In this document: positions 1 through 64,000 of the stretch, one piece after another | Layout of the letters: each line of letters begins with the position of its first letter | How positions within the stretch are numbered: position 1 is the stretch's first letter | DNA from: an uncultured Christensenellaceae bacterium | GTDB taxonomy: Bacteria; Bacillota; Clostridia; Christensenellales; UBA3700 | NCBI GenBank assembly: GCA_944380305.1 | Contig: CALWHF010000001.1 | Location: forward strand, 75,600-139,599 | DNA: 64,000 bases | Direction: 5' to 3' | Position numbers and translations under genes: made by a program | The notes under the pieces: generated by a model | Told to the model about the DNA's origin: nothing | Seen by the model: the letters and a program-made list of their open reading frames with translations, nothing else | Databases searched by the model: none

Positions 1-546
1 CTGTATACCCGTCTCGTTCTGATATTTCTGGATGTTGAGATATTCTTCCTCGGTAAAGTCCTTGAATATCACTCCGTTTGCATGATATGTGTCAAGACGG
101 AACGAGTAATATGTCGTCTTTTTTCTGCCGTTCTCGACCTCATACGTCGAATATTCCTGATTTTTCACGGCATTATGCCCTGTCTCGATACCCATAGCAT
201 AGTAATAATAGAACATCTCTTTCGTCAGTTCTTTTTCCTGGCAACCGTCCCAGAAGTCTATGCCCAGAGCTTCGGACAACGCGCTCTTAGGCAAAGTATA
301 TCTGAATCTTTCGTCATTGTATTTGACGTCGTACTGAGAAATAAGCGGAGCTATTATCGCATAAAGCACGAGGAAACCTATTATTATTGCAGCCAGAACA
401 GACGCTTTGTTCCTTCTGAATCTGTTGAAAGCGTCCTTGAAGTACCCGACGGGTTTTGTATCCAGTTTCTGATCGTGTCTGAGATCGCCTACGGAAGCGA
501 ACTCGAACATTTCCTTGGGGATGTCGTTATAATTCTTATTTTCCAT
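1..546 (-). CDS. ABC transporter permease, OppC/DppC-like (5' part only; gene runs off the left window edge)
   Basis: Not in the ORF track because it is open at the window edge. My own reverse-strand translation from ATG 546..544 reads MENKNYNDIPKEMFEFASVGDLRHDQKLDTKPVGYFKDAFNRFRRNKASVLAAIIIGFLVLYAIIAPLISQY... with no stop down to position 1. A basic stretch followed by a first TM helix is typical of OppC N-termini. The ATG lies 1 nt after the stop of the OppB-like gene. Confidence 0.6.
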   Translation of the reverse strand, partial: MENKNYNDIPKEMFEFASVGDLRHDQKLDTKPVGYFKDAFNRFRRNKASVLAAIIIGFLVLYAIIAPLISQYDVKYNDERFRYTLPKSALSEALGIDFWDGCQEKELTKEMFYYYYAMGIETGHNAVKNQEYSTYEVENGRKKTTYYSFRLDTYHANGVIFKDFTEEEYLNIQKYQNETGIQ

Positions 547-547
547 A

Positions 548-1507
548 TTATCTCGCCCCCATTCTTATTCTCGGATCTATGATACCGTAGCTGATGTCTA
601 TAACTATACCCGCCGCCAAGCCTACGAACGTGTAGAATCCCGAAAGCATCATGAAAAAGTCGTAGTCCTGCGTGTTTATCGAATCGAGATACAGCTTGCC
701 TACGCCGGGTATCGCGAATATCTTTTCTATGACCAGCGAACCGCTGAGAACGCTGATGAACTCGCCGATTATCATCGGGAATATAGGCACCATCGCGTTT
801 CTCAAGGCATGCCGAACCGTAGCCTGACTCCGCGTCAGACCTTTGGTCCTCGCAAGCAACATGAATTCGCTCGTCAACACCTCGGTAAGCTCTGCCCTTG
901 TAAATCTCGCGTAGCCCGCTATACTCCCAAACGAAAGCGCGAAAACCGCCGGGAGCATTGACAAAAACATCGAAGGCGACGCATAATCGTAACCCGAATT
1001 CATAGTCAGCGGAAACCAACCCAGTTCAAAACATAGCAGATACTGTATCAGAAAAGCGTAGACGTAACTCGGCACGGAAATGACGATCATGACCGTCGTG
1101 CTTATCGTATGATCCTGCCATTTGTTCTTTTTAAGAGCGGCAAGAATGCCCAGCCCGAGTCCTATCGGGACCGCTATCAGAACCGAATATATGTTTATCA
1201 GTATCGTCGGGGGAAGTTTCTCGAGAAATACTTCGAGAACGGGCTGGTTGCGGTATTCGGGCATATTGACGCCTATACCGAAGTCCCCCTCGAATATTCT
1301 CCTGACGTAGTTTATAAACTGAACGGGGATGGGATCGTAATATCCTCTCGCCTCGATCTGTGCCTTTATGATGTCTGCGTCCTGTCCTATATTCACGTTT
1401 ATGACTATGGGCAGCAGCTTTATCAATACAAAGCACATTATCATAATGATGAGAAAGGTCATAAGCATCAGTCCGATTCTCTTCATTATGTATTTGAACA
1501 TATACAT
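548..1507 (-). CDS. ABC transporter permease, OppB/DppB-like
   Basis: 319-aa ORF with a multi-TM pattern (IGLMLMTFLIIMIMCFVLIKLL...). It has the conserved cytoplasmic loop of binding-protein-dependent permeases (LLARTKGLTRSQATVRHALRNAMVPI). It lies downstream of a solute-binding lipoprotein gene. Confidence 0.85.
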   Translation of the reverse strand: MYMFKYIMKRIGLMLMTFLIIMIMCFVLIKLLPIVINVNIGQDADIIKAQIEARGYYDPIPVQFINYVRRIFEGDFGIGVNMPEYRNQPVLEVFLEKLPPTILINIYSVLIAVPIGLGLGILAALKKNKWQDHTISTTVMIVISVPSYVYAFLIQYLLCFELGWFPLTMNSGYDYASPSMFLSMLPAVFALSFGSIAGYARFTRAELTEVLTSEFMLLARTKGLTRSQATVRHALRNAMVPIFPMIIGEFISVLSGSLVIEKIFAIPGVGKLYLDSINTQDYDFFMMLSGFYTFVGLAAGIVIDISYGIIDPRIRMGAR

Positions 1508-1709
1508 AATTCGCGCTTCTCCTTTGGTGTAAATAAGCGTAATGCCATTGGTGTCCGCGTCGCATTTGCCGATGCGGATAACAATAGTATTATCCTATCA
1601 ATAATGATTAAACGCGTACGCGTTCTATAACGCGCGTGCGCATATTACACGCAAGCAGCGGGAACGGCATTGCTGCCGCCCCACTGCGATGTGTTTGCAT
1701 TGTTTCAGC

Positions 1710-4184
1710 TTATTTGTAGTTGAGCTGTCCGCCCTTCGAGCTGACGTAATCAGCCCAGTCGCCGTTGTTGTAATTGTAGGTCATATACCTGATGCCGCCG
1801 TAACCCATGAAGGTGTTGTACTCATAGCTGATATAGTCCGTCTTGAAAGACATCAGGGACGCACTGTATTCGTTGAACATCGGCAGAGTGTAATATGCAA
1901 GGAGCACCTGCTCTTCGAGAGCCGCGATAAGAGGAAGTCTGGTTTCCTGAGATACCGCGTTTGCAGACCAGTCGTATGCACTACCTGCGATACCGTTAAG
2001 GCAGTTGTACCAATCCATAAGGCTCATCGTAAGCTCAGTATCCTTATAGGTGCCGTCTTCCTGTTTAACGGGCATCGTGAAGGTCATCTGCTGAGAGGAG
2101 GTATCCCAAGCTGCGGAATACATATAATCGGGAGAGAGGTATGCGAGCAGGAAGTAGCCCGGATCCCATGCAGCGCCCGTCCAGCCTCCGGCACATACGT
2201 CGTACGCACCGCTTCTGAAGTCGTCTGCCCACGCGTCGCCGAAAGACGCATCGAAAACGAGTTCGAACTTACCCTCGAGCTTGGTGCCGACCATAAGCTC
2301 CGTCCATGAATTCTTGACAAACTCGAAATTACGTCTCTGAGCTTCGTTGTCTACCGCGGTACCCCAGACGAGCTGTACTTTGTCGCCTTCTTTCATCTTG
2401 CCGTCAGCAATAGCCTTGTCGTAAGCCTGATCTATAAGCGCTCTTGCCTGAACAAGGTCGTAACCGGTGATAGCGTCGACAGCTTCGTCGAGAGAAGCAT
2501 ACTTGCTTACGTCGATACCGTATACGTTGCAGAGAACCTGCTTAGCAGCGTCGGTTTCACGGTAAGCGCCGCCGTTTTCAACGTCGTAGTAGTGCATGGT
2601 GTTGTAAAGACCGAAACCTGCAAGAGAGCTGGTCGTGCAAGCGCTTGCATAAGCGGCACGGTCGATACCGAGAGAAAGTGCCTTTCTGAACTCAGTGTAA
2701 GTCAGGATGGTCTTGTTGATACCCGCGCTTTCTCTGTTCTTCAGAGCTTCTTCGCTGGACTGCAGCTGGAAGGAAGAAACAAAGTCGGTCGGGGTGAAGT
2801 AAGCCTGTTCGCTGCCCTTGTAGTCGGAAGCGATGGAAACGTCGATGCCGATACCGTCGATCTCGCCCTTCTGGAACTTAAGCCAAGCGGTTTCCCACTC
2901 GCCGATAGTTTCGCAGACGATCTTATCGGTCTGATACTGACCGGGATAGAGGTTTGCGGTATAGCCGTACCAGTTTTCGTTTCTTTCGAGAACATACTCT
3001 TTACCGGACTGGAAGGAGGTCAGCTTGTACGGACCCCAGCTTGCGGTGGTTGCTACGCTGCTGTTGTAATTGGAAGTCCACAGAGTGGAACCGGTTACGG
3101 GAGCCTGCTTGCAGGACTCGTAAAGATCCTTCTTAACGAGAGGCAGCGAAGCAAGCTGATATGCAGCCATATAAGAGAGCGATCCGTCTGCCTTGAGAAG
3201 CGGGATAGCCTTGTCGAGGACAAGAACGAGTTCGTACTCGTTGTCGCCTACGAAAATACCTACGTCTTCAAAGTCAACTTCGGGATAAACGTAATCTTTG
3301 ATAACGGAAAGCATAGCGACTTCTGCATCCGGAGCAGGATTCCAGTCCTTGCATTTACCGTAATCAGCGATCATTGCGTCGGTAACGGGGATCTGTCCGC
3401 TTTCAACTGCTTCGAGGTCGTACTTAGCGAAGAAGTTCTGTCCGAGAGACTCGCCGTTTTCATCGTACATCGTGAAGTAACCGTCGAGATAACCGGCAGC
3501 CTTTGCCTGAGCGTAGTTGACACCCAACCATTCGCCGAAAGCAGCGTTGACAGCGTTCATGTCAAGATAAAGATCGGTATAACCTGCTTCCTTTGCAGCA
3601 GCGATGCCGCTGAACAGGTTGGAAACGGTTTCGTCTACTACAAGACCCTGCTTAGCATAGCCCTGAGCGTTGTGGATAACAGTACCGCTGTTGTAATAGC
3701 TGTCTGCACGGTAGTTTCTGAAGAGCGGGTTGAGCTGCTCTTTCATCGTGTAAACGAAGTCTTCAGCCTTGATCGGAGTGCCGTCGTTCCACTTCAGGTC
3801 GTTTCTCAGAGTGATCTTCCAAGCATAGCCGGTAGCGCCCTCGGCGTAACCGTATTCTTTTGCGTACTCAGCGGTTACGTCTTCCAGCTTGGTAGCAGCG
3901 GAATACTTGACATCGAAATCACCGGTAACTATATTTCCGTCTTCGTCGAACTTGTAGTCAAATTCGAAGAAAGGACTGGAAATGTAGCTCATGATCTGTC
4001 TATCGTTCTCATCCTGATAGGTCAGCTCGTTCCAGTTGGAAGGAGAAACCGCCGTATACGTATTGTACGTGTACAAGTCAGCATCCGGATCGTCCTTCTT
4101 ACAAGCAACAAACGAGAAGACCGTGGTAAACACCACTGCAACGATGATGAGCAAAGTCATCATCTTCTTCAATGATTTGTTCAT
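1710..4184 (-). CDS. ABC transporter substrate-binding lipoprotein (Opp/Dpp family-5-like, unusually long at 824 aa)
   Basis: Lipoprotein signal MNKSLKKMMTLLIIVAVVFTTVFSFVAC followed by a long soluble domain. It heads the two permease genes on the same strand. The family call is from overall sequence character, not a search. Confidence 0.7.
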   Translation of the reverse strand: MNKSLKKMMTLLIIVAVVFTTVFSFVACKKDDPDADLYTYNTYTAVSPSNWNELTYQDENDRQIMSYISSPFFEFDYKFDEDGNIVTGDFDVKYSAATKLEDVTAEYAKEYGYAEGATGYAWKITLRNDLKWNDGTPIKAEDFVYTMKEQLNPLFRNYRADSYYNSGTVIHNAQGYAKQGLVVDETVSNLFSGIAAAKEAGYTDLYLDMNAVNAAFGEWLGVNYAQAKAAGYLDGYFTMYDENGESLGQNFFAKYDLEAVESGQIPVTDAMIADYGKCKDWNPAPDAEVAMLSVIKDYVYPEVDFEDVGIFVGDNEYELVLVLDKAIPLLKADGSLSYMAAYQLASLPLVKKDLYESCKQAPVTGSTLWTSNYNSSVATTASWGPYKLTSFQSGKEYVLERNENWYGYTANLYPGQYQTDKIVCETIGEWETAWLKFQKGEIDGIGIDVSIASDYKGSEQAYFTPTDFVSSFQLQSSEEALKNRESAGINKTILTYTEFRKALSLGIDRAAYASACTTSSLAGFGLYNTMHYYDVENGGAYRETDAAKQVLCNVYGIDVSKYASLDEAVDAITGYDLVQARALIDQAYDKAIADGKMKEGDKVQLVWGTAVDNEAQRRNFEFVKNSWTELMVGTKLEGKFELVFDASFGDAWADDFRSGAYDVCAGGWTGAAWDPGYFLLAYLSPDYMYSAAWDTSSQQMTFTMPVKQEDGTYKDTELTMSLMDWYNCLNGIAGSAYDWSANAVSQETRLPLIAALEEQVLLAYYTLPMFNEYSASLMSFKTDYISYEYNTFMGYGGIRYMTYNYNNGDWADYVSSKGGQLNYK

Positions 4185-4436
4185 ATAAAATCCTCCGTTT
4201 TTATTATGCGCCTTTCGCGCTTTTTCTCTAATTTATTATCGACATACGCCCGTATGCCGCCGCCGACCCGTGCCGACGGAAAAACCCGACTGGTTTTCAA
4301 ACCGTTTTTAACGATATTTTAATTCTAGTATAGCGTGTGCCGGTTTGTCAACACACATTTGCGCTTTTATTCGTGTATGCGTAATTTAATACACATATGT
4401 GTACGTCGCGTGAAAACCTTAGATTTTATCATATCG

Positions 4437-5993
4437 TCATTTCGACAGAATTATCGTGGTTACGCTTCCGGCGGGAGCGTTATACGTCGTTCCGTAATTC
4501 CCGTCGTAGACCTGCTCGAGATCCTTGTCCGCGCTCGTTTCCCACGCCTGAAGCGTCGCGTAACCCGCAGGCAGATTTATGTCGGTCGCAGACTTGCCCG
4601 CATTCGTCAGCACGACGACTATCCTGCCGTCCGCCTTCTTGAAAACGGTCGCGAAAACCCCGTCGGACGCATTGTCGACATACCCCTCGACGCGCTTATC
4701 GCCCGTATCGACGAATTTAGAGTAATTGCCCATGACCCAGTAGCGTTTGGTCGGTCTGACTTCTCCGTTCTCGCTGCCCCACATCCATGTTACGATCCCG
4801 TCGTTGTAGTCGTCGCAGCTCGTTGCCATCCACCAGCACCATGCGCGTGCGCCCAGGTTGACGAAATCCTTGTTCATGACTTCGGAAAGCCACAACGCGC
4901 TGTCCATACCATCGTCGAGTCCCGCCTCCATATAGCAGATCTCGCTCATCTCGATATTTATCCTGTCGCCGTAAAGGTTGTTCAGCATATAGACGAAAGA
5001 CTCTCTTGCCTCGACGGAAACGGGCGAACCGTACGAATGCACGCTTATGGTATCTATCTCTTCGAACCAGTCGTACTTGCTCATCGCGTATATGTATTCC
5101 ATTACCCTGCCCTTGGATTTGTACACGTCGTAATTGCCGCTCTCGAACACGTCCATCTTGACGTTCGTGCCGTTAGCCTCATTGAATTCTTTGAGATATC
5201 CGTAGAATTTGTCATAGAACGCCGCAAGTTCTTTCGGCTCGTAGTGACACCCCTCCTGCGGAGCGTTCTCCCCTCCCCACGAATGCTGAGGTTCGTTTAT
5301 CGCGCTGACAGCTTCAACCCCGAGCCCCAGACCGTTGACGACGTAATCGAGATATTTTATCAGATATTCGCAGTACGCGTCATAGTTTTCCGCGGGAAGA
5401 TTGCTCTGGTACGCATAATCGCCGTTTGTCTTGCCCGATACGGTAAGAAGGTAGTGCGGCGAGTTTGCAAACAGAATTATCCTTTCTACAGTCGAGCCTT
5501 CCTGCGTAGCGCACAGCTTCATGAATTCGAGAGCGTTTTCGTCCTTTGAAAAATCGTAATTGTCGGGATCCGCAAAGTTTTCAGCCGCGCTCAGCGACTC
5601 ATCGTAATTGTCTGCGATGAACGCAGACTGCGTATTGCGGTATTCGGGAAACACTACGAAATCTCCAGCCCCGTGTTCGTTATACGCATTATAGTCCCAC
5701 GACCCGCCGCCTATATTGTAGCGGTATATCGAAAGAGCTATACCCTCTTCGCTGTAAAGGCTTTCCGCAAGATCGGTCGCCGACTGCGAACCGACGGGCA
5801 CGGTCTGCGCCCACCATGCCGCCGACGCGCCGAAGCCCGTCACGGACTGATACTCTTTGTCCGCATCTATCACGAGGTAATTGTCTAGCCCCTGCGGATT
5901 AGCGGGATTTTCGCCGCAAGCAGTCGCGACGCCCAGCGTGAAACACAATGATAACACGATACATATCGCAAAAACCGTTCTCTTTTTCATCAT
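4437..5993 (-). CDS. Glycoside hydrolase family 30-like lipoprotein
   Basis: 518 aa with signal plus lipobox MMKKRTVFAICIVLSLCFTLGVATAC. GFGASAAWW near the N-terminus and AINEPQHSWGG (NEP acid/base motif) are GH30-type signatures. Confidence 0.65.
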   Translation of the reverse strand: MMKKRTVFAICIVLSLCFTLGVATACGENPANPQGLDNYLVIDADKEYQSVTGFGASAAWWAQTVPVGSQSATDLAESLYSEEGIALSIYRYNIGGGSWDYNAYNEHGAGDFVVFPEYRNTQSAFIADNYDESLSAAENFADPDNYDFSKDENALEFMKLCATQEGSTVERIILFANSPHYLLTVSGKTNGDYAYQSNLPAENYDAYCEYLIKYLDYVVNGLGLGVEAVSAINEPQHSWGGENAPQEGCHYEPKELAAFYDKFYGYLKEFNEANGTNVKMDVFESGNYDVYKSKGRVMEYIYAMSKYDWFEEIDTISVHSYGSPVSVEARESFVYMLNNLYGDRINIEMSEICYMEAGLDDGMDSALWLSEVMNKDFVNLGARAWCWWMATSCDDYNDGIVTWMWGSENGEVRPTKRYWVMGNYSKFVDTGDKRVEGYVDNASDGVFATVFKKADGRIVVVLTNAGKSATDINLPAGYATLQAWETSADKDLEQVYDGNYGTTYNAPAGSVTTIILSK

Positions 5994-6541
5994 TCCGCCT
6001 CCTTAATGTCGTCTGCCTTCTGCGCGTTCTCCCCGCCAGCGTTCTCTTTCTCTTCCGAGTCCTTTCCGACCGCGAATTTCACGCCGCAGAATCCTCTCGC
6101 GACCGCAAGCCCGGCAGCGATCAGAGAAAACGTACCCGCTACTATCGCGGGAGCCGCAAGCTCTACGCCTGCTTTTCTGTACATATCGGCGAGCTCTTCG
6201 TCATATTTGGCGAGATAGATCTCTTTCATACAGAACATAACTATCCCCGCCGCGAGCATCAGGACCGCCGCCGCGAAATACACCTTTCTCTCCTTGAACG
6301 GCAGCACCGTTGCCGCCGCGCACAGCAACGGTATCAGATACGCGAAAAATACACGGGCATTGAAGTGCAGCCCGTCTATCATAACGTCGAACGCTATCTT
6401 GAACGCGGGCAGACCGTCGCCGCCTTTGTCCCCTACCGCGTCGGCAAAAAACAGCCCGAACGCGACGAGAGCGAAACAGCTTGTCGCTAGCCCTAGCACA
6501 AACTCGGCTTTAGAAGGCTTTTCAAACACGTTTTTCAACAT
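5990..6541 (-). CDS. Small integral membrane protein, unknown function
   Basis: 183 aa with several hydrophobic helices and an acidic C-terminal tail. It overlaps the GH30 start by 4 nt, which suggests an operon. Confidence 0.5.
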   Translation of the reverse strand: MLKNVFEKPSKAEFVLGLATSCFALVAFGLFFADAVGDKGGDGLPAFKIAFDVMIDGLHFNARVFFAYLIPLLCAAATVLPFKERKVYFAAAVLMLAAGIVMFCMKEIYLAKYDEELADMYRKAGVELAAPAIVAGTFSLIAAGLAVARGFCGVKFAVGKDSEEKENAGGENAQKADDIKEAE

Positions 6542-6729
6542 TTTTCTTCTCCCTTACACAATAGATTTGAGATTTATGTAACAATAATATCATAAATCAA
6601 CGCAAAGGGCAACGAAGTCGACAAAAGCTGCCGCTCTCCCGTCATTATTTTTTGTCGCCGTCATGCGTCCCGCAATCCTGTTTTGTGTTGCTTTATCCCA
6701 AAATCGCACATATTTTTCAAGGTTATTTA

Positions 6730-6758
6730 TTGACTAAACACACTCTCGGTGGTATAAT
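6730..6758 (+). promoter_or_regulatory. Sigma-A-type promoter of the nan operon
   Basis: TTGACT (6730-6735), a 17-nt spacer, then TATAAT (6753-6758), about 55 nt upstream of the nanH start. Confidence 0.45.
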
Positions 6759-6812
6759 TAAATCGCTTTGGAAGGAGTCTTTCGACGCCGTCCGAAATAC
6801 TGAGGAGTGTCT

Positions 6813-8138
6813 ATGATTTCTGAACCGTACGCTTTGTTTTCATCGAAACGCGGACCTGCGGGCAATTACCGCATTCCGTCCATAATAACGACAGGTCGCG
6901 GCACTTTGGTAGCCTGCGCCGACGCGCGCTATTTCACTTGCAGTGACAACCCCAACAGGATCGATAAAGCCGTATGCCGTTCTTTCGACAACGGCAGAAC
7001 GTGGGAGAACGTCTCGATCGCGGTCGCCGAAGAAGGCGAAAGCATGCAGTTTTCATCGGCGGCGATCGACCCTTGTCTTCTCTACGACGACGAAAGCGAC
7101 AAGATCTTCATGATATACAGTCATACCCCTGCGGGAGTCGGCATACTCAACAGCAGACGAGGCACGGGGTTCGACGGACAAGGCAGACAAATTATAGTCA
7201 GAGGCAACAAAAAGTACTTCCTCTCAAACGACGGCAGACTTCTGGACAAAAACGGTACTACTCCCTATACCGTATCCGAAAACGGCGACGTCTTCGAAAA
7301 CGGCAATAAAATCGGTAACGTAAAAACGCTGGAAGGCGGATTTACCGAATACCGCACGTCATATTTGTACATCTGCGAAAGCTCTGACGACGGTGCGACC
7401 TGGAGCGAACCGGTCTGCATATCCCGTCAGGTAAAAGAGGACTATATGTGCTTTATCGGCTGCGGTCCCGGCGTCGGAATAAAGATTAAACACGGCGCGC
7501 ACAAAGGCAGGCTCGTCGTGCCGATATACTTCACTCCCCGTTTCTGGCCGCTTATGGAATGTACCGCCTGCATATACAGCGACGACGGCGGCAAGACGTG
7601 GAAACGCGGAGGCGCGGCGGGAGAAAACCGCAAACGCCTGGGGCTGTTCAGGGTCGGACACAGATTTATCGCCGACGGCGAACGTACCAGCGAATCGCAG
7701 ATAATAGAGCTGCCCGACGGTTCTCTCAAGGTCTTCGTGCGTAACCACGCCTCGTGCAGAAAGGTCGCGGTTGCCGAAAGTCGCGACGGCGGAGAAAGCT
7801 GGCAGGGCTACCGTCATATCGACGTGCCGCAATGTATCTGCCAGATAAGCGCGATAAACGTCACGGACGGCGAAAAAGAGGCTACTCTGCTGCTCAACGC
7901 GTCCGACCCTAAAAAGAGGGAACACGGCGTTATCAGACTGTCTTACGACTACGGGGAGACCTTCCCGTACGCGGCGGTCATAAAGGAAGGCGAATTCGTG
8001 TACAGCAGCATGTGTCAGGCAAAAGACGGCACGATATGCGTGCTCTACGAAGGCAGCACAAAGCACGAAACGGTGGACTTTGTCACGCTCACCGTCGAGG
8101 ATATAAAGAAAAACAATATCAATAAACAAGAAGGCTGA
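6813..8138 (+). CDS. nanH: Exo-alpha-sialidase (GH33), no signal peptide
   Basis: YRIPS (RIP) motif in GNYRIPSIITT. Four Asp boxes: SFDNGRTW, SSDDGATW, SDDGGKTW, SRDGGESW. Start moved to ATG 6813, 5 nt after GAGGAG; the track start 6807 is a GTG inside the RBS. Confidence 0.9.
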   Translation: MISEPYALFSSKRGPAGNYRIPSIITTGRGTLVACADARYFTCSDNPNRIDKAVCRSFDNGRTWENVSIAVAEEGESMQFSSAAIDPCLLYDDESDKIFMIYSHTPAGVGILNSRRGTGFDGQGRQIIVRGNKKYFLSNDGRLLDKNGTTPYTVSENGDVFENGNKIGNVKTLEGGFTEYRTSYLYICESSDDGATWSEPVCISRQVKEDYMCFIGCGPGVGIKIKHGAHKGRLVVPIYFTPRFWPLMECTACIYSDDGGKTWKRGGAAGENRKRLGLFRVGHRFIADGERTSESQIIELPDGSLKVFVRNHASCRKVAVAESRDGGESWQGYRHIDVPQCICQISAINVTDGEKEATLLLNASDPKKREHGVIRLSYDYGETFPYAAVIKEGEFVYSSMCQAKDGTICVLYEGSTKHETVDFVTLTVEDIKKNNINKQEG

Positions 8139-8140
8139 AT

Positions 8141-8815
8141 ATGGCACATCTCAACAGAGGACTCATTGTCTCTTGTCAGGCGGTAAAGGGCGAACCCCTG
8201 TACGGTCTCGGCATAATGAAGTACATGGCTCGCGCGGCGGTCGCGGGCGGCGCGGTAGGCATACGCGCGAATTACGTCAGCGACATCGTGGACATACGCT
8301 CCGAAGTGGACGTCCCGATCATCTGCATCATCAAGGCGGAATACGAGGACAGCGAGGTCTACATAACTCCCACGAAAAAAGAGGTGGACGACCTCATAAA
8401 TTGCGGAGCGAAGGTCATAGCTCTCGACGCGACGCTGAGAAAACGTCCCGGCGGCGTGACTCTCAAAAAACTCGTCGATTATGTCAGAAAGACCGCTCCC
8501 GACGTCGAACTGATGGCGGATTGCAGCGACTACGACGAGGCGAAGAACGCTGCGGAACTCGGTTTCGATTACGTCGGCACGACTCTTCGCGGCTACACCT
8601 CGTACACCAAAGGCATCCAACTGCCCGACGTGGACTTCATCGCAAAGCTCGTCAAAGACTTCCCCGATACCAAGATCATCGCGGAAGGCGGCATCTGGGA
8701 GCGCGGTCAGCTCGAAAAGGTATGGGCGACGGGCGTTTACGCCGTCGTTATCGGCAGCTCGATCACAAGACCCAAGGACATCACAAAACGCTTTGCAGAG
8801 GTAATAAACAAGTGA
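8141..8815 (+). CDS. nanE: N-acetylmannosamine-6-phosphate 2-epimerase
   Basis: 224 aa with GLIVSCQAVKGEPL near the N-terminus and a TIM-barrel-like pattern typical of NanE. It sits within the nan cluster. Confidence 0.85.
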   Translation: MAHLNRGLIVSCQAVKGEPLYGLGIMKYMARAAVAGGAVGIRANYVSDIVDIRSEVDVPIICIIKAEYEDSEVYITPTKKEVDDLINCGAKVIALDATLRKRPGGVTLKKLVDYVRKTAPDVELMADCSDYDEAKNAAELGFDYVGTTLRGYTSYTKGIQLPDVDFIAKLVKDFPDTKIIAEGGIWERGQLEKVWATGVYAVVIGSSITRPKDITKRFAEVINK

Positions 8816-9687
8816 AGATCGCCTGTATAGACGTGGGCGGTACGACGATAAAGTCCGCCGTTGTCAACGTTGAAAACCCCAAGGATATAAACGGCTACTC
8901 TCTGGGCACATTTTCATTTGTGCCTACCGAAGCCGCAAAAGGCTTTGAGAAGATACGCGCCAACATTCATGCGTCGATAGCTTCTCTCGTGCAGAAGCAC
9001 GGATGCGAACGCATTGCCGTTTCCACCGCAGGCACGGTCGACTGGGACAGCGGAAAAGTCACCTACGCGACAGATGCTCTGCCGGGCTTTACAGGATACG
9101 ATTTCTGCCGCGACGTCAGGGATACGTTCTCCCTGCCTTCGACGGTCATCAATGACGCCACCGCGGCGGCGGTCGCCGAACATTATTACGGCAATCCCGA
9201 AGGACGCGACGTAGTGCTGACACTCGGCACGGGTCTCGGCAGTGCGCTGGTCAAACCGGGCATCCTCGACAAGGGCTGCGTCGAAGACCTGCACCTCGGG
9301 CATATAATCCTGCACGAAGACGGATTCCTCTGCAAATGCGGCAAACGCGGTTGCGCAGAACAGTACGTATCCGCAAGCGCGCTCAAACGCGATTCGGGTC
9401 AGAACGACATCACCCGCGTGTTCACGGACGCAAAATTCGCCAAGGCGAAAGCGGACTTCTTCGACAATATGCGCAGAGTCGTAGAAGTGGCAATCGATAA
9501 ATACGCTCCCGACGACGTAGTCATCGGCGGAGGCGTGGTAGAAATCAAAAAACTGTGGTGGAACGACTTCGTCGCTCAATGCGGCGAGCGCGCGCAAAAA
9601 GCTCTCCGCCCCGCGAAACTCGCCAACAAAGCGGGCGTACTCGGCGCGGCATATTCCGCAATGTGCGGCAAATTCGGAAATCAATAA
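8812..9687 (+). CDS. nanK: ROK-family sugar kinase (probable N-acetylmannosamine kinase)
   Basis: GTG 8812 overlaps the nanE stop (GTGA). The product starts VKIACIDVGGTTIKSAVV (ROK ATP-binding motif) and carries the Cys-rich ROK zinc motif CKCGKRGCAEQY. The long Arg-rich N-terminal extension in the ORF track (8173-) overlaps nanE and is rejected. Confidence 0.8.
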   Translation: MKIACIDVGGTTIKSAVVNVENPKDINGYSLGTFSFVPTEAAKGFEKIRANIHASIASLVQKHGCERIAVSTAGTVDWDSGKVTYATDALPGFTGYDFCRDVRDTFSLPSTVINDATAAAVAEHYYGNPEGRDVVLTLGTGLGSALVKPGILDKGCVEDLHLGHIILHEDGFLCKCGKRGCAEQYVSASALKRDSGQNDITRVFTDAKFAKAKADFFDNMRRVVEVAIDKYAPDDVVIGGGVVEIKKLWWNDFVAQCGERAQKALRPAKLANKAGVLGAAYSAMCGKFGNQ

Positions 9688-9707
9688 CCCATTCGGAGGA
9701 TATACTC

Positions 9708-10598
9708 ATGATCGACAAAAACAAGTTCAAGGGCGTGTTGCCCGCATTGCTGACCCCGTTCGACAAGGACGGCAACGTAAGCAAATCGTCGGTAGACAAA
9801 CTTGTCAGATACAACCTCAAAAAAGGCGTCAACGGCTTCTACGTAGGCGGTTCGACCGGCGAAGGCATTCTCCTTACCATAGAGGAGAGGATCGCGCTGT
9901 TCAACTACGCGGCTGAAGCCAACGAAGGCAAATCCACCCTTATCGCACACGTCGGCACTATCGCCACCAAGCACGCGATCGAGATGGCTAAGGGCGCAGA
10001 AAAAGCGGGCTTCGACGCGATAAGTGCAGTCGCACCTTACTACTTCAAGTTCGGCACCGAGGCTATCAAACAATATTATTACGACATAGCGTCCAGCGTA
10101 AACATCCCGATGATAATCTACAATTTCCCCGGCGCAAACGGTTTCTCTCTCGACAAGGAGACCGCCGAAAACATGTTCGCGGCAAACGACAAGTTCATCG
10201 GCATCAAGCACACGACTTCGGATATGTACGCTCTGCAACAGTTCAAGACGATGAAGGCAGACCCGATCGTCTACAACGGTTTCGACGAGATGTTCCTCGG
10301 CGGACTCGCTATGGGCGCGGACGGCGGTATCGGCAGCACTTACAACTTCATGGCTGAAAAGTTCATCGGTATCTACAACGCATTCAAGAAGGGCGACATC
10401 AAAGAAGCTCAGCGCGTTCAGAACGAGGCAAACGAGATCATCAACGTCCTCATCAAATACGGCGTATTCGCAAGCGAAAAATACGTGCTCGACTGCCTCG
10501 GTATTCCTATGGGCGGTTGCCGCAAGCCTTTCCTTCCCCTCTGCGAAGAAGGCAAGAAGGTACTCGCCGATATAGCTAAACAGTTCCCTACGGCATAA
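9708..10598 (+). CDS. nanA: N-acetylneuraminate lyase
   Basis: ATG 9708 follows GGAGGA. MIDKNKFKGVLPALLTPFDKDGNV...GFYVGGSTGE is a DHDPS/NAL-family signature. It sits within the nan cluster. Confidence 0.9.
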   Translation: MIDKNKFKGVLPALLTPFDKDGNVSKSSVDKLVRYNLKKGVNGFYVGGSTGEGILLTIEERIALFNYAAEANEGKSTLIAHVGTIATKHAIEMAKGAEKAGFDAISAVAPYYFKFGTEAIKQYYYDIASSVNIPMIIYNFPGANGFSLDKETAENMFAANDKFIGIKHTTSDMYALQQFKTMKADPIVYNGFDEMFLGGLAMGADGGIGSTYNFMAEKFIGIYNAFKKGDIKEAQRVQNEANEIINVLIKYGVFASEKYVLDCLGIPMGGCRKPFLPLCEEGKKVLADIAKQFPTA

Positions 10599-10627
10599 AA
10601 GACAAATAACATACCGAGGAGGAAATT

Positions 10628-12373
10628 ATGTCAGAATCCAAAGGCAACCTCTTTCGACAGGTAAAGTTCTTTGTCAAAGACTTCTTCGCGCATTGGAATA
10701 TTCCCGCCAAAGAAGGATATTACCTGTCGAATAAAGAATTTATGGCGTACGCGGTGGGCGGCATGGGCGTGCAAGGCATGGGTATCCTTACCCAGTACTT
10801 TGCGATCACAATGGGTGTTCACCTGGCATACGTCTATAACTTCGATCAGCAGATAGTTCTCTACACCTCGTGGATCATGGCGATACTGTCATTGTTCCGT
10901 GCCCCGCTGGTAGGCTGGATCATCGACAATACAAATACCAAGTGGGGTAAATACCGTCCTTACCTGCTGTTTACGGGGCTTTTGAGCGTCGCATGTTTCT
11001 GGTTACTGGCATTTATACCAAACCTATTCATGCCGGGCGAAGGAGAAGCCTACACAGACGCCAGAAAATGGCTAGTAGTAGGATCTTATCAGCTTATCTA
11101 CTTTATCGCTCTTACAATTTACAGTTTCTTCTCCTTCGGAAGAGTGGGACTCTCTCAGGTCATTACGCCCAACACAAACGAACGAACAAAGCTCTATTCG
11201 GTAGGCGGCGTTATAGACTCTCTCGGACCTTCTATCGTTCAGATGCTCTTCCCTCTTATCGCTAACGGCGTTTACGGTCAGCAGGGTCTGGTATTCAAAG
11301 AGCAGTACGGCAGCTGGACGACAGAACAGGTACAACAGGCGGGGCTCGGTTTCGGAATGGAGAACATACTTACATACCAGGTTATCTTCCCGATCATGGG
11401 CTGTATATGCGTGGCACTCGCGCTCGTAATGTTCTTCGGCACCAAAGAGCGCATCATTCAGGAAAAGAAAGTCAAGCAAAAAGTCAGCTTTATAGGCGGT
11501 ATCGTAAAGAGCTTTAAAAACAAATATTTCTGGATATTCAACATATCCAACGTGCTTGCGTTTGGAAGACTGCTCATATTCACTTCAGTCAACTACGTCT
11601 GCGCGTACATGATAGGCGGCTCTCTCGGAGGCAATCTGCGCGGTATAATCCCCACTCTGATGGCGGTAGGATTTGTCCCGGGCATGCTATTCTCGCCATT
11701 GATCCAAAAATATCTGGGCAAGAAAAAGATGACCCTCCTGTCATTTGCAGGATCGGCAACGATTTCTACTCTGATCCTCCTTCTCGTGCTGTTTGCATAC
11801 AACGGCGCAGCAACTCCATACCTCATATTTGTAGGTATCTTCCTGCACAACATCTTTGCGGCATTATGGACGGTCACCTCGCCTGCAATGACAGCCGATT
11901 ACTGCGAATATCAGCAATGGAAGACAGGCGACAGACTTGACGGCTACATGTCTCAGTACACGCAGGTATTCACCACCGTCTGCGGTATGTTTACAGGACT
12001 TCTCGTTTCTGAAATACTCATAAATATAGGCGCAAAAGATTCTGTATCTTACGAAAATCCCGAAGTAATGCGCAACGTTTTCATAATGTGGGCGGTACTC
12101 GGCGTTGGTTGCGGCGTGCTCGCCATGATCCCGTTCTTCTTCTGGGATCTCACCGAAAAGAAACAGCTCGAAATGGCACGGGAACTCAAAATCCGCGCAA
12201 TGCAGAACAAACTCGAAGATAACGAATTTACCCAGGACGACGTCAAGGAGGCTATGGAACTCGGCGTAGTCACTGCAGGTCAGGTCTCCGACATGGGATT
12301 GATCCCCTCAGCGGAAAACGACTCCGATGTTGCCGAAGCGGCGGCAGACGCCGTTGCCGATAAGGCAGACTGA
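10628..12373 (+). CDS. GPH/MFS-type glycoside:cation symporter family transporter (candidate sialic acid or sialoglycan importer)
   Basis: 581 aa with about 12 TM helices and a MelB/GPH-like N-terminus (AYAVGGMGVQGMG...). It has a hydrophilic C-terminal tail and is the last gene of the nan operon. Confidence 0.7.
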   Translation: MSESKGNLFRQVKFFVKDFFAHWNIPAKEGYYLSNKEFMAYAVGGMGVQGMGILTQYFAITMGVHLAYVYNFDQQIVLYTSWIMAILSLFRAPLVGWIIDNTNTKWGKYRPYLLFTGLLSVACFWLLAFIPNLFMPGEGEAYTDARKWLVVGSYQLIYFIALTIYSFFSFGRVGLSQVITPNTNERTKLYSVGGVIDSLGPSIVQMLFPLIANGVYGQQGLVFKEQYGSWTTEQVQQAGLGFGMENILTYQVIFPIMGCICVALALVMFFGTKERIIQEKKVKQKVSFIGGIVKSFKNKYFWIFNISNVLAFGRLLIFTSVNYVCAYMIGGSLGGNLRGIIPTLMAVGFVPGMLFSPLIQKYLGKKKMTLLSFAGSATISTLILLLVLFAYNGAATPYLIFVGIFLHNIFAALWTVTSPAMTADYCEYQQWKTGDRLDGYMSQYTQVFTTVCGMFTGLLVSEILINIGAKDSVSYENPEVMRNVFIMWAVLGVGCGVLAMIPFFFWDLTEKKQLEMARELKIRAMQNKLEDNEFTQDDVKEAMELGVVTAGQVSDMGLIPSAENDSDVAEAAADAVADKAD

Positions 12374-12400
12374 CGGCAGCAAAAGGTTTACTGAACGACA

Positions 12401-12431
12401 AAGCGCGTGCCGTGAAGGTACGCGCTTTTTG
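12401..12431 (+). terminator. Rho-independent terminator of the nan operon
   Basis: AAGCGCGT / ACGCGCTT 8-bp stem followed by a T-run. Confidence 0.7.
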
Positions 12432-12591
12432 TTAGCCCGAGAATTTTGCTTCTCTTTAACCCGACGCAAAGCCCGACGAAAACACGTCCGCGCTCGCTTT
12501 GACGGCGGGCGAACGGGCATAAAGCATCGCGAAAGACGCAACCGCGATTTACATCGTCATTCCCGAAGATCTTCGCGGTCTTGGACTTTCG

Positions 12592-13107
12592 TCAATATTT
12601 GGTGTTCTTCAGCGTAAGCACATACTGGGCGTACGCTCTCTCGTTGAAACAATAGAAATCCACTCTCATCGGATAGCCCCTGTTAGCCGTCTTCCACGCG
12701 CTTACTGCGTCTACCGCTATTCTCGTAGCGGTCTCCAGCGGATAACCGTATACTCCGGTAGAAACGGCGGGAAAAGCAATGCTGTGCAGATTGTTCGCTT
12801 TTGCAAGCTCCAGCGAATTGGTGTAGCACTTGCCGAGCAGTTCCGCATCCGTCGCCGCGCCGCTGTATATCGGACCGACGGTGTGTATGACGTATTTCGC
12901 TTTCAGTCCGTACCCTTTCGTGATCTTCGCTTCGCCCGTCGCGCAACCGCCGAGGGTGGCGCACTCTCTGACAAGTTCGGGACCTGCCGCGCGGTGTATC
13001 GCGCCGTCCACTCCCCCTCCGCCGAGGAGAGTCTTGTTGGCGGCATTGACGATACAGTCGCATTCGCTCTGAGTAATATCACCCAACACTACGTTTACGT
13101 CTTTCAT
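12592..13107 (-). CDS. Macro-domain protein (O-acetyl-ADP-ribose deacetylase-like)
   Basis: VLGDITQSECDCIVNAANKTLLGGGGVDGAIHRAAGPEL is a classic macro-domain motif. The start is chosen at MKDVNV (ATG 13107, preceded by GAGGGAG). The track ORF extends to 13167. Confidence 0.85.
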   Translation of the reverse strand: MKDVNVVLGDITQSECDCIVNAANKTLLGGGGVDGAIHRAAGPELVRECATLGGCATGEAKITKGYGLKAKYVIHTVGPIYSGAATDAELLGKCYTNSLELAKANNLHSIAFPAVSTGVYGYPLETATRIAVDAVSAWKTANRGYPMRVDFYCFNERAYAQYVLTLKNTKY

Positions 13108-13308
13108 GTCTCCCTCATCATTGCGCGCCGAAGCGCACTCACACTTTTTATACATAAAGTTTATCATCGACCGTGCGTATTGTCAATAGTGTTGATTTTT
13201 GTCTGTCGGAGTGCTTTTGCTCACAAAATACACGGTGTGTAAAAAATCGGATATTTACGCGCATTGCGCCGTACGCCTGAAATATTGATTGCAGCTCATG
13301 CGTACAGT

Positions 13309-13343
13309 AAAAAAACACGCAAGGCTTTTGCCGTCTTGCGTGT
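13309..13343 (-). terminator. Rho-independent terminator after carB-dapF
   Basis: ACACGCAAG / CTTGCGTGT stem. On the minus strand it is followed by a T-run (the A-run at 13309-13315 on plus). Confidence 0.65.
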
Positions 13344-13413
13344 TTTCGAAATCGTCGTCTTCCGGATACGAGTCGTCTCCTGCATATATTCGTCTATCCC
13401 TTATCTCTTCGGA

Positions 13414-16400
13414 TCAGATCTCTATCTCTCCGTCGAACACTTTGACGGCAGTGCCCGTCATATATACGGCGTCGTCGGCATAGCGAACCACGAGATCTCC
13501 TCCGGGCTGTTTGACCGTAATATCCTCGTTTCTCGGGCACAATCCGTTTTCGACAGCCGCCACGACCGCCGCGCACGCTCCCGTGCCGCACGATCTTGTC
13601 TCGCCGCTGCCTCTCTCCCATACTCTCATCTTCAGAGTGTGGTCGTCGAGCACTTTGACGAATTCGGTATTCACTCTTTCGGGGAACAGCGGATCGGTCT
13701 CGAACGCGCTGCCGACCTTGTCCACGTCGAAACGGTCGAGATGCTTGAGCATGACCACGCAATGCGGGTTGCCGAGGTTGACGAGCGTGATGTCGTATTC
13801 GGTGCCGTCGACGATATGTTTTTTGCCTACAACTCTGCCTTCGGCTCTCGCGGGTATCTTTGCCGCGTCGAATTCGGGCGCGCCCATATTTACGGTAATG
13901 TAGGTCGCCTCTCCCTTCTCGGTCTTGATGCTTATCTCCTTGTATCCCGAAAGCGTTTCGATCGTGAATTCGCGTTTGCGCACGATGTTGTTGTCGTACA
14001 GATATTTCGCGACGCATCTGATGCCGTTGCCCGACATCTCGCCTTCTGTGCCGTCGAGGTTGAACATCCTCATTCTCGCATCCGCCGTCTTGGAAGGAAG
14101 TATCAGGATAACGCCTTCGCCGCCTATACCCGTATATCTGTCCGAAAGTCTTATCGCGAGCATTTCGGGGCTTTCGATCGGATTCTCGAGGCAATTGAAA
14201 CATATATAGTCGTTGCCCGAGCCGTGCATCTTGGTGAACTTTCTCAGCGTCTTGCCCTTGCGCAGTTTGTTTATATCGACAAGCTCGGTGTTGAACTCCG
14301 AGTATCTGCTCATAAGGCTGTTCGCTACCGCATTTGCGGTATCTATCGAAGTCAGGCACGGGATAGCCCTCTCGACCGCCTTACGTCTGATCTTAACGCT
14401 GTCGCGGGTGGGCAGCTTGCCCTTGGACGAAGTGGATATGATGTAGTTGACCTTGCCGCTCTCGATAAGCGTCAGGTTGTTGTTCTCGTGATTCTGGTGT
14501 ATCTTATCGACCGTGATGACGTCCATGCCGAGATCTCTGATGACTTTCGCGGTGCCCGCCGTGGCATACAGCGTGTATCCGAGGTCCTCGAACTTCTGCG
14601 CGATCTCGCCTATCTCGCTCTTATCCTGGTCTCTGACGGTTATGAATATGCCGCCCTTCTTCTTCATCTTGTAGCCCGCCGCGACGAGTCCCTTGAACAG
14701 AGCCTCTTCGAGCGTGCCCGCGATGCCGAGGACTTCGCCCGTAGACTTCATCTCGGGTCCGAGCTGAGTATCGACGTTGGTCAGTTTCTCGAACGAGAAC
14801 ACGGGGACTTTGACCGCGACGTACGGCGAATTGGGATACAGTCCCGTGCCGTAGCCCATGTCCTTCAGCTTTTCGCCGAGGATCGCACGGGTCGCGAGGT
14901 CTACCATCGGGACGCCCGTGACCTTGCTGAGGTACGGTATCGTACGACTCGATCTCGGGTTGACCTCTATGACGTACAGCTCGTTTTTGTAGATAAGGTA
15001 CTGGATATTGACGAGTCCGACCGTATGCAGGGATACCGCAAGTCTCTTGGAGCAGTCTACTATGCGCTCGGTCATCTCGTCGCCGAGGTTCCATGCGGGA
15101 TATACCGCTATCGAGTCGCCCGAGTGGATACCCGTTCTCTCGACGTGTTGCATGACGCCGGGGATCAGGATGTCCTCGCCGTCGCAGATCGCGTCGATCT
15201 CAAGCTCCTTGCCCATCAGGTATTTATCTATAAGCACGGGGTTTTCTATGCCCTGCGCTAGAATGACGTCCATATATTCGATGACGTCGGCGTCGCTGTA
15301 ACATACCGTCATGTTCTGCCCGCCGAGGACGTAGGACGGACGCAGCAGCGTCGGATAACCTATCTCGTTGGCGACGCGCAGAGCCTCTTCCTTGGTCATT
15401 ACGGTAAAGCCCTTCGGACGCTTGATGTCGAGTCTTTCGAGCAGCTCGTCGAACTTCTCTCTGTCCTCGGCCATATCTATGTATTCCGCCTGCGTGCCGA
15501 GGATTTTGATGCCCTTTTCCTTGAGCATCTTGGTCAGCTTGATCGCGGTCTGTCCGCCGAAAGCGACTACGACGCCGTACGGTTTTTCGGTATTGAGTAT
15601 GCTGAGCACGTCTTCGTTGGTCAGCGGCTCGAAATACAGTCTGTCGGCGGTGTCGAAATCGGTGGAGACGGTCTCGGGGTTGTTGTTGACGATGACGACC
15701 TCGTAGCCCTTTTCCTTGAGTGCCCAGACGCAGTGGACGGACGCATAGTCGAACTCGATACCCTGACCTATTCTGATAGGTCCGCTGCCGAAAACGACGA
15801 TACGCTTTTTGTCCGTCTTGTTGTTCTCGAGGAACTCGAGAGCCTCGTTTTCGTCGTCGTAGGTCGAATAGAAATACGGGGTCTCCGCGCTGAACTCGGC
15901 AGCGCAGGTATCGACCATCTTGTAAGACGCGTATCTCTTGTGCTTTATCTTGTCCTTGCTGAAACTCTCGATCGTCTTGTCGAGATAGCCCATCTTCTTC
16001 GCCGCGAGATAAAGCTCGTCGGTCAGCGGTTCGCTCGCAAGTCTTCTCTCCATTCTGACGAGGTTTCTGTACTTGCAGAGGAACCACTTGTCTATCTTGG
16101 TCTTGTTGTATATCTCGTCCACGGGGAAGTCTCTCTTGAGTGCCTCGTAGACGGCGAATATCCTCTCGTCGTCGCAGTCGTTGAGCTTATCCGAAAGCTC
16201 CGCATCCGTCATCGCGATAAACTTGTCGCTGTTCAGCGTATCGTGCGAGATCTCCGCGCCTCTGACCGCCTTCAGTATAGCCTGTTCGAACGAAGTGCCG
16301 ATGCTCATGACTTCGCCCGTCGCCTTCATCTGCGTGCCCAGCTTGCGGCTCGCGTAGAAGAATTTGTCGAAAGGCCATTTGGGGAACTTGACGACGATAT

Positions 16401-17454
16401 AGTCTACCGAAGGCTCGAAACACGCGTAGGTCGTGCCCGTAACGGCGTTGAGTATCTCGTCGAGGGTGTAGCCTATCGCTATCTTTGTCGCGACCTTCGC
16501 TATCGGATAACCCGTAGCCTTGGACGCGAGCGCGGAAGAACGAGAAACGCGGGGGTTGACCTCTATGACCGCATATTCGAAACTGTCGGGTCTCAAAGCG
16601 AACTGTACGTTGCAGCCGCCTTCGACTTCGAGCGCGTCCACTATGTCGAGAGCCGCGCTCCTCAGCATCTGGAATTCCTTTTCCGCAAGCGTGACGGTCG
16701 GAGCGACGACGATGCTGTCTCCCGTATGCACGCCGACGGGGTCTACGTTCTCCATCGAGCATATCGTGATGCAGTTGCCCTTGCTGTCGCGCATGACCTC
16801 GAACTCGATCTCCTTCCAGCCGCTTATGCACTTTTCGATGAGGATCTGATGTATCGGAGAGCTTCTCAGACCGCCTTCCGCGATCTCGATGAACTGCTCT
16901 TCGTCGTCGGCTATGCCGCCGCCCGTACCGCCCAGCGTGAACGCGGGACGGATTATGACGGGATAACCTATCTTCTTCGCCACCCTGATGCCTGCCTCGA
17001 GGTCGTTGACGACTTCGGACGGGATCACGGGTTGTCCTATCTCTGCAAGCGTATCCTTGAACGCCTGTCTGTCCTCGGCGCGGTCGATCGTCTCGGGTTT
17101 CGCGCCGAGAAGTTTTACGCCCATCTTGTCGAGGAATCCCTCTTTCGCGAGCTGCATCGACAGCGTCAGACCGTTCTGCCCGCCCATCGTGGAAAGAAGG
17201 CTGTCGGGACGCTCCTTTTCTATAATTCTCTTGACCGTATTCAGCGTCAGCGGCTCTATGTATATCCTGTCCGCGACCGCGTTGTCGGTCATTATCGTAG
17301 CCGGATTGGAGTTGACGAGCACGACTTCTAGCCCGTCCGCCTTGAGCGCGCGGCACGCCTGAGTGCCCGCATAGTCGAATTCCGCCGCCTGTCCTATGAC
17401 GATAGGACCGGAGCCTATAACCATTACCTTGTGTATGTCTTTATTGAGTGGCAT
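13414..17454 (-). CDS. carB: Carbamoyl-phosphate synthase large subunit fused in frame to diaminopimelate epimerase (CarB-DapF)
   Basis: Single uninterrupted 1346-aa ORF. Residues 1 to about 1070 are canonical CarB, with two ATP-grasp halves starting KVMVIGSGPIVIGQAAEFDYAGTQA and KRIVVFGSGPIRIGQGIEFDYASVH plus an MGS-like C-terminal domain. The last ~275 aa (nt ~13417-14241) are a complete DapF: KFTKMHGSGNDY, first catalytic Cys in SGNGIRC, second in SCGTGACA. The junction reads ...DINKLRKGKTLRKFTKMHG... with no stop. Confidence 0.85.
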   Translation of the reverse strand: MPLNKDIHKVMVIGSGPIVIGQAAEFDYAGTQACRALKADGLEVVLVNSNPATIMTDNAVADRIYIEPLTLNTVKRIIEKERPDSLLSTMGGQNGLTLSMQLAKEGFLDKMGVKLLGAKPETIDRAEDRQAFKDTLAEIGQPVIPSEVVNDLEAGIRVAKKIGYPVIIRPAFTLGGTGGGIADDEEQFIEIAEGGLRSSPIHQILIEKCISGWKEIEFEVMRDSKGNCITICSMENVDPVGVHTGDSIVVAPTVTLAEKEFQMLRSAALDIVDALEVEGGCNVQFALRPDSFEYAVIEVNPRVSRSSALASKATGYPIAKVATKIAIGYTLDEILNAVTGTTYACFEPSVDYIVVKFPKWPFDKFFYASRKLGTQMKATGEVMSIGTSFEQAILKAVRGAEISHDTLNSDKFIAMTDAELSDKLNDCDDERIFAVYEALKRDFPVDEIYNKTKIDKWFLCKYRNLVRMERRLASEPLTDELYLAAKKMGYLDKTIESFSKDKIKHKRYASYKMVDTCAAEFSAETPYFYSTYDDENEALEFLENNKTDKKRIVVFGSGPIRIGQGIEFDYASVHCVWALKEKGYEVVIVNNNPETVSTDFDTADRLYFEPLTNEDVLSILNTEKPYGVVVAFGGQTAIKLTKMLKEKGIKILGTQAEYIDMAEDREKFDELLERLDIKRPKGFTVMTKEEALRVANEIGYPTLLRPSYVLGGQNMTVCYSDADVIEYMDVILAQGIENPVLIDKYLMGKELEIDAICDGEDILIPGVMQHVERTGIHSGDSIAVYPAWNLGDEMTERIVDCSKRLAVSLHTVGLVNIQYLIYKNELYVIEVNPRSSRTIPYLSKVTGVPMVDLATRAILGEKLKDMGYGTGLYPNSPYVAVKVPVFSFEKLTNVDTQLGPEMKSTGEVLGIAGTLEEALFKGLVAAGYKMKKKGGIFITVRDQDKSEIGEIAQKFEDLGYTLYATAGTAKVIRDLGMDVITVDKIHQNHENNNLTLIESGKVNYIISTSSKGKLPTRDSVKIRRKAVERAIPCLTSIDTANAVANSLMSRYSEFNTELVDINKLRKGKTLRKFTKMHGSGNDYICFNCLENPIESPEMLAIRLSDRYTGIGGEGVILILPSKTADARMRMFNLDGTEGEMSGNGIRCVAKYLYDNNIVRKREFTIETLSGYKEISIKTEKGEATYITVNMGAPEFDAAKIPARAEGRVVGKKHIVDGTEYDITLVNLGNPHCVVMLKHLDRFDVDKVGSAFETDPLFPERVNTEFVKVLDDHTLKMRVWERGSGETRSCGTGACAAVVAAVENGLCPRNEDITVKQPGGDLVVRYADDAVYMTGTAVKVFDGEIEI

Positions 17455-18518
17455 TATCTTTTCTCCTCCGTCTTAGCGATAAAGTTTTCTATCAGGAATC
17501 TCGTGTCGAGCGGTCCGCCGCACTCCTCGGGATGGAACTGCACCGAGATCGCGTTCTTATACTCGAGCCCTTCGCAGGTGCCGTCGTTTGCGTTGACGTA
17601 CAGCAGTTTCGCGTTGGAGGGCAAAGCGTTGTTGTCCACGACGTAGCCGTGATTCTGCGACGTGATGAATATCCTCTCGCCGAACGTCTCTTTGACGGGC
17701 TGGTTGCCGCCGCGGTGACCGTACTTGAGCTTGTAGGTCTTGCCTCCCTGCGACAGAGCGAGGATCTGGTGTCCGAGGCTGACCGCGAGCATAGGCACGC
17801 CCGACTTCAGCAGCTTGTCCGCCTCGACCGCCTCCGCCTTACATTCGGCGGGATCGCCCGCGCCGTTTGAAAGCACTATGCCGTCGGGTCTGATCGCGAG
17901 CACGTCTTCTGCCTTCGCGTCGTGCGGGAAACGAGTGACCTTGCAGCCGCGCCCGACGAACTCCGCGACGAGATTCGCGCTCTCGCCGTAATCGACGACC
18001 GCTATGTTCTTTTTGCCTTCGCCGAACGTCCCGACCTCTTTGCACGAAGTCTTCGCGACCGCGCCGCTTATGCGGTATTCTCTGACCTTCTTCATAGTAG
18101 CCGCGTCAGGCTCGGGGTTTTTGGTGATGATACCGTTCATCACGCCGTTTTCCCTTATCGCCTTGGTGAGCCTGCGGGTATCGACGCCCGCGAGCGTGAC
18201 GATCCCGTTTTTCTCCAGCATATCGGCGAACTTGCCTTTGCAACGGAAGTTGGACGGATCGTCGCAGATCTCCCTGCAAACGTAACCCGCGAGCTTAATC
18301 GACGACGGATCGTAGTCCTCGGGAATGTCGCCGTAATTGCCTATGAGCGGAAACGTCTGCACGACGATCTGTCCCGCATAGGTCGGGTCTGCGACCGTCT
18401 CGAGATAGCCGCCCATCGAAGTCGTGAAAACGACCTCTCCGATCACCTCGCCCGAAGCCCCGACGCCGTAGCCTTCAAACTTGTCTCCGTTTTCCAGAAT
18501 CAGATAAACTTTGTCCAT
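17454..18518 (-). CDS. carA: Carbamoyl-phosphate synthase small (glutaminase) subunit
   Basis: 354 aa with a GATase active-site region (PMLAVSLGHQIL) and a CarA N-domain. Its stop overlaps the carB start. Confidence 0.9.
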   Translation of the reverse strand: MDKVYLILENGDKFEGYGVGASGEVIGEVVFTTSMGGYLETVADPTYAGQIVVQTFPLIGNYGDIPEDYDPSSIKLAGYVCREICDDPSNFRCKGKFADMLEKNGIVTLAGVDTRRLTKAIRENGVMNGIITKNPEPDAATMKKVREYRISGAVAKTSCKEVGTFGEGKKNIAVVDYGESANLVAEFVGRGCKVTRFPHDAKAEDVLAIRPDGIVLSNGAGDPAECKAEAVEADKLLKSGVPMLAVSLGHQILALSQGGKTYKLKYGHRGGNQPVKETFGERIFITSQNHGYVVDNNALPSNAKLLYVNANDGTCEGLEYKNAISVQFHPEECGGPLDTRFLIENFIAKTEEKR

Positions 18519-18774
18519 AAAAAATCCTCTCTCCGCCGAAAGCGGTTTTTAGAGCGCGTACGCGCCTGTAAATTCTTTACTAATAATATTATCATATATC
18601 AAAGCCCGCCGCAAGACTTTTTTTCAAATTTCCGACGCCTCGCGCGTATTATGCGCGCCCGCGGAGCGGCTGCAAAAAAAATGTGATTTTGTGCCCTTCA
18701 ACCCCTCTCAAACAAATGACATAATCCGCGCGTTGTGCTATAATTTTAATATCTTTTTTCTGCGGAGGATAAAT

Positions 18775-20178
18775 ATGGCGCGCAAACTCAACGAAGAATG
18801 CGGTATTTTCGGTATCTACAACAAAGCTGGCATAAAGCAGGTGGGCAATCTCGTCTACTTTGGCCTTTTCGCGCTCCAGCACCGCGGCCAGGAAGCGGCG
18901 GGCATCGCGATAAACAAGGACGGCGACGTCGTGATACAGAAGAGCCTCGGGCTTGTCTCCGACGTATTCAAGGATTCGCCGATGATCTCCATGGACGGCG
19001 ATATAGCCGTAGGTCACGTCAGATACTCGACGACCGGCAGCAATACGCAGGAAAACGCTCAGCCCCTCTGCGCCAAATACTACAAGGGTTCGCTGACGAT
19101 TGCTCACAACGGCAATATATGCAACGCGGACAAGCTGCGCAAAGAGCTTTCCGAACAAGGCTCTATATTCCACTCGACAAACGACAGCGAGATAATCGCG
19201 TATCTTATCGCGAAAGCACGCATACATACCAAGTCCATCGAAGAGGCGGTCAAGGCGGTCGTTCCCATGCTCGAAGGTTCTTTCTCACTGCTCGTCATGA
19301 GCCCGAGAAAACTCATCGCGGTCAGAGATCCGCACGGCATCCGTCCTCTCTGCATGGGTAAGATCAAGGACAGCATCGTGTTCGCAAGCGAATCGTGCGC
19401 TCTCGATACCGTCGGCGCGACCTTCGTCAGAGACATCCGTCCCGGCGAGATATACGTCGTCAACCAGACCGAGGAATTCAGCATCGAAGACTACTGCAAC
19501 AGACCTTCCGCGCTCTGCATATTCGAGCACATATACTTCGCGCGTCCCGACAGCGTCATCGACGGACAAAGCGTTAACGAAGCGCGCGTAGAAGCAGGCA
19601 AGATGCTCGCGAAACAGCACCCCGTCGAGGCTGACGTCGTCATCGGCGTACCCGACAGCGGTCTTTCGAGTGCGATCGGATATTCGATACAGAGCGGCAT
19701 TCCTTACGGCGTGGGGCTGATCAAGAACAGATATATCGGCAGAACGTTCATCCAGCCTTCTCAGGCAATGAGAGAGAGGAGCGTCGCGCTCAAGCTCAAC
19801 GTGCTCAAAGCCAACATCGACGGCAAGCGAGTCATCGTCATCGACGACTCGATAGTCAGAGGCACTACCCTCGCAAACATCATCAAAATGCTCAAAAAGG
19901 GCGGCGCGACCGAAGTTCACGTCCGCATAAGCAGCCCCAAGTTCATATACCCCTGTTTTTTCGGCACGGACATCCCCGACAGAAGTCAGCTTGCGAGCGT
20001 AAACTATACCCACGACGAGCTGTGCAGGAAGATAGGCGCGGATTCGCTCGGTTTCCTCGATACCGATACCGTGGACGAGATCGCAAAGAACAGCAAACTC
20101 GCGTTCTGCAAGGCTTGCTTTACCGGCAAATACCCGTGCCCCGTCCCCGAATGCGTAAACAAAACGGAGTTTGAATAA
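18775..20178 (+). CDS. purF: Amidophosphoribosyltransferase
   Basis: ATG 18775 follows GGAGGA. MARKLNEECGIFGIY has the N-terminal nucleophile Cys, and VIVIDDSIVRGTT is the PRPP-binding motif. Confidence 0.9.
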   Translation: MARKLNEECGIFGIYNKAGIKQVGNLVYFGLFALQHRGQEAAGIAINKDGDVVIQKSLGLVSDVFKDSPMISMDGDIAVGHVRYSTTGSNTQENAQPLCAKYYKGSLTIAHNGNICNADKLRKELSEQGSIFHSTNDSEIIAYLIAKARIHTKSIEEAVKAVVPMLEGSFSLLVMSPRKLIAVRDPHGIRPLCMGKIKDSIVFASESCALDTVGATFVRDIRPGEIYVVNQTEEFSIEDYCNRPSALCIFEHIYFARPDSVIDGQSVNEARVEAGKMLAKQHPVEADVVIGVPDSGLSSAIGYSIQSGIPYGVGLIKNRYIGRTFIQPSQAMRERSVALKLNVLKANIDGKRVIVIDDSIVRGTTLANIIKMLKKGGATEVHVRISSPKFIYPCFFGTDIPDRSQLASVNYTHDELCRKIGADSLGFLDTDTVDEIAKNSKLAFCKACFTGKYPCPVPECVNKTEFE

Positions 20179-20179
20179 T

Positions 20180-21151
20180 ATGACCGATCTTCTCGAAACA
20201 GAGATAAAAATCAAATACCTCAAAGACAGCTTCGAACGCCTGCTCGCGTCCAAGCTCAACCTGACCCGCGTCTCCGCTCCCCTTTTCGTACTCGAAGAGA
20301 GCGGCCTCAACGACAACCTCAACGGCGTCGAACGCGCGGTGTCTTTCGACATAAAAGAGACGGGCAAGATCGCCGAGGTCGTGCACAGCCTCGCGAAATG
20401 GAAGAGATTTGCACTATACGAATACGGATTCAAGCCGCAGAGCGGTCTCTATACCGACATGAACGCGATACGCCGCGACGAAGTCTGCGACAATCTCCAC
20501 TCTCTGTATGTAGACCAGTGGGACTGGGAAAAGGTCATTACCCGCGAGGACAGAAACGAAGAGTACCTCAAAGCGACCGTCGAAAAGATATACGAAGCAC
20601 TCAAAGAGTGCATGAACGCACTTCAGGGACACTTCGGCGAAAAGACGACTTCTCTCCCCGACAAGATCACTTTCGTGACCACCCAGCAGCTCGAGGATAT
20701 GTATCCCGACCTGACCCCTTCCGAAAGAGAGACCGCGTTCGTCAGAAAATGCGGCGCGATGTTCCTTATGCAGATAGGCGGCAGACTGAAAAGCGGCAAA
20801 AAGCACGACGGCAGAGCTCCCGACTACGACGACTGGGCACTCAACGGCGACATCGTGCTGTATTACCCCGTGCTGGACAGGGCTTTCGAGATCTCGTCCA
20901 TGGGCATACGCGTGGACAAAGAATCTCTCGTCAGACAGCTCGAGCTGGAAGGACAGACCAAGAGGCTTTCCCTCCCGTTCCACAAAGCTCTCATGGAAGA
21001 CAAGCTCCCGCTCACGATAGGCGGCGGCATAGGTCAGTCCAGGCTCTGCATGTTCCTTCTCGGCAAACGTCATATCGGCGAAGTCCAGTCCTCGATCTGG
21101 CCCGACAAGATGGTCTCCGACTGCAAAGAAAAGGGCATCACATTGCTGTAA
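20180..21151 (+). CDS. asnA: Aspartate--ammonia ligase (asparagine synthetase A)
   Basis: MTDLLETEIKIKYLKDSFERLLASKLNLTRVSAPLF is AsnA-like (class-II aaRS-like fold family). ATG 20180 is preferred over the TTG at 20171. Confidence 0.8.
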   Translation: MTDLLETEIKIKYLKDSFERLLASKLNLTRVSAPLFVLEESGLNDNLNGVERAVSFDIKETGKIAEVVHSLAKWKRFALYEYGFKPQSGLYTDMNAIRRDEVCDNLHSLYVDQWDWEKVITREDRNEEYLKATVEKIYEALKECMNALQGHFGEKTTSLPDKITFVTTQQLEDMYPDLTPSERETAFVRKCGAMFLMQIGGRLKSGKKHDGRAPDYDDWALNGDIVLYYPVLDRAFEISSMGIRVDKESLVRQLELEGQTKRLSLPFHKALMEDKLPLTIGGGIGQSRLCMFLLGKRHIGEVQSSIWPDKMVSDCKEKGITLL

Positions 21152-21191
21152 TACCCCGATTTTTGCAATACATATCACTAAAACGGCACAT

Positions 21192-21221
21192 AAAAAACGA
21201 ACGGTCACCCGTTCGTTTTTT
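21192..21221. terminator. Bidirectional hairpin terminator (after asnA)
   Basis: ACGAACGG-tcac-CCGTTCGT stem flanked by an A-run and a T-run. Confidence 0.7.
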
Positions 21222-21254
21222 GTATTATCCGCAAAACCGTATATGCGATCACGA

Positions 21255-21286
21255 TAAAAAAGCCGCCCGAAAAGGCGGCTTTTTTT
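21255..21286. terminator. Bidirectional hairpin terminator (after alaS)
   Basis: AGCCGCC-cgaaaa-GGCGGCT stem flanked by an A-run and a T-run. Confidence 0.7.
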
Positions 21287-21326
21287 GATTGCGTTGTCAT
21301 TGCTTGCACTCTTTGCATCGTCGATA

Positions 21327-23114
21327 TTACTCCGCGTCTATCGTAGCCTTGATACGACGCACGCCTGCGCTGGAGGACTGCTCTTTGAGCAATCTGAAAT
21401 GGACGAGCTGACCGGTATGCTCTGCGTGCGGTCCGCCGCATATCTCTTTGTCCACGCCCTCTATCGTATAGACCTTGACCATCTCGCCGTAGCGGCTGCC
21501 GAATACGCCGACCGCGTTCTGCTTGCGCGCCTCTTCGACGGTCATCTCCTCGCATACGACGGGAATGTCCTTTGCGATAGCGTCGTTGACCGCGTCTTCG
21601 ACCGCTTTTTTCTCCTCTTCGGTCAGAGGTCTGTCGAAGTTGAAGTCGAAACGCAGTCTCTCTGCGGTGATGTTGCTGCCCTTCTGCTGTATGTCGTCTC
21701 TGCCGAGAACTTTCTTCAAACAGCCGAGCAACATGTGCGTCGCGGTGTGCAGGTAGGTCGTACGCTTGGAAGTGTCAGCGAGTCCGCCCTTGAACTTCTG
21801 TTCCGCGCCCGCCTGCGACTTTTTCTGATGCTCTTCGAAGGCCTTGTCGTAGCCCTCTTTATCCACGCCGAAACCGTGCTCTCTGCATATCTCCTCGGTC
21901 ATCTCGATCGGGAAACCGAACGTATCGTAGAGCCTGAACGCGGTCTTGCCGTTGAGCTTGTCGCCCTGGACGTACTTGAGCACCTTCTCGATCTCCTTGA
22001 GACCGTTCTCGAGCGTCTTGGAGAATCTCTCCTCTTCCTTCTTCAGCTCGTCGACGATCTTGTCGGCGTTGGCTTCGAGCTCGGGATACACGTTCTTGTA
22101 TTTTTCGATATATATCTTCGCCAGGTCGACGAGCTTGGTGCTGTCGAAACCTATTTGTCTGGCGAACCTCACGCTTCTTCTGATGAGGCGGCGCAGGACG
22201 TAACCCTGATCCACGTTGGAAGGTACGACTCCTCTCTCGTCTCCGATAAGGAAGGTCGCCGTGCGGATATGATCGGCGATTATCCTGATGGCTCTGGTAT
22301 CCTCGTCGTTTTCTCCGTACTTCTTGCCGCTCTCTGCCGAGATCCTCGCGATCACGTCGGCGAAGAGGTCGGTCTCGTACGCGCTCTTGAGACCGTTGAT
22401 CATGCATACGGTACGCTCGAGTCCCATACCCGTATCCACGTTCTTCTGCTTGAGCGGCTCGAACTTGCCGTCCGCGGTGCGGTTGAACTCCATGAACACG
22501 TTGTTCCAGATCTCGACCCACTTGCCGCAGTCGCAGGACGGGTCGCAGTGATCGGAGCAGGCGGGCTTGCCGGTATCTATGAATATCTCGGTATCGCTGC
22601 CGCAAGGACCTGTCGCGCCCGCGTACCACCAGTTGTTCTTCTTGGGCAGATAGAATATCCTGTCCTTGGGTATCCCGTGTTTTTCCCACACGCTCGCCGC
22701 GAATGTATCTCTCGGACAATCCTCGTCGCCCGCAAATACGGTGACCGCTATCTTCTCGACGGGTATCTCGAGCACCTTGGTCAGGAAATCGAACGAAAAA
22801 CCGATCGATTCCTCCTTGAAATAGTCGCCGAGAGACCAGTTGCCCAGCATCTCGAAGAAAGTCAAGTGCGTTGCGTCGCCCACCTCGTCGATGTCACCCG
22901 TACGCACGCACTTCTGCACGTCGGTCAGGCGTTTGCCCGCGGGGTGTTTCTGCCCGAGAAGATAGGGCACGAGCGGATGCATTCCCGCCGTCGTGAAAAG
23001 TACGGACGGATCGTTTTCGGGTATCAGCGACGCGGACGGTATTACCGCGTGTCCGCGCTCTTTGAAGAATTCGAGATAACTCGATCTGAGTTGCTCCGAT
23101 GTAAGTTTTTTCAT
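21327..23114 (-). CDS. alaS: Alanine--tRNA ligase, short form (595 aa, no C-Ala domain)
   Basis: The N-terminus LRSSYLEFFKERGHAVIPSASLIPENDPSVLFTTAGMHPLVPY is AlaRS-specific. The editing-domain zinc motifs HTATHMLL (HxxxH) and CGGPHAEHTG (CxxxH) are present. The ORF ends about 25 aa after the second motif. Confidence 0.8.
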   Translation of the reverse strand: MKKLTSEQLRSSYLEFFKERGHAVIPSASLIPENDPSVLFTTAGMHPLVPYLLGQKHPAGKRLTDVQKCVRTGDIDEVGDATHLTFFEMLGNWSLGDYFKEESIGFSFDFLTKVLEIPVEKIAVTVFAGDEDCPRDTFAASVWEKHGIPKDRIFYLPKKNNWWYAGATGPCGSDTEIFIDTGKPACSDHCDPSCDCGKWVEIWNNVFMEFNRTADGKFEPLKQKNVDTGMGLERTVCMINGLKSAYETDLFADVIARISAESGKKYGENDEDTRAIRIIADHIRTATFLIGDERGVVPSNVDQGYVLRRLIRRSVRFARQIGFDSTKLVDLAKIYIEKYKNVYPELEANADKIVDELKKEEERFSKTLENGLKEIEKVLKYVQGDKLNGKTAFRLYDTFGFPIEMTEEICREHGFGVDKEGYDKAFEEHQKKSQAGAEQKFKGGLADTSKRTTYLHTATHMLLGCLKKVLGRDDIQQKGSNITAERLRFDFNFDRPLTEEEKKAVEDAVNDAIAKDIPVVCEEMTVEEARKQNAVGVFGSRYGEMVKVYTIEGVDKEICGGPHAEHTGQLVHFRLLKEQSSSAGVRRIKATIDAE

Positions 23115-23136
23115 AAAATATTACCTCTTTGTTCCG

Positions 23137-25257
23137 TTATTCGTAGAAAAGTATATCTGCATAGGTCGGGAACGGCCACATCTCCTGCGGCGTGACGCTC
23201 TCGAGCTTGTCTGCATATTCGCGCAGTCTCTCCATGACGAGTTTGACTCTGTCGCGGAAGAGGATCGCCTGTTTTTTTGTATCCGTCGCCGCAAACGCGC
23301 CGTCTTTTGCCGTCTGCAAAGCGTCGATATTGTCCTTGAGCCCCTTGACGAGCGCGCTGACGTTTTTGAGCATCGACTTCTGCACCGTCGCGCATTCGGG
23401 ATCTATCTTGCTTATCTCGTTCGCCTGTTTTGCGAGCGTATACTGCCATCTGAGCACTGCGGGAAGGATCTGGTTCCTCGCCATAAGCAGAGCCGTTTCC
23501 GCCTCTATGTTCGCGCTCTTGACGTAGTTGTCGAGATATATCGCGCGACGGCTCTCCATTTCCTTGACCGAAAGCAGGTTGTGCTTGAGGAAAAGCTCCA
23601 TATTCTTGGGCTTTACCATAGCTTCGTATGCGTCTACGCTGTTCATTGCCGTATCGAGACCGCGCTTTTTCGCCTCTTTCGCCCACTCTCTGCTGTAATT
23701 GTTGCCGTTGAAGATTATGCGTTTGTGGTCGTTGTAGGTCGTCTTTACAAGCTCGAGTATCGCCTTGTCCAGATCCTTCTTGGGCACTTTTTCGAGCTTA
23801 TCCGCCATTCTCGAGATCATCTCCGCGGTCATCGCGTTCATGATAAGAGTCGGCGTCGAAAGCGTGGCGGAACTTCCCACCATTCTGAATTCGAACTTGT
23901 TGCCCGTAAACGCGAACGGGGACGTACGGTTGCGGTCTGACGTATCCTTCTTGGGCTGAGCAACGTAACTGACGCCCATATTGATATACTGTTTCGTCGC
24001 GCTCGCTATCGTGTGTCCTTCGCTTATGTCGTCGAGAAGAGTCTGCATATCTCCGCCGATGAATACCGATATTATCGAAGGCGGAGCCTCGTGTCCTCCC
24101 AGTCTGTAATCGTTACCGAGGCTGGACGCGCTCATTCTCAGCAGATCGTAATATTCGTCCACGCCCGCAATTACCGCAAGGAAGAACAGCAAAAACACTT
24201 TGTTTTCGGACGGTTTGCTGCCCGGTTTAAGAAGGTTGAGCCCCGTATCCGTTCCGAGCGAATAGTTGCAGTGCTTGCCGCTGCCGTTTATGCCCGCGAA
24301 CGGCTTTTCGTGCAGAAGGCACGCGAGACCTCTCTGGTCTGCGACCTTTTTCATCGTCTCCATGATCAGCTGGTTCTGATCGGTAGCGATGTTCGCCTGA
24401 CAGAATATCGGTGCGAGTTCGTGCTGAGCGGGAGCGACCTCGTTATGCTGAGTCTTTGCGGTTATGCCCAGTTTCCACAGCTCCTCGTTGAGATCCGCCA
24501 TGAAATCCGAGACCCTGTCTCTTATGCTCGCGTAATACTGATCGTTTTTCTCCTGTCCCTTGGGAGGCATCGCGCCGAACAGCGTGCGCCCCGTAAACTC
24601 GAGGTCGTATCTCTTGTCAAAGTCCTTTTTGTCGACGAGGAAGTATTCCTGCTCGCCGCCGACGTTTGCGATGACTCTGCTCGCCTCGACGCCGAGTATC
24701 TTCAGAAGTCTGAGTCCTTCTTTGTTGATAGCCTCCATCGACTTGAGTAGCGGCGTCTTCTTGTCGAGTGCCTCTCCCGTATACGAACAGAACGCGGTCG
24801 GTATGCAAAGCACTCCCGCACCGTCCTTGGGCTTTTTGATGAATGCGGGCGAAGAACAGTCCCACGCCGTATAACCGCGCGCCTCGAAAGTCGCCCTTAT
24901 GCCGCCCGACGGGAAACTGGACGCGTCCGCCTCGCCCTTGCGCAGATTGCTGCCCGTAAACTCGAGAATCGCGTTGCCCTGTTTGTCGATAGAGATGAAA
25001 CTGTCGTGCTTTTCTGCCGTAGTACCCGTCAGAGGCTGGAACCAGTGCGTATAGTGAGTCGCACCGTTCTCGCAGCTCCACTCTTTCATCGCCTCGGCGA
25101 CCTTGTTGGCGAGCTCCTTTTCGAGCGGTTTGCCCTGGTCGATGACCTCTTTGAGTTCTTTGTAGGTGTCAGCAGACAGATATTTTTTCATGACGCTGTC
25201 ATTGAAGACGTGACAGCCGAAGAAATCCGTGATCTTTTTGCTTTCTGTAATTCTCAT
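23137..25257 (-). CDS. glnN: Glutamine synthetase type III
   Basis: About 706 aa. The N-terminus MRITESKKITDFFGCHVFNDSVMKKYL...THYTHWFQPLTG is characteristic of GSIII. The start is chosen at ATG 25257, preceded by GGAGA. The track ORF extends to 25281. Confidence 0.85.
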   Translation of the reverse strand: MRITESKKITDFFGCHVFNDSVMKKYLSADTYKELKEVIDQGKPLEKELANKVAEAMKEWSCENGATHYTHWFQPLTGTTAEKHDSFISIDKQGNAILEFTGSNLRKGEADASSFPSGGIRATFEARGYTAWDCSSPAFIKKPKDGAGVLCIPTAFCSYTGEALDKKTPLLKSMEAINKEGLRLLKILGVEASRVIANVGGEQEYFLVDKKDFDKRYDLEFTGRTLFGAMPPKGQEKNDQYYASIRDRVSDFMADLNEELWKLGITAKTQHNEVAPAQHELAPIFCQANIATDQNQLIMETMKKVADQRGLACLLHEKPFAGINGSGKHCNYSLGTDTGLNLLKPGSKPSENKVFLLFFLAVIAGVDEYYDLLRMSASSLGNDYRLGGHEAPPSIISVFIGGDMQTLLDDISEGHTIASATKQYINMGVSYVAQPKKDTSDRNRTSPFAFTGNKFEFRMVGSSATLSTPTLIMNAMTAEMISRMADKLEKVPKKDLDKAILELVKTTYNDHKRIIFNGNNYSREWAKEAKKRGLDTAMNSVDAYEAMVKPKNMELFLKHNLLSVKEMESRRAIYLDNYVKSANIEAETALLMARNQILPAVLRWQYTLAKQANEISKIDPECATVQKSMLKNVSALVKGLKDNIDALQTAKDGAFAATDTKKQAILFRDRVKLVMERLREYADKLESVTPQEMWPFPTYADILFYE

Positions 25258-25467
25258 ATATGTCTCCGATAACCGCCGCAAATAACGACAACACTATTAT
25301 ATATAATGGCGCGTCAAATAGCAAACACTTATCTGTGCTTTTTGCTATTTTTTTAACCGTAAGCCGTTTTTATAAAACTAGATATTATAAAATCGGCACC
25401 CCCGCAGTACCGTCCGACGAGAATGCCGATTAAATATTTTATAAAGTTATATTTGCCGAGTGCCGTG

Positions 25468-27879
25468 TTACTCCGTTCTGAGTGCCTCTACCGGGTCTTT
25501 CTTCGCCGCCACCGAAGACGGAACGAGTCCCGCTATCAGCGTCAGCGCGAAACTGACCACGATCATAAGCAAAGCGTGCCACGGCGACAGTACGCAAAGC
25601 GTGCCTATTTCGACCAGATTGTAGATGATAAGGTTTATCGGAATGCTGAGGATATATGTGACTATAACGCCGATAACGCCTGCCAGCAAGCCGATTATAA
25701 ACGTCTCTGCGTTGAATACGTTTGAAATATCCACTTTGCGCGCGCCGAGACTTCTCAATATACCTATCTCTTTCGTCCTCTCGACGACCGAGACGTATGT
25801 GATTATGCCTATCATGACCGAAGACACGACGAGCGATATTGCCGCAAAACATACGAGAACTATCGAAATTATCCTTATTATCTCGTTGAGCATGCTTGTC
25901 GCCATCTCGGACATATCGACGTATATCACTTTCGAGGACGGATTATCCGAATTCCACGCGTCGAGGTGTGCGATGATCTGCTCTTTGCCCTCGAAGTCCC
26001 TCGGGTAGACGTTCATGCCCGTCGGAGTGTCGTCCCCTCCGAGTTTCTGCATTGCCTTGCGATAGGTATCCTTCTCTGTAAAAGGCAACCCCGTGGTGAC
26101 GTCGGTCTCAGTATTCGCCGCCTGTGCCTCGACGACCCGCGATTTAGAGTTTATGTCAAGGAGATATTGAGTCAGTTCACTCGTATAGTTTATACCCAAA
26201 GGCAAAAGCGCGAGCTGTACTCCCTCTTTGGGACGGAGCACGCCTACGACCTCGATCTCGAGATTGGTTTCGCTCACGGGTGCGTTGAACAGTTCTTCGT
26301 ATTCGCTGCTAGTATCCTTTTCGGCAAAATATCCGTCGTCGCCTTCGACGTACAGATCGTCGTTGGCAACCACTCTGAGCTTTGTGCCGACTATCTCGTC
26401 AAAGGTCACCTGTTTCTGTTTGGTGCTGAACCCGAGTCCCAGAAGTACGCTGACGTTGGACTGGTTGAACGTATCCACGACGAGTATCACCTGGTTTTTG
26501 TTCTGCGGGAACGAACCTGCGACGAGATCGTATTGCGACAATATGAATTCTTCGTCGCCTATTATCTCTCTCCAGCCTATATTAGCCTTAGGCGTGATAA
26601 GTCCCGAAAAATCCATCCCTCCGCTCGAGTTGACCTTGTCGTAACTCACCCTGCCGACGGTATTTACCGTCTTGCCGACGACCGTGGTCTTCATCCCGTA
26701 CGAATAGGTAATACTGCTCGCCCAGCCTTTTTCCTTGACTTCGTTCACATAATCTATATAGTCCTGACCGAAGTCGTTTTCTATTACCGCGCTCGTTATC
26801 ATCTCGGACGGATTGTACTGATATATCGTATCCGTATCGGGATATTGCACCTTTTTGTCGCTTCCCGAAGTGCCGCCCATAAACATATTGAGCAACACGT
26901 TGGTATCGAAAGTCTCCTGCGCTATCTGTACGGGATAACCTGCGAGCACGGTCTGCTGAAGATCGTTGACGTAATTGGAAAATCCGTTGGAGATCGCGAG
27001 AACCAGGCATACGCCTATGATGCCTATGCTGCCCGCGATCGAAGTCATCAGCGTCCTGCCCTTTTTCGTCATAAGGTTTTTGAAAGACAGCTTGATCGCC
27101 GTCGAATAACTCATCGACGACTTCTTGAGTTTCTTTTTCTTTTCTTTGGCGGTAGCGTTGAATTCTTCGCTCTTTTCAGCGGTTATCTCGTCGTCCTTGC
27201 CGTCGTAGGGCATCGTGTCTCCGACTATCTCGCCGTCCTTGACGCTGACAATACGCGTCGAATACTTTTCGGCAAGCTCGCGGTTGTGAGTGACCATGAT
27301 CACGAGTCTGGTACGAGAGATCTCCTTGAGAAGTTCCATGACCTGCTCGCTCGTCGCGCTGTCGAGTGCGCCCGTAGGCTCGTCCGCGAGGATTATCTCG
27401 GGATTGTTGACTATCGCTCTCGCTATCGAAACTCTCTGCATCTGACCGCCCGAAAGCTGGTTGGGCAGTTTCTTCGTCTGTTCTTCCAGCCCGACGGTGC
27501 GCAACGCCTCTTCGGCACGTCTCTTGCGCTCGGCAAGCCCGACGCCCGAGAGCGTCATCGCCATCGCGACGTTGTCTAGTATCGTAAGATGCTGTATCAG
27601 ATTGTAGTTCTGAAAAACAAAACCTATCCTTATGTTGCGGTATGTATCCCAGTCTACGTCCTTGTACTTTTTCGTGGAGACTCCGTCTATCGACATGTCG
27701 CCGTCGGTGTATCTGTCGAGTCCGCCTATGATGTTGAGCATGGTGGTCTTGCCGCAACCGCTGTGCCCGAGTATGGACACGAATTCGGTACGTCTGAATT
27801 CGAGATTTATCCCCTTCAGGGCATGGACGACCCCGTCGCCCGCCTTGTAGTCTTTTGTGATTCCGTCTAACCTCAGCAT
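25468..27879 (-). CDS. Fused ABC ATPase / FtsX-family permease (MacB-like exporter)
   Basis: Walker A GHSGCGKTT, signature LSGGQMQRV and Walker B IILADEPT. A TM helix, a large extracytoplasmic domain and C-terminal FtsX-type helices follow. Confidence 0.85.
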   Translation of the reverse strand: MLRLDGITKDYKAGDGVVHALKGINLEFRRTEFVSILGHSGCGKTTMLNIIGGLDRYTDGDMSIDGVSTKKYKDVDWDTYRNIRIGFVFQNYNLIQHLTILDNVAMAMTLSGVGLAERKRRAEEALRTVGLEEQTKKLPNQLSGGQMQRVSIARAIVNNPEIILADEPTGALDSATSEQVMELLKEISRTRLVIMVTHNRELAEKYSTRIVSVKDGEIVGDTMPYDGKDDEITAEKSEEFNATAKEKKKKLKKSSMSYSTAIKLSFKNLMTKKGRTLMTSIAGSIGIIGVCLVLAISNGFSNYVNDLQQTVLAGYPVQIAQETFDTNVLLNMFMGGTSGSDKKVQYPDTDTIYQYNPSEMITSAVIENDFGQDYIDYVNEVKEKGWASSITYSYGMKTTVVGKTVNTVGRVSYDKVNSSGGMDFSGLITPKANIGWREIIGDEEFILSQYDLVAGSFPQNKNQVILVVDTFNQSNVSVLLGLGFSTKQKQVTFDEIVGTKLRVVANDDLYVEGDDGYFAEKDTSSEYEELFNAPVSETNLEIEVVGVLRPKEGVQLALLPLGINYTSELTQYLLDINSKSRVVEAQAANTETDVTTGLPFTEKDTYRKAMQKLGGDDTPTGMNVYPRDFEGKEQIIAHLDAWNSDNPSSKVIYVDMSEMATSMLNEIIRIISIVLVCFAAISLVVSSVMIGIITYVSVVERTKEIGILRSLGARKVDISNVFNAETFIIGLLAGVIGVIVTYILSIPINLIIYNLVEIGTLCVLSPWHALLMIVVSFALTLIAGLVPSSVAAKKDPVEALRTE

Positions 27880-28010
27880 GATGGTATCTCCTTATAATAC
27901 AGCACCTTTTATTGTATGCGCGGAGGCGCACCGTGTCAATCCGTTATAACGGGCGCACATAAGTTATTACCTATATTTTACACGTCAACCTTAAAGATTT
28001 TTTTGACCGC

Positions 28011-28044
28011 AAATCAAAAGCCGCACCGTATTTCTCGGTGCGGC
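28011..28044 (-). terminator. Rho-independent terminator
   Basis: GCCGCACCG / CGGTGCGGC 9-bp stem. A T-run follows on the minus strand, downstream of the 28064 stop. Confidence 0.6.
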
Positions 28045-28063
28045 GGAACGAATGCCCGAACCC

Positions 28064-28981
28064 TCAGACTGCTTGCAGGGTCTCTCCGCTTTCTGCCGAC
28101 TGGTACATCATCCAGTAACCCCTGCCTCCCTTCTCTATCTCGAGCCATTGGCGGCAACCCGCGTCTTCGCTCGGCGGATCCGACTTGTCGTCTCCCGGTA
28201 TCCCGTAACAGATGAATTCGGCGGGATCTCCGACCACCCCGACGACGTACCACTCGTCTTCGGTCCTGACCCTTACCCATCTCGAGTCGGGTATCAGCGC
28301 GGTCAGCTCGTCGTCTTTTTCGTTATCTGCAAAAAGCTTATCCATCTTTTCTTTTATCTTATCGAAAAACCTTCCCGTCTGTTTCTCCTCTCTGCCGATA
28401 TTGTCCTTGACTTCTTTCTCCTCTTCGCCTGAAGCCGAAGTCCCGACCTGCTCATTAACCGCATTGTCGGCAACGGTCTGTTCTTTTTCCTCCTCCCTGT
28501 CTTTTCCTCCGACCGAAGATTCTTCAGCCGCCGCGCTCGGTTCTTCGCCGCCTTTCACGGATGTCGTCTCCTCTTCGTGAGCTAATTCGTTATCTTTGAC
28601 GTGCGTCCGTGCCTCTTCTTCCTCGTTGTCCTCGGCAGCGTCCTGCGCCGCGACGATCCCGAGAGCGAGCAGTTCTTCCAGAGGCGCGAAGTCGTAACCG
28701 CATACGGTCGCTCCCGCACAAAGCACTCTCTTGTCGACATCCGCCACTATTGCCGCGCAGTCTCCCGAAAGGTCGGTGCGGGCAAGATATACTCTGTCCG
28801 CGCCCAGCCTGAACAGTTTTTTCTCGTCGCCAACAGCGACAGCCGCATACGCGTCTTTATGCCCGCCCGCAAGTTTTATCCTGACGTCGGACCTGTCTTT
28901 GAAACACTCGAATCTCGCGACTCCGCTGAGCCCGTGCGCGCCCTTGGGCGACAGCACCGCAGTCTTTTTCACAAGTATCAT
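28064..28981 (-). CDS. Hypothetical protein with central acidic low-complexity region
   Basis: 305-aa ORF. It has a structured N-terminus, a Glu/Asp-rich middle (EDNEEEEARTHVKDNELAHEEETT...) and a conserved-looking C-terminus (WVRVRTEDEWYVVGVVGDPAEFICYGIPG). I recognise no family. Confidence 0.5.
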   Translation of the reverse strand: MILVKKTAVLSPKGAHGLSGVARFECFKDRSDVRIKLAGGHKDAYAAVAVGDEKKLFRLGADRVYLARTDLSGDCAAIVADVDKRVLCAGATVCGYDFAPLEELLALGIVAAQDAAEDNEEEEARTHVKDNELAHEEETTSVKGGEEPSAAAEESSVGGKDREEEKEQTVADNAVNEQVGTSASGEEEKEVKDNIGREEKQTGRFFDKIKEKMDKLFADNEKDDELTALIPDSRWVRVRTEDEWYVVGVVGDPAEFICYGIPGDDKSDPPSEDAGCRQWLEIEKGGRGYWMMYQSAESGETLQAV

Positions 28982-29181
28982 TTCGTCTACCTCCGCTTTT
29001 TGTCGTCGTCATAATATATGCCGCGGCTTGCCTCGTATATAACGCAAAACAAAAACAGACTTTTTTCGACGAAAGCAGCTCGTTTTCGCATTTTGACCCA
29101 TAGCGCGATTTCGGACAAATAAAAAAATCCGCTCTCGAATAGCGGATCGAATTGGTTAAAAACCGTTTTAACCTACACGGG

Positions 29182-30000
29182 TCAGATAAATTCGCTGAGT
29201 CTCACGAAGTCGTCGACGTCAAGCGTCTCGCCCCTTACGTCAGCAGAGAAACCCGCCTTTGCGATTGCGTCGGCAGCTTCTTTCTTGCTTATACCGAAAC
29301 CCGCGGAAAGATTGTTCGAAAGAGTTTTTCTTCTCATCGCGAATGCTGCGCGTATAAGTTTTTTGACCTTCTTTTTGTCGACAGACGCGTATCTGTCGTT
29401 CATTTTCACCGTGACGACGCAGCTGTCCACATTGGGAGACGGATAGAACATCTTTCTCGATACCGTGCGGGTTATCGTCGCGTCTCCTTCGAGTCTGACC
29501 GCCGCGGTTATCGCGCCGTATTCCGCGCTGCCCGCCTCTGCGACAAGCCTGTCCCCGACCTCTTTCTGCACCATTACGGTAATGCTCTCGGGCCTGTTTT
29601 CGCATTCTATGAACCGCATGATTATCGGCGTGGTTATGTAATAAGGAAGGTTCGCCACGAGTTTGTAACGCTTGCCCGCCGCGCGTTCTATCTCGGCGTC
29701 GTCGGCTTTGGTCACGTCCTTGAACACTACGCTCGCGTTGGGAGAATCCGCGAGAGTTTCAGCGAGAACGGAACGCAGATTTTCGTCTATCTCGTACGCG
29801 ACGACCCGTTTTGCGGCGCGCGCAAGTCTCGCGGTAAGCGTACCCGCACCCGGTCCTATTTCAAGCACGACGTCGTCCCCGCATATTTCAGCGTCTGCGA
29901 CTATCGCGTCGAGAAGATTGGTATCGGTAATGAAATTCTGCCCGTAACGCTTATTGAACCTGAAAGCGTTTCTGGCAAGGACTTCTCTTATCTCACTCAT
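29182..30000 (-). CDS. rsmA: 16S rRNA (adenine1518/1519-N6)-dimethyltransferase
   Basis: RFNKRYGQNFITD...VLEIGPGAGTLT is the KsgA/RsmA signature. Confidence 0.9.
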   Translation of the reverse strand: MSEIREVLARNAFRFNKRYGQNFITDTNLLDAIVADAEICGDDVVLEIGPGAGTLTARLARAAKRVVAYEIDENLRSVLAETLADSPNASVVFKDVTKADDAEIERAAGKRYKLVANLPYYITTPIIMRFIECENRPESITVMVQKEVGDRLVAEAGSAEYGAITAAVRLEGDATITRTVSRKMFYPSPNVDSCVVTVKMNDRYASVDKKKVKKLIRAAFAMRRKTLSNNLSAGFGISKKEAADAIAKAGFSADVRGETLDVDDFVRLSEFI

Positions 30001-30613
30001 CTATCATTTCCCTTACGCGGAGTTTCGCGCCCGTTGCAGCCGCTATCTCTGCCGCCTTTTCAATATCTTCTTTTCCTATGCAGTCGACTACGGAGAACAC
30101 GACGTTGCCGCCGTGCGCTACGCAGAGTTTAGCAAAATCGACCATTATGTCGAATGCCTTTTTCCCGAAAATGCTGTGGCATATCGCGTCGTACTTTTCG
30201 GCGGTGACCTCGTTGAGACTTATACCTATCACGTCTATCGCTCTGCAAAGTCTTTCGCTGACGTCTCTGCCCAGTATCGCGTTGGCCTGCCCGTTGGTGT
30301 TTATGCGGGTGCGCAGTCCTTTTTTGTGAGCGTACGCGGCAACTTCCTCCAGGACTTCGAAACGGTACGTCGGCTCGCCGTAGCCGCAGAATACCAGCTC
30401 TTTGTATTTCGCGAGATCGAATTTGTCGAGCGCGGCTATGACCTCTTCTGCCGACGGTTCTTTGTCGAGCCACAGATCGTAGCCCTCGTAACCGTGCGGC
30501 TTTCTGCGGTCTGTATCGTAATTGCGCACGCAGAATTCGCAGGCGTTTGAGCACCTGTTCGTCAGATTAGCGTACAATTTGCCGCCTATTTCGTAAACGT
30601 ATTGTTTTGCCAT
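29993..30613 (-). CDS. Radical SAM protein (TatD-associated type)
   Basis: CSNACEFC (CxxxCxxC) near the N-terminus. The gene is small (206 aa) and sits between tatD and rsmA. Confidence 0.75.
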   Translation of the reverse strand: MAKQYVYEIGGKLYANLTNRCSNACEFCVRNYDTDRRKPHGYEGYDLWLDKEPSAEEVIAALDKFDLAKYKELVFCGYGEPTYRFEVLEEVAAYAHKKGLRTRINTNGQANAILGRDVSERLCRAIDVIGISLNEVTAEKYDAICHSIFGKKAFDIMVDFAKLCVAHGGNVVFSVVDCIGKEDIEKAAEIAAATGAKLRVREMIDE

Positions 30614-30614
30614 G

Positions 30615-31394
30615 TTATCCGTTCATCCTCATTTTAGGGAAAAGAGTCAGAGTGTTTTCCACGGTGAGCTTTTCGAATTCTTGATAGTCCTTGCCGAGCA
30701 CGTCCGCGATATACTTTGCGGTATTCACGACGTATTTCGGCTCGTTGCGTTTGCCTCTGAAAGGCACGGGGGTCATATACGGGCAGTCTGTCTCGACTAT
30801 TATCCTGTCCCTCGGGACAGCGCGGATTATGTCGTCTTTTTTCGCGTTTTTGAAAGTCACCACCCCGCCGAAAGCGAAATAGCTGTCGAACGGCGCGAGT
30901 TCCCTGACGAATTCTTTGCTACCGCAGTAACAATGCATCAGCATTCCGTCCGTGACGTAATGTCTGTTCTGCTTCAGGATCGTCAGCAGATCGCCGTAAG
31001 CGTCCCTTATGTGCAGAGAGATCGGCAGTTTTGCCGCATGCGCGAGCTCGAGCTGAGCGGCAAACGTTTTTTTCTGTATCTCTCTTTCGGGAGTTTCGTA
31101 GTAATAGTCCAGCCCTATCTCGCCTATGCCCGCGACCTTCGGATGTTTCGCGACTCCGAGGTAATAATCTCTTTCGCGATCGCCGTATACAGCGGCAAAT
31201 TCGGGGTGCGTGCCGACCAGCGCGAACACGCCTTCGTTCTCCGTCGCAAGCTTTACAGCATCCTGCGAAGTCCCGTAATCGCAACCGACCTCGACTATCG
31301 CGAGCAAGCCGTCCTTCTTCATATCGGCTATTATGCGCGGAGCGTCCGCTTTCAGGCTCTCCTCGGTGATATGCGCGTGAGAATCGATTATCAT
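30615..31394 (-). CDS. tatD: TatD-family metal-dependent hydrolase
   Basis: The start MIIDSHAHITEE (ATG 31394) overlaps the metG stop (ATGA). The Arg-rich extension in the ORF track (to 31661) lies inside metG and is rejected. Confidence 0.85.
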   Translation of the reverse strand: MIIDSHAHITEESLKADAPRIIADMKKDGLLAIVEVGCDYGTSQDAVKLATENEGVFALVGTHPEFAAVYGDRERDYYLGVAKHPKVAGIGEIGLDYYYETPEREIQKKTFAAQLELAHAAKLPISLHIRDAYGDLLTILKQNRHYVTDGMLMHCYCGSKEFVRELAPFDSYFAFGGVVTFKNAKKDDIIRAVPRDRIIVETDCPYMTPVPFRGKRNEPKYVVNTAKYIADVLGKDYQEFEKLTVENTLTLFPKMRMNG

Positions 31395-33349
31395 CGTATC
31401 TCGCTGCCCGCCGCGATAGCGGATTCGGGCGCGACAAGTTTCAGATTGCCGTCCTTGTCCTCTGCGCAAAGCACCATGCCTTCGCTGAGTATCCCGCGCA
31501 GTTTGACGGGTTTCAGATTCGCGACGACGACGACGTTCTTGCCGACCATCTCCTCGGGAGTATACCACTTCGCAATGCCGCTGACTATCGTGCGCGGTCT
31601 CTCTTCGCCGAGATCTATCGTCGAACAAAGCAGTTTGTCCGCCTTTTCGACCTTGCGGCACTCGAGCACCTTTCCTACCTTGAGCTGCACCTTCGCGAAC
31701 TCGTCTATCGTTATTTCCGCGGGCGTGCTCTCCTCTTTCTTCTCTTCCTTTACGGGAGCGGCTTTTGCCGCGTTTCTCTCTTCGTACATCCTGTTTGCCT
31801 TTTCGGTGACTTCCTTGACGTCCAGTCTTTCGAAAAGCGTCTCGGGGTTTTCTGCCGTCTTCGTGCCGTTTTCGAGCAGTCCGAATTTATCGAGATCGGA
31901 AAATTCGCGGCATTTCGAGGAGCACTGAGCGAGCACCTTTTCCGCAAGAGTCGGCATAAAGCACGTCATCATCGACGAACCGATTATTATCGTCTCGGTC
32001 AGGTTGTACAGCACGGTCGCGAGCCTGTCTCTGTTGCTCTCGTCCTTTGCGAGTGCCCACGGCGCGGTCTCGTCGATATACTTGTTCGCGCGGCGGAAAA
32101 GATTCATCAGCTCTTCCGCGGCGTCAGCCACTCTGTATCCGTCCACTTTCGCTGCGATCTTCGCGTAAGCTCCCGTGACGATCGAGATCAGATCGTCGTC
32201 TACGCTCTCTTTCACACCCTTGTTTTCGACTACTCCGCCGAAATATTTGTTGTTCATCGCAAGCGTGCGCTTGACCAAATTACCGTACACGTTCGCGAGC
32301 TCGCTGTTGACCGTCTCGCATACCGCTTCCCACGACACCTGTCCGTCGTTGTCGTACGGCATCTGCGCCAGCAGGAAGTATCTTACGGGATCGACGCCGA
32401 ACACGCTCGCAAGATCGTCGGCATATATCACGTTGCCTTTGGATTTACTCATCTTGCCGCCGTCCTGCAACAGCCACGGATGACCGTATATCTGTTTGGG
32501 GAGCGGCTCTCCGAGAGCCATAAGGAATATCGGCCAGTATATAGTATGGAAACGCACGATGTCCTTGCCTATGACGTGCACGTCGGCAGGCCAGTATTTC
32601 TTATAATCCGCCGCGCTGTTGCCGTCCGCATCGTAGCCGAGACCCGTGATGTAGTTCGTCAGCGCATCCAGCCAGACGTATACGACGTGGCGAGGATCGC
32701 TCTTGACGGGTATGCCCCAGCTGAACGAAGTGCGGCTTATGCAAAGATCCTGGAGACCCGGCTTCAGGAAGTTGTTGACCATCTCGTTTTTGCGGGATAC
32801 GGGCATGATGAATTCTGGATGCTCGTCGTAATACTTCATCAGTCTGTCGGCATACTTGCTCATCCTGAAGAAATATGCCTCTTCCTTGGCGAGTTTGACT
32901 TCTCTGCCGCAGTCGGGACACTTGCCGTCCACAAGCTGACTTTCGGTCCAGAATGATTCGCAAGGGGTGCAATACCAACCCGTGTATTCGCCTTTGTATA
33001 TATCGCCCTGAGCGAGAAGACGCTCGAATATCTTCTGCACCTGCTTCTCGTGGTAATCGTCGGTTGTGCGGATGAATTTGTCATAGCTCGAATCCATCAG
33101 ATCCCAGATACGTTTGATCTCTGCGGCGGTCTTGTCGACGTAAGCCTTTGGCGTCGTACCTGCCGCCTCCGCCTTCTGCTGAATTTTCTCGCCATGCTCG
33201 TCGGTACCCGTCTGCAAACGGACGTCGTATCCCTGTTTGCGCTTGAAACGCGCGAGAAAATCCGCGAGCACTATCTCGTAGGTATTGCCTATATGCGGCT
33301 TAGCCGAAGTATATGCTATCGCGGTCGTGATGTAGTACTTTTCTTTCAT
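31391..33349 (-). CDS. metG: Methionine--tRNA ligase with C-terminal tRNA-binding domain
   Basis: HIGN motif (KPHIGNTYE) and KMSKS motif (GGKMSKSKGN). The C-terminal EMAP/Trbp111-like domain contains KVQLKVGKVLECRKV. Confidence 0.95.
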   Translation of the reverse strand: MKEKYYITTAIAYTSAKPHIGNTYEIVLADFLARFKRKQGYDVRLQTGTDEHGEKIQQKAEAAGTTPKAYVDKTAAEIKRIWDLMDSSYDKFIRTTDDYHEKQVQKIFERLLAQGDIYKGEYTGWYCTPCESFWTESQLVDGKCPDCGREVKLAKEEAYFFRMSKYADRLMKYYDEHPEFIMPVSRKNEMVNNFLKPGLQDLCISRTSFSWGIPVKSDPRHVVYVWLDALTNYITGLGYDADGNSAADYKKYWPADVHVIGKDIVRFHTIYWPIFLMALGEPLPKQIYGHPWLLQDGGKMSKSKGNVIYADDLASVFGVDPVRYFLLAQMPYDNDGQVSWEAVCETVNSELANVYGNLVKRTLAMNNKYFGGVVENKGVKESVDDDLISIVTGAYAKIAAKVDGYRVADAAEELMNLFRRANKYIDETAPWALAKDESNRDRLATVLYNLTETIIIGSSMMTCFMPTLAEKVLAQCSSKCREFSDLDKFGLLENGTKTAENPETLFERLDVKEVTEKANRMYEERNAAKAAPVKEEKKEESTPAEITIDEFAKVQLKVGKVLECRKVEKADKLLCSTIDLGEERPRTIVSGIAKWYTPEEMVGKNVVVVANLKPVKLRGILSEGMVLCAEDKDGNLKLVAPESAIAAGSEIR

Positions 33350-33522
33350 TGCGCACCTCTTTTATTTTATCCTTTCCATTATAGCGCGGTAAATATAAAA
33401 AGTAAAACGAAATTCGCCTTCGCCCGCAAATATATGCGCCGCCGACATCGTCACGTCGTATGTCTTCGGTTTTTTCGCGAATATCGGCGGGAAAAGTCAA
33501 ATAAAATCTAAACGGGACTAAT

Positions 33523-34137
33523 ATGAATACGATGTTTTTTATCATGACCGTATCCTCTCTGATACTGGTCACAATAGTATCTCCCGACAGCGCGTTTTCG
33601 ATTATGATCAGCGGCGCGAGCGCAGCGATCTCTCTCGCCGTCAGGCTGTGCGCCATATATGCTATATGGCTGTCCGTACTCGACATAATGCAGAAGATCG
33701 GCATGAACCGCGCGCTCGACAAGCTGTTTTCTCCCGTAACCAAGCGGCTGTTCAAAGGCGAAAGCGAAGAGACCAGACAGTATATCACGCTGAACTTTTC
33801 GGCAAACCTGCTGGGTATGGGGAGCGCGGCGACTCCTCTCGGGATAAAGGCCATGGAATGTATGCAGGACGGCTCTGAAAAGGCTACCGACAACATGATA
33901 CTCTTCATGGTCATAAACGCAACCAGCATACAGCTGTTGCCCGCGACGATCATCGGTCTCAGGGCACAGTACGGCTCTTCGAGCGCGTCGGACATAATCC
34001 TGCCTTCCCTGATCGCGACGCTCATTTCGACGGTCTGCGGAGTTATACTTGCAAAAGCTTTTTCTGCGGGCAGCAAATCAAAGAAAAAGGAAGAGCCTAA
34101 TCTCCCCGAACCGCTTAAAGGAGCTGCTTTCAAGTGA
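33523..34137 (+). CDS. spmA: Spore maturation protein A (nucleoside-recognition Gate domain membrane protein)
   Basis: 204-aa membrane protein paired with an overlapping spmB-like gene. The SpmA-like motif is AIWLSVLDIMQKIGM. Confidence 0.7.
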   Translation: MNTMFFIMTVSSLILVTIVSPDSAFSIMISGASAAISLAVRLCAIYAIWLSVLDIMQKIGMNRALDKLFSPVTKRLFKGESEETRQYITLNFSANLLGMGSAATPLGIKAMECMQDGSEKATDNMILFMVINATSIQLLPATIIGLRAQYGSSSASDIILPSLIATLISTVCGVILAKAFSAGSKSKKKEEPNLPEPLKGAAFK

Positions 34138-34640
34138 GCAAATATATCCTGCCCGTGTTTATTATCGTCGTTTTAATAATCGGCAGCATAAAGCGTGTCG
34201 GGGTATACGACAGCTTTGTCGAAGGCAGCCGTCAAAGCGTAAAACTGGTGCTCGAAATATTTCCGTACATCTGTGCGGTGCTGATTGCCGTGGAGCTGTT
34301 TTCTCTGAGCGGACTCAACGCTTATTTCAGCCGTTTCCTCGCGCCTCTTTTCAACCTGCTGGGCATTCCCGAAGAGCTTTGCGAACTTGTCGTGATACGC
34401 CCGCTTTCGGGCAACGGCTCGATAGCGATACTCGAAAACATATACAAGACATACGGCGCGGACAGCTACGTCGCACGCTGCGGATCAGTCATTGTCGGCG
34501 CAAGCGAAACGGTATTCTATATCGCGACCGTCTACTTCTCAACGACAAAGGTCAGAAAGCTCAGATACGCGATCCCTATCTCGCTGTTTTCCTGCTATCT
34601 CGGAGCGGTCGTCGCCTGCCTTTTATGCAGATTTATATGA
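34134..34640 (+). CDS. spmB: Spore maturation protein B
   Basis: 168-aa membrane protein that overlaps the spmA stop by 4 nt. The motif IRPLSGNGS is typical of SpmB. Confidence 0.7.
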   Translation: MSKYILPVFIIVVLIIGSIKRVGVYDSFVEGSRQSVKLVLEIFPYICAVLIAVELFSLSGLNAYFSRFLAPLFNLLGIPEELCELVVIRPLSGNGSIAILENIYKTYGADSYVARCGSVIVGASETVFYIATVYFSTTKVRKLRYAIPISLFSCYLGAVVACLLCRFI

Positions 34641-34685
34641 AAAAAGACGGCTTTCGCCGCCTTGTTTATCGTATGCGTTTTCGCT

Positions 34686-35609
34686 TCACGGTCTTTTGCG
34701 CTTTACCGCCCGAGCCACCGCTATGCCCAACCATACCGCTACGGTCAACGCTATAAATACCGCAAAGACGACCGCCTGCATATCTGCGTCTATCGGCTTG
34801 CCGAAAAAGTCGAGCGTCATCGAAAAAGATTTTTTCAATCCTTCTTCCGCACCAGGAAGTGCCGCGTTTATCTTTTCGAGCGCGCCGCGCATGAACAGAT
34901 TGCGGTACAAAGCGGCTGAATATGTGCTCGGCACGAAAAGCGTGACGTACTGCACCCCTTTGGGAAATATCGAGATCGGCATGAACGCACCCATCAGAAA
35001 TCCTATCACCGCGCTTATTATGCCGACGAACGCGCTGTGCTGACTGCTCGTCTTCATCGCACCGCAAAGCAACATTGATATTACGCTCGCAGAAAGCGCG
35101 GACATGACGGTAAGCGCGATCAGACGGACGACGTCTGCAAAAGTCAGTGTCCAACCGCCTATTGCGATATAGACGAATGCCACCGCGAGCACAACCGTGC
35201 ATATACAAATCGTCACTACGAAATTCGAAAGAAGATAGCCTACGTCCACGAGCGAACGCGGAACGGGAGACGCAAGCATATCGCCGAGCACGCCTTTTTC
35301 TTTGTCCTGTATCATTATGCCCTGCGCGGAGAACGAGACGGTCACGCAAGCGACCGAAACCACGCCCGCGAGCATCCACGAATCCACAAAGTTTTTGAGC
35401 AGCTTTTCGTCGATCGGCATACCTTCGAATGCCGACCTGACCGAATCCATCTGAATGTCGCTTAAAAACAGAACGTAAAGCGCAAGCACGATAAGAGGCG
35501 CGAGCAAAGAAAAGAATACCCCCGCTTTGTCTTTGAGAAATATCTTCAGGCTTCTTTCGACCAGTCTCGAGAGAGTGACCGCGCCGTCTTTGATCTTTTG
35601 CGTCTTCAT
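34686..35609 (-). CDS. ABC-2 type transporter permease
   Basis: 307 aa with 6 TM helices. It lies immediately downstream of, and overlaps, the ATPase gene. Confidence 0.75.
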   Translation of the reverse strand: MKTQKIKDGAVTLSRLVERSLKIFLKDKAGVFFSLLAPLIVLALYVLFLSDIQMDSVRSAFEGMPIDEKLLKNFVDSWMLAGVVSVACVTVSFSAQGIMIQDKEKGVLGDMLASPVPRSLVDVGYLLSNFVVTICICTVVLAVAFVYIAIGGWTLTFADVVRLIALTVMSALSASVISMLLCGAMKTSSQHSAFVGIISAVIGFLMGAFMPISIFPKGVQYVTLFVPSTYSAALYRNLFMRGALEKINAALPGAEEGLKKSFSMTLDFFGKPIDADMQAVVFAVFIALTVAVWLGIAVARAVKRKRP

Positions 35610-36529
35610 TGTTCTCCTCCCGTCAGTTTTTTTCCCGTCACGTTGAGGAAAACGTCGTCCATGTCTCCCTTTACGAATTCGAAATCGCAGATAATATCGC
35701 CGTGGTGCATAAGCAGTTTTTTCGCCTCGTCGCCGTTTTCGACAAATACGTTGTAAGCGTTGTTGTCGTAGCGGAAAGCGTATCCTTCAAAAGCCTCGTC
35801 AGCCTCTTTGGATCTCTCGCGATAGACCACGAGCCTGTCTTTTGAATATTCGTTTTTAAGAGAAATCGGAGTGCCGCTCGCGGCAATCTTTCCCGAGTCG
35901 AGTATCACCACTTTGTCCGCTCCTCTCGCCTCTTCCATATAATGCGTAGTAAGAAAAACGGTCATTCCCGAATCCGCGCGCAGTTTCTCAATGACTTCCC
36001 AGACCGTCTTTCTCGTCTGTGGATCGAGTCCCGTGGTCGGCTCGTCGAGTATGAGTATCTCGGGAGAATTGACAAGCCCTCTCGCAACGTCCACTCTCCG
36101 TCTCTGCCCTCCCGAAAGTTTCCCGTACGGTCTCTTGTACAAATCTTTCAGAGAAAGCAAAGCGTCCAGCTCGGAGAGTCTTTCTTTCCACTCCACGCCG
36201 TAAATCCCGTACAGACTCGCTCTTATCGAAAGATTGTCGTATACACTCAACGTTTCGTCGAGGATAGAATTCTGAAATACCACGCCCGTCTTATTCCTTA
36301 TCCCGACGGGATCTTTATCGAGATCAATGCCTGATACGAAAACTTTTCCCGAATCCTTCTTGAGCAACGTGCAGATAATATTGATGGTCGTGCTCTTGCC
36401 CGCCCCGTTGAGACCGAGAAAAGCGAACAGACTGCCTTTATCCACGTCGAAGGAAAGATCGTCTACGGCTTTTATTTCTCCAAAACTCTTTTTCAGATTT
36501 TCAATGCGGATGATTTTTTCCATTGTCAT
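35606..36529 (-). CDS. ABC transporter ATP-binding protein (DrrA-like)
   Basis: Walker A GLNGAGKST, signature LSGGQRRRV and Walker B ILILDEPT. Confidence 0.9.
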   Translation of the reverse strand: MTMEKIIRIENLKKSFGEIKAVDDLSFDVDKGSLFAFLGLNGAGKSTTINIICTLLKKDSGKVFVSGIDLDKDPVGIRNKTGVVFQNSILDETLSVYDNLSIRASLYGIYGVEWKERLSELDALLSLKDLYKRPYGKLSGGQRRRVDVARGLVNSPEILILDEPTTGLDPQTRKTVWEVIEKLRADSGMTVFLTTHYMEEARGADKVVILDSGKIAASGTPISLKNEYSKDRLVVYRERSKEADEAFEGYAFRYDNNAYNVFVENGDEAKKLLMHHGDIICDFEFVKGDMDDVFLNVTGKKLTGGEQ

Positions 36530-37335
36530 ACGAATTTTTTGTAGACTTCGTCTTTAGGAAGTCCGTTTAATTTCGCGACCTGCTTTATCGCGTCCTTTTT
36601 CGAAAGACCTTCGGCAATAAGCGCGTTAACCTGATCTTCGATACTGCCCGTCGGCATTTCTTTTTCTTCAAATTCGGGAGCGTGCACTATGACGACGTAT
36701 TCTCCCCTCGGCTCTTCTGCCTCGTATTCTCCGAGCACGCCTTCTTCTACGCTCTCGTACAGCTTTGTCAGCTCCCTTATCACGCTGACCTTGCGAGCAC
36801 CGAAAGCCTCGGAAAACTCCTTCAGTTCGCCCTTCAGATCGTGCGGGGAACAATAGAATACGAGCGACGCTTTGAGCTTTGAGTACCTTGAGAGAAGTTC
36901 TTTCCTCTCCTTCTTCCTGGACGGCAAAAAACCTATAAATACAAACACGGGTTCAGTAATTCCGCTGAGCGCAACGGCTGTCGTGACCGCCGTTGGACCG
37001 GGCACGGATACGACCTGAAAGCCCAGTTCTCTCGCCTCTTTTACGAGTAAACTTCCCGGGTCAGAGATACACGGCATTCCCGCGTCGGTGACGAGAGCGA
37101 CGTCATTGCCTTCGGAAAGCGCGGCGAGTATCCTTTCAGCCCCTTCTCTTTCCTTAGGCTTGTAGTAGCTGACAAGCGGCTTTTTTATTTCGTAATGCGT
37201 CAGAAGCCCGAGGGTATGTCTCGTGTCCTCGCACGCTATCATATCGACAGCCTTAAGCGTTTCCAGAGCGCGCAAAGTAATGTCTTTGAGGTTGCCTATC
37301 GGCGTACCCACGATATACAGTTTTCCCTTTTCCAT
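36526..37335 (-). CDS. rsmI: 16S rRNA (cytidine1402-2'-O)-methyltransferase
   Basis: LYIVGTPIGNLKDITLRALETLKAVDMIACEDTRHT is the RsmI signature. Confidence 0.9.
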   Translation of the reverse strand: MEKGKLYIVGTPIGNLKDITLRALETLKAVDMIACEDTRHTLGLLTHYEIKKPLVSYYKPKEREGAERILAALSEGNDVALVTDAGMPCISDPGSLLVKEARELGFQVVSVPGPTAVTTAVALSGITEPVFVFIGFLPSRKKERKELLSRYSKLKASLVFYCSPHDLKGELKEFSEAFGARKVSVIRELTKLYESVEEGVLGEYEAEEPRGEYVVIVHAPEFEEKEMPTGSIEDQVNALIAEGLSKKDAIKQVAKLNGLPKDEVYKKFV

Positions 37336-37336
37336 T

Positions 37337-38074
37337 TTACTCCTTTGCGTACAGTTTTTTCGCGTCTTCCGTCATCGTGCCGTCGTCGTTATACACGACG
37401 AGCGTGTCGAGTTTCATGCCCGCAGCTCCGTTCTTTCTCGCCTCGGCTATAAAAACGTCCGCCGCCTTGTTCTCCTTTGGGTAGACGAGAGTCACATTCT
37501 TTACCTCGAGAGAACACGCCTGCATATAACCGATAGTCTCAGCCATTCTCTCTACCTTGTGCACTATATACAGCGCGCCGCCCCATCTCAGGATCTTCGA
37601 CGCACTCTCCACTATGCCCTTGAGATCGCAGCTGCTCTCGTGACGAGACAGGGCTATCTCCTCCCTCTCTCTGGTCGCTCCGCTGCCTTTCTTAAAATAC
37701 GGAGGATTGCAAACGACGACGCTCGCGCTTTCTTTCCCAAGCAGTTTGTCTGCATCCGCGATGTCGCCTTCCACGACCTCTATTTTGTCGGACAAACGAT
37801 TGTATTCAACATTCTTTTTCGCAAGCTCGCACATTACCTTCTGCTTTTCGAGCGCGAAGATCTTTGCTGCATTTGTCTTTGCCGCGATAAGTACGGCGAT
37901 TATTCCGCTCCCCGTCCCGAAGTCGACGACGTCGCCTTTTTTGACTTTGGTTAGATTTGCAAGAAGTACGGCGTCGGAGGTAAAACAGTACAACGACGGA
38001 TATTGCCACAGCATGAGACCTTCATACTGAAGATCGTCGAGCCTGAGTTTCAGCGTATCGAAAGCGGTTTCCAT
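37337..38074 (-). CDS. N6-adenine methyltransferase, tRNA1(Val) m6A37 (YfiC/TrmN6)-like
   Basis: SAM motif VVDFGTGSGIIAV and catalytic NPPY (VVCNPPYF). The start is chosen at METAFD (ATG 38074). The track ORF extends to 38170. Confidence 0.7.
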   Translation of the reverse strand: METAFDTLKLRLDDLQYEGLMLWQYPSLYCFTSDAVLLANLTKVKKGDVVDFGTGSGIIAVLIAAKTNAAKIFALEKQKVMCELAKKNVEYNRLSDKIEVVEGDIADADKLLGKESASVVVCNPPYFKKGSGATREREEIALSRHESSCDLKGIVESASKILRWGGALYIVHKVERMAETIGYMQACSLEVKNVTLVYPKENKAADVFIAEARKNGAAGMKLDTLVVYNDDGTMTEDAKKLYAKE

Positions 38075-38194
38075 ACGATCATTATACCATTGCCGCCGCC
38101 GATTGTCAAAGATATTTTTTCTCAAAAATATTTGACAAAACCGAATATACAAACTATAATGATTAAGCAATCGGATATATCCGAAAGCGAGAAT

Positions 38195-38271
<77 letters not shown>

Positions 38272-38277
38272 TCTGAC

Positions 38278-38309
38278 AGAGGACGCAAGGTTTTGCGCCC
38301 TCTTTTTTT
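38278..38309 (+). terminator. Rho-independent terminator after tRNA-Arg
   Basis: AGAGGACGCAA / TTGCGCCCTCT stem (one mismatch) followed by T7. Confidence 0.7.
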
Positions 38310-38432
38310 GGGCACCATAAGGAGCACCGAAATCATGACGCTCGCTTTGCTCGCTATTCCGTCGCACCTTTCAGGTGCTCCTTACGAACTCCAAATAGGA
38401 TATAATGCGTCCTCTTTCAGATGACGCATAAA

Positions 38433-38473
38433 TAAGGAGTCCAAGAATCCCTCATGAAAAGCGTTAGCATTCA
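38433..38473 (+). repeat. 41-nt direct repeat, copy 1
   Basis: TAAGGAGTCCAAGAATCCCTCATGAAAAGCGTTAGCATTCA. It shares a 24-nt exact core (GAATCCCTCATGAAAAGCGTTAGC) with copy 2. This copy is part of a GAATCCCTCATGAA...TTCATAGGGATTC hairpin. Confidence 0.8.
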
Positions 38474-38570
38474 TAGGGATTCGGCGGTGCTTGCACCGCT
38501 TTCGCGACTTGCAATAATCTGCAACCTGCGCACAGAGTTTATAAGCGAATACTCCGTTCATGCGCCAACC

Positions 38571-38603
38571 AAAAAGCACGCAGAAAAATCTGCGTGTTTT
38601 TTT
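38571..38603. terminator. Bidirectional hairpin terminator (likely serves the GH43 gene)
   Basis: CACGCAG-aaaaat-CTGCGTG stem with an A5 run before and a T7 run after. Confidence 0.6.
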
Positions 38604-38619
38604 GTGTTGTCTGCACACT

Positions 38620-38660
38620 TAAGGAGTTCTTGAATCCCTCATGAAAAGCGTTAGCGTTCA
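38620..38660 (+). repeat. 41-nt direct repeat, copy 2
   Basis: TAAGGAGTTCTTGAATCCCTCATGAAAAGCGTTAGCGTTCA, with 4 mismatches to copy 1. The right hairpin arm is absent here. Confidence 0.8.
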
Positions 38661-38695
38661 ATTCGCGGCTTTGCGTCAGCTATCTATGCCGCAGG

Positions 38696-41155
38696 TCACA
38701 CCTGCGCTTTTTCTTTTTTCTTTCTCGCCCTCAATATCGCCACGGTAACGACGGCTATTATCAGCACTATCGCCGCGGTCACGCACCCGACGATGAGTTT
38801 GACTATGCCGCTGTTGTCGGGTATGGGATTTTCGGGATATTCGACGTACGGGATATTGCCGTCCTTGATAGGTGCGGCGATGACCGCGCTGTTCGTATCG
38901 TAAACGCACGCGAGAGTCCCCGCCTTCAGCTCTGCGACGAGCGCGTCGGCAAGGTCGGCGACGGTACGCGACGAGCCGATAAACTGCGTATCCGCAGCAT
39001 ACGACAGCACGAGAACTCCGTCCCTGTAAAAGTCTATCGATTTGTCGTCGTTTACCGAGATCGTCGCTTTAGCATTGCCGTTGGTATAAAACGCTTTGTA
39101 GGGAGCGTCGGCAAATTCCGCCCAATCCCCTGACGAAGCCATATTTTCGAATATACTGACAGCCGCATTCGAGGTATCGTACTGGAGCACGGCGAGATAG
39201 AGTCTGACGTTGTCGCCCTCGAATACGGGCACCCAGTCGTCGTTGTAGTCGCCGTAATCGAACGTAATGCTGAAACCTCCTTCGAGCGCGGGCATGGCGA
39301 CAAAGCTCTGCCCGTATCTCAGACTGAAATATTCGGCATAATAGTCGCTTGCGAGCACCGTGTTACCGCTGCCGTCGGCACCGACGTATCCGTCCTCGCT
39401 CTTTTCGAGCGTGATCGTATTGCCGTACCAGACGTCGTCGGTAAACGTCAGTTTATTCTTCAGCATGTCGATATTCGCCGCATGCGGGATAGCCGTACCG
39501 CTTTGCGCGAAAGAAATCGCGAGTCCCTCAGACGGATATTTGTATGCCCAGAGCGTCTCTCCGTCCTTTGCGGACAGCGCGGCGACCGAAAGAGTTTTTA
39601 TCGACGTTCCTTCCAACGTCTGTTCGAGGACGAATCCCTTGTACGTCTTTTCTCCGACCGTGACCGTCATCGATCCCGTTGCAGCATCGTAAGTCCAGTT
39701 TCCGTTTGCCGCACCGCTTACCGTGCCGTCGGCTTTGAAGACGGTTTTTTCTTCTTCGCAAGGCTTTTTATACGTTCCGTTATCACAGGTCATCACGAAC
39801 GCGCCGTAGTCTCCCGCTATTTCGGAAAGAGACAGCCCCGTCGCGATCTTATCGCTTTCTTTTATCGCCTCGAAAGGCGCTGCTACCAGCCACCCGTCCA
39901 CTGTCAGCAGCTCGTGCGCTTTCATGACGTGGAATATCGTACCGTCGGTGAATTTGTTGTGATAAACGACGTACGCTTTGCCGTCGTCGTCGACGAACAC
40001 GCTGTTATGACCTTGCGCAACGTAATCGAAATCCCACCACGCCCATGTGTAACCGCTCATAACGCGGATGCCGTTTTTGTCATAGCTGCCGAATGTGCGG
40101 TCCTCGGTATGTATATAGAGCGCGGTATCGCCGTTTGCGTCGACGTAATCGCCGTCGGGGGTCTCGCTGCGGAAATATCTCATATTGTAACCGTCCTGCG
40201 GACCGTAACCGCCGTAGGATATAAACAGATAGTAGTATCCGTCGATGTATTCTATATACGATCCCTCGCCCGAGCATCCCGCGCCGCCCGCTATATGCTT
40301 GCCGAAGTACTCGTCCGAATATACGGTAAACGCGTTGCTCTCGCTCTCGACGACGCCGTCGACTTTAGTCTCGTACTTCACGTCGTAATCGCGAAGTCCA
40401 GTCTCTTTGTCGAGCTTCAGCATATACACGCCGCCGAACCACGAACCGTAGGTCATCCACAGCCCGCCGTCTTCGTCGAAGAATACGCACGGGTCGATCG
40501 CGTTTATCATATAAGTCGCGCTGCCGTCGTAGACTTTGTATCTGTAATCCACTGTCGAAGTGCCCGTCACCTTTTCGAAATCGGTGTATTGCACCTTGCC
40601 TCCCACGTTAAAACCCGACCACACCACGGTGTCGACGTACGTCCAGTCGCCGTCGAGCGAATCCGCAGTCAGCAACGCCACCGACGAATTGTAGTTGTTG
40701 CCGTTGACCGAGAGATACATACACCATTTACCAAGCTCGGGATTGTATATGACGTCGGGTGCCCAGCAGTTGCCTATCACCGTATCGACAGTCAGATCGG
40801 CATATTGCGCGGGCTCTTTTATCAGCTCGTACAGAGTCGCCGCATCGTTCATGTTGTTTGAAAAATTCTTCCAGTTGACCAGATCGTACGACTTCGCGTT
40901 GGCTATCTGCGTACCGAACACATAATACACCTTGGTCAGACTTTCGTCCTCATTCTGTTCGGGATAAGTTTTGCCGTCCCCGTCTTCGTAAGCGAGCACT
41001 ATCGACGGATCGTGTACCGCGACGGTATTATATCTTATTTCGCTAGCGTATTCCGAAACAGCGACGCCGCCTTTGACGCACGCGGTAAAAACGACCGCGA
41101 CCAGACATATCAGCGCGATTATAAGCGCGTAAAGCGCAAAACTCCTTCTTTTCAC
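38696..41155 (-). CDS. Glycoside hydrolase family 43-like enzyme, multi-domain, with N-terminal signal/TM and C-terminal TM anchor
   Basis: GH43-type motifs VHDPSIV, CWAPDVIYNPELGKWCMYLS and GSYIEY. The C-terminus has a TM helix plus basic tail (LIVGCVTAAIVLIIAVVTVAILRARKKKEK). The start is chosen at GTG 41155, 5 nt after AAGGAG. The track ORF extends to 41215. Confidence 0.7.
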   Translation of the reverse strand: MKRRSFALYALIIALICLVAVVFTACVKGGVAVSEYASEIRYNTVAVHDPSIVLAYEDGDGKTYPEQNEDESLTKVYYVFGTQIANAKSYDLVNWKNFSNNMNDAATLYELIKEPAQYADLTVDTVIGNCWAPDVIYNPELGKWCMYLSVNGNNYNSSVALLTADSLDGDWTYVDTVVWSGFNVGGKVQYTDFEKVTGTSTVDYRYKVYDGSATYMINAIDPCVFFDEDGGLWMTYGSWFGGVYMLKLDKETGLRDYDVKYETKVDGVVESESNAFTVYSDEYFGKHIAGGAGCSGEGSYIEYIDGYYYLFISYGGYGPQDGYNMRYFRSETPDGDYVDANGDTALYIHTEDRTFGSYDKNGIRVMSGYTWAWWDFDYVAQGHNSVFVDDDGKAYVVYHNKFTDGTIFHVMKAHELLTVDGWLVAAPFEAIKESDKIATGLSLSEIAGDYGAFVMTCDNGTYKKPCEEEKTVFKADGTVSGAANGNWTYDAATGSMTVTVGEKTYKGFVLEQTLEGTSIKTLSVAALSAKDGETLWAYKYPSEGLAISFAQSGTAIPHAANIDMLKNKLTFTDDVWYGNTITLEKSEDGYVGADGSGNTVLASDYYAEYFSLRYGQSFVAMPALEGGFSITFDYGDYNDDWVPVFEGDNVRLYLAVLQYDTSNAAVSIFENMASSGDWAEFADAPYKAFYTNGNAKATISVNDDKSIDFYRDGVLVLSYAADTQFIGSSRTVADLADALVAELKAGTLACVYDTNSAVIAAPIKDGNIPYVEYPENPIPDNSGIVKLIVGCVTAAIVLIIAVVTVAILRARKKKEKAQV

Positions 41156-41484
41156 GACATCTCCTTTCCGCCACTTGCGGACGCGTGTAATACTAAAGAT
41201 ATTTCGGGTGCGCAAACAAAAGCCGCACCGTATTCTTCACCGCTTATTTTAACAAAAACGTCGCGCGCATGTCAACGCAGGCGGCAAAGCAGATAAAAAA
41301 CGGGATAGCCTTTGCAGCACGATCGCTTTCCTTGCCTGAGTAAAAACTTTTACAAAACCTCTCTTCACGTCGCGCCCACTCAGCAAAAGCACCTGCGCCA
41401 GACTTTCCCGAAACCTCTTTCCCCCGTTGACGATTAAAACACCTTTTGGTATTATATAGTTATCAAATATTAAGAGGATTTTTC

Positions 41485-43935
41485 ATGAATATCAAAAAAA
41501 GCATAGAAAAACTCATCAAAAAAATCAGCGACAGATTTACGGGCAACGGTCTGATGCAGGAAGAAAACACCGCGGTCGGCGAAAGATACGTCACCCCGGG
41601 TATCGGCGAGCTGATACGCAAAGCAGGTGCCGACGGCATAGTTCTGCTCAAAAACGACGGCGTTCTCCCTCTCGAAAACGCTGCGAAGACAGCCGTTTTC
41701 GGCAGATGTCAGCTCGACTGGTTTTACGTCGGTTACGGTAGCGGCGGCAACGTCAACGCCCCGTATAAAGTCAATTTCGACGACGCCTTGATGCAGGCGC
41801 AAAGCGACGGCTACGTCTCCGTCAACGCCGAAGTGCGCGATTTTTACCTCAAATGGCGTTCCGACCCGGATAACGAACCCAACGACGGCTGGTGGGGACA
41901 CTGGCCTATGTATTATCCCGAAGCCGATCTCCCCGACGGACTGATAAAAAAAGCATCGGCAGAAAGCGACGTAGCGATAGTGATCATAGGTCGCGCCGCG
42001 GGCGAGGACAGAGAAAACACGCTGACTAAAGGCAGCTATTATCTGACTGACAAAGAGACCGCAATCCTCGACGAGGTGACGGAATGTTTCAAAAAGACGG
42101 TCGTCGTCGTAGATGCGGGCAACGTAATAGACATGTCGTGGACGAAAAAATACGGCGACAGGCTCTCTGCTCTCGTATACGCATGGCAGGGCGGCATGGA
42201 GAGCGGCAATGCGGTCGCCGACGTGCTGACAGGCAGAATCAACCCCTCGGGCAAACTTACCGACACGATCGCCGCAAGTTACGGCGACTACCCGTCGTCG
42301 GAGAATTTCGGCGGGCTCGACTTCAACGAATACAGAGAAGATATTTTCGTGGGATACCGCTATTTCGAGACTTTCGCAAAAGACAAAGTGCTGTATCCTT
42401 TCGGTTTCGGACTTTCTTATACCGATTTTTCGATACGGGTCGACAATTTTACCAAAACGGAAACGGGAATAAAACTCGAAGTCACCGTTACCAATACGGG
42501 AAAACGAGCGGGAAGCGATGTCGTACAGCTGTACGCGAGCGCGCCTCAGGGAAAACTCGGCAAAGCGGCGCGCGTTCTCGTCGCTTTTGCAAAAACAAAA
42601 CAGCTTGAAACGGGGAAAAGCGAACAGATTACTCTCTGCGCCGACGACTACTCGTACTCTTCTTTCGACGACGGCGGAGCGAGCGGGCACAGATATTCTT
42701 ATGTCCTCGAAAAAGGCGAATACGTCTTTTACGTCGGAGAAAGCGTCAGTGCTACTGCCGTTGCGGGAAAATACACTCTCGGCGAAGACGTCGTGCTGTG
42801 CACGCTTTCCCCGATATGCAAAGTGCAAAACCCTTTCGGAAGACTCAGGGCGAGCGAGAAAAACGGCGCGGTCACAAAGGAATACGAACAGGTACCCGTA
42901 TCCGATTACAGTCTGAAAAAGAGGATAGAAGACGCGCTCCCCGCACCGATAAAGCGCAGACCTTACAACGGCGAAAACTTCAAAGACGTTCTGGCAGGCA
43001 AGCTTTCCGTCGACGATTTCGTAGCCGTACTCAACGACGAAGAATTGCAGGCTCTGACCCGAGGCTACGGCTGCATGAACGCTCCGCAGGGCGTCGCGGG
43101 CAATGCGGGTGCGTACGGCGGAATAATAAAATCTCTCGCACAGAAAGGCGTCAGAGCCGTCGTGACCACTGACGGTCCCGCAGGCATCCGCATAGGTCAT
43201 TACAACGCGTTGCTGCCTTGCGGTACCGCACTCGCCTGCACCTGGGATCCTCTGCTCGTCGAAAAACTTTACGAAAAAGCCGGCGAAGAAATGATACATT
43301 ACGGCACCGACGTGCTGCTGGGCGCGGGAATGAATATCCACCGCAACCCGCTTTGCGGCAGAAACTTCGAGTATTTTTCTGAAGATCCGCTTGTCAGCGG
43401 CAAATTCGCGGCGGCATTCACGAACGGCATCCAGAGCAAAGGCAAGGCTGCTTGCCCCAAACACTTCGCGTGCAACAACCAGGAAGTCAAACGCAACCTG
43501 AACGACAGCCGCGTATCCGAACGCGCTCTCAGGGAAATATATCTAAAAGGTTTCGAGATATGCGTCAAGGAGAGCAATCCTATAAACATAATGACATCTT
43601 ACAACAAGATAAACGGCGTGTGGTGTCACTACAACTTCGACACGGTATCAGTAGTCCTTCGCGGCGAATGGGGATTCGACGGCACGGTCATAACCGACTG
43701 GTGGATGAGAAAGAGTGTCAGCCCCGAGTTCGAAAAGATAAAAGACAACGCCTACCGCATACGCTCGCGCGTAGACGTATTGATGCCCGGCACCATCACC
43801 TACTCGACCAAGGGTTACAAAAAATACAATGACCTTATAAAATCGATAGACAAAGAAGGTTGCATAACCCTCGGCGAAATGCAGGAGGCAGCGAAAAACA
43901 CTCTTCGCACTTTGATCAGACTGAATAAAGCATAA
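41485..43935 (+). CDS. Glycoside hydrolase family 3 enzyme with permuted domain order
   Basis: ATG 41485 follows AAGAGGA. The first half resembles the GH3 C-terminal sandwich and Fn3-like region (YPFGFGLSYTDF, VQLYASAP). The second half carries the GH3 catalytic barrel (NIHRNPLCGRNFEYFSEDP, KHFACNNQE, and the nucleophile region GFDGTVITDWW). Confidence 0.8.
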   Translation: MNIKKSIEKLIKKISDRFTGNGLMQEENTAVGERYVTPGIGELIRKAGADGIVLLKNDGVLPLENAAKTAVFGRCQLDWFYVGYGSGGNVNAPYKVNFDDALMQAQSDGYVSVNAEVRDFYLKWRSDPDNEPNDGWWGHWPMYYPEADLPDGLIKKASAESDVAIVIIGRAAGEDRENTLTKGSYYLTDKETAILDEVTECFKKTVVVVDAGNVIDMSWTKKYGDRLSALVYAWQGGMESGNAVADVLTGRINPSGKLTDTIAASYGDYPSSENFGGLDFNEYREDIFVGYRYFETFAKDKVLYPFGFGLSYTDFSIRVDNFTKTETGIKLEVTVTNTGKRAGSDVVQLYASAPQGKLGKAARVLVAFAKTKQLETGKSEQITLCADDYSYSSFDDGGASGHRYSYVLEKGEYVFYVGESVSATAVAGKYTLGEDVVLCTLSPICKVQNPFGRLRASEKNGAVTKEYEQVPVSDYSLKKRIEDALPAPIKRRPYNGENFKDVLAGKLSVDDFVAVLNDEELQALTRGYGCMNAPQGVAGNAGAYGGIIKSLAQKGVRAVVTTDGPAGIRIGHYNALLPCGTALACTWDPLLVEKLYEKAGEEMIHYGTDVLLGAGMNIHRNPLCGRNFEYFSEDPLVSGKFAAAFTNGIQSKGKAACPKHFACNNQEVKRNLNDSRVSERALREIYLKGFEICVKESNPINIMTSYNKINGVWCHYNFDTVSVVLRGEWGFDGTVITDWWMRKSVSPEFEKIKDNAYRIRSRVDVLMPGTITYSTKGYKKYNDLIKSIDKEGCITLGEMQEAAKNTLRTLIRLNKA

Positions 43936-44029
43936 AGCAATCCGTTTTCGCGATCCCGAAATTTGCACCCGAGTCGAAAAATCCTGTCCTTTCTCTAGTA
44001 TACTTATCGAACATGAGGAGGTCAACGAC

Positions 44030-45316
44030 ATGAAAAAAACGAAGATTGCGGCATTCATTGCCTGCTTTTGCATCATTCCCATATTGCTCGCGTCGTGCTC
44101 TGCCAGAAGCACTCTTCTCGGCGAGGCTGCCGTTCCAGCAAAGCTGTCTTACGACGAGACGCAAAGCGAAAACTTTATCAATATCAACACGGACGCGAAA
44201 AATTTTGCATCACAGTTCACCGAGAGGGCATATCTCGATTATGGTGGCAAGGACAATTTCGCCGTTTCCCCGATAGCCGTATACTCTGCTCTCGCGCTGG
44301 CGTCACGCTGCGCGGAAGGCGACACGAAAACGCAGATCCTTTCCTTGATAGGAGAAAACGCTCAAAACGATTTTTCTCTGCTTTACCGCTCTTTGAACAG
44401 AGAGACCAAGACAGGTATGCTGCAGCTCGCCAACAGTATCTGGTTGCAGGAAAACGTGCCGTTCGACAAAAGTTGCATAGATTCTTTGGCAAACGATTAT
44501 TTCTGTTATTCCTATGCCGCCGATTTCGCAAACGACAACGCAAGCGCGAACAGAGCCGTGCGCAAATTCGTAAAAGAACATACCCGCGGGCTTATCGATC
44601 AGGATTACGACATTTCACCCGAAACCATCTTCACGGTCGTGACCGCCATGTATCTGAAAGATACCTGGTTCGACGACGGCGATTCTCTCAGTTTCACAAA
44701 AGAAAAATACACTTTCGACGGAGCGGACGGAACAAAACTCGTCAGTCTTCTCGAAGGGATGTACAATTACGGCAGAGCTTACGTCGGCGACGGATTTACC
44801 AGTTTCTTTACCGTAACGCACAACGGATATAAAATCAAATTCATCCTTCCCGACGACGGGAAGTCGATAGACGACGTATTCAACGCAAAGACTATTGCCG
44901 AGATAAACGCCGTGACCGACTACGGCGCGACCGACGACTCTATCCGCACGCATTACCACACGAGATGTCTGTTCCCCGAGTTCGATGCTGGTTACGATGC
45001 GGATATTAAAGACGTACTCAGAGCTCTCGGCGTCACTTCGCTTTTCGGGAGCGAATGCGACCTGTCCGCTCTGCTGAGCGGCACGGACTTCGAAAACGAT
45101 GCTTACTGCTCAGAGGTCAGGCATACCGTAAAACTCTCTGTCGACAAGAGAGGCATCGAAGGCGCGGCGGTCATCGTGATGCCGACGGCGGGTGCCGCAG
45201 GTCCCGACGGGTACGAAAACGTATATTACGACTTCGTGCTTGACAAATCGTTCGGTTTTGTTGTCACAGACAGTCGTGACCTCCCGCTTTTTACTGGCGT
45301 AGTTAAAAAAGTATAG
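44030..45316 (+). CDS. Serpin-family protease inhibitor, lipoprotein
   Basis: Signal plus lipobox MKKTKIAAFIACFCIIPILLASC. Serpin core motifs include FAVSPIAVYSALALA. A hinge/reactive-centre-loop-like segment is present (GIEGAAVIVMPTAGAAG), as is the C-terminal FGFVVTD...PLFTGVV. Confidence 0.75.
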   Translation: MKKTKIAAFIACFCIIPILLASCSARSTLLGEAAVPAKLSYDETQSENFININTDAKNFASQFTERAYLDYGGKDNFAVSPIAVYSALALASRCAEGDTKTQILSLIGENAQNDFSLLYRSLNRETKTGMLQLANSIWLQENVPFDKSCIDSLANDYFCYSYAADFANDNASANRAVRKFVKEHTRGLIDQDYDISPETIFTVVTAMYLKDTWFDDGDSLSFTKEKYTFDGADGTKLVSLLEGMYNYGRAYVGDGFTSFFTVTHNGYKIKFILPDDGKSIDDVFNAKTIAEINAVTDYGATDDSIRTHYHTRCLFPEFDAGYDADIKDVLRALGVTSLFGSECDLSALLSGTDFENDAYCSEVRHTVKLSVDKRGIEGAAVIVMPTAGAAGPDGYENVYYDFVLDKSFGFVVTDSRDLPLFTGVVKKV

Positions 45317-45350
45317 TCCGTTCAAAAACTTATAAATTTCCGTATTTTAC

Positions 45351-45382
45351 AAAAAATTGCGGCAATCATGCCGCAATTTTTT
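45351..45382. terminator. Bidirectional hairpin terminator after the serpin gene
   Basis: ATTGCGGCA / TGCCGCAAT stem flanked by A6 and T6. Confidence 0.7.
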
Positions 45383-45677
45383 CAAAACACCGTCGGTCGG
45401 AAAGTTCACCTCCCCCGAGACCGCGTCGAACGCATCGGCGCGTGTATTCACCCTCAGACCGACGGCGCATCATTGCGACGGATTATAACCGTACTTCCAC
45501 CGCCGCATAAAGTTTTCGAAAAAGCGTGTAGAAAATGTATAGCCTTATAGATTCCGTATCCGTAAACTACTGCGTATAATGCATATTATCGGAATAGCAT
45601 TAACCGAAACAGTAAACCGACTCAGTAACTTCAGTACGAATTCTCTCGTAGTGCCAAAAGCTTTTCCCGGGATTTTT

Positions 45678-46439
45678 TCAGACCGTTATGTAATTGGTCA
45701 GATTGGCTCTGTCGATCGCCATCTGCAACGCGGATATTTCGCCACGAAGCATCTTCAGATCGTCCTTGACGCGCTTGACGTCGTAGACGCATTCGGTATA
45801 CTCGACCACGCCGTTATAAGTCACGTTACGCGAAAGCTGTTTGTTTTCGGTCAGCGATTCGAGCTGGGCTTTCTTGTTCTGTTTCTGCGCGAGCATGACA
45901 AGAGCCTCCCCTATAGTTACGCCGAAACCGTCCACCTTTACGGTGCAGTTCGCCTTGGAAAGCGCGCAACGTATCGCTCGCATTTCGTCGTCGAGAGCGT
46001 CGATCTTCTTGCGGGTATCGTCGTAGTCGTAGTCGCCCGCGATCTTATTCTCTCCTTCCTTATAAGATACCTGACAGTATCTGTCCTCGTTGTCAACGAG
46101 CATTTCCTTCTGAGCTTCGAGCTCTTTTATCCTCTTCATTGCCTCGGTATTACATATCTTCATTTTATTATCCTCCTTTATTTCGTTTACATCTTCGTAT
46201 CCGAAGTCGACCTCGTCGTCGAAAAGAAAGTCGTCAAGGCCGAAATCGTCTGTGCCGTCGTCGAGTTCTTTTATTGCTTCGAAATCACCTGCGGTAAAAC
46301 GCGTAATGTGTTTAGACACTTCTTCGGGCATTGCCGCATAAGCCTCGAAAGACAAATGCTTTTTTACCTCGTCCGGCAACGACTCGTATCTTTGTCTGAG
46401 CTGTTCTTTTTCCATTGTTCTCTCCTTTTCTTTCGTCAT
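45678..46439 (-). CDS. Hypothetical acidic / coiled-coil protein
   Basis: 253-aa ORF. A second ATG at 46415 has the better RBS (AAGGAG, then 6 nt). The N-terminal third is extremely acidic (DDGTDDFGLDDFLFDDEVDFGYEDV). The C-terminal ~160 aa are helical with heptad-like periodicity (AMKRIKELEAQKEML...LRGEISALQMAIDRANLTN). Confidence 0.6.
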   Translation of the reverse strand: MTKEKERTMEKEQLRQRYESLPDEVKKHLSFEAYAAMPEEVSKHITRFTAGDFEAIKELDDGTDDFGLDDFLFDDEVDFGYEDVNEIKEDNKMKICNTEAMKRIKELEAQKEMLVDNEDRYCQVSYKEGENKIAGDYDYDDTRKKIDALDDEMRAIRCALSKANCTVKVDGFGVTIGEALVMLAQKQNKKAQLESLTENKQLSRNVTYNGVVEYTECVYDVKRVKDDLKMLRGEISALQMAIDRANLTNYITV

Positions 46440-46487
46440 ATCCAGTATCTCACAATTTATTCACACTGTAAATTGTCAATAGTTATA

Positions 46488-46505
46488 TTGTTTTTGACCA
46501 CTTTT
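46488..46505 (+). promoter_or_regulatory. Operator-like 18-nt box, copy 1
   Basis: TTGTTTTTGACCACTTTT. An identical copy lies 78 nt downstream in the same divergent intergenic region. An 8-bp palindrome ACAATTTA-n9-TAAATTGT lies at 46452-46476. Confidence 0.5.
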
Positions 46506-46565
46506 ATTTACTGAAATATGCTTTATACATGCATATTATTTATTGAATAAAATAGTTATAATAAT

Positions 46566-46583
46566 TTGTTTTTGACCACTTTT
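46566..46583 (+). promoter_or_regulatory. Operator-like 18-nt box, copy 2
   Basis: TTGTTTTTGACCACTTTT, an exact repeat of 46488-46505, about 30 nt upstream of the WYL gene start. Confidence 0.5.
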
Positions 46584-46614
46584 TATGGTACAATAATAAA
46601 AAGGAGACGAGTTT

Positions 46615-47640
46615 ATGACCGAAAAAATAAATATAAACGTGCCCAAAGCCACTTTCGACGTGCTCATGAAGGATGCCGAATCTTTCGAGTTATACAAGAC
46701 GGACGGCAGAACGCCTAACAAAAACGCGCTCTACACTCATATAATAGTCAATTACCACGAAACTTTCCGCGCAAAAGAGGCGGAACTGTTCAACTATTTG
46801 AAAAAGACGCTCTCCCGCTCTCTGCTCCCCGCGCGCGATCCCGACTCTCTTTGTCTGGAAATAGCGTCGCACGTCAACAAAACGAAGGCATCCGCGGGTC
46901 GCGACAAATTCGACTGTTCCCTTTCGGTCAAGCCCACCAGAGAATCCGAACCCGTGATCGCTTACGTCGAAGAATATCTGCTCGCGGGAGCGACTCTTTC
47001 GGAGTATTTCCGCAATCTTTTTTCTTCCTACGCCTCTCTTCCGCAGGACGAACGCGAAAAGATCGTTTTCAAACCGCAATACGACGCGATTGCGAAAGCG
47101 GTCTCCGAAAGAAAAAAAGCTTTCATCACCACGACGGGCGGCAACGTAAAGAAATTCGAGATCTCGCCCTTCGCGCTGTCGGATGCGAAAGAAGAACTGC
47201 ACGTCTACGTCCTCGCCGTAGCCAAAGGGGAATGTATGCCTCTCAGACTTTCGAGAATAACATCCGTAAACGTCCTTCGCGACGCGGCTGTCTTTACAGA
47301 CGAACAGAGGCGGATATTCGAAAAAATGCTGACATACGGACCACAATTCAAATACGGCAAACGCGAAACCGAGGTCAAAGTACGCCTGACACCCATAGGC
47401 GCGGATCTGTTCAAAAAACTCTATGTCCACCGCCCGGTGCCTACGAAGATCGAAGACGATTGCTACTATTTCGAGTGCTCGTACACGCAGATAATTCAAT
47501 ATTTCGTTCGTTTCGGCAAAGACGCATACGTCGAATATCCCGAAAAGGTACGCGACGCGATTTTCTATTTTCACAAACACGCCTGCAATAATTATTACGC
47601 GACAAAAAGACGGCAGAACAAGAAAACCGATGCGGTCTGA
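46615..47640 (+). CDS. WYL-domain-containing putative transcriptional regulator
   Basis: 341 aa with RBS AGGAG 8 nt upstream. The central segment YDAIAKAVSERKKAFITTTGGNVKKFEISPFALSDAKEELHVYVLAVAKGECMPLRLSRITSV matches the WYL-domain pattern as I know it. A WCX-like C-terminal domain follows (VRLTPIGADLFKKLYV...VEYPEKVRD). Confidence 0.6.
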   Translation: MTEKININVPKATFDVLMKDAESFELYKTDGRTPNKNALYTHIIVNYHETFRAKEAELFNYLKKTLSRSLLPARDPDSLCLEIASHVNKTKASAGRDKFDCSLSVKPTRESEPVIAYVEEYLLAGATLSEYFRNLFSSYASLPQDEREKIVFKPQYDAIAKAVSERKKAFITTTGGNVKKFEISPFALSDAKEELHVYVLAVAKGECMPLRLSRITSVNVLRDAAVFTDEQRRIFEKMLTYGPQFKYGKRETEVKVRLTPIGADLFKKLYVHRPVPTKIEDDCYYFECSYTQIIQYFVRFGKDAYVEYPEKVRDAIFYFHKHACNNYYATKRRQNKKTDAV

Positions 47641-47675
47641 TCGGACGAAAGCGATTGATGTCTTCTCTGAATATA

Positions 47676-47708
47676 AATAGAGACGCCGAAAGGCGTCTCA
47701 TTTCTATT
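47676..47708. terminator. Bidirectional terminator between the convergent WYL and TIR genes
   Basis: GAGACGCC-gaaa-GGCGTCTC 8-bp stem (47680-47699) with A/T-rich flanks on both sides. Confidence 0.6.
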
Positions 47709-47726
47709 TGCTTTTGTTTATGTATT

Positions 47727-49034
47727 TTATCTTTCCGCCTCAAACAGCATGAAACCGAGAGTAAAGAAGAAGTCGTCGGCGAGAAAAGCGTCTTCGAGCG
47801 CGTCGTAATTCTCATCCATCCATTTTGCGTTCTCGGCATACAAAGCGTTGTCGGGATACTTTTCCGTCAGCATGTCGAAGTCGTTTTTGATAAACGAAAA
47901 ATACGTCATAAACAGAGCCTCTCTTTCGTCGTAATTCATAGACGAAGTATCCATACCGCTCTTTACCAGCCTGATATTTCTGAAACCCGCCTTATGCAGG
48001 AGCCCGAAAATCTGTCTGCCACTGTATCTGTAACCCGCAAGTTCGTTTTTCAGGCAACAGTCCATGGCGTGTTCGAAAAGCCCGTCGTTGTCGGGATAAG
48101 CGATATTCAACCCGTCGTCAATATCTTTAACGATTATCTTCGCCGACGGTTTCAGAAATCTTCGCACGGTCTTGAGCAGTTTCAGCGGATCTTTCAGATG
48201 AAGTATCAGCATCGATACGTTCACTACGTTGAAATCGGATATGCCGTATTTCTCGCAAAAACCTCTGATATTTTTCTCGAGGTCGTCGCACTCAAGACAA
48301 CATTCCTCGAAACATATCTTGTCGCTGCCGTATTTTTCGTTAGCCTTTGCGACGGCTTCGGCATTGCATTCAAGTCCCAAAAGACATTCGACGTTTTCTT
48401 TCGCCCCGAGCCTGTTCATAACGAAATCGCCGTTATTACAGCCCAGATCGAGTATCCTCATCGTCTGTTTTTCATTTGCTATCTTGTCGTAAAGAGCCTT
48501 GTCGAACGACTCCAGCAAAGTCTGCTGTATCTTCAGCCTCTTTTTCTCTTTCTCGTCGGCGTCGTCGAAATACATATTCGTTTTTCTCTCGATTCTGACT
48601 TCCTCTTCCTGACGAGCGGGTTTTATTATGGCTTTAATCTTGTGTTTGAGTTCCTGCACCGCGTTTTCGACGCTCTGCGTCGTAGCGTCTATCCAGTGCA
48701 TACGCTTGACGTAATATTCCATGGCTTTGGACAGATCTTCGTTGTCCAGCCTGAGCGGCAATATCGTCAATTCACCTTCCTTGTCGATAATGCGTTTGTA
48801 CGCCATCTCTACTTCGTTGAGAACATGCGGCGACCTCGACGACTCATTGTTGAGCAGTACGACAAACACGCTTGCCTCGTCTATCGCGCTGACTATGCTC
48901 GTTGCATAATCTCCTATTACGTCCCTCGGGGCGTACCAACATCTTATGCCGTCGTTTTCGAGTTCGGCGCAGATCCTGTCTACTATCGACTTCAGGCTGT
49001 GTTCGTAACTCAGAAACACATCTGTCTTTCCCAT
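47727..49034 (-). CDS. TIR domain fused to a class I SAM-dependent methyltransferase
   Basis: Start chosen at ATG 49034 (GGAGG 5 nt upstream); the track ORF extends to 49097. The N-terminal ~135 aa are DVFLSYEHSLKSIVDRICAELENDGIRCWYAPRDVIGDYATSIVSAIDEASVFVVLLNNESSRSPHVLNEVEMAY, a TIR pattern including the conserved Glu. The C-terminal part has MTase motif I ILDLGCNNG, an acidic post-I residue (LGLECN), and LKPSAKIIVKD. Confidence 0.8.
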   Translation of the reverse strand: MGKTDVFLSYEHSLKSIVDRICAELENDGIRCWYAPRDVIGDYATSIVSAIDEASVFVVLLNNESSRSPHVLNEVEMAYKRIIDKEGELTILPLRLDNEDLSKAMEYYVKRMHWIDATTQSVENAVQELKHKIKAIIKPARQEEEVRIERKTNMYFDDADEKEKKRLKIQQTLLESFDKALYDKIANEKQTMRILDLGCNNGDFVMNRLGAKENVECLLGLECNAEAVAKANEKYGSDKICFEECCLECDDLEKNIRGFCEKYGISDFNVVNVSMLILHLKDPLKLLKTVRRFLKPSAKIIVKDIDDGLNIAYPDNDGLFEHAMDCCLKNELAGYRYSGRQIFGLLHKAGFRNIRLVKSGMDTSSMNYDEREALFMTYFSFIKNDFDMLTEKYPDNALYAENAKWMDENYDALEDAFLADDFFFTLGFMLFEAER

Positions 49035-49102
49035 ATCTTCCTCCGTATCCCTGCCTTTTGCCTTGCGCATACGCACGTTTTCAACGCACACCTGCAAATA
49101 TA

Positions 49103-49131
49103 ATTATATTATCGCTGATTATTATTGTCAA
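49103..49131 (-). promoter_or_regulatory. Consensus sigma-A promoter for the TIR-methyltransferase gene
   Basis: On the minus strand: TTGACA (49131-49126), an exact 17-nt spacer, then TATAAT (49108-49103). The -35 box lies inside the 7-7-7 palindrome TTGTCAA-n7-TTGACAA (49125-49145). Confidence 0.6.
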
Positions 49132-49268
49132 CGACAATTTGACAAAGCTTGCCACAACGATAGTGCGACGGATCGCGACATAAAAAAGCGGCTTCGCGCC
49201 TTTAATGTTTTTCGTCTCCTCATGCGAGATCGTTCAGCTCGTCTGCGGTGATTTTGTAATTTTATAAG

Positions 49269-49637
49269 TCATTTTGATATAACAAGTTCACTACAAGTTG
49301 TTTCCATAACCTTCATCGCTTTGCCACTGTAAGTTTCGCTCCTGTACCACGCCGTGAATTTCATTTTGCCGTCGATATTCCTGACCGAAACGTCTATGGC
49401 TGTATTTTGCATCTTCAGCGTTTTTTCTGGCGCACCCATATTCGATGCGTATTCCGAAAGCAGTACGGGCTGAAACTTTTTCATCGCCTCCTGACTGCAA
49501 TCGAACTCTATCGTGAAGTAGTAGGTGTCACCCGCCCTGTAAACGCTGTCGTTGTACGTTTCGGCGAGACACTCCCTGTTTTTAGCTCGTAGATCGTCAA
49601 TTTTTCGGCAATGAAATAGTTTTATTTTCCGCATCAC
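49269..49637 (-). CDS. Hypothetical protein
   Basis: 122-aa ORF with non-repetitive composition and no recognisable motif. The RBS is weak. It lies upstream of the TIR gene promoter. Confidence 0.45.
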   Translation of the reverse strand: MMRKIKLFHCRKIDDLRAKNRECLAETYNDSVYRAGDTYYFTIEFDCSQEAMKKFQPVLLSEYASNMGAPEKTLKMQNTAIDVSVRNIDGKMKFTAWYRSETYSGKAMKVMETTCSELVISK

Positions 49638-49891
49638 CCGAGAACGACGCGAATTCGCCCCATTTTTTCACCTAGTATTCTACGTCTCCAAAGTCGACGC
49701 CTTTCGAATCGGTATTGATCAACTCGAAAGCGTTCTCGTCGTCGAAATAATACTTGACCGCAGAAATCATATCCGCTACAACACCGTCGCCACGCGTTAT
49801 CTCCTGTTCGCCTCGGATGCAAGCGCGGTTTTCTGCAAACAAAACCGCATTACGTTACAAAATACGGTTATAATAAAATGCCGTTACACAA

Positions 49892-49916
49892 TAAAAAAGG
49901 AGCCCGCAGGCTCCTT
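49892..49916 (-). terminator. Rho-independent terminator after the phosphoesterase gene
   Basis: AAGGAGCC-cgca-GGCTCCTT stem with a T-run on the minus strand. Confidence 0.7.
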
Positions 49917-49924
49917 CAGCTTTT

Positions 49925-51091
49925 TCAGTCAAGCGGAACATGCTCGTGCCGCACGTTCGTATTCTCGCCTATCGTAAAGACAGTTCCGCCGTTGATGTCA
50001 TCGTCGTTATAGCACCTGTCTCCCGTCTTGAGAGCGTATGTCAGTCTGACGCCTTTGTATAAAAGCGAATAGCTGTTGACGTGATCATGGCCTGCGAAAA
50101 CGTATCTCGTGCTGCCCTCTTCGAGGATCGCATCGAACATTCCGCTGTTCTTCTTACTGCAACAAACGTCTTCTCTGATCTCGCCGAAAAATCCGTATTC
50201 CTCGCTCTTTCCGCTGAGAAGATAATCGCAATACGCGATATAATATTCGGGCAGGGCGATATGTATGAACAGCGACGATTCGGGCATCGGCGCGCCTTTT
50301 GACGCGTTGTACTGCGCCGCCCCGCGCACGCACCAGCGATACCACTCTATCTGCGCGGGCTTGATATAGTCGTAGTCGTGACCAATCTGCCTCGTCTTCA
50401 GATTGCCGTCGGAATCACGCTCGAGCTCGAAATCCGAGTCCAGCTTATACGAATATATTTTCTCCTCTTCGGGCAAATCGTCGAAATCCGCACCGGCACC
50501 CGAATCCATCATAATCAGAGATTCGACGATAACGTCGCCTTCCATGATGTTTATGACGTAATTTCCCACTCCGCCGATATTTGCAGGACCTTTTTTGAAC
50601 AGACAATATTCGGACGCCTCGTATTTTTCAGCCGCCGCATTGAGATCTACGTTGCCCTCTCCGTCGTGATTGCCGTTTATCGGTGCCCATGGAATTTTGA
50701 AACTGTCCATCAGTTCTATAAGGTCTTCGATCGAATATTTGACGAACGGAGCCCATATCTGGTCGCCCGTCATGGTTATAAGATCGGGTTTGACGCGCTC
50801 AACGAGTTTCCTTATCGTATTTTCGGTATCCTCTCGTTGAAAAATATCGAGAAAATCGTTATATTGTATATCTGTAAGGTTGAGAATAACAAAATCCTTT
50901 CCGGGTTCTTTCTGCAACGTGAAGGTATCGTTAATATCGTACTCCATACCTGCCTCCCATACTTCCGTACCAGGCGTTCCTTTGACTGCACTCAGCGCAA
51001 ACGCGGCAGCGAGCGAGCCTACGAATATCACGATAACGCACAAAACGGATATAAGGATAATCAGTCCCTTGTTCTTTTTCTTTTTTGCCAT
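49925..51091 (-). CDS. Membrane-anchored calcineurin-like metallophosphoesterase
   Basis: Start at MAKKKKNKGLIILISVLCVIVIF (ATG 51091, GAGGA RBS). Motifs are GDQIW, NGNHD and GHDHVN. The track ORF extends to 51238. Confidence 0.8.
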   Translation of the reverse strand: MAKKKKNKGLIILISVLCVIVIFVGSLAAAFALSAVKGTPGTEVWEAGMEYDINDTFTLQKEPGKDFVILNLTDIQYNDFLDIFQREDTENTIRKLVERVKPDLITMTGDQIWAPFVKYSIEDLIELMDSFKIPWAPINGNHDGEGNVDLNAAAEKYEASEYCLFKKGPANIGGVGNYVINIMEGDVIVESLIMMDSGAGADFDDLPEEEKIYSYKLDSDFELERDSDGNLKTRQIGHDYDYIKPAQIEWYRWCVRGAAQYNASKGAPMPESSLFIHIALPEYYIAYCDYLLSGKSEEYGFFGEIREDVCCSKKNSGMFDAILEEGSTRYVFAGHDHVNSYSLLYKGVRLTYALKTGDRCYNDDDINGGTVFTIGENTNVRHEHVPLD

Positions 51092-51336
51092 GGTGTCCTC
51101 GGTTGTTTGTCGTATTCCTTGTCCGATCCGACGCAGATTGTATGCATAGATAACGCCTTTTGATATATTATAGCACAAAATCGACAGACTTTCAATCCCG
51201 AAGGTGTTTTTTTCGAAAGCGTGACATCTCCTGACCAAAACCGCACATCACGCGGCAAGAACAATTTTTTTATTCAATCCCCGTCAAAATCCTTGCCAAG
51301 AAGCTCGATGCTGTGCTATAATCGCATTACTCGCGT

Positions 51337-51413
51337 GGAGGCATAGCCCAGTTGGTTAGAGCGCATGCTTGACATGCATGAGGTCACAGGTTCAAGTCCT
51401 GTTGTCTCCACCA
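51337..51413 (+). tRNA. tRNA-Val (anticodon GAC)
   Basis: Hand-folded. The acceptor stem is GGAGGCA/TGTCTCC (one G-T pair). The anticodon stem CATGC/GCATG carries loop TTGACAT. The T arm is ACAGG-TTCAAGT-CCTGT, and the 3' end is an encoded ACCA. Confidence 0.85.
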
Positions 51414-51414
51414 A

Positions 51415-51456
51415 AAGAAACCAAAATCGAATCTGTCGGTTTTGGTTTCTTTTTTT
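51415..51456 (+). terminator. Rho-independent terminator after tRNA-Val
   Basis: AAGAAACCAAAA / TTTTGGTTTCTT 12-bp stem followed by a T-run. Confidence 0.75.
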
Positions 51457-51599
51457 GTAGACCCGGAAGTTTAATCGCGCGCAAAAAGATGATCGCATTT
51501 CGAAAAAACTCAAATGCGCGCGGTTCAGAAAACGCAAGCAATAAGTCACGCCTTATGCTTCATTCCTCTTTGCGTTTTATTTTTGCGCAAGCAAAAGCC

Positions 51600-51653
51600 C
51601 CTGTTGTCTCCACCATACGCAAACAAAGTCGAACCTGTCTTTGTTTGCTTTTT
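51600..51653 (+). repeat. Second copy of the tRNA-Val 3' end plus a homologous terminator hairpin (att-like scar)
   Basis: CCTGTTGTCTCCACCA (51600-51615) is identical to the tRNA 3' end at 51398-51413. It is followed by GCAAACAAAG-tcgaacctgt-CTTTGTTTGC plus T5. That loop (tcgaacctgt) resembles the loop of the genuine terminator (tcgaatctgtc). Confidence 0.7.
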
Positions 51654-51740
51654 CTTTTATCACCTTTTTGCAGGCATAGAAAAAGGCAATCCGAAATATC
51701 TCGGGTTGCCTTATTTCTTACTGTTCGGATATTATATCTT

Positions 51741-52358
51741 TTAGACTTTATCTTTTATCGCATTGTATTTATTCTGGATTCTTTCTCGTCTTCTCCATAC
51801 GTTGGAGCGGTCTATTTTTAACGTATCCGCTATTTCAACAAAGCGCATACCTGCTATATAGCAGTCCAGAGTTTGTCTTTCACCTTTGGTCAGCTTCATC
51901 TTGCGTATTATCTTAGCACACTTTCTGAAGGATTCTTCTAAATCTTCCTTGAAAAACTCCTGTTCGTAGCAATCTGTTTTTATATAGATTTCTCTCGTAT
52001 TTCTGTTAAAAAGCCATCTCTTGTAAATCTCGTTGCTAACGACTCGGCTGCACAGTCTGTACAACGTAACAAGTTTACCTGTCTTCGGATCTTCGCATAA
52101 ATCCAATACGTATTCACCGAAATGCTCGCATAAAAAGCAAATTGCCGCCTGAGCTAAGTAGTATCCTTCCGTGATTATGTAGCCGGGCACGTTCTTGTAG
52201 TTAATATCCCTTACAAGTCCGACGTACACGCTTCTGGGTACTTTTATAAGCACCAATTTCTGCACCGTTTTCAGCGCAATAAGTTCCCCGATCTGCATTA
52301 CGTTACCAGGGGAGATCTTCTCCTCAAACACATCGTAACAGTTTCTTTTTGTTCCCAT
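51741..52358 (-). CDS. Sigma-70 region-4-like HTH protein (mobile-element-type small sigma/regulator)
   Basis: 205 aa. The C-terminus LTKGERQTLDCYIAGMRFVEIADTLKIDRSNVWRRRERI matches the sigma-70 region 4 / LuxR-like HTH pattern. The N-terminal part is unrecognised. Confidence 0.5.
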   Translation of the reverse strand: MGTKRNCYDVFEEKISPGNVMQIGELIALKTVQKLVLIKVPRSVYVGLVRDINYKNVPGYIITEGYYLAQAAICFLCEHFGEYVLDLCEDPKTGKLVTLYRLCSRVVSNEIYKRWLFNRNTREIYIKTDCYEQEFFKEDLEESFRKCAKIIRKMKLTKGERQTLDCYIAGMRFVEIADTLKIDRSNVWRRRERIQNKYNAIKDKV

Positions 52359-52728
52359 TTTCTTTACCTCCGAAAATAAATTTGCCTTTCGGCAGGCAAC
52401 AACGGAACATAAGCCGAATTGAGGTAAAGATATATTTTAGTCATTATCCGAAAGTCAACGGATAAAAAGAAAAATCCTGAAACAGGATTTTACGACCGTT
52501 TACTTTTGAGAGGATTATGCGACAATGCCAAACGAAAAGGCAAATTCGGAGGAAAAGAAAAGCCGTAAGACAAATTGAATTTAATCTGCAAATAAGATGT
52601 TCGGAATAAGGTACGCAATGAAGCGAAAAATAAGCGAGAGGCGAAAAGCGGAGAAATGCCCAAAGCGGTTCAGCGGGCATCTCCGCCCGCTACTGCTTTT
52701 CCGTTTTGCGACATTCCGAATCTGAGTA

Positions 52729-52795
52729 GGCGTGTGCTTGTCTGGCGGAGCGAAGCGACGCCACTTGTCATAGACAAGCACACGCCACGGTGCCA
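52729..52795 (+). repeat. 15-bp perfect inverted repeat whose right arm belongs to a 31-32-nt sequence repeated at 57102-57132
   Basis: GGCGTGTGCTTGTCT (52729-52743) and AGACAAGCACACGCC (52772-52786). CTTGTCATAGACAAGCACACGCCACGGTGCCA (52764-52795) recurs at 57102-57132. Confidence 0.8.
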
Positions 52796-52929
52796 TAAAA
52801 TAGTTTCATCTGCTTAACAATTATTATTGCTACGCTATGCAAGCTTATTATAAAATAAAGTAAATAGACATAGCTCACCTTGATTTTTAATTTTTAGTTA
52901 CATGTCTGCTATAATTGAAATAAATTCAG

Positions 52930-52948
52930 CTTTTACAGATTTTTATTC
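52930..52948 (+). repeat. 19-nt exact direct repeat, copy 1
   Basis: CTTTTACAGATTTTTATTC is identical to 63765-63783. Confidence 0.85.
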
Positions 52949-52966
52949 TGTTATGTAGGATTAATA

Positions 52967-53083
52967 ATGGTACTTAGTTATAAGAAATTATGGAAAATAC
53001 TTATTAATCGCGACATGAAAAAGAAAGATTTATGTGCTGCGGCAGGAATTAGCCATACTTCGATGTCAAAACTTGTAATGTAA
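52967..53083 (+). pseudogene. Truncated XRE-type HTH regulator (38 codons)
   Basis: My translation is MVLSYKKLWKILINRDMKKKDLCAAAGISHTSMSKLVM*. This is the first ~2.5 helices of the short Cro/C1-type HTH proteins common in Firmicutes, cut off by a stop. A tandem TGTAATAA TGTAATAA follows, then an abrupt AT-to-GC composition change near 53090. Confidence 0.55.
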
Positions 53084-53105
53084 TAATGTAATAAGCTACA
53101 ACCCG

Positions 53106-53200
53106 CGACAGCCGACCAATGCTCCCGCCACGCGGGCGACAGCCGACTATTGCTGCGGTCACACCGCTGACAGTCGACTAATGCTCCCCGTCACACGGGG
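53106..53200 (+). repeat. Three head-to-tail 31/31/33-nt units, each an 18-nt conserved box plus a covarying 5-bp hairpin
   Basis: Units lie at 53106-53136, 53137-53167 and 53168-53200. The boxes are CGACAGCCGACCAATGCT, CGACAGCCGACTATTGCT and TGACAGTCGACTAATGCT. The hairpins are CCCGC-cac-GCGGG, GCGGT-cac-ACCGC and CCCCG-tcaca-CGGGG. Confidence 0.85.
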
Positions 53201-53403
53201 CGAGGCGTTTAACGCAGTAGCTGCGAAAATTTGCCGATTTAAACTGGGTTCGTATTATTCAGGTCCGGTATTACGCAAACTTTGCGGCTTCGCTTACGCA
53301 TAAGCGGAACAAGTTGATAAGACGGGTTTTTTATGGGGAATTATTTGTCGTGTGGTATTGCCGGGCGACAGGTTGGCTCTGAGGTTAATGATCGAAAGAA
53401 TAC

Positions 53404-53432
53404 GGGCGCCGGATCCCGGCGCCCGCTTTTTT
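53404..53432 (+). terminator. Strong rho-independent terminator
   Basis: GGGCGCCGG-atc-CCGGCGCCC 9-bp GC stem, then GC and T6. Confidence 0.8.
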
Positions 53433-53618
53433 CACAGAAATCGAAATTTGATAATATACATTCTTATATGTCTGTCTAAGTCGTATAAAACAATCCGGAA
53501 AGGATTTCATTAGCGTCCGCTGCTGCCATTGCTAAACGAGTTGAGTAAGACATAAGATTATAGCGTAACAGATCTTTGAATTTCAAATTTCAAATATCTT
53601 CTTTTAATAAAAATCGTA

Positions 53619-54650
53619 TCATTTGCGTATATACTCATCGTTGTGGGCATTGCTTACAAGCCACATCTTAGCGACATAGTCGTCCGTAGGCCACATAGAC
53701 GCCGGAAGCGGCGATTCTCCGTTGTCGTTTTTACAATACCAACCGTTTTTATTCATAAACGTTGCGCTCTCGAGAGAAGAACAATACTCGAATGCGGCTA
53801 CTCCTATATATTTGAGATTTTCAGGGAACGTTATGCTTGTAAGTCCGGTATTCCTGAATGCGCCAGCGTTGATTTTCTCGATACTTTCAGGCAAAACAAC
53901 GCTTTCTAACGAGGTGCAGTTTGCAAAAGCGTAGCTGCCGATCTCTGTAATGCCTTCAGCGATCGTCAAAGAAGAATCTGAGCCGGTATAAGTCAATATC
54001 ACGCTTTCGTCATAGAGAGTATAGTCTCCTTCAACTGCGATCTTGGTATCTGCGACGTCGTCAATGATATTTCTCGCGTAATAAGCCGCATAACCGTTAT
54101 TTGTGCTGCCTGCCGTAAGAGAGATAGAAGATTTATTGACAATCTCCACCAGTCTGAAGCAACCGGCAAACGCACTGTCTCCTATGCTTTGCAGATTTTC
54201 GCCCAAGGTTACTCTTACGAGTCCTTCGCAATGCCAGAACGCGCTGCTTTTTATCGTGGTTACGGCGTCGGGAATAACGACTTCTTTAAGACCGATACAG
54301 GAATAAAATGCCTCATTTCCGATCTCGGTTACGCTATCCGGGATCACGACGCTTTCAAGATCGTAGCACTCGTAAAATGCCTGAACGGCAATTGACGTAA
54401 CTGCTTTGCCGTTGACCTCGGCAAGTATCGTTACGCTTGTCAAGTCATCAGTACATTTGTAAAACTGATAAGTTCCGTCATCGTTCTTTTTGTAAGTCAA
54501 ACCGTCATTTTTCACCCAAGTATCGTCTTCTGTAGAAGTATCATCCTGGTCGGAAGCAGGAGTACAAGCGACCGCAAACATCGCAAACGCCAACACAACG
54601 ACCACTGCGAGTACGGTCAGAAGAAATACCGATCTTCTTTTTTGCAACAT
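53619..54650 (-). CDS. BspA-type leucine-rich-repeat surface lipoprotein
   Basis: Signal plus lipobox LLTVLAVVVVLAFAMFAVAC. It has repeated ~23-aa LRR_5-type units (IPDSVTEIGNEAFYSCIGLKEVVIPDAVTTIKSSAFWHCEGLVRVTLGENLQSIGDSAFAGC...). Confidence 0.8.
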   Translation of the reverse strand: MLQKRRSVFLLTVLAVVVVLAFAMFAVACTPASDQDDTSTEDDTWVKNDGLTYKKNDDGTYQFYKCTDDLTSVTILAEVNGKAVTSIAVQAFYECYDLESVVIPDSVTEIGNEAFYSCIGLKEVVIPDAVTTIKSSAFWHCEGLVRVTLGENLQSIGDSAFAGCFRLVEIVNKSSISLTAGSTNNGYAAYYARNIIDDVADTKIAVEGDYTLYDESVILTYTGSDSSLTIAEGITEIGSYAFANCTSLESVVLPESIEKINAGAFRNTGLTSITFPENLKYIGVAAFEYCSSLESATFMNKNGWYCKNDNGESPLPASMWPTDDYVAKMWLVSNAHNDEYIRK

Positions 54651-54828
54651 AAATCATATCCTCCTTTCAAACGACTGTCCGCCGTTTTTTATTGATAATT
54701 GGATTTTAGCAAACCAAGTGCTAAAAAAGTGCTAAAAACCCAGTGTTCATCGAAGATTTTTTTATTTTTTTTGCAAATTGCGAACAAAAAATTTGACGGA
54801 AGTCTCTGCACGAATGTAAAATTTAGTT

Positions 54829-56235
54829 ATGCGGGTATCGAAACAATCAAAACAACGGTTAAAAACGATTGCAATATTTATTGCCGACCTTATGGCTCTT
54901 GTCGTAGGTGTGATCTCTGTCGCGATACTGTCTTCAACGAACACTTCCTCGACAGTATATTTTTCGGGATTTCTGATCTATTTTTCTATTATCGCCCTAT
55001 TCCTGTTCACGCTGATAATTATCGTGGACTGCTATGCGATGTTTGCGATAAAGACGTCGACGTATCACTCTTTGCTGATGGCACTTTGCATAATGGTCTG
55101 CTGTTTACTGTCTGAAGACTATCTGTCGCTGTTAGATCTGTCCTCGGCGTACGGAACCGTCTCGAACATCGTCCAGTACGGAGTTTATACGTTATTCCTC
55201 GCGATAGTCGTCATTTTCTTCGACTTCTCTTACAAACTCGGGATGTCAAAAAAGCGTAAGCTGAGCTATTTTGCCGTCTGTGTACTGTCTTTCGTGCTTT
55301 TTGCCGCTCTGTATCGGGTAAAACTGCATATCTTGGCGTATTGCCTTGGCCTTGCGATGACAGTCGAACTGTCTTATTACACTTCTCACAACCCGAATGT
55401 GCACTGCTTCAATTCTCATTCTTTCCGCCCGACGCAGTTTATCACGTTCGCTCTGAGCGGGCTCATCCTTACCAACACGATATATTCGTCGGGGTTTGTA
55501 GAGAACTACCCCTTCGGGACGACCTCTTTTTACTTGTTCACGTCGACTCTTGTTTACGCTTTTATATATTTCAGTTTTATTCGCAAAGCGACGAAAAGAG
55601 ACCTCGCAAACGCGCAGTACAGAGCGAAGTACGAACAGGTAAAATCGGGTATGTTGCAAGCGCAGATAAAGCCGCATTTCGTGTTCAACGTGCTGTTATC
55701 GATAAAGAATCTCTACCACAGCGACACCGAACTGGGGGACGAAGCAATAGATCTGTTTTCCAAACACCTGCGCGCGCAGGTAGAAGCCGCAGGTGCCGAC
55801 ATGGTGCCTTTTGAAAAAGAACTGGACACCATCCGCGTGTTTACCGATCTAGAAAACATACGTCAGGATAAAGAACTGAACCTGATATTCGATATAGAAT
55901 ATTCCGATTTTCAGATACCTGCCCTGTCGCTGCAGACTTTTATCGAAAATGCGATAAAATACAGCAGGATAAACGAAAAAGAGGACGGATATATCCGCAT
56001 ATCCTCCCGATGCGAAAACGGAGAAATATTGCTCGAGATCTCGGATAACGGCGTGGGGTTCGACCCTTCGGAGATCAGGGACACGTCTTACGGGATACGC
56101 AATTCTGTCGAACGCTTCCGTCTTCTGACGGGCGTGACTCCCGAAATAATCAGCTCACCAGGAAACGGCACGTCGATAATGATACGTTTCAATAAATCCT
56201 CATCGGAGAAACACCATGAAAATAATAATAGTTGA
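54829..56235 (+). CDS. Membrane sensor histidine kinase, LytS/YehU-type (His_kinase internal region + HATPase)
   Basis: Multi-TM N-terminal half. The H-box region is QIKPHFVFNVLLSIKNLYH. The ATPase boxes are FIENAIKYS, SDNGVGF and GNGTSIMIRF. Confidence 0.8.
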   Translation: MRVSKQSKQRLKTIAIFIADLMALVVGVISVAILSSTNTSSTVYFSGFLIYFSIIALFLFTLIIIVDCYAMFAIKTSTYHSLLMALCIMVCCLLSEDYLSLLDLSSAYGTVSNIVQYGVYTLFLAIVVIFFDFSYKLGMSKKRKLSYFAVCVLSFVLFAALYRVKLHILAYCLGLAMTVELSYYTSHNPNVHCFNSHSFRPTQFITFALSGLILTNTIYSSGFVENYPFGTTSFYLFTSTLVYAFIYFSFIRKATKRDLANAQYRAKYEQVKSGMLQAQIKPHFVFNVLLSIKNLYHSDTELGDEAIDLFSKHLRAQVEAAGADMVPFEKELDTIRVFTDLENIRQDKELNLIFDIEYSDFQIPALSLQTFIENAIKYSRINEKEDGYIRISSRCENGEILLEISDNGVGFDPSEIRDTSYGIRNSVERFRLLTGVTPEIISSPGNGTSIMIRFNKSSSEKHHENNNS

Positions 56236-57004
56236 CGACGAATTGCACGCTTTGCAGCTCTTTCTATCAGATCTGATCGGGCTCGACATCGAGTACCGAT
56301 TCTTCAAGGACGACAAAAACGCGATACTCAAATACGTCGTTTACGAAAACCCCGACGGAGTCTTTCTCGACGTGAATATGCCCGGGATCAACGGCATAGA
56401 TCTGGCATCCGAACTCATCGCGATCAAGCCGTCGATAAAGATTGTCTTCGCAACGGGTATGAATATCTCGGAAAACGCGCTGCCGAACGACGTAGCCGCC
56501 AACACCGTCGGCTTTCTGTACAAACCCTATGACAAAGATAAGCTTTATTATTACCTGTCGGAGATAGCCAACAAGACTAGAAAAATGACGGTCAAGACAT
56601 TCGGATCTTTCGATTGCTTCATCGACGACCGCATAGTCAGATTCTCGTCAGCCAAATCCAAAGAACTGTTTGCGCTGCTTATCGCCTACAGAGGCAAAAC
56701 TCTGACGATGAACGACGCAATATCCCAGATTTGGCCAGATACCGACGTGGATAAAAGCAAGATACTGTATCGCGACGCCGTATGGCGGCTCAGAAAAACG
56801 CTGAGCGAACTTCATTTCGATTGCGTCGACTTCAGACGGGCTTGCCTTGTGCTGAACAAATCCAACCTGATCTGCGACAGCTGGGATTACGCCGAAGGAA
56901 AAAACAAAAATTACAACGGCGAATTTATGAAAAATTACGATTGGAGCATAGCTTATCTCCCCATTCTTGACAAGCTTAATTCAAACACGGACACAACGAC
57001 CTGA
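56216..57004 (+). CDS. Response regulator: receiver domain + SARP/OmpR-like winged-helix DNA-binding domain
   Basis: The receiver domain reads MKIIIVDDE...GVFLDVNMPGINGIDLA. The C-terminal domain reads FGSFDCFIDDRIVRFSSAKSKELFALLIAYRGKTLTMNDAISQIWPD...AVWRLRKTL. It overlaps the kinase gene by 20 nt. Confidence 0.75.
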   Translation: MKIIIVDDELHALQLFLSDLIGLDIEYRFFKDDKNAILKYVVYENPDGVFLDVNMPGINGIDLASELIAIKPSIKIVFATGMNISENALPNDVAANTVGFLYKPYDKDKLYYYLSEIANKTRKMTVKTFGSFDCFIDDRIVRFSSAKSKELFALLIAYRGKTLTMNDAISQIWPDTDVDKSKILYRDAVWRLRKTLSELHFDCVDFRRACLVLNKSNLICDSWDYAEGKNKNYNGEFMKNYDWSIAYLPILDKLNSNTDTTT

Positions 57005-57031
57005 TCTCTTACTGAAGTTTCCTGCGCCGTT

Positions 57032-57361
57032 TTGTTACTGCGTGTACCCGCACGCGACGTAATGCGTAAAGTTTTTTTCGATCGTTTCGTCGTCTACGCA
57101 GCTTGTCATAGACAAACACACGCACGGTGCCAAACGAAGTTTTACGGTGAATTGTCAAACCAAGTGCAAACTTTTGAAAAAGAAAACAAGATCCAGGATC
57201 CTGACGACGACGGCAGCGTTACAATCGCCGTATCATACGACGAGAACGGCAAGCCGAACGATTACGAAAAGTTCAGCTTGATAGTTTGCAGTCGCTCTAC
57301 CGGTGAATACAGCAATCTCTTTTATAAATTCCGTATTGTAGATCATGTGTCTGCAATTTGA
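57032..57361 (+). pseudogene. Probable gene fragment (only the C-terminal ~70 codons look protein-like)
   Basis: The first ~35 codons run through the 57102-57132 repeat and are Arg/Cys-rich nonsense. The remainder looks like the tail of a real protein (ELSNQVQTFEKENKIQDPDDDGSVTIAVSYDENGKPNDYEKFSLIVCSRSTGEYSNLFYKFRIVDHV). There is no RBS. Confidence 0.3.
57102..57132 (+). repeat. Second copy of the 31-32-nt junction repeat
   Basis: CTTGTCATAGACAAACACACGCACGGTGCCA, with one mismatch and one 1-nt gap relative to 52764-52795. The left inverted-repeat arm is absent here. Confidence 0.8.
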
Positions 57362-57478
57362 TTATAATATATCTCTTAATCTGACAGGATTTGTCAATTA
57401 TTATTTCAGATTGCAGAATATCTTGATTTTTCGGTCCGTTTGTCGGTCTGAGGTGGGGAACAGGGGCGAAAAGGGCGT

Positions 57479-57530
57479 AAAAAATTGCAACGGCTGTATA
57501 GGTGTGCCTGAAAAGAACAGCCGTTGCAAT
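57479..57530 (-). terminator. Orphan minus-strand terminator-like hairpin
   Basis: ATTGCAACGGCTGT / ACAGCCGTTGCAAT 14-bp perfect stem. T6 follows on the minus strand only. There is no annotated minus-strand gene upstream of it. Confidence 0.5.
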
Positions 57531-57638
57531 CGAATGAGTATATCTGCCTACCCCATTGTTTTTATGATAATATATTCATAGCTCGCATACATATTATGGC
57601 GAGGAATAGAATTGCGTTGTTTCTTGTTGGTTTCCGTG

Positions 57639-57668
57639 TTGACAAAACAAGGCAGTTTGTTATAGAAT
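57639..57668 (+). promoter_or_regulatory. Candidate promoter of the Spo0A-like regulator gene
   Basis: TTGACA (57639-57644), an 18-nt spacer, then TAGAAT (57663-57668). AAGGTG lies upstream of ATG 57685. Confidence 0.35.
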
Positions 57669-57684
57669 AATAATAAGGTGCTTT

Positions 57685-58467
57685 ATGGAAAGAAAATTAA
57701 ACATTTTATTAGTTGAAGACGACCCTGACGATTGCAATGCCATGAGCAGCGCGATCGACAATGCTTTTGAAGATTTCAATCTTCTATCTATCACGAACAG
57801 TGCTGTGACCGCACTCAAAATTTTCAACGAAGAAAATCCCGACGTGATCATACTCGACCTAGAATTGAGTCTGGGTCAGGGTACCGGTTTCGACGTGCTC
57901 GAAGGTATTCAGCATGCTAATCCCGACTTCCCGCCCTACATAATAATTACAACCAACAATATAAGTTCGATTACTCACTCGATGGTCAGACAATTCGGCG
58001 GAGATTTTATTTTCACGAAAACTCAAGTAGGTTACAGCGCAAATGCAGTGATAAATTTTCTCAAGAGTGCAAAGCACTCGATACTGAACAGACGCCCGAC
58101 CGAGCCCTCACCGTATGTCGGATGGGAGCTCAGCTCTTTGAAACAGCAAAACTTAAAAAGGTGCATCAACAACCATTTGTTGAAGATCGGTGTCTCTCCG
58201 AAAAACAAAGGATTCGGTTATCTGCTCGATGCGATATACCTTATCGTAAACGAGTGCAATACTCCGTTCATCCCGATTCTCGCAGAAAACTATAACAAGA
58301 CCCCTGCGAGCGTGGAAAGAGCGATGCAGAATGCGATCAACCGCACATGGGCGACAGAGAACATCGACGATCTTCTGGAAAACTATACGGCAAAAATTTC
58401 GTCAGCCAAAGGCGTTCCTACGATAAACGAATTCGTATATTACTATGCGCATAAAATTAAGGCATAA
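57685..58467 (+). CDS. Response regulator with Spo0A-type C-terminal DNA-binding domain (divergent Spo0A paralogue)
   Basis: The receiver domain reads NILLVEDDPDD...DVIILDLEL. The C-terminal domain aligns motif for motif with Spo0A_C: KIGVSPKNKGFGYLLDAIYLIV, ASVERAMQNAINRTW, and KGVPTINEFVYYYA. Confidence 0.75.
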   Translation: MERKLNILLVEDDPDDCNAMSSAIDNAFEDFNLLSITNSAVTALKIFNEENPDVIILDLELSLGQGTGFDVLEGIQHANPDFPPYIIITTNNISSITHSMVRQFGGDFIFTKTQVGYSANAVINFLKSAKHSILNRRPTEPSPYVGWELSSLKQQNLKRCINNHLLKIGVSPKNKGFGYLLDAIYLIVNECNTPFIPILAENYNKTPASVERAMQNAINRTWATENIDDLLENYTAKISSAKGVPTINEFVYYYAHKIKA

Positions 58468-58510
58468 AAATACGGATTGCACTTCCCGTGCAATCCGTCA
58501 AATGCTCGTA

Positions 58511-58567
58511 TTATCGTCCAGATACAAGCAATCTCAAAAATTCGAGAAATCTTTCCCAAGCACTCAT
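58511..58567 (-). CDS. Candidate 18-aa peptide gene (MSAWERFLEFLRLLVSGR)
   Basis: My own reading of the minus strand. GGGAGG (58581-58576) lies 8 nt upstream of ATG 58567, and the stop TAA is at 58513-58511. An 11-bp hairpin follows downstream on the minus strand: ACGGATTGCAC/GTGCAATCCGT at 58472-58500, then TATTTTTA. Confidence 0.3.
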   Translation of the reverse strand: MSAWERFLEFLRLLVSGR

Positions 58568-58671
58568 TGCAATGTCCTCCCTTTTTTATTTAATACTAAT
58601 AAAGACGAAAGGATTTCTTGCATTAGTGCCGCGGATGTTTTAATCGTTAAGATAATTAGTGTTTTGTAAAC

Positions 58672-60114
58672 ATGGAAAATCTGTTTGTCAATGCAATTAA
58701 ATTCGGATTTATGTTCCCCAGCGTATTATACATATATGCCGGATTGCTTCGCATTAGTCTGCATAAAAAAATGATTTTTCATTTACCCGTGTGGATAATT
58801 CTTGCTTTTACAATAGCTTTCTCAACAAAAGAACTAAATGTATTGCAACCTTTTGCATTTCTTCTGATAGCTTTTCTATATCTTCTTATCGCGTATAGAA
58901 AACCTCTCAAAACGTCGGTATCGTACAGTTTTATTTCGGTCGGCATCTGTTTCTTTTTACTTACGATAAGTTACCTGATCACACTGCCGATAACTTTTGC
59001 GTTTTCGTTTATCGACAACGTTACGCTTTCGCTTTATATTATGACCGTAATTATCGGTATAATTCAATTGGTGTTATCTATCGTGGTATTCAAAATTAAG
59101 CGATTCAAAAACGGGCTTATGCTCACTAAGAATGACAACCATTTTTCTTTGCTGATAGTAATAAGCGCAATAACTATTTCAGTTTCATCTCTTTTTTATA
59201 CAGAATTTTTCGACTCATACTATATGTTTATAATATTTTTTGTCGTATCGGCGATAGGCGCGGTAGCTCTTCTGTTATGGAATGCCGTGCTTGCCAACAG
59301 GTATAAAAGCGAAATTTACAAACGTAACGTCGCTATTTATGAAAAAACTCTGGCTGAATACGAAAGCCGCAACAAGAACATTGCAGACGACAACAGTAAA
59401 CTATCGGCAGTGATTCACAGAGACAATAAGTTTATTTCCGTCATGGAAATTGCCGTTGCGGACGTATTAAACGGTAAATGCGATAAAAAATCAGCAGGAG
59501 AGTTACTTAAAACGCTTGAAGAACTCTCATCGCAACGCAAAGAACTTATCCGCGATTGCGAAAACAACAAGGATACTTTGCCAAAAACAGGAGATATTGC
59601 CATAGACTCAACCCTAATCTACGTCCGATCCGTAGCCAAAAATTTCGGTGTTGACGCATCTTTCGACATAGACGACGGTTTTATCGACACATTGCAAAAC
59701 CTGATAGACATGACTCATTTCAACACTTTGCTTTGCGACATATGCGAAAATGCCATTCATGCCGCCGAAACCGCACCTGACGGTAAAATCTTTCTTTCGA
59801 TGAAAATTGACAATGGCTTCCCTGCCGTAACGATAAAAGACAACGGTGCGCCTTTCGACGAAAAGGTTCTGAGTTCTATCGGCAGGATCCGTATAACGAC
59901 GCGCAAAAACAAAGGAGGTTCGGGCATAGGTCTCGTATACATATTCGAAATCCTTCAGAAATACGGCGCAAGTTTCTGCCTCGACGAAATTCCCGACGGC
60001 AGTTTCGCTAAATCGATAACTTTGCGTTTCGACAGCCGTGCCCGACTCGAAGTCAACACTAATCGTCCGAATGTGGCAAAGGCTTTCAAAAATCGCACGA
60101 CGATTTACGACTGA
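58672..60114 (+). CDS. Membrane sensor histidine kinase, AgrC/HPK10-like (GHKL ATPase)
   Basis: The N-terminal half has about 6 TM helices. The candidate phospho-His region is LSAVIHRDNKFISVME. The ATPase region contains ICENAIHAAE, KDNGAPFDEKVL and KGGSGIGLVYIFEILQKYGA. Confidence 0.7.
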   Translation: MENLFVNAIKFGFMFPSVLYIYAGLLRISLHKKMIFHLPVWIILAFTIAFSTKELNVLQPFAFLLIAFLYLLIAYRKPLKTSVSYSFISVGICFFLLTISYLITLPITFAFSFIDNVTLSLYIMTVIIGIIQLVLSIVVFKIKRFKNGLMLTKNDNHFSLLIVISAITISVSSLFYTEFFDSYYMFIIFFVVSAIGAVALLLWNAVLANRYKSEIYKRNVAIYEKTLAEYESRNKNIADDNSKLSAVIHRDNKFISVMEIAVADVLNGKCDKKSAGELLKTLEELSSQRKELIRDCENNKDTLPKTGDIAIDSTLIYVRSVAKNFGVDASFDIDDGFIDTLQNLIDMTHFNTLLCDICENAIHAAETAPDGKIFLSMKIDNGFPAVTIKDNGAPFDEKVLSSIGRIRITTRKNKGGSGIGLVYIFEILQKYGASFCLDEIPDGSFAKSITLRFDSRARLEVNTNRPNVAKAFKNRTTIYD

Positions 60115-60234
60115 ATACTGTGCCTCTAGATTTCAGACAATTTGCGTTTTTGCAATTTGCCCGAATTTTTGGCGATCACCTTCAATGAAAATACAGCCCG
60201 CGGCTCTTCGCGGGCTGTATTTATATTGCGATAA

Positions 60235-61209
60235 TCAGATCTCTTGACTTTCGCCTTTAGCCTCGGTTTCTTTTTCAGCCAGCTTTTTGTCCTTACCGTT
60301 CTTGATCGACTTTTCAGCAGATTTTTCATTGACAACTTCTTTCTCTTCGCCTTTTGTACAATTGCCCTCCTGTACGTCAGTTTCCTTTATTAGCTCTTCG
60401 GTTTTTGCGTTGTTCGGCTCATAAGATTTTTTCTTTGCTAAGATCTTTCCTCCGCAAGCCGAACAATACTTGTCCTTAAACCGAGCCTTCTTGCCGCATT
60501 TTTCACACACAAAGATTGTCTCGCCCTCTTTTCTCTCTTCAGTCGGCGCGCCGCATGCGGTACAAAAATTTGACTTTCTTGCATTCCTCTTGCCGCATAC
60601 AGTGCAGATCTTTACGATTCCGGGATCTGTCGGCAATTTTTTGTCGAGCACAATCATTGCCGCATACGCACCCGCAGCGAAGATCAGAGTCAGAAATACG
60701 CCAGCCGAAAGCGCGTAACCTATAGTGAACGTGTCGTCTCCTATCTGCCTCTCGGTTAGCGAAATGCCGTGCACCGCGCTGAGACATATCATTACGAGCA
60801 GATTCAAACCTATCATCGCAAAAAACGCAATGTCCACCACAAAGTCTGTCTTCATTCTGCCTAGTTTGTCGGGTATCGACAATATGCCGAAATATTTGAG
60901 TATTCCGCATGCGCATATCGCAAGCATCGCCAGCCCCACAAGCAACGCGAATATGTTGAATGTCGCAGCCGCACTGCCTGCCGCAGCTGCATCCGTCCCC
61001 TGCAACACGCGCCCCAGGTCGACCAGATTGTATCCGCTTATACCGCTGCGCGTCTGCCGCAAAGTCTCGGCATAATTCTCGCTCCAGACATTGCCGCTGT
61101 AACTGCAATAAGCAGAATACGGTATCGCAAGCAAAATGAAATTGAGCAACCCGAACAGCCCCGCAAAGACCCACTTCAGATTTGCCCTTATAAAACTTTT
61201 GATCTCCAT
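60235..61209 (-). CDS. Multi-TM membrane protein with cytoplasmic double zinc-ribbon and Lys/Glu-rich tail
   Basis: The N-terminal half has 4-5 TM helices. It is followed by CTVCGKRNARKSNFCTACG and CEKCGKKARFKDKYCSACG. Confidence 0.65.
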   Translation of the reverse strand: MEIKSFIRANLKWVFAGLFGLLNFILLAIPYSAYCSYSGNVWSENYAETLRQTRSGISGYNLVDLGRVLQGTDAAAAGSAAATFNIFALLVGLAMLAICACGILKYFGILSIPDKLGRMKTDFVVDIAFFAMIGLNLLVMICLSAVHGISLTERQIGDDTFTIGYALSAGVFLTLIFAAGAYAAMIVLDKKLPTDPGIVKICTVCGKRNARKSNFCTACGAPTEERKEGETIFVCEKCGKKARFKDKYCSACGGKILAKKKSYEPNNAKTEELIKETDVQEGNCTKGEEKEVVNEKSAEKSIKNGKDKKLAEKETEAKGESQEI

Positions 61210-61441
61210 GATTGCCTCCTCACGCGTTTTGCGACAACGGTCAAGCGCGGTCGCACAACCTTTTCTTTTATTATATCACATAATCTTATATTCGGCTCAA
61301 CAATTTATTTTCGGCGAAAATCTCGCCCTTTCAAAGAAAAAACGCGGTCTCTCCTACGCAAATTCCTGCGCCTTTAATGCCGTATTATCTACACGGGTAT
61401 GTAAATTATGTAAAAGACGGATTCCTCCGTCCCCTTGTTTT

Positions 61442-61708
61442 TCAACAATCGGTCGTGCACGTCGTCTCCGACCCGCACTCCCTTATCTCAGACTCGTAGC
61501 TTACGGGTATCCGCAGTTTGAGCCGTTGTATCACCGTCAGACTGCACCCGTTGCCGCAATCGCTCGCCACTACGGTAGGCTCGCCGGCGCAGCTTATCTC
61601 CACTTCGCCGATACGCGCGGATACGCTCACGCCGAGCTGCGTCTTCGTCTCTGCCGAATGATCCGTCACCGTCCGACATACGTCGTATTCGTTGCAACGC
61701 GCGTCCAT
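61442..61708 (-). CDS. Small Cys-rich protein, paralogue of the upstream gene
   Basis: 88 aa. It shares the pattern C-x-G-x-x-TVV...C...C-x-(L/T)-T-x-x-Q...(I/V)PV with the adjacent 103-aa ORF. The gap after that ORF's stop is 3 nt. Confidence 0.5.
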   Translation of the reverse strand: MDARCNEYDVCRTVTDHSAETKTQLGVSVSARIGEVEISCAGEPTVVASDCGNGCSLTVIQRLKLRIPVSYESEIRECGSETTCTTDC

Positions 61709-61711
61709 GTT

Positions 61712-62023
61712 TTATGCCTTCACGTCGGCAAGCGGACTGACCTCGGGCAGGATGTCGCACGCCGTGCATATATCTTCTGCAGATGCGCCGAGACACTCGA
61801 CGTACGCCTCGCCCACGGTCGCGGTCGCACCGAAATCCACAGGTACCGCCACGCATACGTTCTGCGACAACGTAAACGAGCATACCCCGTTCTTTACTCC
61901 CGAGCATATCTGCCTGCCCGGTACTACGGTCGCCGCACCGCAACACTTCGTGACCGTCGCGCCTGCGTTTGCAAACGGCGTCACGGTTACGGGCACGCAA
62001 ACCGACGCCGCCTGATAACCCAC
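61712..62023 (-). CDS. Small Cys-rich protein (start uncertain; probable homopolymer frame problem at the 5' end)
   Basis: 103 aa from GTG 62023 with no RBS. A perfect AAGGAG-n6-ATG at 62058 is one frame off and would join this ORF through a 1-nt change in the A4 run near 62048-62051. Confidence 0.5.
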   Translation of the reverse strand: MGYQAASVCVPVTVTPFANAGATVTKCCGAATVVPGRQICSGVKNGVCSFTLSQNVCVAVPVDFGATATVGEAYVECLGASAEDICTACDILPEVSPLADVKA

Positions 62024-62335
62024 TGTGGACGAGTCTGATTTTCCATAATTCCGTCCATTGAATTCTCCTTCGTCGCTCTTCGCGACGATACATTATATGC
62101 CTTTTCGCCCGCCGTCCGTGCATGCATCGCCCGATTTCCCTCTCCGCTCCCCTCGGTCCGTTCGTACGACCTCGCGAGATCCCGACTGTCTGTTTGCGTT
62201 TATTCCCCTGCCCTTTCCCTCTCCTTTCGCCGCCACCGCCGCAACGGCTATAAAATTGTGCAAAATGCTTTGACAATACGGCGAGTTTATGGTAATATTA
62301 TCGTTGCAATAACGCTAAGCCGCCTGCGACCGCGA

Positions 62336-62426
62336 GGAGAAATACCCAAGAGGTCGAAGGGGCTCCCCTGCTAAGGGAGTAGTACGGGATACCGTAGCGA
62401 GGGTTCAAATCCCTCTTTCTCCGCCA
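62336..62426 (+). tRNA. tRNA-Ser (anticodon GCT)
   Basis: Hand-folded, 91 nt. The acceptor stem is GGAGAAA/TTTCTCC. The anticodon stem CTCCC/GGGAG carries loop CTGCTAA. It has a long variable arm, T arm GAGGG-TTCAAAT-CCCTC, and an encoded GCCA 3' end. Confidence 0.9.
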
Positions 62427-62525
62427 TCGCAAAGCTCGATGCGTTTTGCACAAGATATGCTCTGAAAAAGGTACTTTCAGGGCATATTTTTTAACGTTTT
62501 AACGGAAATTTCGGGGAAATTTGTG

Positions 62526-63563
62526 TCAGGATTTATGTAAACCGTTTTTGATTGCGACATTCTCGATCTCGAACTCTTTGTTTATATTTATATAATAGCT
62601 CAGAGTGGTATTTATCGACGAGTGACCAAGCCAGAGCGCAGTCTGCTTTGAAGAGATCCCGGCTTCCTCGCACCGGGTCGCGAACGTGTGCCGAAGGCAG
62701 TACATATTTTTCGTTATCCCGGTCGCTCTGCAGATCTCCCGATACTCTTTCACCGCAGTATGTTTATTCACTTTGCCCAGGATCGGGATCGCCGAAGATC
62801 CTCTGTACCTGTCCGCAAACTCTTTGAACTCTGAAAAGATAGGAACGCGCCGAATCTTGTTCGTCTTTGTCGGGATCAGGTTGCCGAGATCGTCTATCGA
62901 GTGCCTGACCTCGATATAGTCTTCGTGAATATCGCACGGTGCGAGCGCTTTCGCTTCCGACGTTCTCAGACCTTCATAAAGCATGAGCCAGAAAATAACG
63001 GCACAATCGTAATTCTTTGCCAGGGCGATGAACCGTTCCTCTTCTTCCCGGGTAAACGCATGACGTTCTTCTGTCTTATGCTTCGGCGCGGAGATCTTCT
63101 CCATCGGATTGACGGCGATCAGATCGCGCCTGAGCGCAGTTCTGAAAATATCGCTGAACATGTGATACGTCGTTTTTCTTATCTTCGACGAAGCGATCGC
63201 GAGGATCGCAGCGCGCAGCTCGTCTGCAGAGATCTTTTTTATCTCACGATCATCGAACTGTGACAGATGATTTTTGTGCATTATCTCGTAAAAGTGAATC
63301 GTGCTCGGCTTGCATGTCGGGACTTTCTCTTCCTTCAGCCAGGTATGAAAAAACACTCCGAACGTCAGCGTGTTTGTCGGGGCATTAAGCTGCTTGATCT
63401 TCTGAGCGATAAGACGCTTATCATCTGCAAAGGCTTTCAGCTTGTCGTAGCACTCTGCCTGAGTTCTGCCGTAGATATCATGATACTTGCACGGCGCAAG
63501 CGTATATCTCGCGTACCACCTCCCGTCTTTCCTTCGTTTGATTTGAACTTTTTGATATTTCAT
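62526..63563 (-). CDS. Tyrosine-type site-specific recombinase (phage integrase family)
   Basis: Core start MKYQKVQIKRRKDGRWYARY (ATG 63563, GGAGGAA RBS). The catalytic region contains LRTSEAKAL (Arg), CLRHTFATR (His-x-x-Arg) and LGHSSINTTLSYY (His...Tyr). The same frame stays open up to a second ATG at 63722 that also has a strong RBS. Confidence 0.85.
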   Translation of the reverse strand: MKYQKVQIKRRKDGRWYARYTLAPCKYHDIYGRTQAECYDKLKAFADDKRLIAQKIKQLNAPTNTLTFGVFFHTWLKEEKVPTCKPSTIHFYEIMHKNHLSQFDDREIKKISADELRAAILAIASSKIRKTTYHMFSDIFRTALRRDLIAVNPMEKISAPKHKTEERHAFTREEEERFIALAKNYDCAVIFWLMLYEGLRTSEAKALAPCDIHEDYIEVRHSIDDLGNLIPTKTNKIRRVPIFSEFKEFADRYRGSSAIPILGKVNKHTAVKEYREICRATGITKNMYCLRHTFATRCEEAGISSKQTALWLGHSSINTTLSYYININKEFEIENVAIKNGLHKS

Positions 63564-63764
63564 TGTAGATTCCTCCGTTTTAACTTCGGAATCTCGTGAG
63601 CGCGATAAAAAATCGTCTTCTTTTGCTTGCTGGTAGGCTAAGTAGCAGCTTAGTTTCATTGCAAGCTCGTCAAAAGTTTTAACAAGCTGATTCAAAAAGT
63701 CTTTAGTTTCTTCGTCCAACATAAAATTCCTCCTTAAAGTAAAGTAATTTTATGTTAGCACTCT

Positions 63765-63783
63765 CTTTTACAGATTTTTATTC
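63765..63783 (+). repeat. 19-nt exact direct repeat, copy 2
   Basis: CTTTTACAGATTTTTATTC is identical to 52930-52948. It lies between the integrase start and the XRE gene stop. Confidence 0.85.
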
Positions 63784-63806
63784 AAATTTGCGACCCTGTC
63801 GCAAAT

Positions 63807-64000
63807 TCAGATTCCTTTGATTTCAGAGTCGTACAATGCCGCAACGTAGACAAGTGCGAGTGCCTGTCTGCGTGCATTAAGAGCATGGAACATCTTGATC
63901 ATTTTCCATTCGTTATCAGAAAAATCATACTGTTGAGCAATAACGATAGATCCGTCTTCGCTTTCTCTGCCCAGCAGATAGTCAACAGTACAGCCAAAAT
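63807..64000 (-). CDS. XRE-family HTH regulator (3' part only; gene runs off the right window edge)
   Basis: My reverse-strand translation is ...FGCTVDYLLGRESEDGSIVIAQQYDFSDNEWKMIKMFHALNARRQALALVYVAALYDSEIKGI*. The segment CTVDYLLG is the typical end of an HTH_3 domain. The stop TGA is at 63809-63807, followed by the hairpin TTTGCGAC-agg-GTCGCAAA. Confidence 0.6.
   Translation of the reverse strand, partial: FGCTVDYLLGRESEDGSIVIAQQYDFSDNEWKMIKMFHALNARRQALALVYVAALYDSEIKGI

What the first reader, a model, noticed from the sequence alone, without database searches (positions are those of the whole stretch)
45390..49920. Compact accessory islet between the serpin and phosphoesterase genes: candidate undescribed defence/signalling module
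Core-looking genes on both sides end in strong terminators (45351-45382 and 49892-49916). The ~4.5 kb between them has very AT-rich intergenic DNA and five elements.
- An acidic coiled-coil protein on the minus strand.
- A divergent WYL-domain regulator, with two identical 18-nt boxes in the shared promoter region.
- A convergent TIR::SAM-methyltransferase fusion with its own perfect TTGACA-17-TATAAT promoter overlapping a palindrome.
- A 122-aa orphan ORF.
- A short acidic ORF fragment.
A WYL regulator next to a TIR effector and orphan small proteins is the typical context of anti-phage defence islands. None of the characterised TIR systems I know (Thoeris, TIR-containing CBASS/Pycsar effectors, TIR-STING, TIR-NLR/Avs types) has this gene set. 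No ThsA/SLOG/SIR2, cyclase or NLR-type partner is present here.
Basis: inference. Interest (0 to 1): 0.7.

Follow-up and report, generated by a model that had tools for sequence, protein, structure and literature searches.

The report
Mosaic islet with solitary TIR-methyltransferase gene
The 4.5-kb stretch is three unrelated things side by side, not one five-gene defence module: a conserved regulator-plus-small-protein pair, a stand-alone gene fusing a TIR domain to a methyltransferase that sits in a variable slot, and a decayed lipoprotein gene; only the TIR-methyltransferase is a plausible, still unproven, immunity gene.

Summary
The sequence features are real: genes, terminators, two identical 18-nt boxes and a perfect promoter. 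The "module" reading does not hold.

1. The "122-aa orphan" and the "acidic fragment" are pieces of a 300-aa lipoprotein gene. It is intact in a sibling lineage and broken here by a ~370-nt deletion, a stop codon and frameshifts.

2. The WYL protein is a full-length relative of WYL1, the RHH-WYL accessory protein of Cas13d (PDB 6OAW). In 14 lineages it is divergently paired with a DIP1984/DUF6847-like protein, which is the C-terminal 161 aa of the "acidic" protein. Two operator-like boxes are conserved in the shared promoter region. More distant paralogues pair instead with RtcB, DUF2828-vWA or an AAA+ gene. The pair stays next to the serpin in related genomes.

3. The TIR-methyltransferase occupies a 2.3-kb slot that holds other genes in a related lineage. 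It belongs to a large uncharacterised family: over 300 clusters in gut Clostridia, Bacilli, Atopobiaceae and one archaeon. The TIR catalytic glutamate is invariant. Across 52 homologue loci the acidic protein never co-occurs, and the WYL-like protein does so once, with its own partner. GNAT acetyltransferases are the recurrent neighbours. The closest homologue lies between AbiL-like and Cas9/Cas1 genes.

Defence is plausible for the TIR-methyltransferase alone.

The parts
45346..45387 (+). Intrinsic terminator hairpin after the serpin gene; left edge of the finding
   Evidence: Inverted repeat with 19-nt arms, 89% complementary, followed by a T-run (I3; sequence).
45678..46439 (-). 253-aa protein: N-terminal helical domain (aa 1-62), acidic disordered linker (aa 63-92), and C-terminal DIP1984/DUF6847-like domain (aa 93-253, encoded by 45678-46163). 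It is the conserved divergent partner of the WYL1-like gene.
   Evidence: - Sequence hits: phrog_25222 1e-7, NF038048 DIP1984_fam 9e-4 (below cut-off), PF20935 DUF6847 0.016.
- 14 of 81 family members hit DUF6847.
- AF2 model has pLDDT 89; the best Foldseek hit is 3KDQ, an uncharacterised C. diphtheriae protein (prob 1.0, TM 0.68).
- The family has 464 representative clusters, typically 160-170 aa.
- Residues 93-253 are 58% identical to the 161-aa partner in L087.
46444..46472 (-). Promoter-like site of the partner gene (TTTACA-17-GATACT with TG)
   Evidence: The TGTAAAT (= TTTACA) and TGAGATAAT-type elements recur in orthologous intergenic regions.
46488..46505 (+). Distal operator-like box TTGTTTTTGACCACTTTT, about 20 nt upstream of the partner gene's -35
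   Evidence: Identical copy of the proximal box (D4, 77). A TTTTTGACC[A/C]C-type box is kept at the same place in the orthologous intergenic regions aligned.
46566..46583 (+). Proximal operator-like box, inside the spacer/-35 region of the WYL1-like gene's promoter and directly abutting TATGGTACAAT (an extended -10)
   Evidence: In nearly all of the orthologous regions the motif [GA]MCC[AC]CTTTTTATGGTAnAAT is close to invariant.
46615..47640 (+). 341-aa WYL1-like protein (RHH N-terminal region, WYL domain, C-terminal domain); probable autoregulated transcription factor of the divergent gene
   Evidence: - The family profile matches PDB 6OAW (WYL1) over query positions 13-331 and chain residues 32-390, E 1e-16.
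- PADLOC WYL PDLC01652 scores 1.7e-10.
- 198 homologues were found, some hitting PF13280 or named 'WYL domain-containing protein'.
- Divergent pairing with the partner is seen in 14 lineages.
47680..47699 (.). Bidirectional terminator hairpin between the convergent WYL1-like and TIR-MTase genes
   Evidence: 8-bp stem with 6 GC pairs and T-runs on both strands.
47727..49034 (-). TIR::class I SAM-methyltransferase-like fusion, 435 aa (the ORF extends to 49097); monocistronic, in the variable slot
   Evidence: - Pfam TIR_2 1e-18, Methyltransf_23 1e-12.
- More than 326 homologues of about 435 aa.
- E74 is invariant and aligns with the Glu of Cat1 'WCWDELE'.
- AF2 model has pLDDT 91. The MTase domain is closest to 3MGG (TM 0.74), then to small-molecule and RiPP MTases.
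- Absent from the syntenic locus L128.
49103..49145 (-). TTGACA-17-TATAAT promoter of the TIR-MTase gene, overlapping the palindrome TTGTCAA-N7-TTGACAA
   Evidence: 12/12 consensus match. Conserved with the palindrome in sibling locus L082 but not in other homologues. No WYL-type operator box is present here.
49272..49806 (-).
   Evidence: - tblastn with the L082 300-aa protein aligns aa 180-283 at 81% in one frame and aa 105-166 at 68% in another, with an in-frame stop.
- Window 49807-49892 (86 nt) replaces 456 nt of L082. This removes the signal peptide, lipobox and promoter.
49896..49917 (-). Terminator of the Metallophos gene; right edge. Homology with related genomes resumes at 49893.

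Best explanation
The region is a mosaic of three independent units.

**Unit A (45678-47640).** This is a conserved two-gene cassette. A WYL1-like RHH-WYL protein most likely binds as a dimer to two conserved boxes in the shared promoter region. One box lies inside its own promoter and one lies upstream of the partner's promoter. The protein would then control a divergent DIP1984/DUF6847-like gene in response to a nucleic-acid ligand, most likely single-stranded or damaged RNA. Paralogous cassettes put RtcB ligase, a DUF2828-vWA protein or an AAA+ ATPase in the partner's place, so the cassette is best read as a stress (RNA-damage-type) response unit. It is a stable resident next to the serpin.

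**Unit B (47727-49145).** This is a solitary, self-promoted, self-terminated gene for a TIR domain fused to a class I methyltransferase-like domain. It was acquired in a 2.3-kb variable slot. The TIR keeps the catalytic glutamate, so it most likely cleaves or transforms NAD+. The methyltransferase-like domain occupies the position that sensor or regulatory domains hold in other proteins with this TIR subtype. It most likely either gates the TIR by binding SAM or another small ligand, or methylates a TIR substrate or product. The most likely biological role is a single-protein conflict (abortive-infection-type) system.

**Unit C (49272-49806).** This is a dead lipoprotein gene.

**Shown:** gene identities, pairing statistics, synteny and variability, box conservation, the pseudogene. 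**Inferred:** DNA binding to the boxes, the ligand, NADase activity, the role of the methyltransferase domain, and any anti-phage function.
For: **Mosaic rather than module**
- In 52 TIR-MTase loci, the acidic protein is found 0 times and the WYL-like protein once.
- WYL homologue loci outside the window's lineage lack a TIR-MTase.
- Window versus L128: homology covers the serpin, the partner, the WYL gene up to 47555, and resumes at 49893. In L128 the slot holds 109-aa, 627-aa and 401-aa genes instead.

**Unit A**
- Full-length profile match to WYL1 (6OAW), E 1e-16. RspWYL1 is an RHH-WYL-CTD dimer that binds ssRNA tightly (PMC6547453).
- Divergent pairing with a 160-186-aa partner occurs in 14 lineages down to 41% identity.
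- More distant homologues pair with RtcB (PF01139 6e-59), DUF2828+DUF7788/vWA or an AAA+ gene.
- The two boxes are statistically unexpected in the window and conserved in position and core sequence across orthologous intergenic regions.

**Unit B**
- TIR_2 and Methyltransf_23 both score above the Pfam cut-offs.
- E74 is invariant in 69 sequences and aligns to the Cat1 catalytic-Glu motif.
- The model is confident and its MTase fold matches 3MGG.
- Close homologues are single genes in unrelated neighbourhoods.
- L001 places the gene between AbiLi-like and Cas9/Cas1 genes.
- The same TIR subtype heads P-loop/NLR-like, MORN, LRR and TM-Sel1-like proteins.

**Unit C:**
Against: - No experiment or direct test of binding, NADase activity or methylation exists.
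- PADLOC has no system model for the TIR-MTase. Its hits (SAVED_TIR 6e-8, ThsB 1.5e-4) cover the TIR domain only.
- Defence genes flank only a minority of homologues. Among 88 neighbours there were 2 AAA_21/AbiL-type, 3 mad3, 2 mad8 and 1 Cas1. Many homologues sit among housekeeping genes.
- The commonest partners, one or two GNAT acetyltransferases (21 of 52 loci), point as much to small-molecule chemistry as to immunity. They are missing from the whole window.
- MTase motif I is non-canonical here (LDLGCNNG) and is lost in a subclade, so catalysis is uncertain.
- RspWYL1's RHH was reported to disfavour dsDNA. That weakens the operator-binding inference for Unit A.
- In the sibling lineage (84% nt identity) all three units are adjacent as here, so co-regulation within this lineage cannot be excluded.
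Confidence: 0.6

Rival explanations
1. One reading: one integrated defence/signalling module. The WYL regulator senses infection and controls the TIR-MTase effector, and the acidic protein and small ORFs act as accessory, antitoxin or sensor components.
For: - The genes are adjacent and compact. The same order (acidic, WYL, TIR-MTase) is kept in the sibling lineage L082-L086 at about 84% nt identity.
- WYL regulators do control some defence systems (CapW, PMC9122588, listed).
- Classical WYL-WCX proteins lie about 1.5 kb from a TIR-MTase paralogue in L031 and L033.
Against: - No co-occurrence outside the immediate lineage: 0/52 for the acidic protein and 1/52 for the WYL-like protein, and that one has its own AAA+ partner.
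- The WYL/partner pair exists without a TIR-MTase in 12 other lineages, including syntenic ones.
- The operator box is absent at the TIR-MTase promoter.
- The genes are separated by a bidirectional terminator.
- The small ORFs are pseudogene fragments.
Confidence: 0.07
2. The TIR-MTase is not an immune protein. It is a small-molecule or nucleotide-modifying enzyme, part of a GNAT-linked tailoring or detoxification pathway. The TIR-fold domain would act as a nucleosidase/glycohydrolase or as an oligomerisation module, and the methyltransferase would do the main chemistry.
For: - One or two GNAT genes are translationally coupled or adjacent in 21 of 52 loci, and a ~690-aa membrane protein follows in 11 loci.
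- The MTase domain is closest to small-molecule, natural-product and RiPP methyltransferases (3MGG, LahSb, TleD, RebM, JHAMT).
- Many homologues lie in housekeeping neighbourhoods.
- The gene is absent from phage, plasmid and IMG/VR collections.
Against: - The TIR catalytic Glu and the surrounding motif are invariant.
- The same TIR subtype is the N-terminal module of NLR-like P-loop proteins.
- Distribution is patchy and HGT-like across phyla, including an archaeon, with two paralogues per genome in several MAGs.
- The gene occupies a variable slot here.
- The nearest homologue lies between AbiL-like and Cas9 genes.
- The GNAT-linked subclade has lost the SAM-binding glycine loop.
Confidence: 0.25
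3. The WYL1-like/DIP1984-like pair is itself a defence or toxin-antitoxin-like system. The WYL protein would sense phage RNA and the small helical protein would be the effector. The islet would then be a small defence island of two systems.
For: - WYL1 is a CRISPR-Cas13d accessory protein and matches a PADLOC CRISPR-associated WYL model.
- Relatives of the partner occur in phages (phrog_25222 1e-7).
- The unit is a compact, divergent two-gene layout.
Against: - The pair is syntenic next to the serpin in related genomes. In another common gut species it sits between spoVT/murJ/mazG and EF-Tu/EF-G genes in more than 20 contigs. That pattern suggests a stable chromosomal function.
- Paralogues regulate RtcB and DUF2828-vWA genes.
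- No PADLOC hit for the partner.
- Absent from IMG/VR.
Confidence: 0.12

Closest known systems
Bacterial TIR-domain NADase effectors (Thoeris ThsB, Cat1 of type III CRISPR, TIR-STING, TIR-SAVED of CBASS)
   Same: - TIR_2 domain scores above the Pfam cut-off.
- The invariant Glu aligns with the catalytic-Glu motif of Cat1.
- PADLOC gives weak matches to SAVED_TIR and ThsB profiles over the TIR domain only.
   Different: - No ThsA, cyclase, SAVED, STING or CARF partner or domain is present.
- The fused domain is a class I methyltransferase fold, which no characterised TIR system has.
- The gene is solitary. No paper on such a fusion was found.
WYL1 (RspWYL1, PDB 6OAW), accessory protein of type VI-D CRISPR-Cas13d
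   Same: Full-length similarity (RHH-containing N-terminal region, WYL domain, C-terminal domain), profile E 1e-16. Both come from gut Clostridia.
   Different: - No Cas13d or CRISPR array is nearby; TRF finds no array in the window.
- The protein is divergently paired with a DIP1984-like gene and has conserved operator-like boxes, which suggests a transcription-factor role.
- RspWYL1 was reported to prefer ssRNA over dsDNA.
WYL-domain transcription factors of defence and damage responses (CapW/BrxR, PafBC, DriD)
   Same: A WYL ligand-sensing domain joined to a DNA-binding module; a divergent, probably autoregulated layout with repeated operators.
   Different: - The N-terminal module is RHH-type, as in WYL1, not a winged HTH.
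- The Pfam WCX match is marginal (0.046).
- The regulated gene is not a known defence system.
DIP1984 family / DUF6847 (structure 3KDQ, function unknown)
   Same: Same fold for residues 93-253 (Foldseek prob 1.0, TM 0.68) and weak sequence matches.
   Different: Sequence scores are far below the family cut-offs. This lineage adds an N-terminal helical domain and an acidic linker. Neither family has a known function.
3MGG-type and small-molecule/RiPP class I SAM methyltransferases (LahSb, TleD, RebM, JHAMT, PMT)
   Same: Rossmann-type MTase core with a C-terminal helical lid. PDB profile match to 3MGG at 1.5e-12 and Foldseek 1e-15.
   Different: Fused to a TIR domain. The glycine-rich motif I is atypical (GCNNG) and is lost in a subclade. 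Instead there is an invariant DxDDG...PD...GxRxxxR signature.

Membership tests
TIR domain superfamily (enzymatic TIRs) | TIR fold recognised by profile | tested here: met
   PF13676 TIR_2 scores 68.4 bits against a cut-off of 28 over aa 27-150 of the 456-aa ORF. The AF2 model shows an alternating beta/alpha domain over aa 1-137.
TIR domain superfamily (enzymatic TIRs) | Catalytic glutamate | tested here: met
   E74 (435-aa numbering) is invariant in 69 sequences and aligns with the Glu of Cat1 'WCWDELE'. Activity itself was not tested.
Thoeris | ThsB-type TIR together with a ThsA (SIR2/Macro-SLOG) effector | tested here: not met
   The ThsB profile scores only 1.5e-4. No ThsA/SLOG/SIR2 hit is found among the islet proteins or among recurrent neighbours of homologues.
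CBASS / Pycsar with TIR effectors | CD-NTase or pyrimidine cyclase plus a TIR effector with a SAVED or other nucleotide sensor | tested here: not met
   The PADLOC SAVED_TIR hit (6e-8) covers only the TIR part (aa 23-173). There is no cyclase and no SAVED domain in the islet or in neighbours.
Class I SAM-dependent methyltransferases | Rossmann-like MTase fold | tested here: met
   Methyltransf_23 scores 48.5 bits against a cut-off of 27. Foldseek gives 3MGG at E 1e-15, TM 0.74.
Class I SAM-dependent methyltransferases | Intact SAM-binding motif I (GxGxG) and the acidic residue after strand 2 | tested here: inconclusive
   The window protein has LDLGCNNG and GLE. The consensus is VLDxGxNxG. The subclade P0106/P0113/P0120 lacks the glycines and the acidic residue.
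WYL1 (type VI-D accessory) | RHH-WYL-CTD architecture homologous over the full length | tested here: met
   The profile of A2 against 6OAW gives E 1e-16, query 13-331 against chain 32-390.
WYL1 (type VI-D accessory) | Genomic association with Cas13d/CRISPR | tested here: not met
   All neighbours are identified as other genes. There is no CRISPR-like array in the 64 kb. Homologue loci pair with DIP1984-like, RtcB, DUF2828 or AAA+ genes.
WYL transcription factors (CapW/BrxR/PafBC type) | wHTH - WYL - WCX architecture | tested here: not met
   No HTH hit. The WYL domain is seen only through PADLOC (1.7e-10). WCX scores 0.046, below its cut-off. The N-terminal region aligns to the RHH region of WYL1.
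DIP1984 family / DUF6847 | Profile match above the curated cut-off | tested here: not met
   NF038048 scores 19.4 bits against 70. PF20935 scores 15.6 bits against 27. 14 of 81 family members reach E<1e-3.
DIP1984 family / DUF6847 | Same fold | tested here: met
   Foldseek gives 3KDQ with prob 1.0, TM (target) 0.68, 166 columns. That 3KDQ is the DIP1984 prototype is my recollection and was not tested.
Defence island resident | Known defence genes in the immediate neighbourhood | tested here: inconclusive
   In the window there are none apart from the TIR and WYL profile hits. Among homologues: L001 lies between AbiLi-like and Cas9/Cas1 genes, and a few have mad3/mad8 hits. Most loci have none. 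No formal enrichment statistic was computed.

The most novel reading that the evidence does not exclude
The TIR-methyltransferase could be a one-protein immune system of a new type, coupling NAD+ cleavage to SAM chemistry. Two versions are possible. In the first, the methyltransferase-like domain guards the SAM pool or senses a phage product (for example a SAM-degrading enzyme) and releases the TIR NADase. In the second, it methylates a TIR product such as nicotinamide or an ADP-ribose derivative. That would either create a new methylated signal or make NAD+ depletion irreversible against phage NAD+-rebuilding pathways.

Separately, WYL1-like proteins would be a family of RNA-sensing transcription factors for RNA-damage responses, from which the Cas13d accessory protein was recruited.
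Probability: 0.12. Interest if true: 0.8.

Novelty: new variant of a known kind. Interest (0 to 1): 0.45.

Why it matters
If the TIR-methyltransferase is an immune protein, it adds a widespread single-gene system with unexplored chemistry (TIR plus SAM) to gut Firmicutes, Actinobacteria and a methanogen-related archaeon. The family has more than 300 clusters at 90% identity.

The WYL1-like result also matters independently. It shows that the Cas13d accessory protein belongs to a much larger family. That family sits outside CRISPR loci, has conserved operators, and is wired to RtcB, DUF2828-vWA and DIP1984-like genes. This gives a testable route to a function for DIP1984/DUF6847 proteins and to the natural ligand of WYL1.

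For genome annotation, the case is a caution. Adjacency of a WYL gene and a TIR gene does not make a system, and "orphan ORFs" may be gene debris.

Tried and rejected
- **PADLOC, PHROGs, NCBIfam, Pfam on all islet proteins.** No system-level match was found.
- **Co-occurrence search for the window's genes in 52 TIR-MTase loci.** This came back negative and led me to drop the module idea.
- **Profile search of the partner family against PDB sequences.** It found nothing useful (FtsB at E 0.43). Only the structure comparison gave 3KDQ.
- **Phage GenBank, PLSDB and IMG/VR searches for the TIR-MTase and the WYL1-like protein.** These returned only TIR-domain fragments or nothing, so neither is evidently phage- or plasmid-borne.
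- **Rfam scan of 44.8-53.5 kb.** Only tRNA-Val was found; there is no riboswitch or known RNA in the AT-rich spacers.
- **Literature searches for a TIR-methyltransferase fusion, DIP1984, DUF6847 and 3KDQ.** No functional study turned up.
- **A look-up of a distant partner-family member (P0299).** It gave only a 1.5-kb contig and was uninformative.
- **PDB sequence search with a TIR-P-loop protein (L053).** It found nothing. The 'NB-ARC-like' label therefore rests on motifs read by eye.
- **Considered and rejected: the N-terminal 92 aa of the acidic protein is a mis-called upstream extension.** It is conserved in L082 and L125 and modelled as confident helices.
- **Considered and rejected: the split TIR + MTase pair in L131 is the unfused form of this family.** Its MTase is unrelated in sequence.

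Full report
**Observation**

- Hairpin terminators close both flanking genes, at 45346-45387 and 49896-49917.
- The divergent intergenic region is very AT-rich, with GC 0.34.
- Two identical 18-nt boxes lie at 46488-46505 and 46566-46583. A 15-mer core with up to 2 mismatches finds only these two sites in 64 kb, against 0.10 expected by chance.
- The TIR::methyltransferase ORF (47727-49097, -) has TIR_2 (1e-18) and Methyltransf_23 (1e-12) domains. A 12/12 consensus promoter at 49131..49103 overlaps the palindrome TTGTCAA-N7-TTGACAA.
- About 300 homologues of roughly 435 aa indicate that the real start is the Met at 49034.

**The two small ORFs are gene debris**

A sibling lineage (contigs L082-L086) is collinear with the window at 84% nucleotide identity from 44016 to 49806. 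It carries an intact 300-aa gene between the TIR-MTase and the phosphoesterase, with a lipoprotein-type signal peptide. Residues 180-283 of that protein align at 81% to the 122-aa ORF. Residues 105-166 align at 68% to the 56-aa ORF, in a different frame and across an in-frame stop. The first ~104 codons and the promoter are missing: 86 nt in the window (49807-49892) replace 456 nt of L082. An identical copy of the window arrangement exists in another sample (L081), so the breakage is not an assembly artefact of a single data set.

**The WYL gene and the acidic gene form their own conserved cassette**

A profile of the WYL-like family matches the solved structure of WYL1 over its whole length (E 1e-16). 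WYL1 (PDB 6OAW) is the accessory protein of Cas13d. RspWYL1 is a dimer with ribbon-helix-helix motifs, a WYL beta-barrel and a C-terminal dimerisation domain, and it binds ssRNA with high affinity (PMC6547453, PMC5935466).

I examined exact-protein look-ups and 32 metagenome loci.
- Homologues of the WYL1-like protein in 14 distinct lineages, down to 41% identity, are always divergently paired with a 160-186-aa protein.
- That protein is homologous to residues 93-253 of the window's "acidic coiled-coil" protein; for example it is 58% identical in L087.
- None of these loci outside the window's own lineage has a TIR-MTase.

The partner family is large, with 464 representative clusters. It is distantly related to DUF6847 and the DIP1984 family. 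The model is confident (pLDDT 89), and its only convincing structural neighbour is 3KDQ, an uncharacterised Corynebacterium diphtheriae protein. The N-terminal helical domain and acidic linker are a lineage-specific addition. They are present in L082 and L125 and absent in L128 and most others.

More distant homologues of the regulator (32-47% identity) face different genes: RtcB RNA ligase, a DUF2828+DUF7788/vWA protein, or an AAA+ ATPase.

**The boxes look like operators**

I compared the orthologous intergenic regions.
- In nearly all of them a proximal box, consensus [GA]MCC[AC]CTTTTT, directly abuts a TATGGTAnAAT extended -10 element. It lies in the spacer of the regulator's own promoter.
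- In most of them a second, distal box lies about 20 nt upstream of the TTTACA -35 element of the partner's promoter.

The window's two 18-nt boxes are these elements. This is the layout of an autoregulated divergent regulator. Binding itself is inferred. RspWYL1's RHH was reported to disfavour dsDNA, which is a caveat.

**Which part is accessory**

In related genomes the order GH3, serpin, partner, WYL1-like is kept (L125-L128). The WYL protein is 65-67% identical there, and the L128 phosphoesterase is 82% identical. In L128 the space between the WYL1-like gene and the phosphoesterase holds a 109-aa gene, a 627-aa lipoprotein and a 401-aa acyltransferase-like gene instead of the TIR-MTase and the 300-aa lipoprotein. 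Nucleotide homology with the window stops at 47555 and resumes at 49893. Only about 2.3 kb is therefore a variable slot. The regulator cassette is a stable neighbour of the serpin. In another common gut species the cassette sits among spoVT, murJ, mazG and translation-factor genes.

**The TIR-methyltransferase family**

More than 326 clusters were found. Full-length relatives reach down to about 35% identity. They occur in gut Clostridia (many Christensenellales-like MAGs), Bacilli including Acholeplasma, Atopobiaceae, one Bacteroides MAG and one Methanomethylophilaceae archaeon. Several MAGs carry two paralogues.

Residue conservation and structure:
- E74 is invariant and aligns with the catalytic-glutamate motif of Cat1.
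- The AF2 model (pLDDT 91) shows a TIR domain, a short flexible linker and a class I methyltransferase with a helical lid. It is closest to 3MGG and to small-molecule and RiPP methyltransferases.
- Motif I is atypical and is lost in one subclade. An acidic DxDDG...PD...GxRxxxR signature is invariant. The domain may therefore bind a ligand rather than always catalyse methyl transfer.

Genomic context in 52 loci:
- None has the acidic protein, the lipoprotein fragments or the serpin.
- One (L038) has a WYL1-like gene 3.5 kb away, facing its own AAA+ partner.
- Recurrent neighbours are one or two GNAT acetyltransferases on the same strand (21 loci), a ~690-aa membrane protein (11 loci), and further TIR proteins or a second paralogue.
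- None of these recurrent partners is anywhere in the window.

Close homologues (62-71% identity) are single genes in unrelated, mostly housekeeping neighbourhoods. The closest species-level homologue (L001, 70%) lies between an AbiLi-like ATPase and Cas9/Cas1. A scan of 88 flanking proteins found only a few other defence-type hits.

The same TIR subtype ([RK]CWYAPRD...LNEVE...YYxxRxHWIDA) is the N-terminal module of several other architectures:
- ~800-aa P-loop proteins whose motifs I read by eye as NB-ARC-like;
- MORN-repeat proteins;
- LRR proteins;
- TM-Sel1-like proteins;
- TIR-TIR proteins.

Full-length members are absent from phage GenBank, PLSDB and IMG/VR.

**Mechanism**

I commit to the following.
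- Unit A is a ligand-responsive RHH-WYL transcription factor. It controls a DIP1984-like stress protein through the two boxes, probably in response to single-stranded or damaged RNA. This rests on analogy with WYL1's RNA binding and on the RtcB and DUF2828 paralogous cassettes.
- Unit B is an autonomous TIR enzyme whose NAD+-consuming activity is gated or complemented by its methyltransferase-like domain, most likely acting in genetic conflict.
- The two units are neighbours by accident of insertion. A bidirectional terminator separates them, and no operator box lies at the TIR-MTase promoter.

I give about 0.85 to the mosaic conclusion, about 0.6 to the regulator model and about 0.45 to an immune role for the TIR-MTase. 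The main rival for unit B is a GNAT-linked small-molecule pathway.

**Comparison with known systems and novelty**

- The TIR-MTase is a member of the TIR superfamily and of class I methyltransferases by profile and fold.
- It fails the defining partner requirements of Thoeris and of CBASS/Pycsar.
- I found no paper describing this fusion.
- The WYL1-like protein meets the architectural definition of WYL1 but not its CRISPR association.
- The partner shares the DIP1984-type fold but not its sequence cut-offs.

Overall this is a new variant of known kinds, not a new category, and the five-gene "module" is not a real unit. Interest is moderate. The value lies in an abundant, untested TIR fusion family and in the link between WYL1-like regulators and RNA-repair-type genes.

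Noticed in passing
L106 4610-5803; L108 1808-3043; L110 6224-7720; L116 6198-7667; L118 6194-7660; L123 5295-6695: Distant homologues of the WYL1-like regulator are divergently paired with RtcB RNA ligase, with DUF2828+DUF7788/vWA proteins, or with an AAA+ ATPase instead of the DIP1984-like protein. This suggests a regulator family dedicated to RNA-damage-type responses.
   Followed up: partly
L053-L080 (e.g. L053 10473-12860, L055 551-2941, L060 9956-12499 and 12533-14947, L056 298-1860, L068 7379-8515): The same TIR subtype heads several other architectures: ~800-850-aa proteins with P-loop motifs (GIGGIGKSE, LIVDNFD, TTRN) and helical repeats, often in tandem pairs; MORN-repeat proteins; TM+Sel1-like proteins; TIR-TIR proteins; and a 1631-aa LRR protein (L023). 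The gut Clostridia TIR repertoire looks NLR-like.
   Followed up: partly
L131 560-1756 and 1759-2535: A 398-aa protein with the same TIR subtype (37% identity) is immediately followed by a separate, unrelated class I methyltransferase (258 aa). This locus is in the same contig as a fused TIR-MTase.
   Followed up: partly
L004 3983-9340; L019 and L051 equivalents: A conserved trio of uncharacterised genes (about 700, 296 and 783 aa) lies next to TIR-MTase homologues in three loci. The 296-aa protein has a P-loop and a weak PADLOC PDC-M28B hit. It may be an undescribed system.
   Followed up: no
L019 11291-13354; L022 6739-8781 and 9 other loci: A ~690-aa protein with N-terminal transmembrane helices and no Pfam or PADLOC match directly follows the TIR-MTase in 11 loci, often together with two GNAT genes.
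   Followed up: partly
window 51337-52400: tRNA-Val(GAC) at 51337-51413 is followed by a low-GC stretch (0.37-0.41) with a strong hairpin (51683-51712). A 205-aa ORF (51741-52358, -) has weak sigma-70 region 4/GerE and phage sigma-factor (PHROG) matches. This may be a remnant of an integrated element.
   Followed up: no
window 53101-53196: A tandem repeat of a 31-nt unit, 3.1 copies, 73% matches, in a non-coding stretch.
   Followed up: no
window 53619-57004: A BspA-type LRR protein (53619-54650, -) is followed by a His_kinase/HATPase sensor kinase (54829-56235) and a response regulator (56216-57004).
   Followed up: no
L128 7138-11214; L125/L126 equivalents: The alternative content of the variable slot is a conserved 109-aa protein, a ~630-aa lipoprotein and a 401-aa protein with an HxxxDG-like motif and weak PapA/AATase acyltransferase matches.
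   Followed up: partly
window 45390-45677: A ~290-nt non-coding stretch lies between the serpin terminator and the 3' end of the acidic-protein gene. It has a 12-nt inverted repeat (45390-45401 / 45454-45465) and no Rfam match.
   Followed up: partly

What the first reader, a model, noticed from the sequence alone, without database searches (positions are those of the whole stretch)
47727..49034. TIR domain covalently fused to a SAM-dependent methyltransferase
The N-terminal ~135 aa have the TIR hallmarks.
- A betaA strand, DVFLSYEH.
- GIRCWYAPRDV.
- VFVVLLNNESSRSPHVLNEV, with a Glu in the position of the catalytic Glu of NAD-cleaving TIRs (S-x-W/H-x-x-x-E pattern).
After a charged helical linker comes a class I methyltransferase: an EKKRLKIQQ lead-in, motif I ILDLGCNNG, the acidic residue in LGLECN, and LKPSAKIIVKD. 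Established knowledge is that bacterial TIR domains act as NADases or make ADPR-derived signals in immunity. I am not aware of a characterised TIR-methyltransferase fusion.
All of the following hypotheses are inference.
- The MTase domain senses or modifies a phage or host nucleic acid or small molecule and gates NAD depletion.
- It methylates a TIR-derived nucleotide signal.
- It provides self-protection, in an R-M-like logic, while the TIR kills.
Basis: partly seen in the sequence, partly recalled or inferred. Interest (0 to 1): 0.85.

Follow-up and report, generated by a model that had tools for sequence, protein, structure and literature searches.

The report
TIR–methyltransferase fusion, probable defence protein
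This gene really does encode an NAD-cleaving-type TIR domain fused to a SAM-methyltransferase domain. It belongs to a large, unstudied family in gut anaerobes that looks like a one-gene immune sensor–effector, but its activity has not been tested.

Summary
Window 47727..49034 (-) encodes a 435-aa protein with an N-terminal TIR domain (Pfam TIR_2, 9e-19) and a C-terminal class I methyltransferase domain (Methyltransf_23, 9e-13). The TIR model resembles plant and bacterial NADase TIRs at TM about 0.8. The invariant Glu74 aligns with their catalytic Glu. The gene has its own promoter, ribosome-binding site and terminator.

It is not a one-off. Hundreds of full-length homologues occur in gut Clostridia, Bacilli/Mollicutes, Actinobacteria and one archaeon, in variable neighbourhoods.

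Both halves are swappable. The same TIR subtype is fused to NB-ARC/TPR, MORN or Sel1 modules. The same methyltransferase module carries other TIR subtypes, a cytidine deaminase or a GNAT.

A monophyletic subclade has lost its SAM motifs and always sits behind one or two GNAT genes. The window copy has intact motifs and stands alone.

My best reading (about 0.45) is a self-contained conflict protein whose SAM-binding module gates a TIR NADase. The main rival is a bifunctional enzyme that makes or modifies a nucleotide signal. I found no paper describing this fusion. It is a new variant of a known kind, of moderate to high interest.

The parts
47727..49034 (-). TIR-methyltransferase gene, 435 aa plus stop codon
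   Evidence: ORF list and translation. The identical 435-aa gene is called on 12 public contigs.
48624..49022 (-). TIR domain, residues 5-137
   Evidence: Pfam TIR_2 9.1e-19. AF2 pLDDT 90.6 and Foldseek TMq up to 0.81 to plant, Cat1, AbTir and SPARTA TIRs.
48813..48815 (-). Codon of Glu74, the candidate catalytic glutamate, within SRSPHVLNEVE (48807..48839)
   Evidence: Aligned to the Glu of RPV1 SRWCLDEL and Cat1 SDWCWDELE. Invariant in 82 homologues. Coordinates checked.
48912..48941 (-). Signature loop CWYAPRDVIG after strand B (BB-loop region) that defines this TIR subtype
   Evidence: W33, Y34, A35, P36, R37 and G41 are invariant in 82 sequences. Used as the search pattern.
48555..48623 (-). 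Charged linker, residues 138-160. Its C-terminal part (R150-x-x-N-x-Y-F) already belongs to the methyltransferase module.
   Evidence: pLDDT is below 50 at residues 141-145. The R..N.YY motif is kept in the deaminase fusion and in short forms.
47730..48554 (-). Class I SAM methyltransferase-fold module, residues 161-435, including the E..RL..Q lid helix
   Evidence: Methyltransf_23, _31, _12 and _11. PDB 3mgg at 3e-13 by profile and 1e-15 by fold. Seven strands in the model.
48429..48458 (-). Motif I, RILDLGCNNG (the SAM loop, G-x-x-x-G form)
   Evidence: D196 is invariant. The loop is kept in all 30 clade A groups and degenerate in the 11 clade B groups.
48363..48383 (-). Post-I motif LLGLECN, with acidic Glu222 expected to bind the SAM ribose
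   Evidence: E or D in all clade A groups, lost in clade B. The ribose-binding role follows from established class I methyltransferase knowledge.
48090..48128 (-). KDIDDGLNIAYPD, an acidic motif after strand 5; candidate substrate or ligand site
   Evidence: D307 and D315 are invariant. The motif is kept even in the clade that lost its SAM motifs, and a related D.G....P(D/E) is present in 3mgg.
48012..48038 (-). AGYRYSGRQ, with conserved G334, R336 and R340; candidate substrate or ligand site
   Evidence: Invariant in 82 sequences and kept in clade B. GRQIY is shared with 3mgg.
49103..49131 (-). Sigma-70-type promoter TTGACA-17-TATAAT, 12 of 12 matches
   Evidence: sequence read.
49040..49044 (-). 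Ribosome-binding site GGAGG, 5 nt before ATG 49034
   Evidence: Sequence read.
47680..47699 (.). Bidirectional intrinsic terminator (8-bp stem, 6 G-C pairs) between this gene and the convergent 341-aa gene

Best explanation
The gene encodes a cytoplasmic two-domain protein. A catalytically competent TIR domain sits at the N-terminus. A short flexible linker joins it to a SAM-binding class I methyltransferase-fold module of the LaeA/Methyltransf_23/3mgg type.

I read it as a self-contained, single-gene conflict (anti-phage or anti-mobile-element) protein:
- The C-terminal module is the specificity or sensor part. It binds SAM and an unknown ligand or substrate, probably an amine- or nucleotide-like small molecule or an invader component.
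- This module controls the assembly-dependent activation of the TIR effector.
- The TIR then consumes NAD+ (or makes an ADPR-derived nucleotide) and arrests the infected cell.

Shown here:
- the two folds;
- invariance of the catalytic Glu and of the SAM motifs within the window's clade;
- an autonomous transcription unit;
- a large family spread by horizontal transfer in variable contexts;
- domain swapping on both sides of the fusion.

Inferred, not shown:
- NADase activity;
- the sensor role of the methyltransferase module;
- the defence phenotype;
- the trigger.
For: - Folds and catalytic residues.
- Autonomy: a perfect promoter, an RBS and a bidirectional terminator. There is no conserved neighbour in the intact-motif clade.
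- TIR-side modularity: the same CWYAPRD TIR subtype heads NB-ARC+TPR STAND proteins, MORN-repeat proteins and Sel1/TPR proteins. In these architectures the C-terminus is a binding or sensor module.
- Methyltransferase-side modularity: the same module at 43% identity, with the same linker motif, carries a cytidine/dCMP deaminase instead of the TIR (P0246). That gene lies next to a YhcG nuclease and a PLD-helicase. The module also carries at least two other TIR subtypes and C-terminal GNAT domains. Of 98 multidomain representatives, 67 have TIR_2, 6 have GNAT and 1 has a deaminase.
- Distribution typical of defence genes: 307 confirmed loci across Clostridia, Bacilli/Acholeplasma/Erysipelotrichaceae, Olsenella/Atopobiaceae, one Bacteroides and one Methanomethylophilaceae archaeon. 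Clade A and clade B paralogues occur in the same MAG in four cases.
- Neighbours: other TIR proteins, AAA_21+RloB, Cas9/Cas1, MADS and DRT components, a prophage integrase.
- Locus variability: the window and L022 share the flanking GH3 gene (76% aa identity) but differ in what surrounds the TIR-MTase.
Against: - There is no experimental datum for any family member, and no PADLOC or NCBIfam family covers it.
- Many homologues sit among housekeeping genes.
- In the window the only defence-flavoured neighbour is a WYL-like protein, and that neighbour is not conserved elsewhere.
- The SAM motifs are strictly conserved across 30 clade A groups. In clade B they are lost only where GNAT genes are present. 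This pattern points to real chemistry (methyl or acetyl transfer) rather than passive sensing.
- Short forms without any effector domain may exist, which would imply a substrate independent of the TIR.
- The full-length fusion is absent from the phage and plasmid collections, so mobility is inferred only from phyletic patchiness.
Confidence: 0.45

Rival explanations
1. Bifunctional signal-making enzyme. The TIR converts NAD+ into an ADPR-derived or base-exchanged nucleotide. The fused methyltransferase methylates that product or the incoming nucleophile. In the subclade that lost SAM binding, the upstream GNATs supply acetylation instead. A separate receptor or effector reads the modified nucleotide.
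For: - SAM motifs are conserved in clade A. In clade B they are lost and always replaced by one or two GNAT genes 3-45 nt upstream. The putative substrate motifs KDIDDG..AYPD and SGxRxSGRQ stay conserved.
- MTase-GNAT fusions exist.
- Some loci carry candidate downstream components: the TIR_2-700-300-780-GNAT cassette and RyR-domain proteins.
- Profile and fold neighbours include amine N-methyltransferases: BamL/BpumL, PMT, CNMT/TNMT.
Against: - The window copy, and most clade A copies, have no conserved partner that could read a signal.
- The same methyltransferase module is fused to a deaminase and to a GNAT, and may occur alone, so its substrate need not be a TIR product.
- Clade B is monophyletic, so the GNAT link may be a single historical event.
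Confidence: 0.2
2. Non-immune enzyme acting on a nucleoside, amine xenobiotic or RNA 5' end. The TIR would act as an N-glycosidase (or NAD-cap deNAMing enzyme) and the methyltransferase would modify the same molecule, as a detoxification or RNA-end-processing activity.
For: - The partner domains of the module (TIR, deaminase, GNAT) are all small-molecule or nucleotide-modifying enzymes.
- Many loci lie among housekeeping genes.
- TIR proteins have been reported to remove nicotinamide from NAD-capped RNA (PMC10937652, listed).
- There are faint cap-methyltransferase-like Pfam hits in 7 of 98 members.
Against: - The TIR subtype is shared with NLR-like STAND proteins.
- The phyletic pattern is patchy and paralogues co-occur in single genomes.
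- There is no conserved metabolic operon.
- The cap-methyltransferase hits are generic class I similarity.
Confidence: 0.1
3. R-M-like or toxin-antidote logic. The methyltransferase marks a host molecule so that the TIR spares self; unmarked invader molecules, or loss of marking, unleash the TIR.
For: - The two activities are covalently coupled.
- SAM-binding capacity is never lost without GNAT genes appearing, which could be read as one protective modification replaced by another.
Against: - There is no DNA or RNA methyltransferase signature: no N6_Mtase, no C5, no target-recognition domain. The nearest relatives are small-molecule methyltransferases.
- TIR domains are not known to discriminate methylated targets (established knowledge).
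- A fused antidote cannot be lost separately from the toxin, which removes the usual addiction logic (inference).
Confidence: 0.07
4. Host-directed TIR protein of a gut commensal (Tcp-like), interfering with animal TLR signalling or releasing NAD metabolites into the gut.
For: The family is almost confined to gut and rumen organisms. Gut bacterial TIRs with NADase activity are documented (PMC9092222).
Against: - No signal peptide or secretion gene is visible: the protein starts directly with strand A of the TIR.
- The motifs of this subtype are absent from the supplementary files of that gut TIR study.
- The domain-swap pattern fits intracellular conflict systems.
Confidence: 0.03

Closest known systems
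Ligand-gated TIR effectors (CBASS TIR-SAVED and TIR-STING; type III CRISPR Cat1 CARF-TIR)
   Same: One polypeptide combines a TIR NADase with a ligand-binding module. Cat1 and TIR-STING are the best sequence matches of the TIR half in PDB (3.6e-6 and 3e-5). The catalytic Glu is aligned.
   Different: The sensor here is a class I methyltransferase fold, not SAVED, STING or CARF. No cyclase or CRISPR locus is nearby. The ligand is unknown. Filament formation was not tested.
Thoeris ThsB (TIR signal generator paired with ThsA)
   Same: A bacterial TIR_2-type domain. There are weak PADLOC ThsB hits (0.0019). Some paralogues hit Pfam ThsB_TIR.
   Different: No ThsA-like (SIR2/Macro-SLOG) gene lies next to the window gene or next to clade A homologues. 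ThsB has no methyltransferase domain.
Bacterial TIR-STAND/NLR-like proteins (TIR + NB-ARC + TPR)
   Same: They share the same TIR subtype, 44-51% identical over residues 3-137 and including the CWYAPRD loop.
   Different: Here the NTPase and repeat sensor are replaced by a 275-aa methyltransferase module. There is no P-loop.
SARM1 (metabolite-gated TIR NADase)
   Same: Conceptually similar: a TIR NADase held in check by a domain that binds a central metabolite. This is a lead from established knowledge, not a test.
   Different: The regulatory domain is unrelated (ARM, binding NMN/NAD+). SARM1 has SAM (sterile alpha motif) oligomerisation domains. It is an animal protein.
PDB 3mgg and LaeA-like/Methyltransf_23 small-molecule methyltransferases (GtmA/TmtA, OxaG, RebM, JHAMT, BamL)
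   Same: The fold and the E..RL..Q lid helix. The motifs D.G....P(D/E) and GRQIY are shared with 3mgg.
   Different: Those proteins are stand-alone enzymes, and 3mgg has no known substrate. None is fused to a TIR. Identity is only 13-19%.
Restriction-modification systems
   Same: Only the abstract pairing of a methyltransferase with a harmful activity.
   Different: This is not a nucleic-acid methyltransferase family, there is no nuclease, and there is no separate antidote gene.

Membership tests
TIR domain superfamily (Pfam clan STIR; TIR_2) | Profile match above the curated threshold | tested here: met
   TIR_2 scores 68.6 bits against a cut-off of 28, E=9.1e-19, residues 6-129.
TIR domain superfamily (Pfam clan STIR; TIR_2) | Flavodoxin-like alternating beta/alpha fold superposable on solved TIR domains | tested here: met
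   AF2 pLDDT 90.6. Foldseek TMq 0.72-0.81 to RPS4, RPV1 and RUN1, and 0.68-0.77 to Cat1, AbTir and SPARTA.
Enzymatic (NAD+-cleaving) TIRs | Catalytic Glu at the start of helix C, in an S-x-(W/H)-x-x-x-E context | tested here: met
   Glu74 aligns with the Glu of RPV1 and Cat1 and is invariant in 82 homologues.
Enzymatic (NAD+-cleaving) TIRs | NAD+ hydrolase or cyclase activity that depends on self-association | not testable with these tools
   Needs biochemistry. No oligomer model could be made.
Class I SAM-dependent methyltransferases | Seven-stranded Rossmann-like fold and a profile match | tested here: met
   Methyltransf_23 scores 48.7 bits against a cut-off of 27. Seven strands in the model. 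686 PDB matches at E<=0.001, led by methyltransferases.
Class I SAM-dependent methyltransferases | Motif I glycine loop (GxGxG) and an acidic residue at the end of strand 2 | tested here: inconclusive
   The loop is LDLGCNNG, with outer glycines kept and the central Gly replaced by Asn. Glu222 is present. The pattern is conserved in 30 clade A groups. SAM binding itself was not tested. The Asp usually found after strand 3 is Cys in the window protein.
Thoeris | A TIR protein (ThsB) encoded next to a ThsA effector (SIR2 or Macro plus SLOG) | tested here: not met
   No ThsA-type hit among the six neighbouring window proteins or among the partners in homologous loci. The rest of the window was not scanned.
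CBASS / Pycsar / type III CRISPR TIR effectors | A SAVED, STING, cNMP-binding or CARF sensor domain, and an adjacent cyclase or CRISPR locus | tested here: not met
   The C-terminal domain is a methyltransferase fold. The PADLOC SAVED_TIR hit covers only the TIR part, residues 5-152.
SPARTA / short pAgo systems | A TIR-APAZ protein with an adjacent short Argonaute | tested here: not met
   No APAZ and no Ago neighbour. Only the TIR fold is similar.
Restriction-modification | A DNA methyltransferase (N6/N4/C5 motifs, target-recognition domain) plus a cognate nuclease | tested here: not met
   No DNA methyltransferase family in Pfam or NCBIfam. The nearest structures are small-molecule methyltransferases. 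No nuclease neighbour.
LaeA-like / Methyltransf_23 / 3mgg-type methyltransferases | An N-terminal E..RL..Q lid helix ahead of motif I, plus family-specific motifs after strand 5 | tested here: met
   EKKRLKIQQ aligns with EREALRLSEQ of 3mgg. DIDDG..AYPD aligns with GDHGSCYFHPE, and SGRQIF with VGRQIY. The link to fungal LaeA-type enzymes rests on Foldseek hits to GtmA, TmtA and OxaG and on my recollection of their motif.

The most novel reading that the evidence does not exclude
The C-terminal module is a working amine-capping enzyme whose chemistry is interchangeable: N-methylation in the window's clade, N-acetylation by partner GNATs in the pseudo-methyltransferase clade. It acts on a TIR-made ADPR conjugate or its nucleophile. 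On this reading the family would produce a previously unknown class of methylated or acetylated nucleotide immune signals. A related variant is that the SAM-binding domain guards the cellular SAM pool, and fires the TIR when a phage SAM-degrading enzyme depletes it.
Probability: 0.12. Interest if true: 0.9.

Novelty: new variant of a known kind. Interest (0 to 1): 0.6.

Why it matters
TIR domains are the shared enzymatic core of immunity in bacteria, plants and animals. What differs between systems, and what is usually unknown, is how each TIR is switched on.

This family pairs a TIR with a SAM-binding enzyme fold. It offers natural controls:
- a deaminase-for-TIR swap;
- a clade that became a pseudo-enzyme and recruited acetyltransferases;
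- copies embedded in a five-gene cassette.

If the methyltransferase module gates the TIR, it would be a new trigger type that links immunity to methyl-donor metabolism or to modification of an invader molecule. If instead it modifies the TIR product, it would add a new family of nucleotide signals.

The family is abundant in human and animal gut anaerobes, where phage defence is poorly charted.

Tried and rejected
- PADLOC and NCBIfam gave no known system or equivalog. There were only a TIR-restricted SAVED_TIR/ThsB hit and sub-threshold CmoB/UbiG/UbiE hits.
- PHROGs gave nothing for the protein.
- The phage, plasmid and IMG/VR collections hold only TIR-only partial matches and no full-length fusion. 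The BFVD fold search returned only generic methyltransferases.
- Six full-text literature searches, two TIR surveys and the supplement of a gut TIR study contained no TIR-methyltransferase fusion and none of this subtype's motifs.
- I suspected that P0364 carries an N-terminal HEPN domain because of an Rx4H motif. Neither Pfam nor a PDB search supports this.
- I suspected that the RyR-domain neighbour (F14) has a ThsA-like SLOG domain. Only the RyR domain is detectable.
- The separate TIR + methyltransferase operon in L011 is not a split version of this protein. Its methyltransferase is only generically related (hhalign probability 37%).
- The 482-aa ORF antisense to the gene is a codon-usage artefact.
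- My first greedy ORF caller dropped the true gene in several loci, and a GNAT in L046, because of such antisense ORFs. I corrected this.
- The Fisher test for the GNAT link (p about 6e-7) should not be read as 11 independent events, because clade B is monophyletic.
Full report
**Observation.** The window has an ORF on the minus strand from 49034 (ATG) to 47727, encoding 435 aa. Pfam gives TIR_2 on residues 6-129 (E=9.1e-19, 68.6 bits, cut-off 28). It gives Methyltransf_23 on residues 183-355 (E=9.3e-13), with Methyltransf_31, _12 and _11 also above threshold. The finding's coordinates and domain calls are correct.

**Gene anatomy.**
- A perfect sigma-70-type promoter (TTGACA-17-TATAAT) lies at 49131->49103 on the minus strand.
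- GGAGG sits 5 nt before ATG 49034.
- An 8-bp, G+C-rich bidirectional terminator at 47680-47699 separates the gene from a convergent 341-aa gene.

The longer TTG start at 49097 lies immediately downstream of the -10 box, with no room for a leader or RBS. The ATG that gives 447-aa calls in some databases has no ribosome-binding site. Homologues all start at M-x-K-x-DVF. The gene is therefore a monocistronic unit.

A 482-aa ORF runs antisense over the whole gene. It exists because the gene has no TTA, CTA or TCA codons. The neighbouring genes share this avoidance, so the antisense ORF is an artefact.

**TIR half.**
- An AF2 model of residues 1-140 (pLDDT 90.6, pTM 0.86) has the beta-alpha order of a TIR domain.
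- It matches the plant TIR NADases RPS4, RPV1 and RUN1 at TMq 0.72-0.81, and also Cat1, AbTir and the SPARTA TIR.
- Profile alignments against PDB sequences put Glu74 (SPHVLNEVE) on the Glu of RPV1 SRWCLDEL and Cat1 SDWCWDELE.
- In 82 homologues the following are invariant: Glu74, Ser68, Leu72 and Asn73; the loop W33-Y34-A35-P36-R37 with G41; and M105, Y107, Y108, R111, H113 and W114.

The domain has what an enzymatic TIR needs at sequence level. Activity itself cannot be tested here.

**Methyltransferase half.**
- The full-length model (pLDDT 90.9, pTM 0.67) has only residues 141-145 disordered. It shows a seven-stranded class I fold preceded by a long lid helix.
- The best match, by profile (3e-13) and by fold (1e-15, TMt 0.77), is 3mgg, a Methanosarcina mazei methyltransferase whose PDB title names no substrate.
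- Next come small-molecule methyltransferases: LahSb, RebM, TleD, phosphoethanolamine N-methyltransferases, JHAMT, BamL/BpumL, GtmA/TmtA and OxaG.
- 3mgg shares the E..RL..Q helix, a D.G....P(D/E) motif and GRQIY.
- NCBIfam gives only sub-threshold CmoB/UbiG/UbiE hits. There is no DNA or RNA methyltransferase signature.
- Motif I is LDLGCNNG, with the outer glycines kept, and the post-I acidic residue is Glu222.

**The family.**
- A search of 5.8 billion protein clusters found 356 relatives. The best 120 are nearly all 430-450 aa, 41-71% identical, and have the same two-domain layout. None is named apart from one 'SAM-dependent methyltransferase'.
- A scan of one genome per prokaryotic species confirmed 307 loci. 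Full-length copies occur in Christensenellales-like and other Clostridia, Bacilli, Acholeplasma, Erysipelotrichaceae, Olsenella/Atopobiaceae, one Bacteroides MAG and one Methanomethylophilaceae archaeon.
- A profile of the methyltransferase module alone finds 349 representatives at the 50% clustering level with E<=1e-30.
- The window protein is found unchanged on 12 contigs from different samples, always in the same context.

**Modularity.** Both halves are exchanged in nature.
- The same TIR subtype (44-51% identity, CWYAPRD loop) heads proteins with NB-ARC+TPR (about 800 aa, NLR-like), MORN repeats or Sel1/TPR repeats.
- The same methyltransferase module, with the same R..N.YY/E..RL..Q lead-in, carries several alternatives:
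  - a cytidine/dCMP deaminase domain in P0246 (PF00383, 9.6e-15; module 43% identical), encoded beside a YhcG nuclease and a PLD-helicase;
  - at least two other TIR subtypes;
  - C-terminal GNAT domains in P0342, P0344, P0347 and P0371;
  - N-terminal regions that I could not assign.
- Among 98 multidomain representatives, 67 have TIR_2, 6 have GNAT and 1 has a deaminase.
- Forms of about 285 aa without any extra domain are listed. Some of these may be fragments.

**Two clades.** I dereplicated 71 loci into 41 groups at 80% identity and compared motifs with neighbours.
- Clade A comprises 30 groups, including the window. These keep LDxGxxxG, the post-I acidic residue and the LHL motif.
- Clade B comprises 11 groups, which have lost all three motifs (for example LDFNTLSP, CLSYN, MDL). 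Pfam no longer recognises a methyltransferase in these.
- Clade B still keeps the TIR Glu and the motifs KDIDDG..AYPD and SGxRxSGRQ.
- All 11 clade B groups have one or two GNAT genes, or a fused double GNAT, directly upstream on the same strand, with gaps of 3-45 nt.
- In clade A a GNAT lies directly upstream only in L022 and L037. There it is the last gene of a five-gene cassette: TIR_2 of about 390 aa, then about 700 aa, about 300 aa, about 780 aa, then GNAT.
- GNATs make up 19 of the 134 proteins within two genes of the fusion.
- Clade B is monophyletic in a neighbour-joining tree. The association is therefore probably one origin that has since been maintained, not 11 independent events.
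- Four MAGs carry one clade A copy and one clade B copy. L029 has them in tandem, as A-GNAT-GNAT-B. The two clades are thus not redundant.

**Contexts.**
- Clade A copies have no conserved partner.
- Neighbours include other TIR proteins, AAA_21+RloB, a prophage integrase, RyR-domain proteins and HTH regulators. In single cases they include Cas9/Cas1, MADS and DRT components. Many neighbours are housekeeping genes.
- In the window the gene lies between a 122-aa gene plus a metallophosphoesterase gene (with tRNA-Val beyond them) on one side, and a WYL-like 341-aa gene, a 253-aa gene, a serpin and a GH3 glycosidase on the other.
- The Christensenella MAG locus L022 has the orthologous GH3 (76% aa identity) directly next to its TIR-MTase (64%). 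It lacks the three intervening genes and carries the five-gene cassette upstream.
- The locus is therefore a variable spot. G+C falls from about 0.52 to about 0.46 across it.

**Interpretation.** The most economical reading is a single-protein sensor-effector. TIR NADases are switched on by induced self-association (established knowledge from SARM1, TIR-SAVED, TIR-STING, Cat1, SPARTA and plant NLRs). In every other architecture of this TIR subtype, the C-terminus is a binding or sensor module. The methyltransferase module accepts alternative effector-type heads, namely the deaminase and other TIR subtypes. I therefore propose that the SAM-binding module recognises a ligand or substrate and gates the TIR, which depletes NAD+ or makes an ADPR-type product. 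My confidence is about 0.45.

The main weakness is that the SAM motifs are conserved and are lost only where GNATs appear. That pattern argues for real group-transfer chemistry. It keeps alive the rival model in which the module modifies a TIR-derived molecule or its nucleophile (0.2). A non-immune small-molecule or RNA-end enzyme (0.1), R-M-like self-marking (0.07) and a host-directed Tcp-like role (0.03) are less likely, for the reasons given in the rival entries.

**Comparison and novelty.** The protein is a member of the TIR superfamily and of the class I methyltransferases. It is not a member of Thoeris, CBASS/Pycsar, SPARTA, TIR-NLR or R-M systems, because a defining component is missing in each case. 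I expect it to work like the ligand-gated TIR effectors. Searches of the paper library found no description of the fusion. I rate it a new variant of a known kind, with interest 0.6: a large, well-defined and experimentally tractable family, but without any functional data, and in a field where new TIR fusions are common.

Noticed in passing
window 47655..49103 (+): A 482-aa ORF runs exactly antisense to the TIR-MTase gene and is longer than it. The sense gene has no TTA, CTA or TCA codons, and the same avoidance is seen in neighbouring genes, several of which also carry long antisense ORFs. This is a codon-usage artefact that can mislead longest-ORF gene calling.
   Followed up: yes
window 45678..46439 (-) and 46615..47640 (+): A divergent gene pair: a 253-aa protein (phrog_25222 at 9.7e-8; weak DIP1984/DUF6847 similarity) and a 341-aa WYL-like protein (PADLOC WYL at 1.7e-10). 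Together with a serpin (44030..45316) they lie between GH3 and the TIR-MTase here but are absent from the related locus L022. Possibly a separate small regulatory or defence module.
   Followed up: partly
L022 2789..9956; also L037, L014/L015, L005-L008/L069: A recurrent uncharacterised five-gene cassette next to the TIR-MTase: TIR_2 protein (about 390 aa), about 700 aa, about 300 aa (weak AAA_31/PDC-M28B), about 780 aa, and a GNAT (about 200 aa). Three of the five proteins have no Pfam hit. It is a candidate multi-gene defence system.
   Followed up: partly
L034 1685..6362; L058 1612..5947; L028 1253..9040: Large proteins (680-990 aa) flank the TIR-MTase in about nine groups. One has an HD-like motif plus a RyR domain; others have N-terminal transmembrane segments. 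Only the RyR domain is detectable.
   Followed up: partly
P0246 (locus L099 4256..5680): A cytidine/dCMP-deaminase domain fused to the same methyltransferase module in place of the TIR, next to a YhcG-type nuclease and a 1120-aa PLD-helicase.
   Followed up: partly
P0342, P0344, P0347, P0371: Fusions of this methyltransferase family (intact motif I) with a C-terminal GNAT domain ending in a Cys-rich CPxC...CxC motif. This is an independent link between this methyltransferase family and acetyltransferases.
   Followed up: partly
L011 1533..3535: An operon of a 407-aa TIR protein and a 258-aa class I methyltransferase from an unrelated family lies 5 kb from the TIR-MTase gene. It is absent from the otherwise identical contigs L009 and L010. 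It represents a second, independent TIR-methyltransferase association.
   Followed up: partly
window 49269..49637 (-): A 122-aa gene of unknown function lies just upstream of the TIR-MTase promoter. It is conserved in the same-species contigs (121 aa) but not next to homologues elsewhere. An unrelated 119-aa gene follows the fusion in L001-L004.
   Followed up: no
window 51337..51413 and about 51000..60000: tRNA-Val lies 2.3 kb from the gene, and G+C falls to 0.40-0.45 beyond it. Many public contigs of this species end just past the metallophosphoesterase gene, which suggests a repeat or a strain-variable region there.
   Followed up: no
L046 728..1804: A DUF4062/TIR-like protein lies 2.4 kb upstream of a clade B copy. 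DUF4062 proteins are described as TIR-like NADases of a defence system in a 2026 preprint (10.64898/2026.05.01.722283, listed).
   Followed up: no

Follow-up and report, generated by a model that had tools for sequence, protein, structure and literature searches.

A co-varying hairpin array in an uncultured Christensenellaceae genome is probably a genus-specific modular repeat in a truncated MITE arm

Among the closest described counterparts of the repeat analysed here is BOX of Streptococcus pneumoniae, a composite, non-coding and dispersed element with the layout boxA - boxB(n) - boxC, in which a variable tandem module is placed between conserved end modules; the module forms a stem-loop mostly by itself, boxB copy number differs among loci and strains, and the transposase that mobilises the element is uncertain (PMC3049150). 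The REP, BIME and REPIN sequences are described (PMC2817692, PMC3116915, PMC3733652) as short palindromes outside genes, each having variable paired stems next to a conserved tag, assembled into composite and lineage-specific intergenic arrays that often lie between convergent genes. Bacterial MITEs such as RUP, Nezha and Correia provide a third term of comparison. As for type III toxin-antitoxin systems, their ToxI-type antitoxins consist of tandem RNA repeats, each about 30-36 nt long; a terminator comes next, and after it the gene of a toxin endoribonuclease on the same strand.

The window, that is, the whole 64-kb stretch of DNA that was analysed, harbours three head-to-tail units of 31, 31 and 33 nt at 53106-53200, as a preliminary description had reported (Table 1). 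Each unit, hereafter A-unit, is made of an 18-nt box and of a GC-rich stem of 5-6 bp (5, 5 and 6 bp, respectively) that closes an invariant CAC triloop, the closing pair being C-G or T-A across the three. Tandem Repeats Finder delineates 53101-53196 as a repeat of period 31 with 3.1 copies. A degenerate form of the box has exactly three matches within the 64-kb window, and with up to three mismatches allowed there are four, against 0.48 expected, a number reached by none of 100 shuffled sequences. We consider it probable that the A-units are a genus-specific modular selfish repeat, of which the window holds an inactive, left-truncated MITE relic. As the units are found inside the broken end of a MITE, they are best regarded as selfish repeat DNA and not as a dedicated RNA gene.

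Table 1. Features of the array region in the window, and other A-unit loci of the same genome (contig numbers are given for the latter).
Feature	Position	Strand	Description
Relic XRE/Cro-type HTH gene	52967..53083	+	38 codons + stop; ends where MITE-derived sequence begins
MITE-internal spacer ATAATGTAATAAGCTACAACCCG	53084..53105	+	precedes A-units in other copies; aligns with G001 copy L035 (alignment A3)
A-unit 1	53106..53136	+	box CGACAGCCGACCAATGCT 53106-53123; stem CCCGC/GCGGG; CAC triloop
A-unit 2	53137..53167	+	box CGACAGCCGACTATTGCT 53137-53154; stem GCGGT/ACCGC; CAC triloop
A-unit 3, arm-proximal type	53168..53200	+	box TGACAGTCGACTAATGCT 53168-53185; stem CCCCGT/ACGGGG; CAC triloop
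MITE right-arm subterminal segment, 47 nt	53201..53247	+	82-83% identical to MITE right ends; collinear in A3
24-bp terminal inverted repeat GTTCGTATTATTCAGGTCCGGTAT	53248..53271	+	right end only
Unique non-coding DNA with small hairpins	53272..53402		no second copy in own genome or genus
Bidirectional intrinsic-terminator-like hairpin	53403..53432		T-run on + strand, T-rich tail on - strand
Segment common with G007 (start)	53427..53506		99% identity; IS200-type element immediately left in G007
A-unit array	C5:113933-114141		three copies, 84-nt period; between PHP-type gene and ung
A-unit array	C6:26833-27000		three copies; between convergent genes
A-unit array	C10:48062-48190		two copies; between co-directional genes
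Single diverged A-units	C21 (~530-567), C12 (~59413-59455)		one each

The carrier was characterised in the window's own assembly (1.94 Mb in 33 contigs), where it is a MITE of 279 bp with perfect 24-bp terminal inverted repeats (ATACCAGACCAGAATAATACGAAC ... GTTCGTATTATTCTGGTCTGGTAT). Four complete 279-bp copies are 99.6-100% identical, and all of them are devoid of A-units. The family at large, which ranges from 130 to 550 bp, has the features of a MITE, namely inverted repeats at both ends and small, non-coding, dispersed and near-identical copies. There are 14 MITE ends in the window's own genome and up to 82 in a related one (G013), and the element occurs in at least 111 stretches of public Christensenellaceae MAGs, the hosts being recorded as uncultured Christensenellaceae, "Christensenella sp." MAGs or Candidatus Ornithoclostridium faecavium. 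The flanks of the copies read (T)ATA...TAT(A), and apart from the invariant ATA/TAT they share no direct repeat. When the flanks of the copy on contig C15 of the same genome were joined to look for an empty site, only the flanking gene aligned across species, the intergenic DNA being too diverged. We infer the presumed mobility of the MITE only from its identical dispersed copies. A literature search for MITEs in Christensenellaceae retrieved no paper; the MITE family is previously undescribed, and the repeat family is new for uncultured gut Christensenellaceae.

The array of the window belongs to the right arm of this element. In an alignment of MITE copies (A3), 53084-53271 is collinear with the right arm in the order spacer (ATAATGTAATAAnCTACAACCCG), units, 47-nt segment and terminal inverted repeat, and at least five copies in the same genome have right ends that match 53203-53271 at 82-83% identity. 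The number of units differs between the aligned copies, which in the sister species are longer variants of the MITE, with one in G001, two in each of two copies of G013 and three in the window. Throughout the alignment the arm-proximal unit is of the CCCCGT/ACGGGG type, and in the MITE copies of G001 and G013 it directly adjoins the subterminal segment, as does unit 3 of the window. The first unit is of the (A/C)CCGC type both in the G013 copies, where it precedes the terminal unit, and in the window (CCCGC/GCGGG). The window arm has an extra GCGGT/ACCGC unit between these two, a stem type that is also present in a G013 array lacking terminal inverted repeats (locus L024), again 31 nt from the next unit. 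Unit copy number, which the preliminary description had suggested comparing between strains, varies from one copy of the element to another, in a range of 0 to 3. Among the 78 evaluable MITE ends from 80 public loci, 72 have no unit, three have one and three have two. In some MITE copies of G001, the left arm has a unit as well, which is diverged and inverted. Since near-identical young copies of the MITE are without units, the latter are optional cargo, not required in cis for current mobility; and since A-units also form arrays without inverted repeats, the module is independent of the MITE.

The left end of the window copy is missing, as no partner inverted repeat is present on the window's contig at up to four mismatches, and the arm abuts a truncated XRE gene; the copy is therefore a truncated relic. 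The corresponding ORF (52967-53083), with a promoter-like site upstream (52932-52961), matches Pfam HTH_26 over profile positions 1-31 of 63 only (E = 1e-7), and there is no intact XRE paralogue in the same genome. An 8-nt tandem duplication (TAATGTAA x 2.4) is located at 53076-53094. Because the XRE junction is not a terminal-repeat junction, it reflects deletion or illegitimate recombination, not simple insertion. The same junction is present in another genome: contig C49 of G001 shares 52474-53138 of the window (665 bp) at 95% identity, between unrelated flanking genes, and the common segment comprises the same truncated XRE gene, junction and spacer, and an identical unit 1. Past unit 1, the G001 contig continues with 13 nt of the left-arm type and an inverted repeat, whereas the window continues with units 2 and 3 and the right arm. 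In the simplest reading, recombination within or between A-units would have shuffled the arms. A metagenome collection scanned for the XRE-spacer-unit junction, with a view to strain-level copy number, yielded 0 matches.

A-units are also found at five or more other intergenic sites of the genome, always in direct orientation within each array. When the box alone was searched with up to three mismatches, 127 matches were obtained in the genome. A CAC hairpin of at least 5 bp is associated with only 11 of them, the true family members, and a single one of the 116 background matches reaches a 4-bp stem; box and hairpin are therefore strictly coupled. In arrays of longer period (about 74-84 nt), the A-unit alternates with a spacer and a second module, B, whose core GTCGC-GGG-GCGAC is a 5-bp mini-hairpin. 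The A-unit is confined to a single uncultured Christensenellaceae genus (Ca. Ornithoclostridium and allies), in which its strict pattern is present in 7 of 15 genomes with 2 to 32 copies each. Many of these matches are located within 100-300 bp of contig ends, which agrees with a repeat at which assemblies break. In the other genera of the family and order we found just two single matches, which is chance level, and when 401 genomes of the order, representing 173 genera, were surveyed, three isolated matches turned up outside the genus, compared with four for a reversed control pattern.

The preliminary description had proposed that the hairpins are kept by compensatory change, and homologous arrays from other species, among them those of an orthologous locus, bear this out. 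We collected 24 distinct units from seven genomes and anchored them on the box and the loop; the flanking bases were taken regardless of pairing, and a 6-pair helix was counted. In this set, 81.3% of the cells are paired as against 64.0% after shuffling, two-sided changes occupy 25 cells as against 9.7, and the co-variation score is 0.473 as against 0.197. None of 500 shuffles attained these values. Two-sided changes are present in five of the six helix pairs, and no slid register of the A-unit helix exceeds 57.6% pairing. At the locus orthologous to the array of contig C6, an array is present in G001, G008 and G010, and its stems differ in sequence yet are still paired. Thus, the last unit reads GTCGGT/ACCGAC in G001 and GCCGGT/ACCGGC in G010, and it has one mismatch in G008. 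With compensatory change seen both in the family-wide statistics and at the orthologous locus, the central observation of the preliminary description is right and general. Nevertheless, there are only about 8-10 stem types, each copied many times, so that the co-variation reflects a limited number of old events and the number of independent compensatory events is modest. As for folding energies, the three units jointly are no more stable than shuffled sequence (z = -0.35). The z-score of the whole 346 nt (-3.46) is attributed mostly to the terminator. The structural signal of the units therefore rests on co-variation, not on folding energy.

How do these features compare with the systems mentioned above? 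The architectural traits of BOX recur in the A-unit family, including a right arm with 0, 1, 2 or 3 units in otherwise collinear copies, although this is a likeness by analogy only, and no sequence relation was seen. The A-unit, with its 31-33 nt and its GC-rich 5-6 bp CAC-triloop hairpin, is shorter than boxB. Its end modules are true 24-bp inverted repeats of the MITE, the MITE is most successful now without the module, and A-units also form arrays without any end modules. The traits listed for REP, BIME and REPIN sequences are likewise shared, but A-units have low copy numbers (about 12 in the window's own genome and at least 32 in the richest one, versus more than 100 for REP) and occur in direct tandem instead of alternating (BIME) or in inverted pairs (REPIN). 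Moreover, their conserved part is an 18-nt box, unlike the GTAG or CGTC tetranucleotide beside the stem of REP. No RAYT is encoded in any unit-bearing genome: PF01797 (Y1/RAYT) is absent from the window's own genome and is found in the genus only in G007 and G009, both without units. An identity with REP/RAYT was rejected on the basis of this absence and of the anti-correlation with units in the genus. As for RUP, Nezha, Correia and other bacterial MITEs, they resemble the carrier, a non-coding element of 130-550 bp with perfect 24-bp terminal inverted repeats, whose many near-identical copies break short-read assemblies. The differences are that the window contains one decayed arm, that no cognate IS was identified, that there is no clear target-site duplication, and that only a minority of the copies bear the hairpin units as cargo.

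The explanation that we consider probable is the following. The A-unit occurs in two ways, as tandem arrays in ordinary intergenic DNA, either alone with a 31-nt period or together with B with a period of about 74-84 nt, and as an insert of 0-3 copies in MITE arms. Unit number probably changes by slipped-strand mispairing or by unequal recombination between units, and the units probably act as recombination patches that shuffle MITE arms. The hairpin might be needed by the process that spreads the module or lets it be tolerated, in the form of folded single-stranded DNA, a cruciform, or a harmless or stabilising RNA stem-loop. Alternatively, intrastrand template switching may regenerate perfect palindromes and keep the hairpin in this way. 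At the window locus itself, the array would have no dedicated function, and a transcript from the promoter of the relic XRE gene would read through it to the terminator at 53403-53432. The A-unit behaves like boxB within BOX, as a self-contained stem-loop of variable number (PMC3049150), and it also resembles the REP modules of BIMEs (PMC2817692).

A different account is that the A-units are arm or subterminal sites of a recombinase or transposase, or substrates of a hairpin-specific enzyme that spreads the module in a RAYT/REP-like manner. The preliminary description had offered recombinase or transposase arm sites of a mobile element as an alternative. The mobile-element part of that proposal is closest to what is there, a MITE arm; the part that invokes transposase arm sites is less easily reconciled with the young copies, which are devoid of units. 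The preliminary description had also said that its reading would fall if the segment were the known end of a described IS, and the MITE arm comes close to that in spirit, although the MITE family itself is undescribed. In three species the units keep a constant distance of 47 nt to the right inverted repeat, as would be expected of such sites, and they can occur in both arms in inverted orientation. The combination of a conserved box and triloop with variable stems is typical of a protein-recognised hairpin, and the module spreads outside MITEs too. However, neither the youngest MITE copies nor 72 of the 78 public ends have a unit, Y1/RAYT genes are found in none of the seven unit-bearing genomes, and none of the arrays is linked to a candidate gene for such an enzyme. 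In the window, the neighbours of the array are the relic XRE gene, a LuxR/sigma-like gene and a BspA-type LRR gene. All in all, we regard this account as rather unlikely.

We also looked for an autonomous IS that might share the ends of the MITE. None was found in the small contigs checked, and no pair of inverted repeats lies 1-6 kb apart in the three rich genomes G001, G006 and G010. In these three and in the public loci, there are no inverted-repeat pairs more than 700 bp apart, and the unpaired MITE ends in the 80 public loci all correspond to truncated MITEs. A self-BLAST of the window's own genome revealed no multi-copy segment of at least 400 bp, except for an unrelated 1-kb module, and no multi-copy IS. 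The missing IS is weak evidence, since the genomes of the genus are, with one exception, fragmented MAGs.

The invariant CAC triloop and the well-conserved single-stranded box across species suggest that the A-unit has a specific binding partner, which counts against a purely selfish or neutral account. Such a partner might be a sequence- and structure-specific protein other than RAYT, either an enzyme (nuclease or recombinase) by which the module is copied or a DNA- or RNA-binding protein of the host. That the A-unit is the recognition element of such a protein is a speculative idea to which we give little weight. If it were true, the invariant box (GA...TGC) and the CAC triloop would be kept by selection in the different species, at the orthologous locus as well.

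Could the units act as RNA? They might form a sponge-like array that binds a protein, or stem-loops co-opted by the host for stabilisation or attenuation, with 53106-53432 being a functional 3' UTR or sRNA. The preliminary description had considered a single non-coding RNA of ~330 nt plausible here, a reading that finds no support: the interval is a mosaic of at least four pieces of different origins, and as a whole block it is not conserved in any other genome compared. The A-units (53106-53200) are followed by a 71-bp MITE end (53201-53271), by unique DNA (53272-53402) and by the terminator, which abuts DNA shared with G007. As had been stated, the region is free of substantial ORFs, none reaching 60 aa in 53100-53432, and two short ones of 40 and 48 aa have no Pfam match. 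Within the unique part, a box-like GGGCGACAGGTTGGC at about 53365 had been pointed out, but it could not be assigned to the repeat family. By eye, 53272-53402 is reminiscent of decayed B-modules (GGCTTCGC..., GGGCGACAG...). This likeness was dropped, as an nhmmer profile of the B-module (14 sequences, --max, E = 10) recovers the true B-modules of the genome and has no match in 53272-53432.

The strong terminator noted earlier is indeed present, in the form of a T-run preceded by a hairpin (53403-53425) with 10-11 GC pairs. It is predicted to be a terminator on both strands. The convergent BspA-type LRR gene (53619-54650, minus strand) ends about 190 nt before it and could equally be served by it. 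The terminator is at another junction, because the sequence from 53427 onwards is 99% identical to DNA of G007, where an IS200-type element adjoins it; the Y1 transposase gene of that genome is at G007:C3:230487-230843.

With the promoter-like site at 52932-52961 and the terminator at 53403-53432, a plus-strand transcript across the units is plausible. In addition, the array of contig C10 is sense-oriented, its last hairpin being a few nt upstream of the ribosome-binding site of the next gene, and the hairpin is kept at the orthologous locus in four species. Nevertheless, several observations argue against a role as RNA. The preliminary description had matched the array to no RNA family, and the Rfam searches likewise returned no relevant one. 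At the gathering threshold, Rfam 15 reports three tRNAs and nothing else in the 64-kb window, and with E up to 10 the best match in 52400-53700 has 20 bits for a threshold of 70. The arrays of contigs C5 and C6 lie upstream of a promoter or beyond a terminator, and the units borne by MITEs are found in both orientations. The consensus of the full A-B period contains almost no structure beyond two 5-bp mini-hairpins (-7.9 kcal/mol, with a co-variation term of -0.05). Together with the mosaic nature of the interval and the folding of the units no better than shuffles, these observations make a function as RNA improbable.

As for an antitoxin array of the ToxI type, or an integrated replicon with iterons or a partition site (the latter two having been suggested in the preliminary description), the tandem period of ~31-33 nt followed by a terminator is all that speaks for them, and we consider either identity extremely unlikely, given that the site is chromosomal, that the plus strand has no gene after 53432 until that of a histidine kinase at 54829, that there is no Rep, Par or endoribonuclease gene nearby, and that the module is scattered in both orientations over many chromosomal intergenic sites and inside MITEs; the ToxI-like identity, iterons and a partition site were all rejected on gene content, there being no toxin gene downstream of the A-unit locus in the first case.

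If the A-units are, as we think probable, a genus-specific modular selfish repeat, then a co-varying hairpin array finds its explanation in a lineage-specific repeat and MITE system, which avoids its annotation as a new regulatory RNA. The repeat family fragments the metagenome assemblies of uncultured gut Christensenellaceae, many of its copies being found at contig ends, and, like BOX and REP elements in other bacteria, it might be of use in strain typing. The recognition or propagation of a REP-like hairpin module in genomes that lack a RAYT transposase is of wider interest.

The MITE, a non-coding element with terminal inverted repeats whose decayed right arm carries the A-units (18-nt box plus hairpin) in the window, is present elsewhere in the own genome as complete copies that are 99.6-100% identical to one another. 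All four have perfect 24-bp inverted repeats and are flanked by (T)ATA...TAT(A). No transposase with ends matching those of the MITE was found in the own-genome assembly. The family reaches its maximum in one sister genome, with 82 ends. One exact copy of the inverted repeat was also observed on a 2969 bp contig (CALUQQ010000068.1, L069) binned as Candidatus Gastranaerophilales; a binning error is more likely than a true occurrence outside Christensenellaceae.

In three sister genomes, a near-copy of the MITE inverted repeat comes immediately after the 3'-terminal ACCA of a tRNA gene and provides the terminator hairpin of this tRNA with its 5' arm. The corresponding tRNA in the own genome has a different terminator. 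Either a MITE inserted at this site and collapsed, or the tRNA-end sequence is the source of the MITE's ends.

Coordinates of the repeats and shared segments (C, contigs; G, sister genomes of the same genus; L, loci; contigs without a G number belong to the own genome)
Feature	Location	Counterpart (identity)
Complete 279-bp MITE copies (n=4), outside the window	C3:27214-27492; C9:48240-48518; C15:5128-5406; C19:26717-26995	
tRNA end, near-identical to MITE inverted repeat (L058)	G004:C12, ~10100-10155	
tRNA end, near-identical to MITE inverted repeat (L059)	G009:C40, ~4150-4260	
tRNA end, similar to L058/L059 (L057)	G014:C2, ~310200-310300	
1-kb module	window 51778-52799	C10:943-1964 (91%); C13:154-1172 (82%)
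Additional intergenic repeat modules	C21:1-300; C12:59330-59700	
665-bp block (L043/L046)	window 52474-53138	G001:C49:26921-27621 (95%)
80-nt stretch (L061/L064)	window 53427-53506	G007:C3:231022-231101 (99%)

Several small-repeat families appear to be interleaved in the own genome. The additional intergenic modules lie beside tRNA genes, together with A-units and B modules (the second mini-hairpin of longer-period arrays), and resemble tRNA 3' ends (e.g. ...GAGCGAATATCCCTC...). The 1-kb module comprises a minus-strand gene for a 205-aa LuxR/sigma-like HTH protein and the region upstream of it; its non-coding part (52474-52796) is multi-copy genus-wide, at 85-92% identity. A family of integrative elements appears to have this module as its regulatory end.

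The 665-bp block contains the upstream 320-nt repeat, the relic XRE gene (a truncated HTH gene) with its promoter, and A-unit 1, and in G001 it adjoins a truncated ABC-ATPase gene. Its recurrence there as a single block argues that this relic DNA was moved or transferred as one unit. Further right, the sister species G007 carries an IS200-type element encoding a Y1 transposase, and its insertion point corresponds exactly to window position 53426/53427. From the comparison with G007, the AT-rich block lying right of the shared 80 nt, with its LRR gene and kinases, appears to be recently shared DNA.
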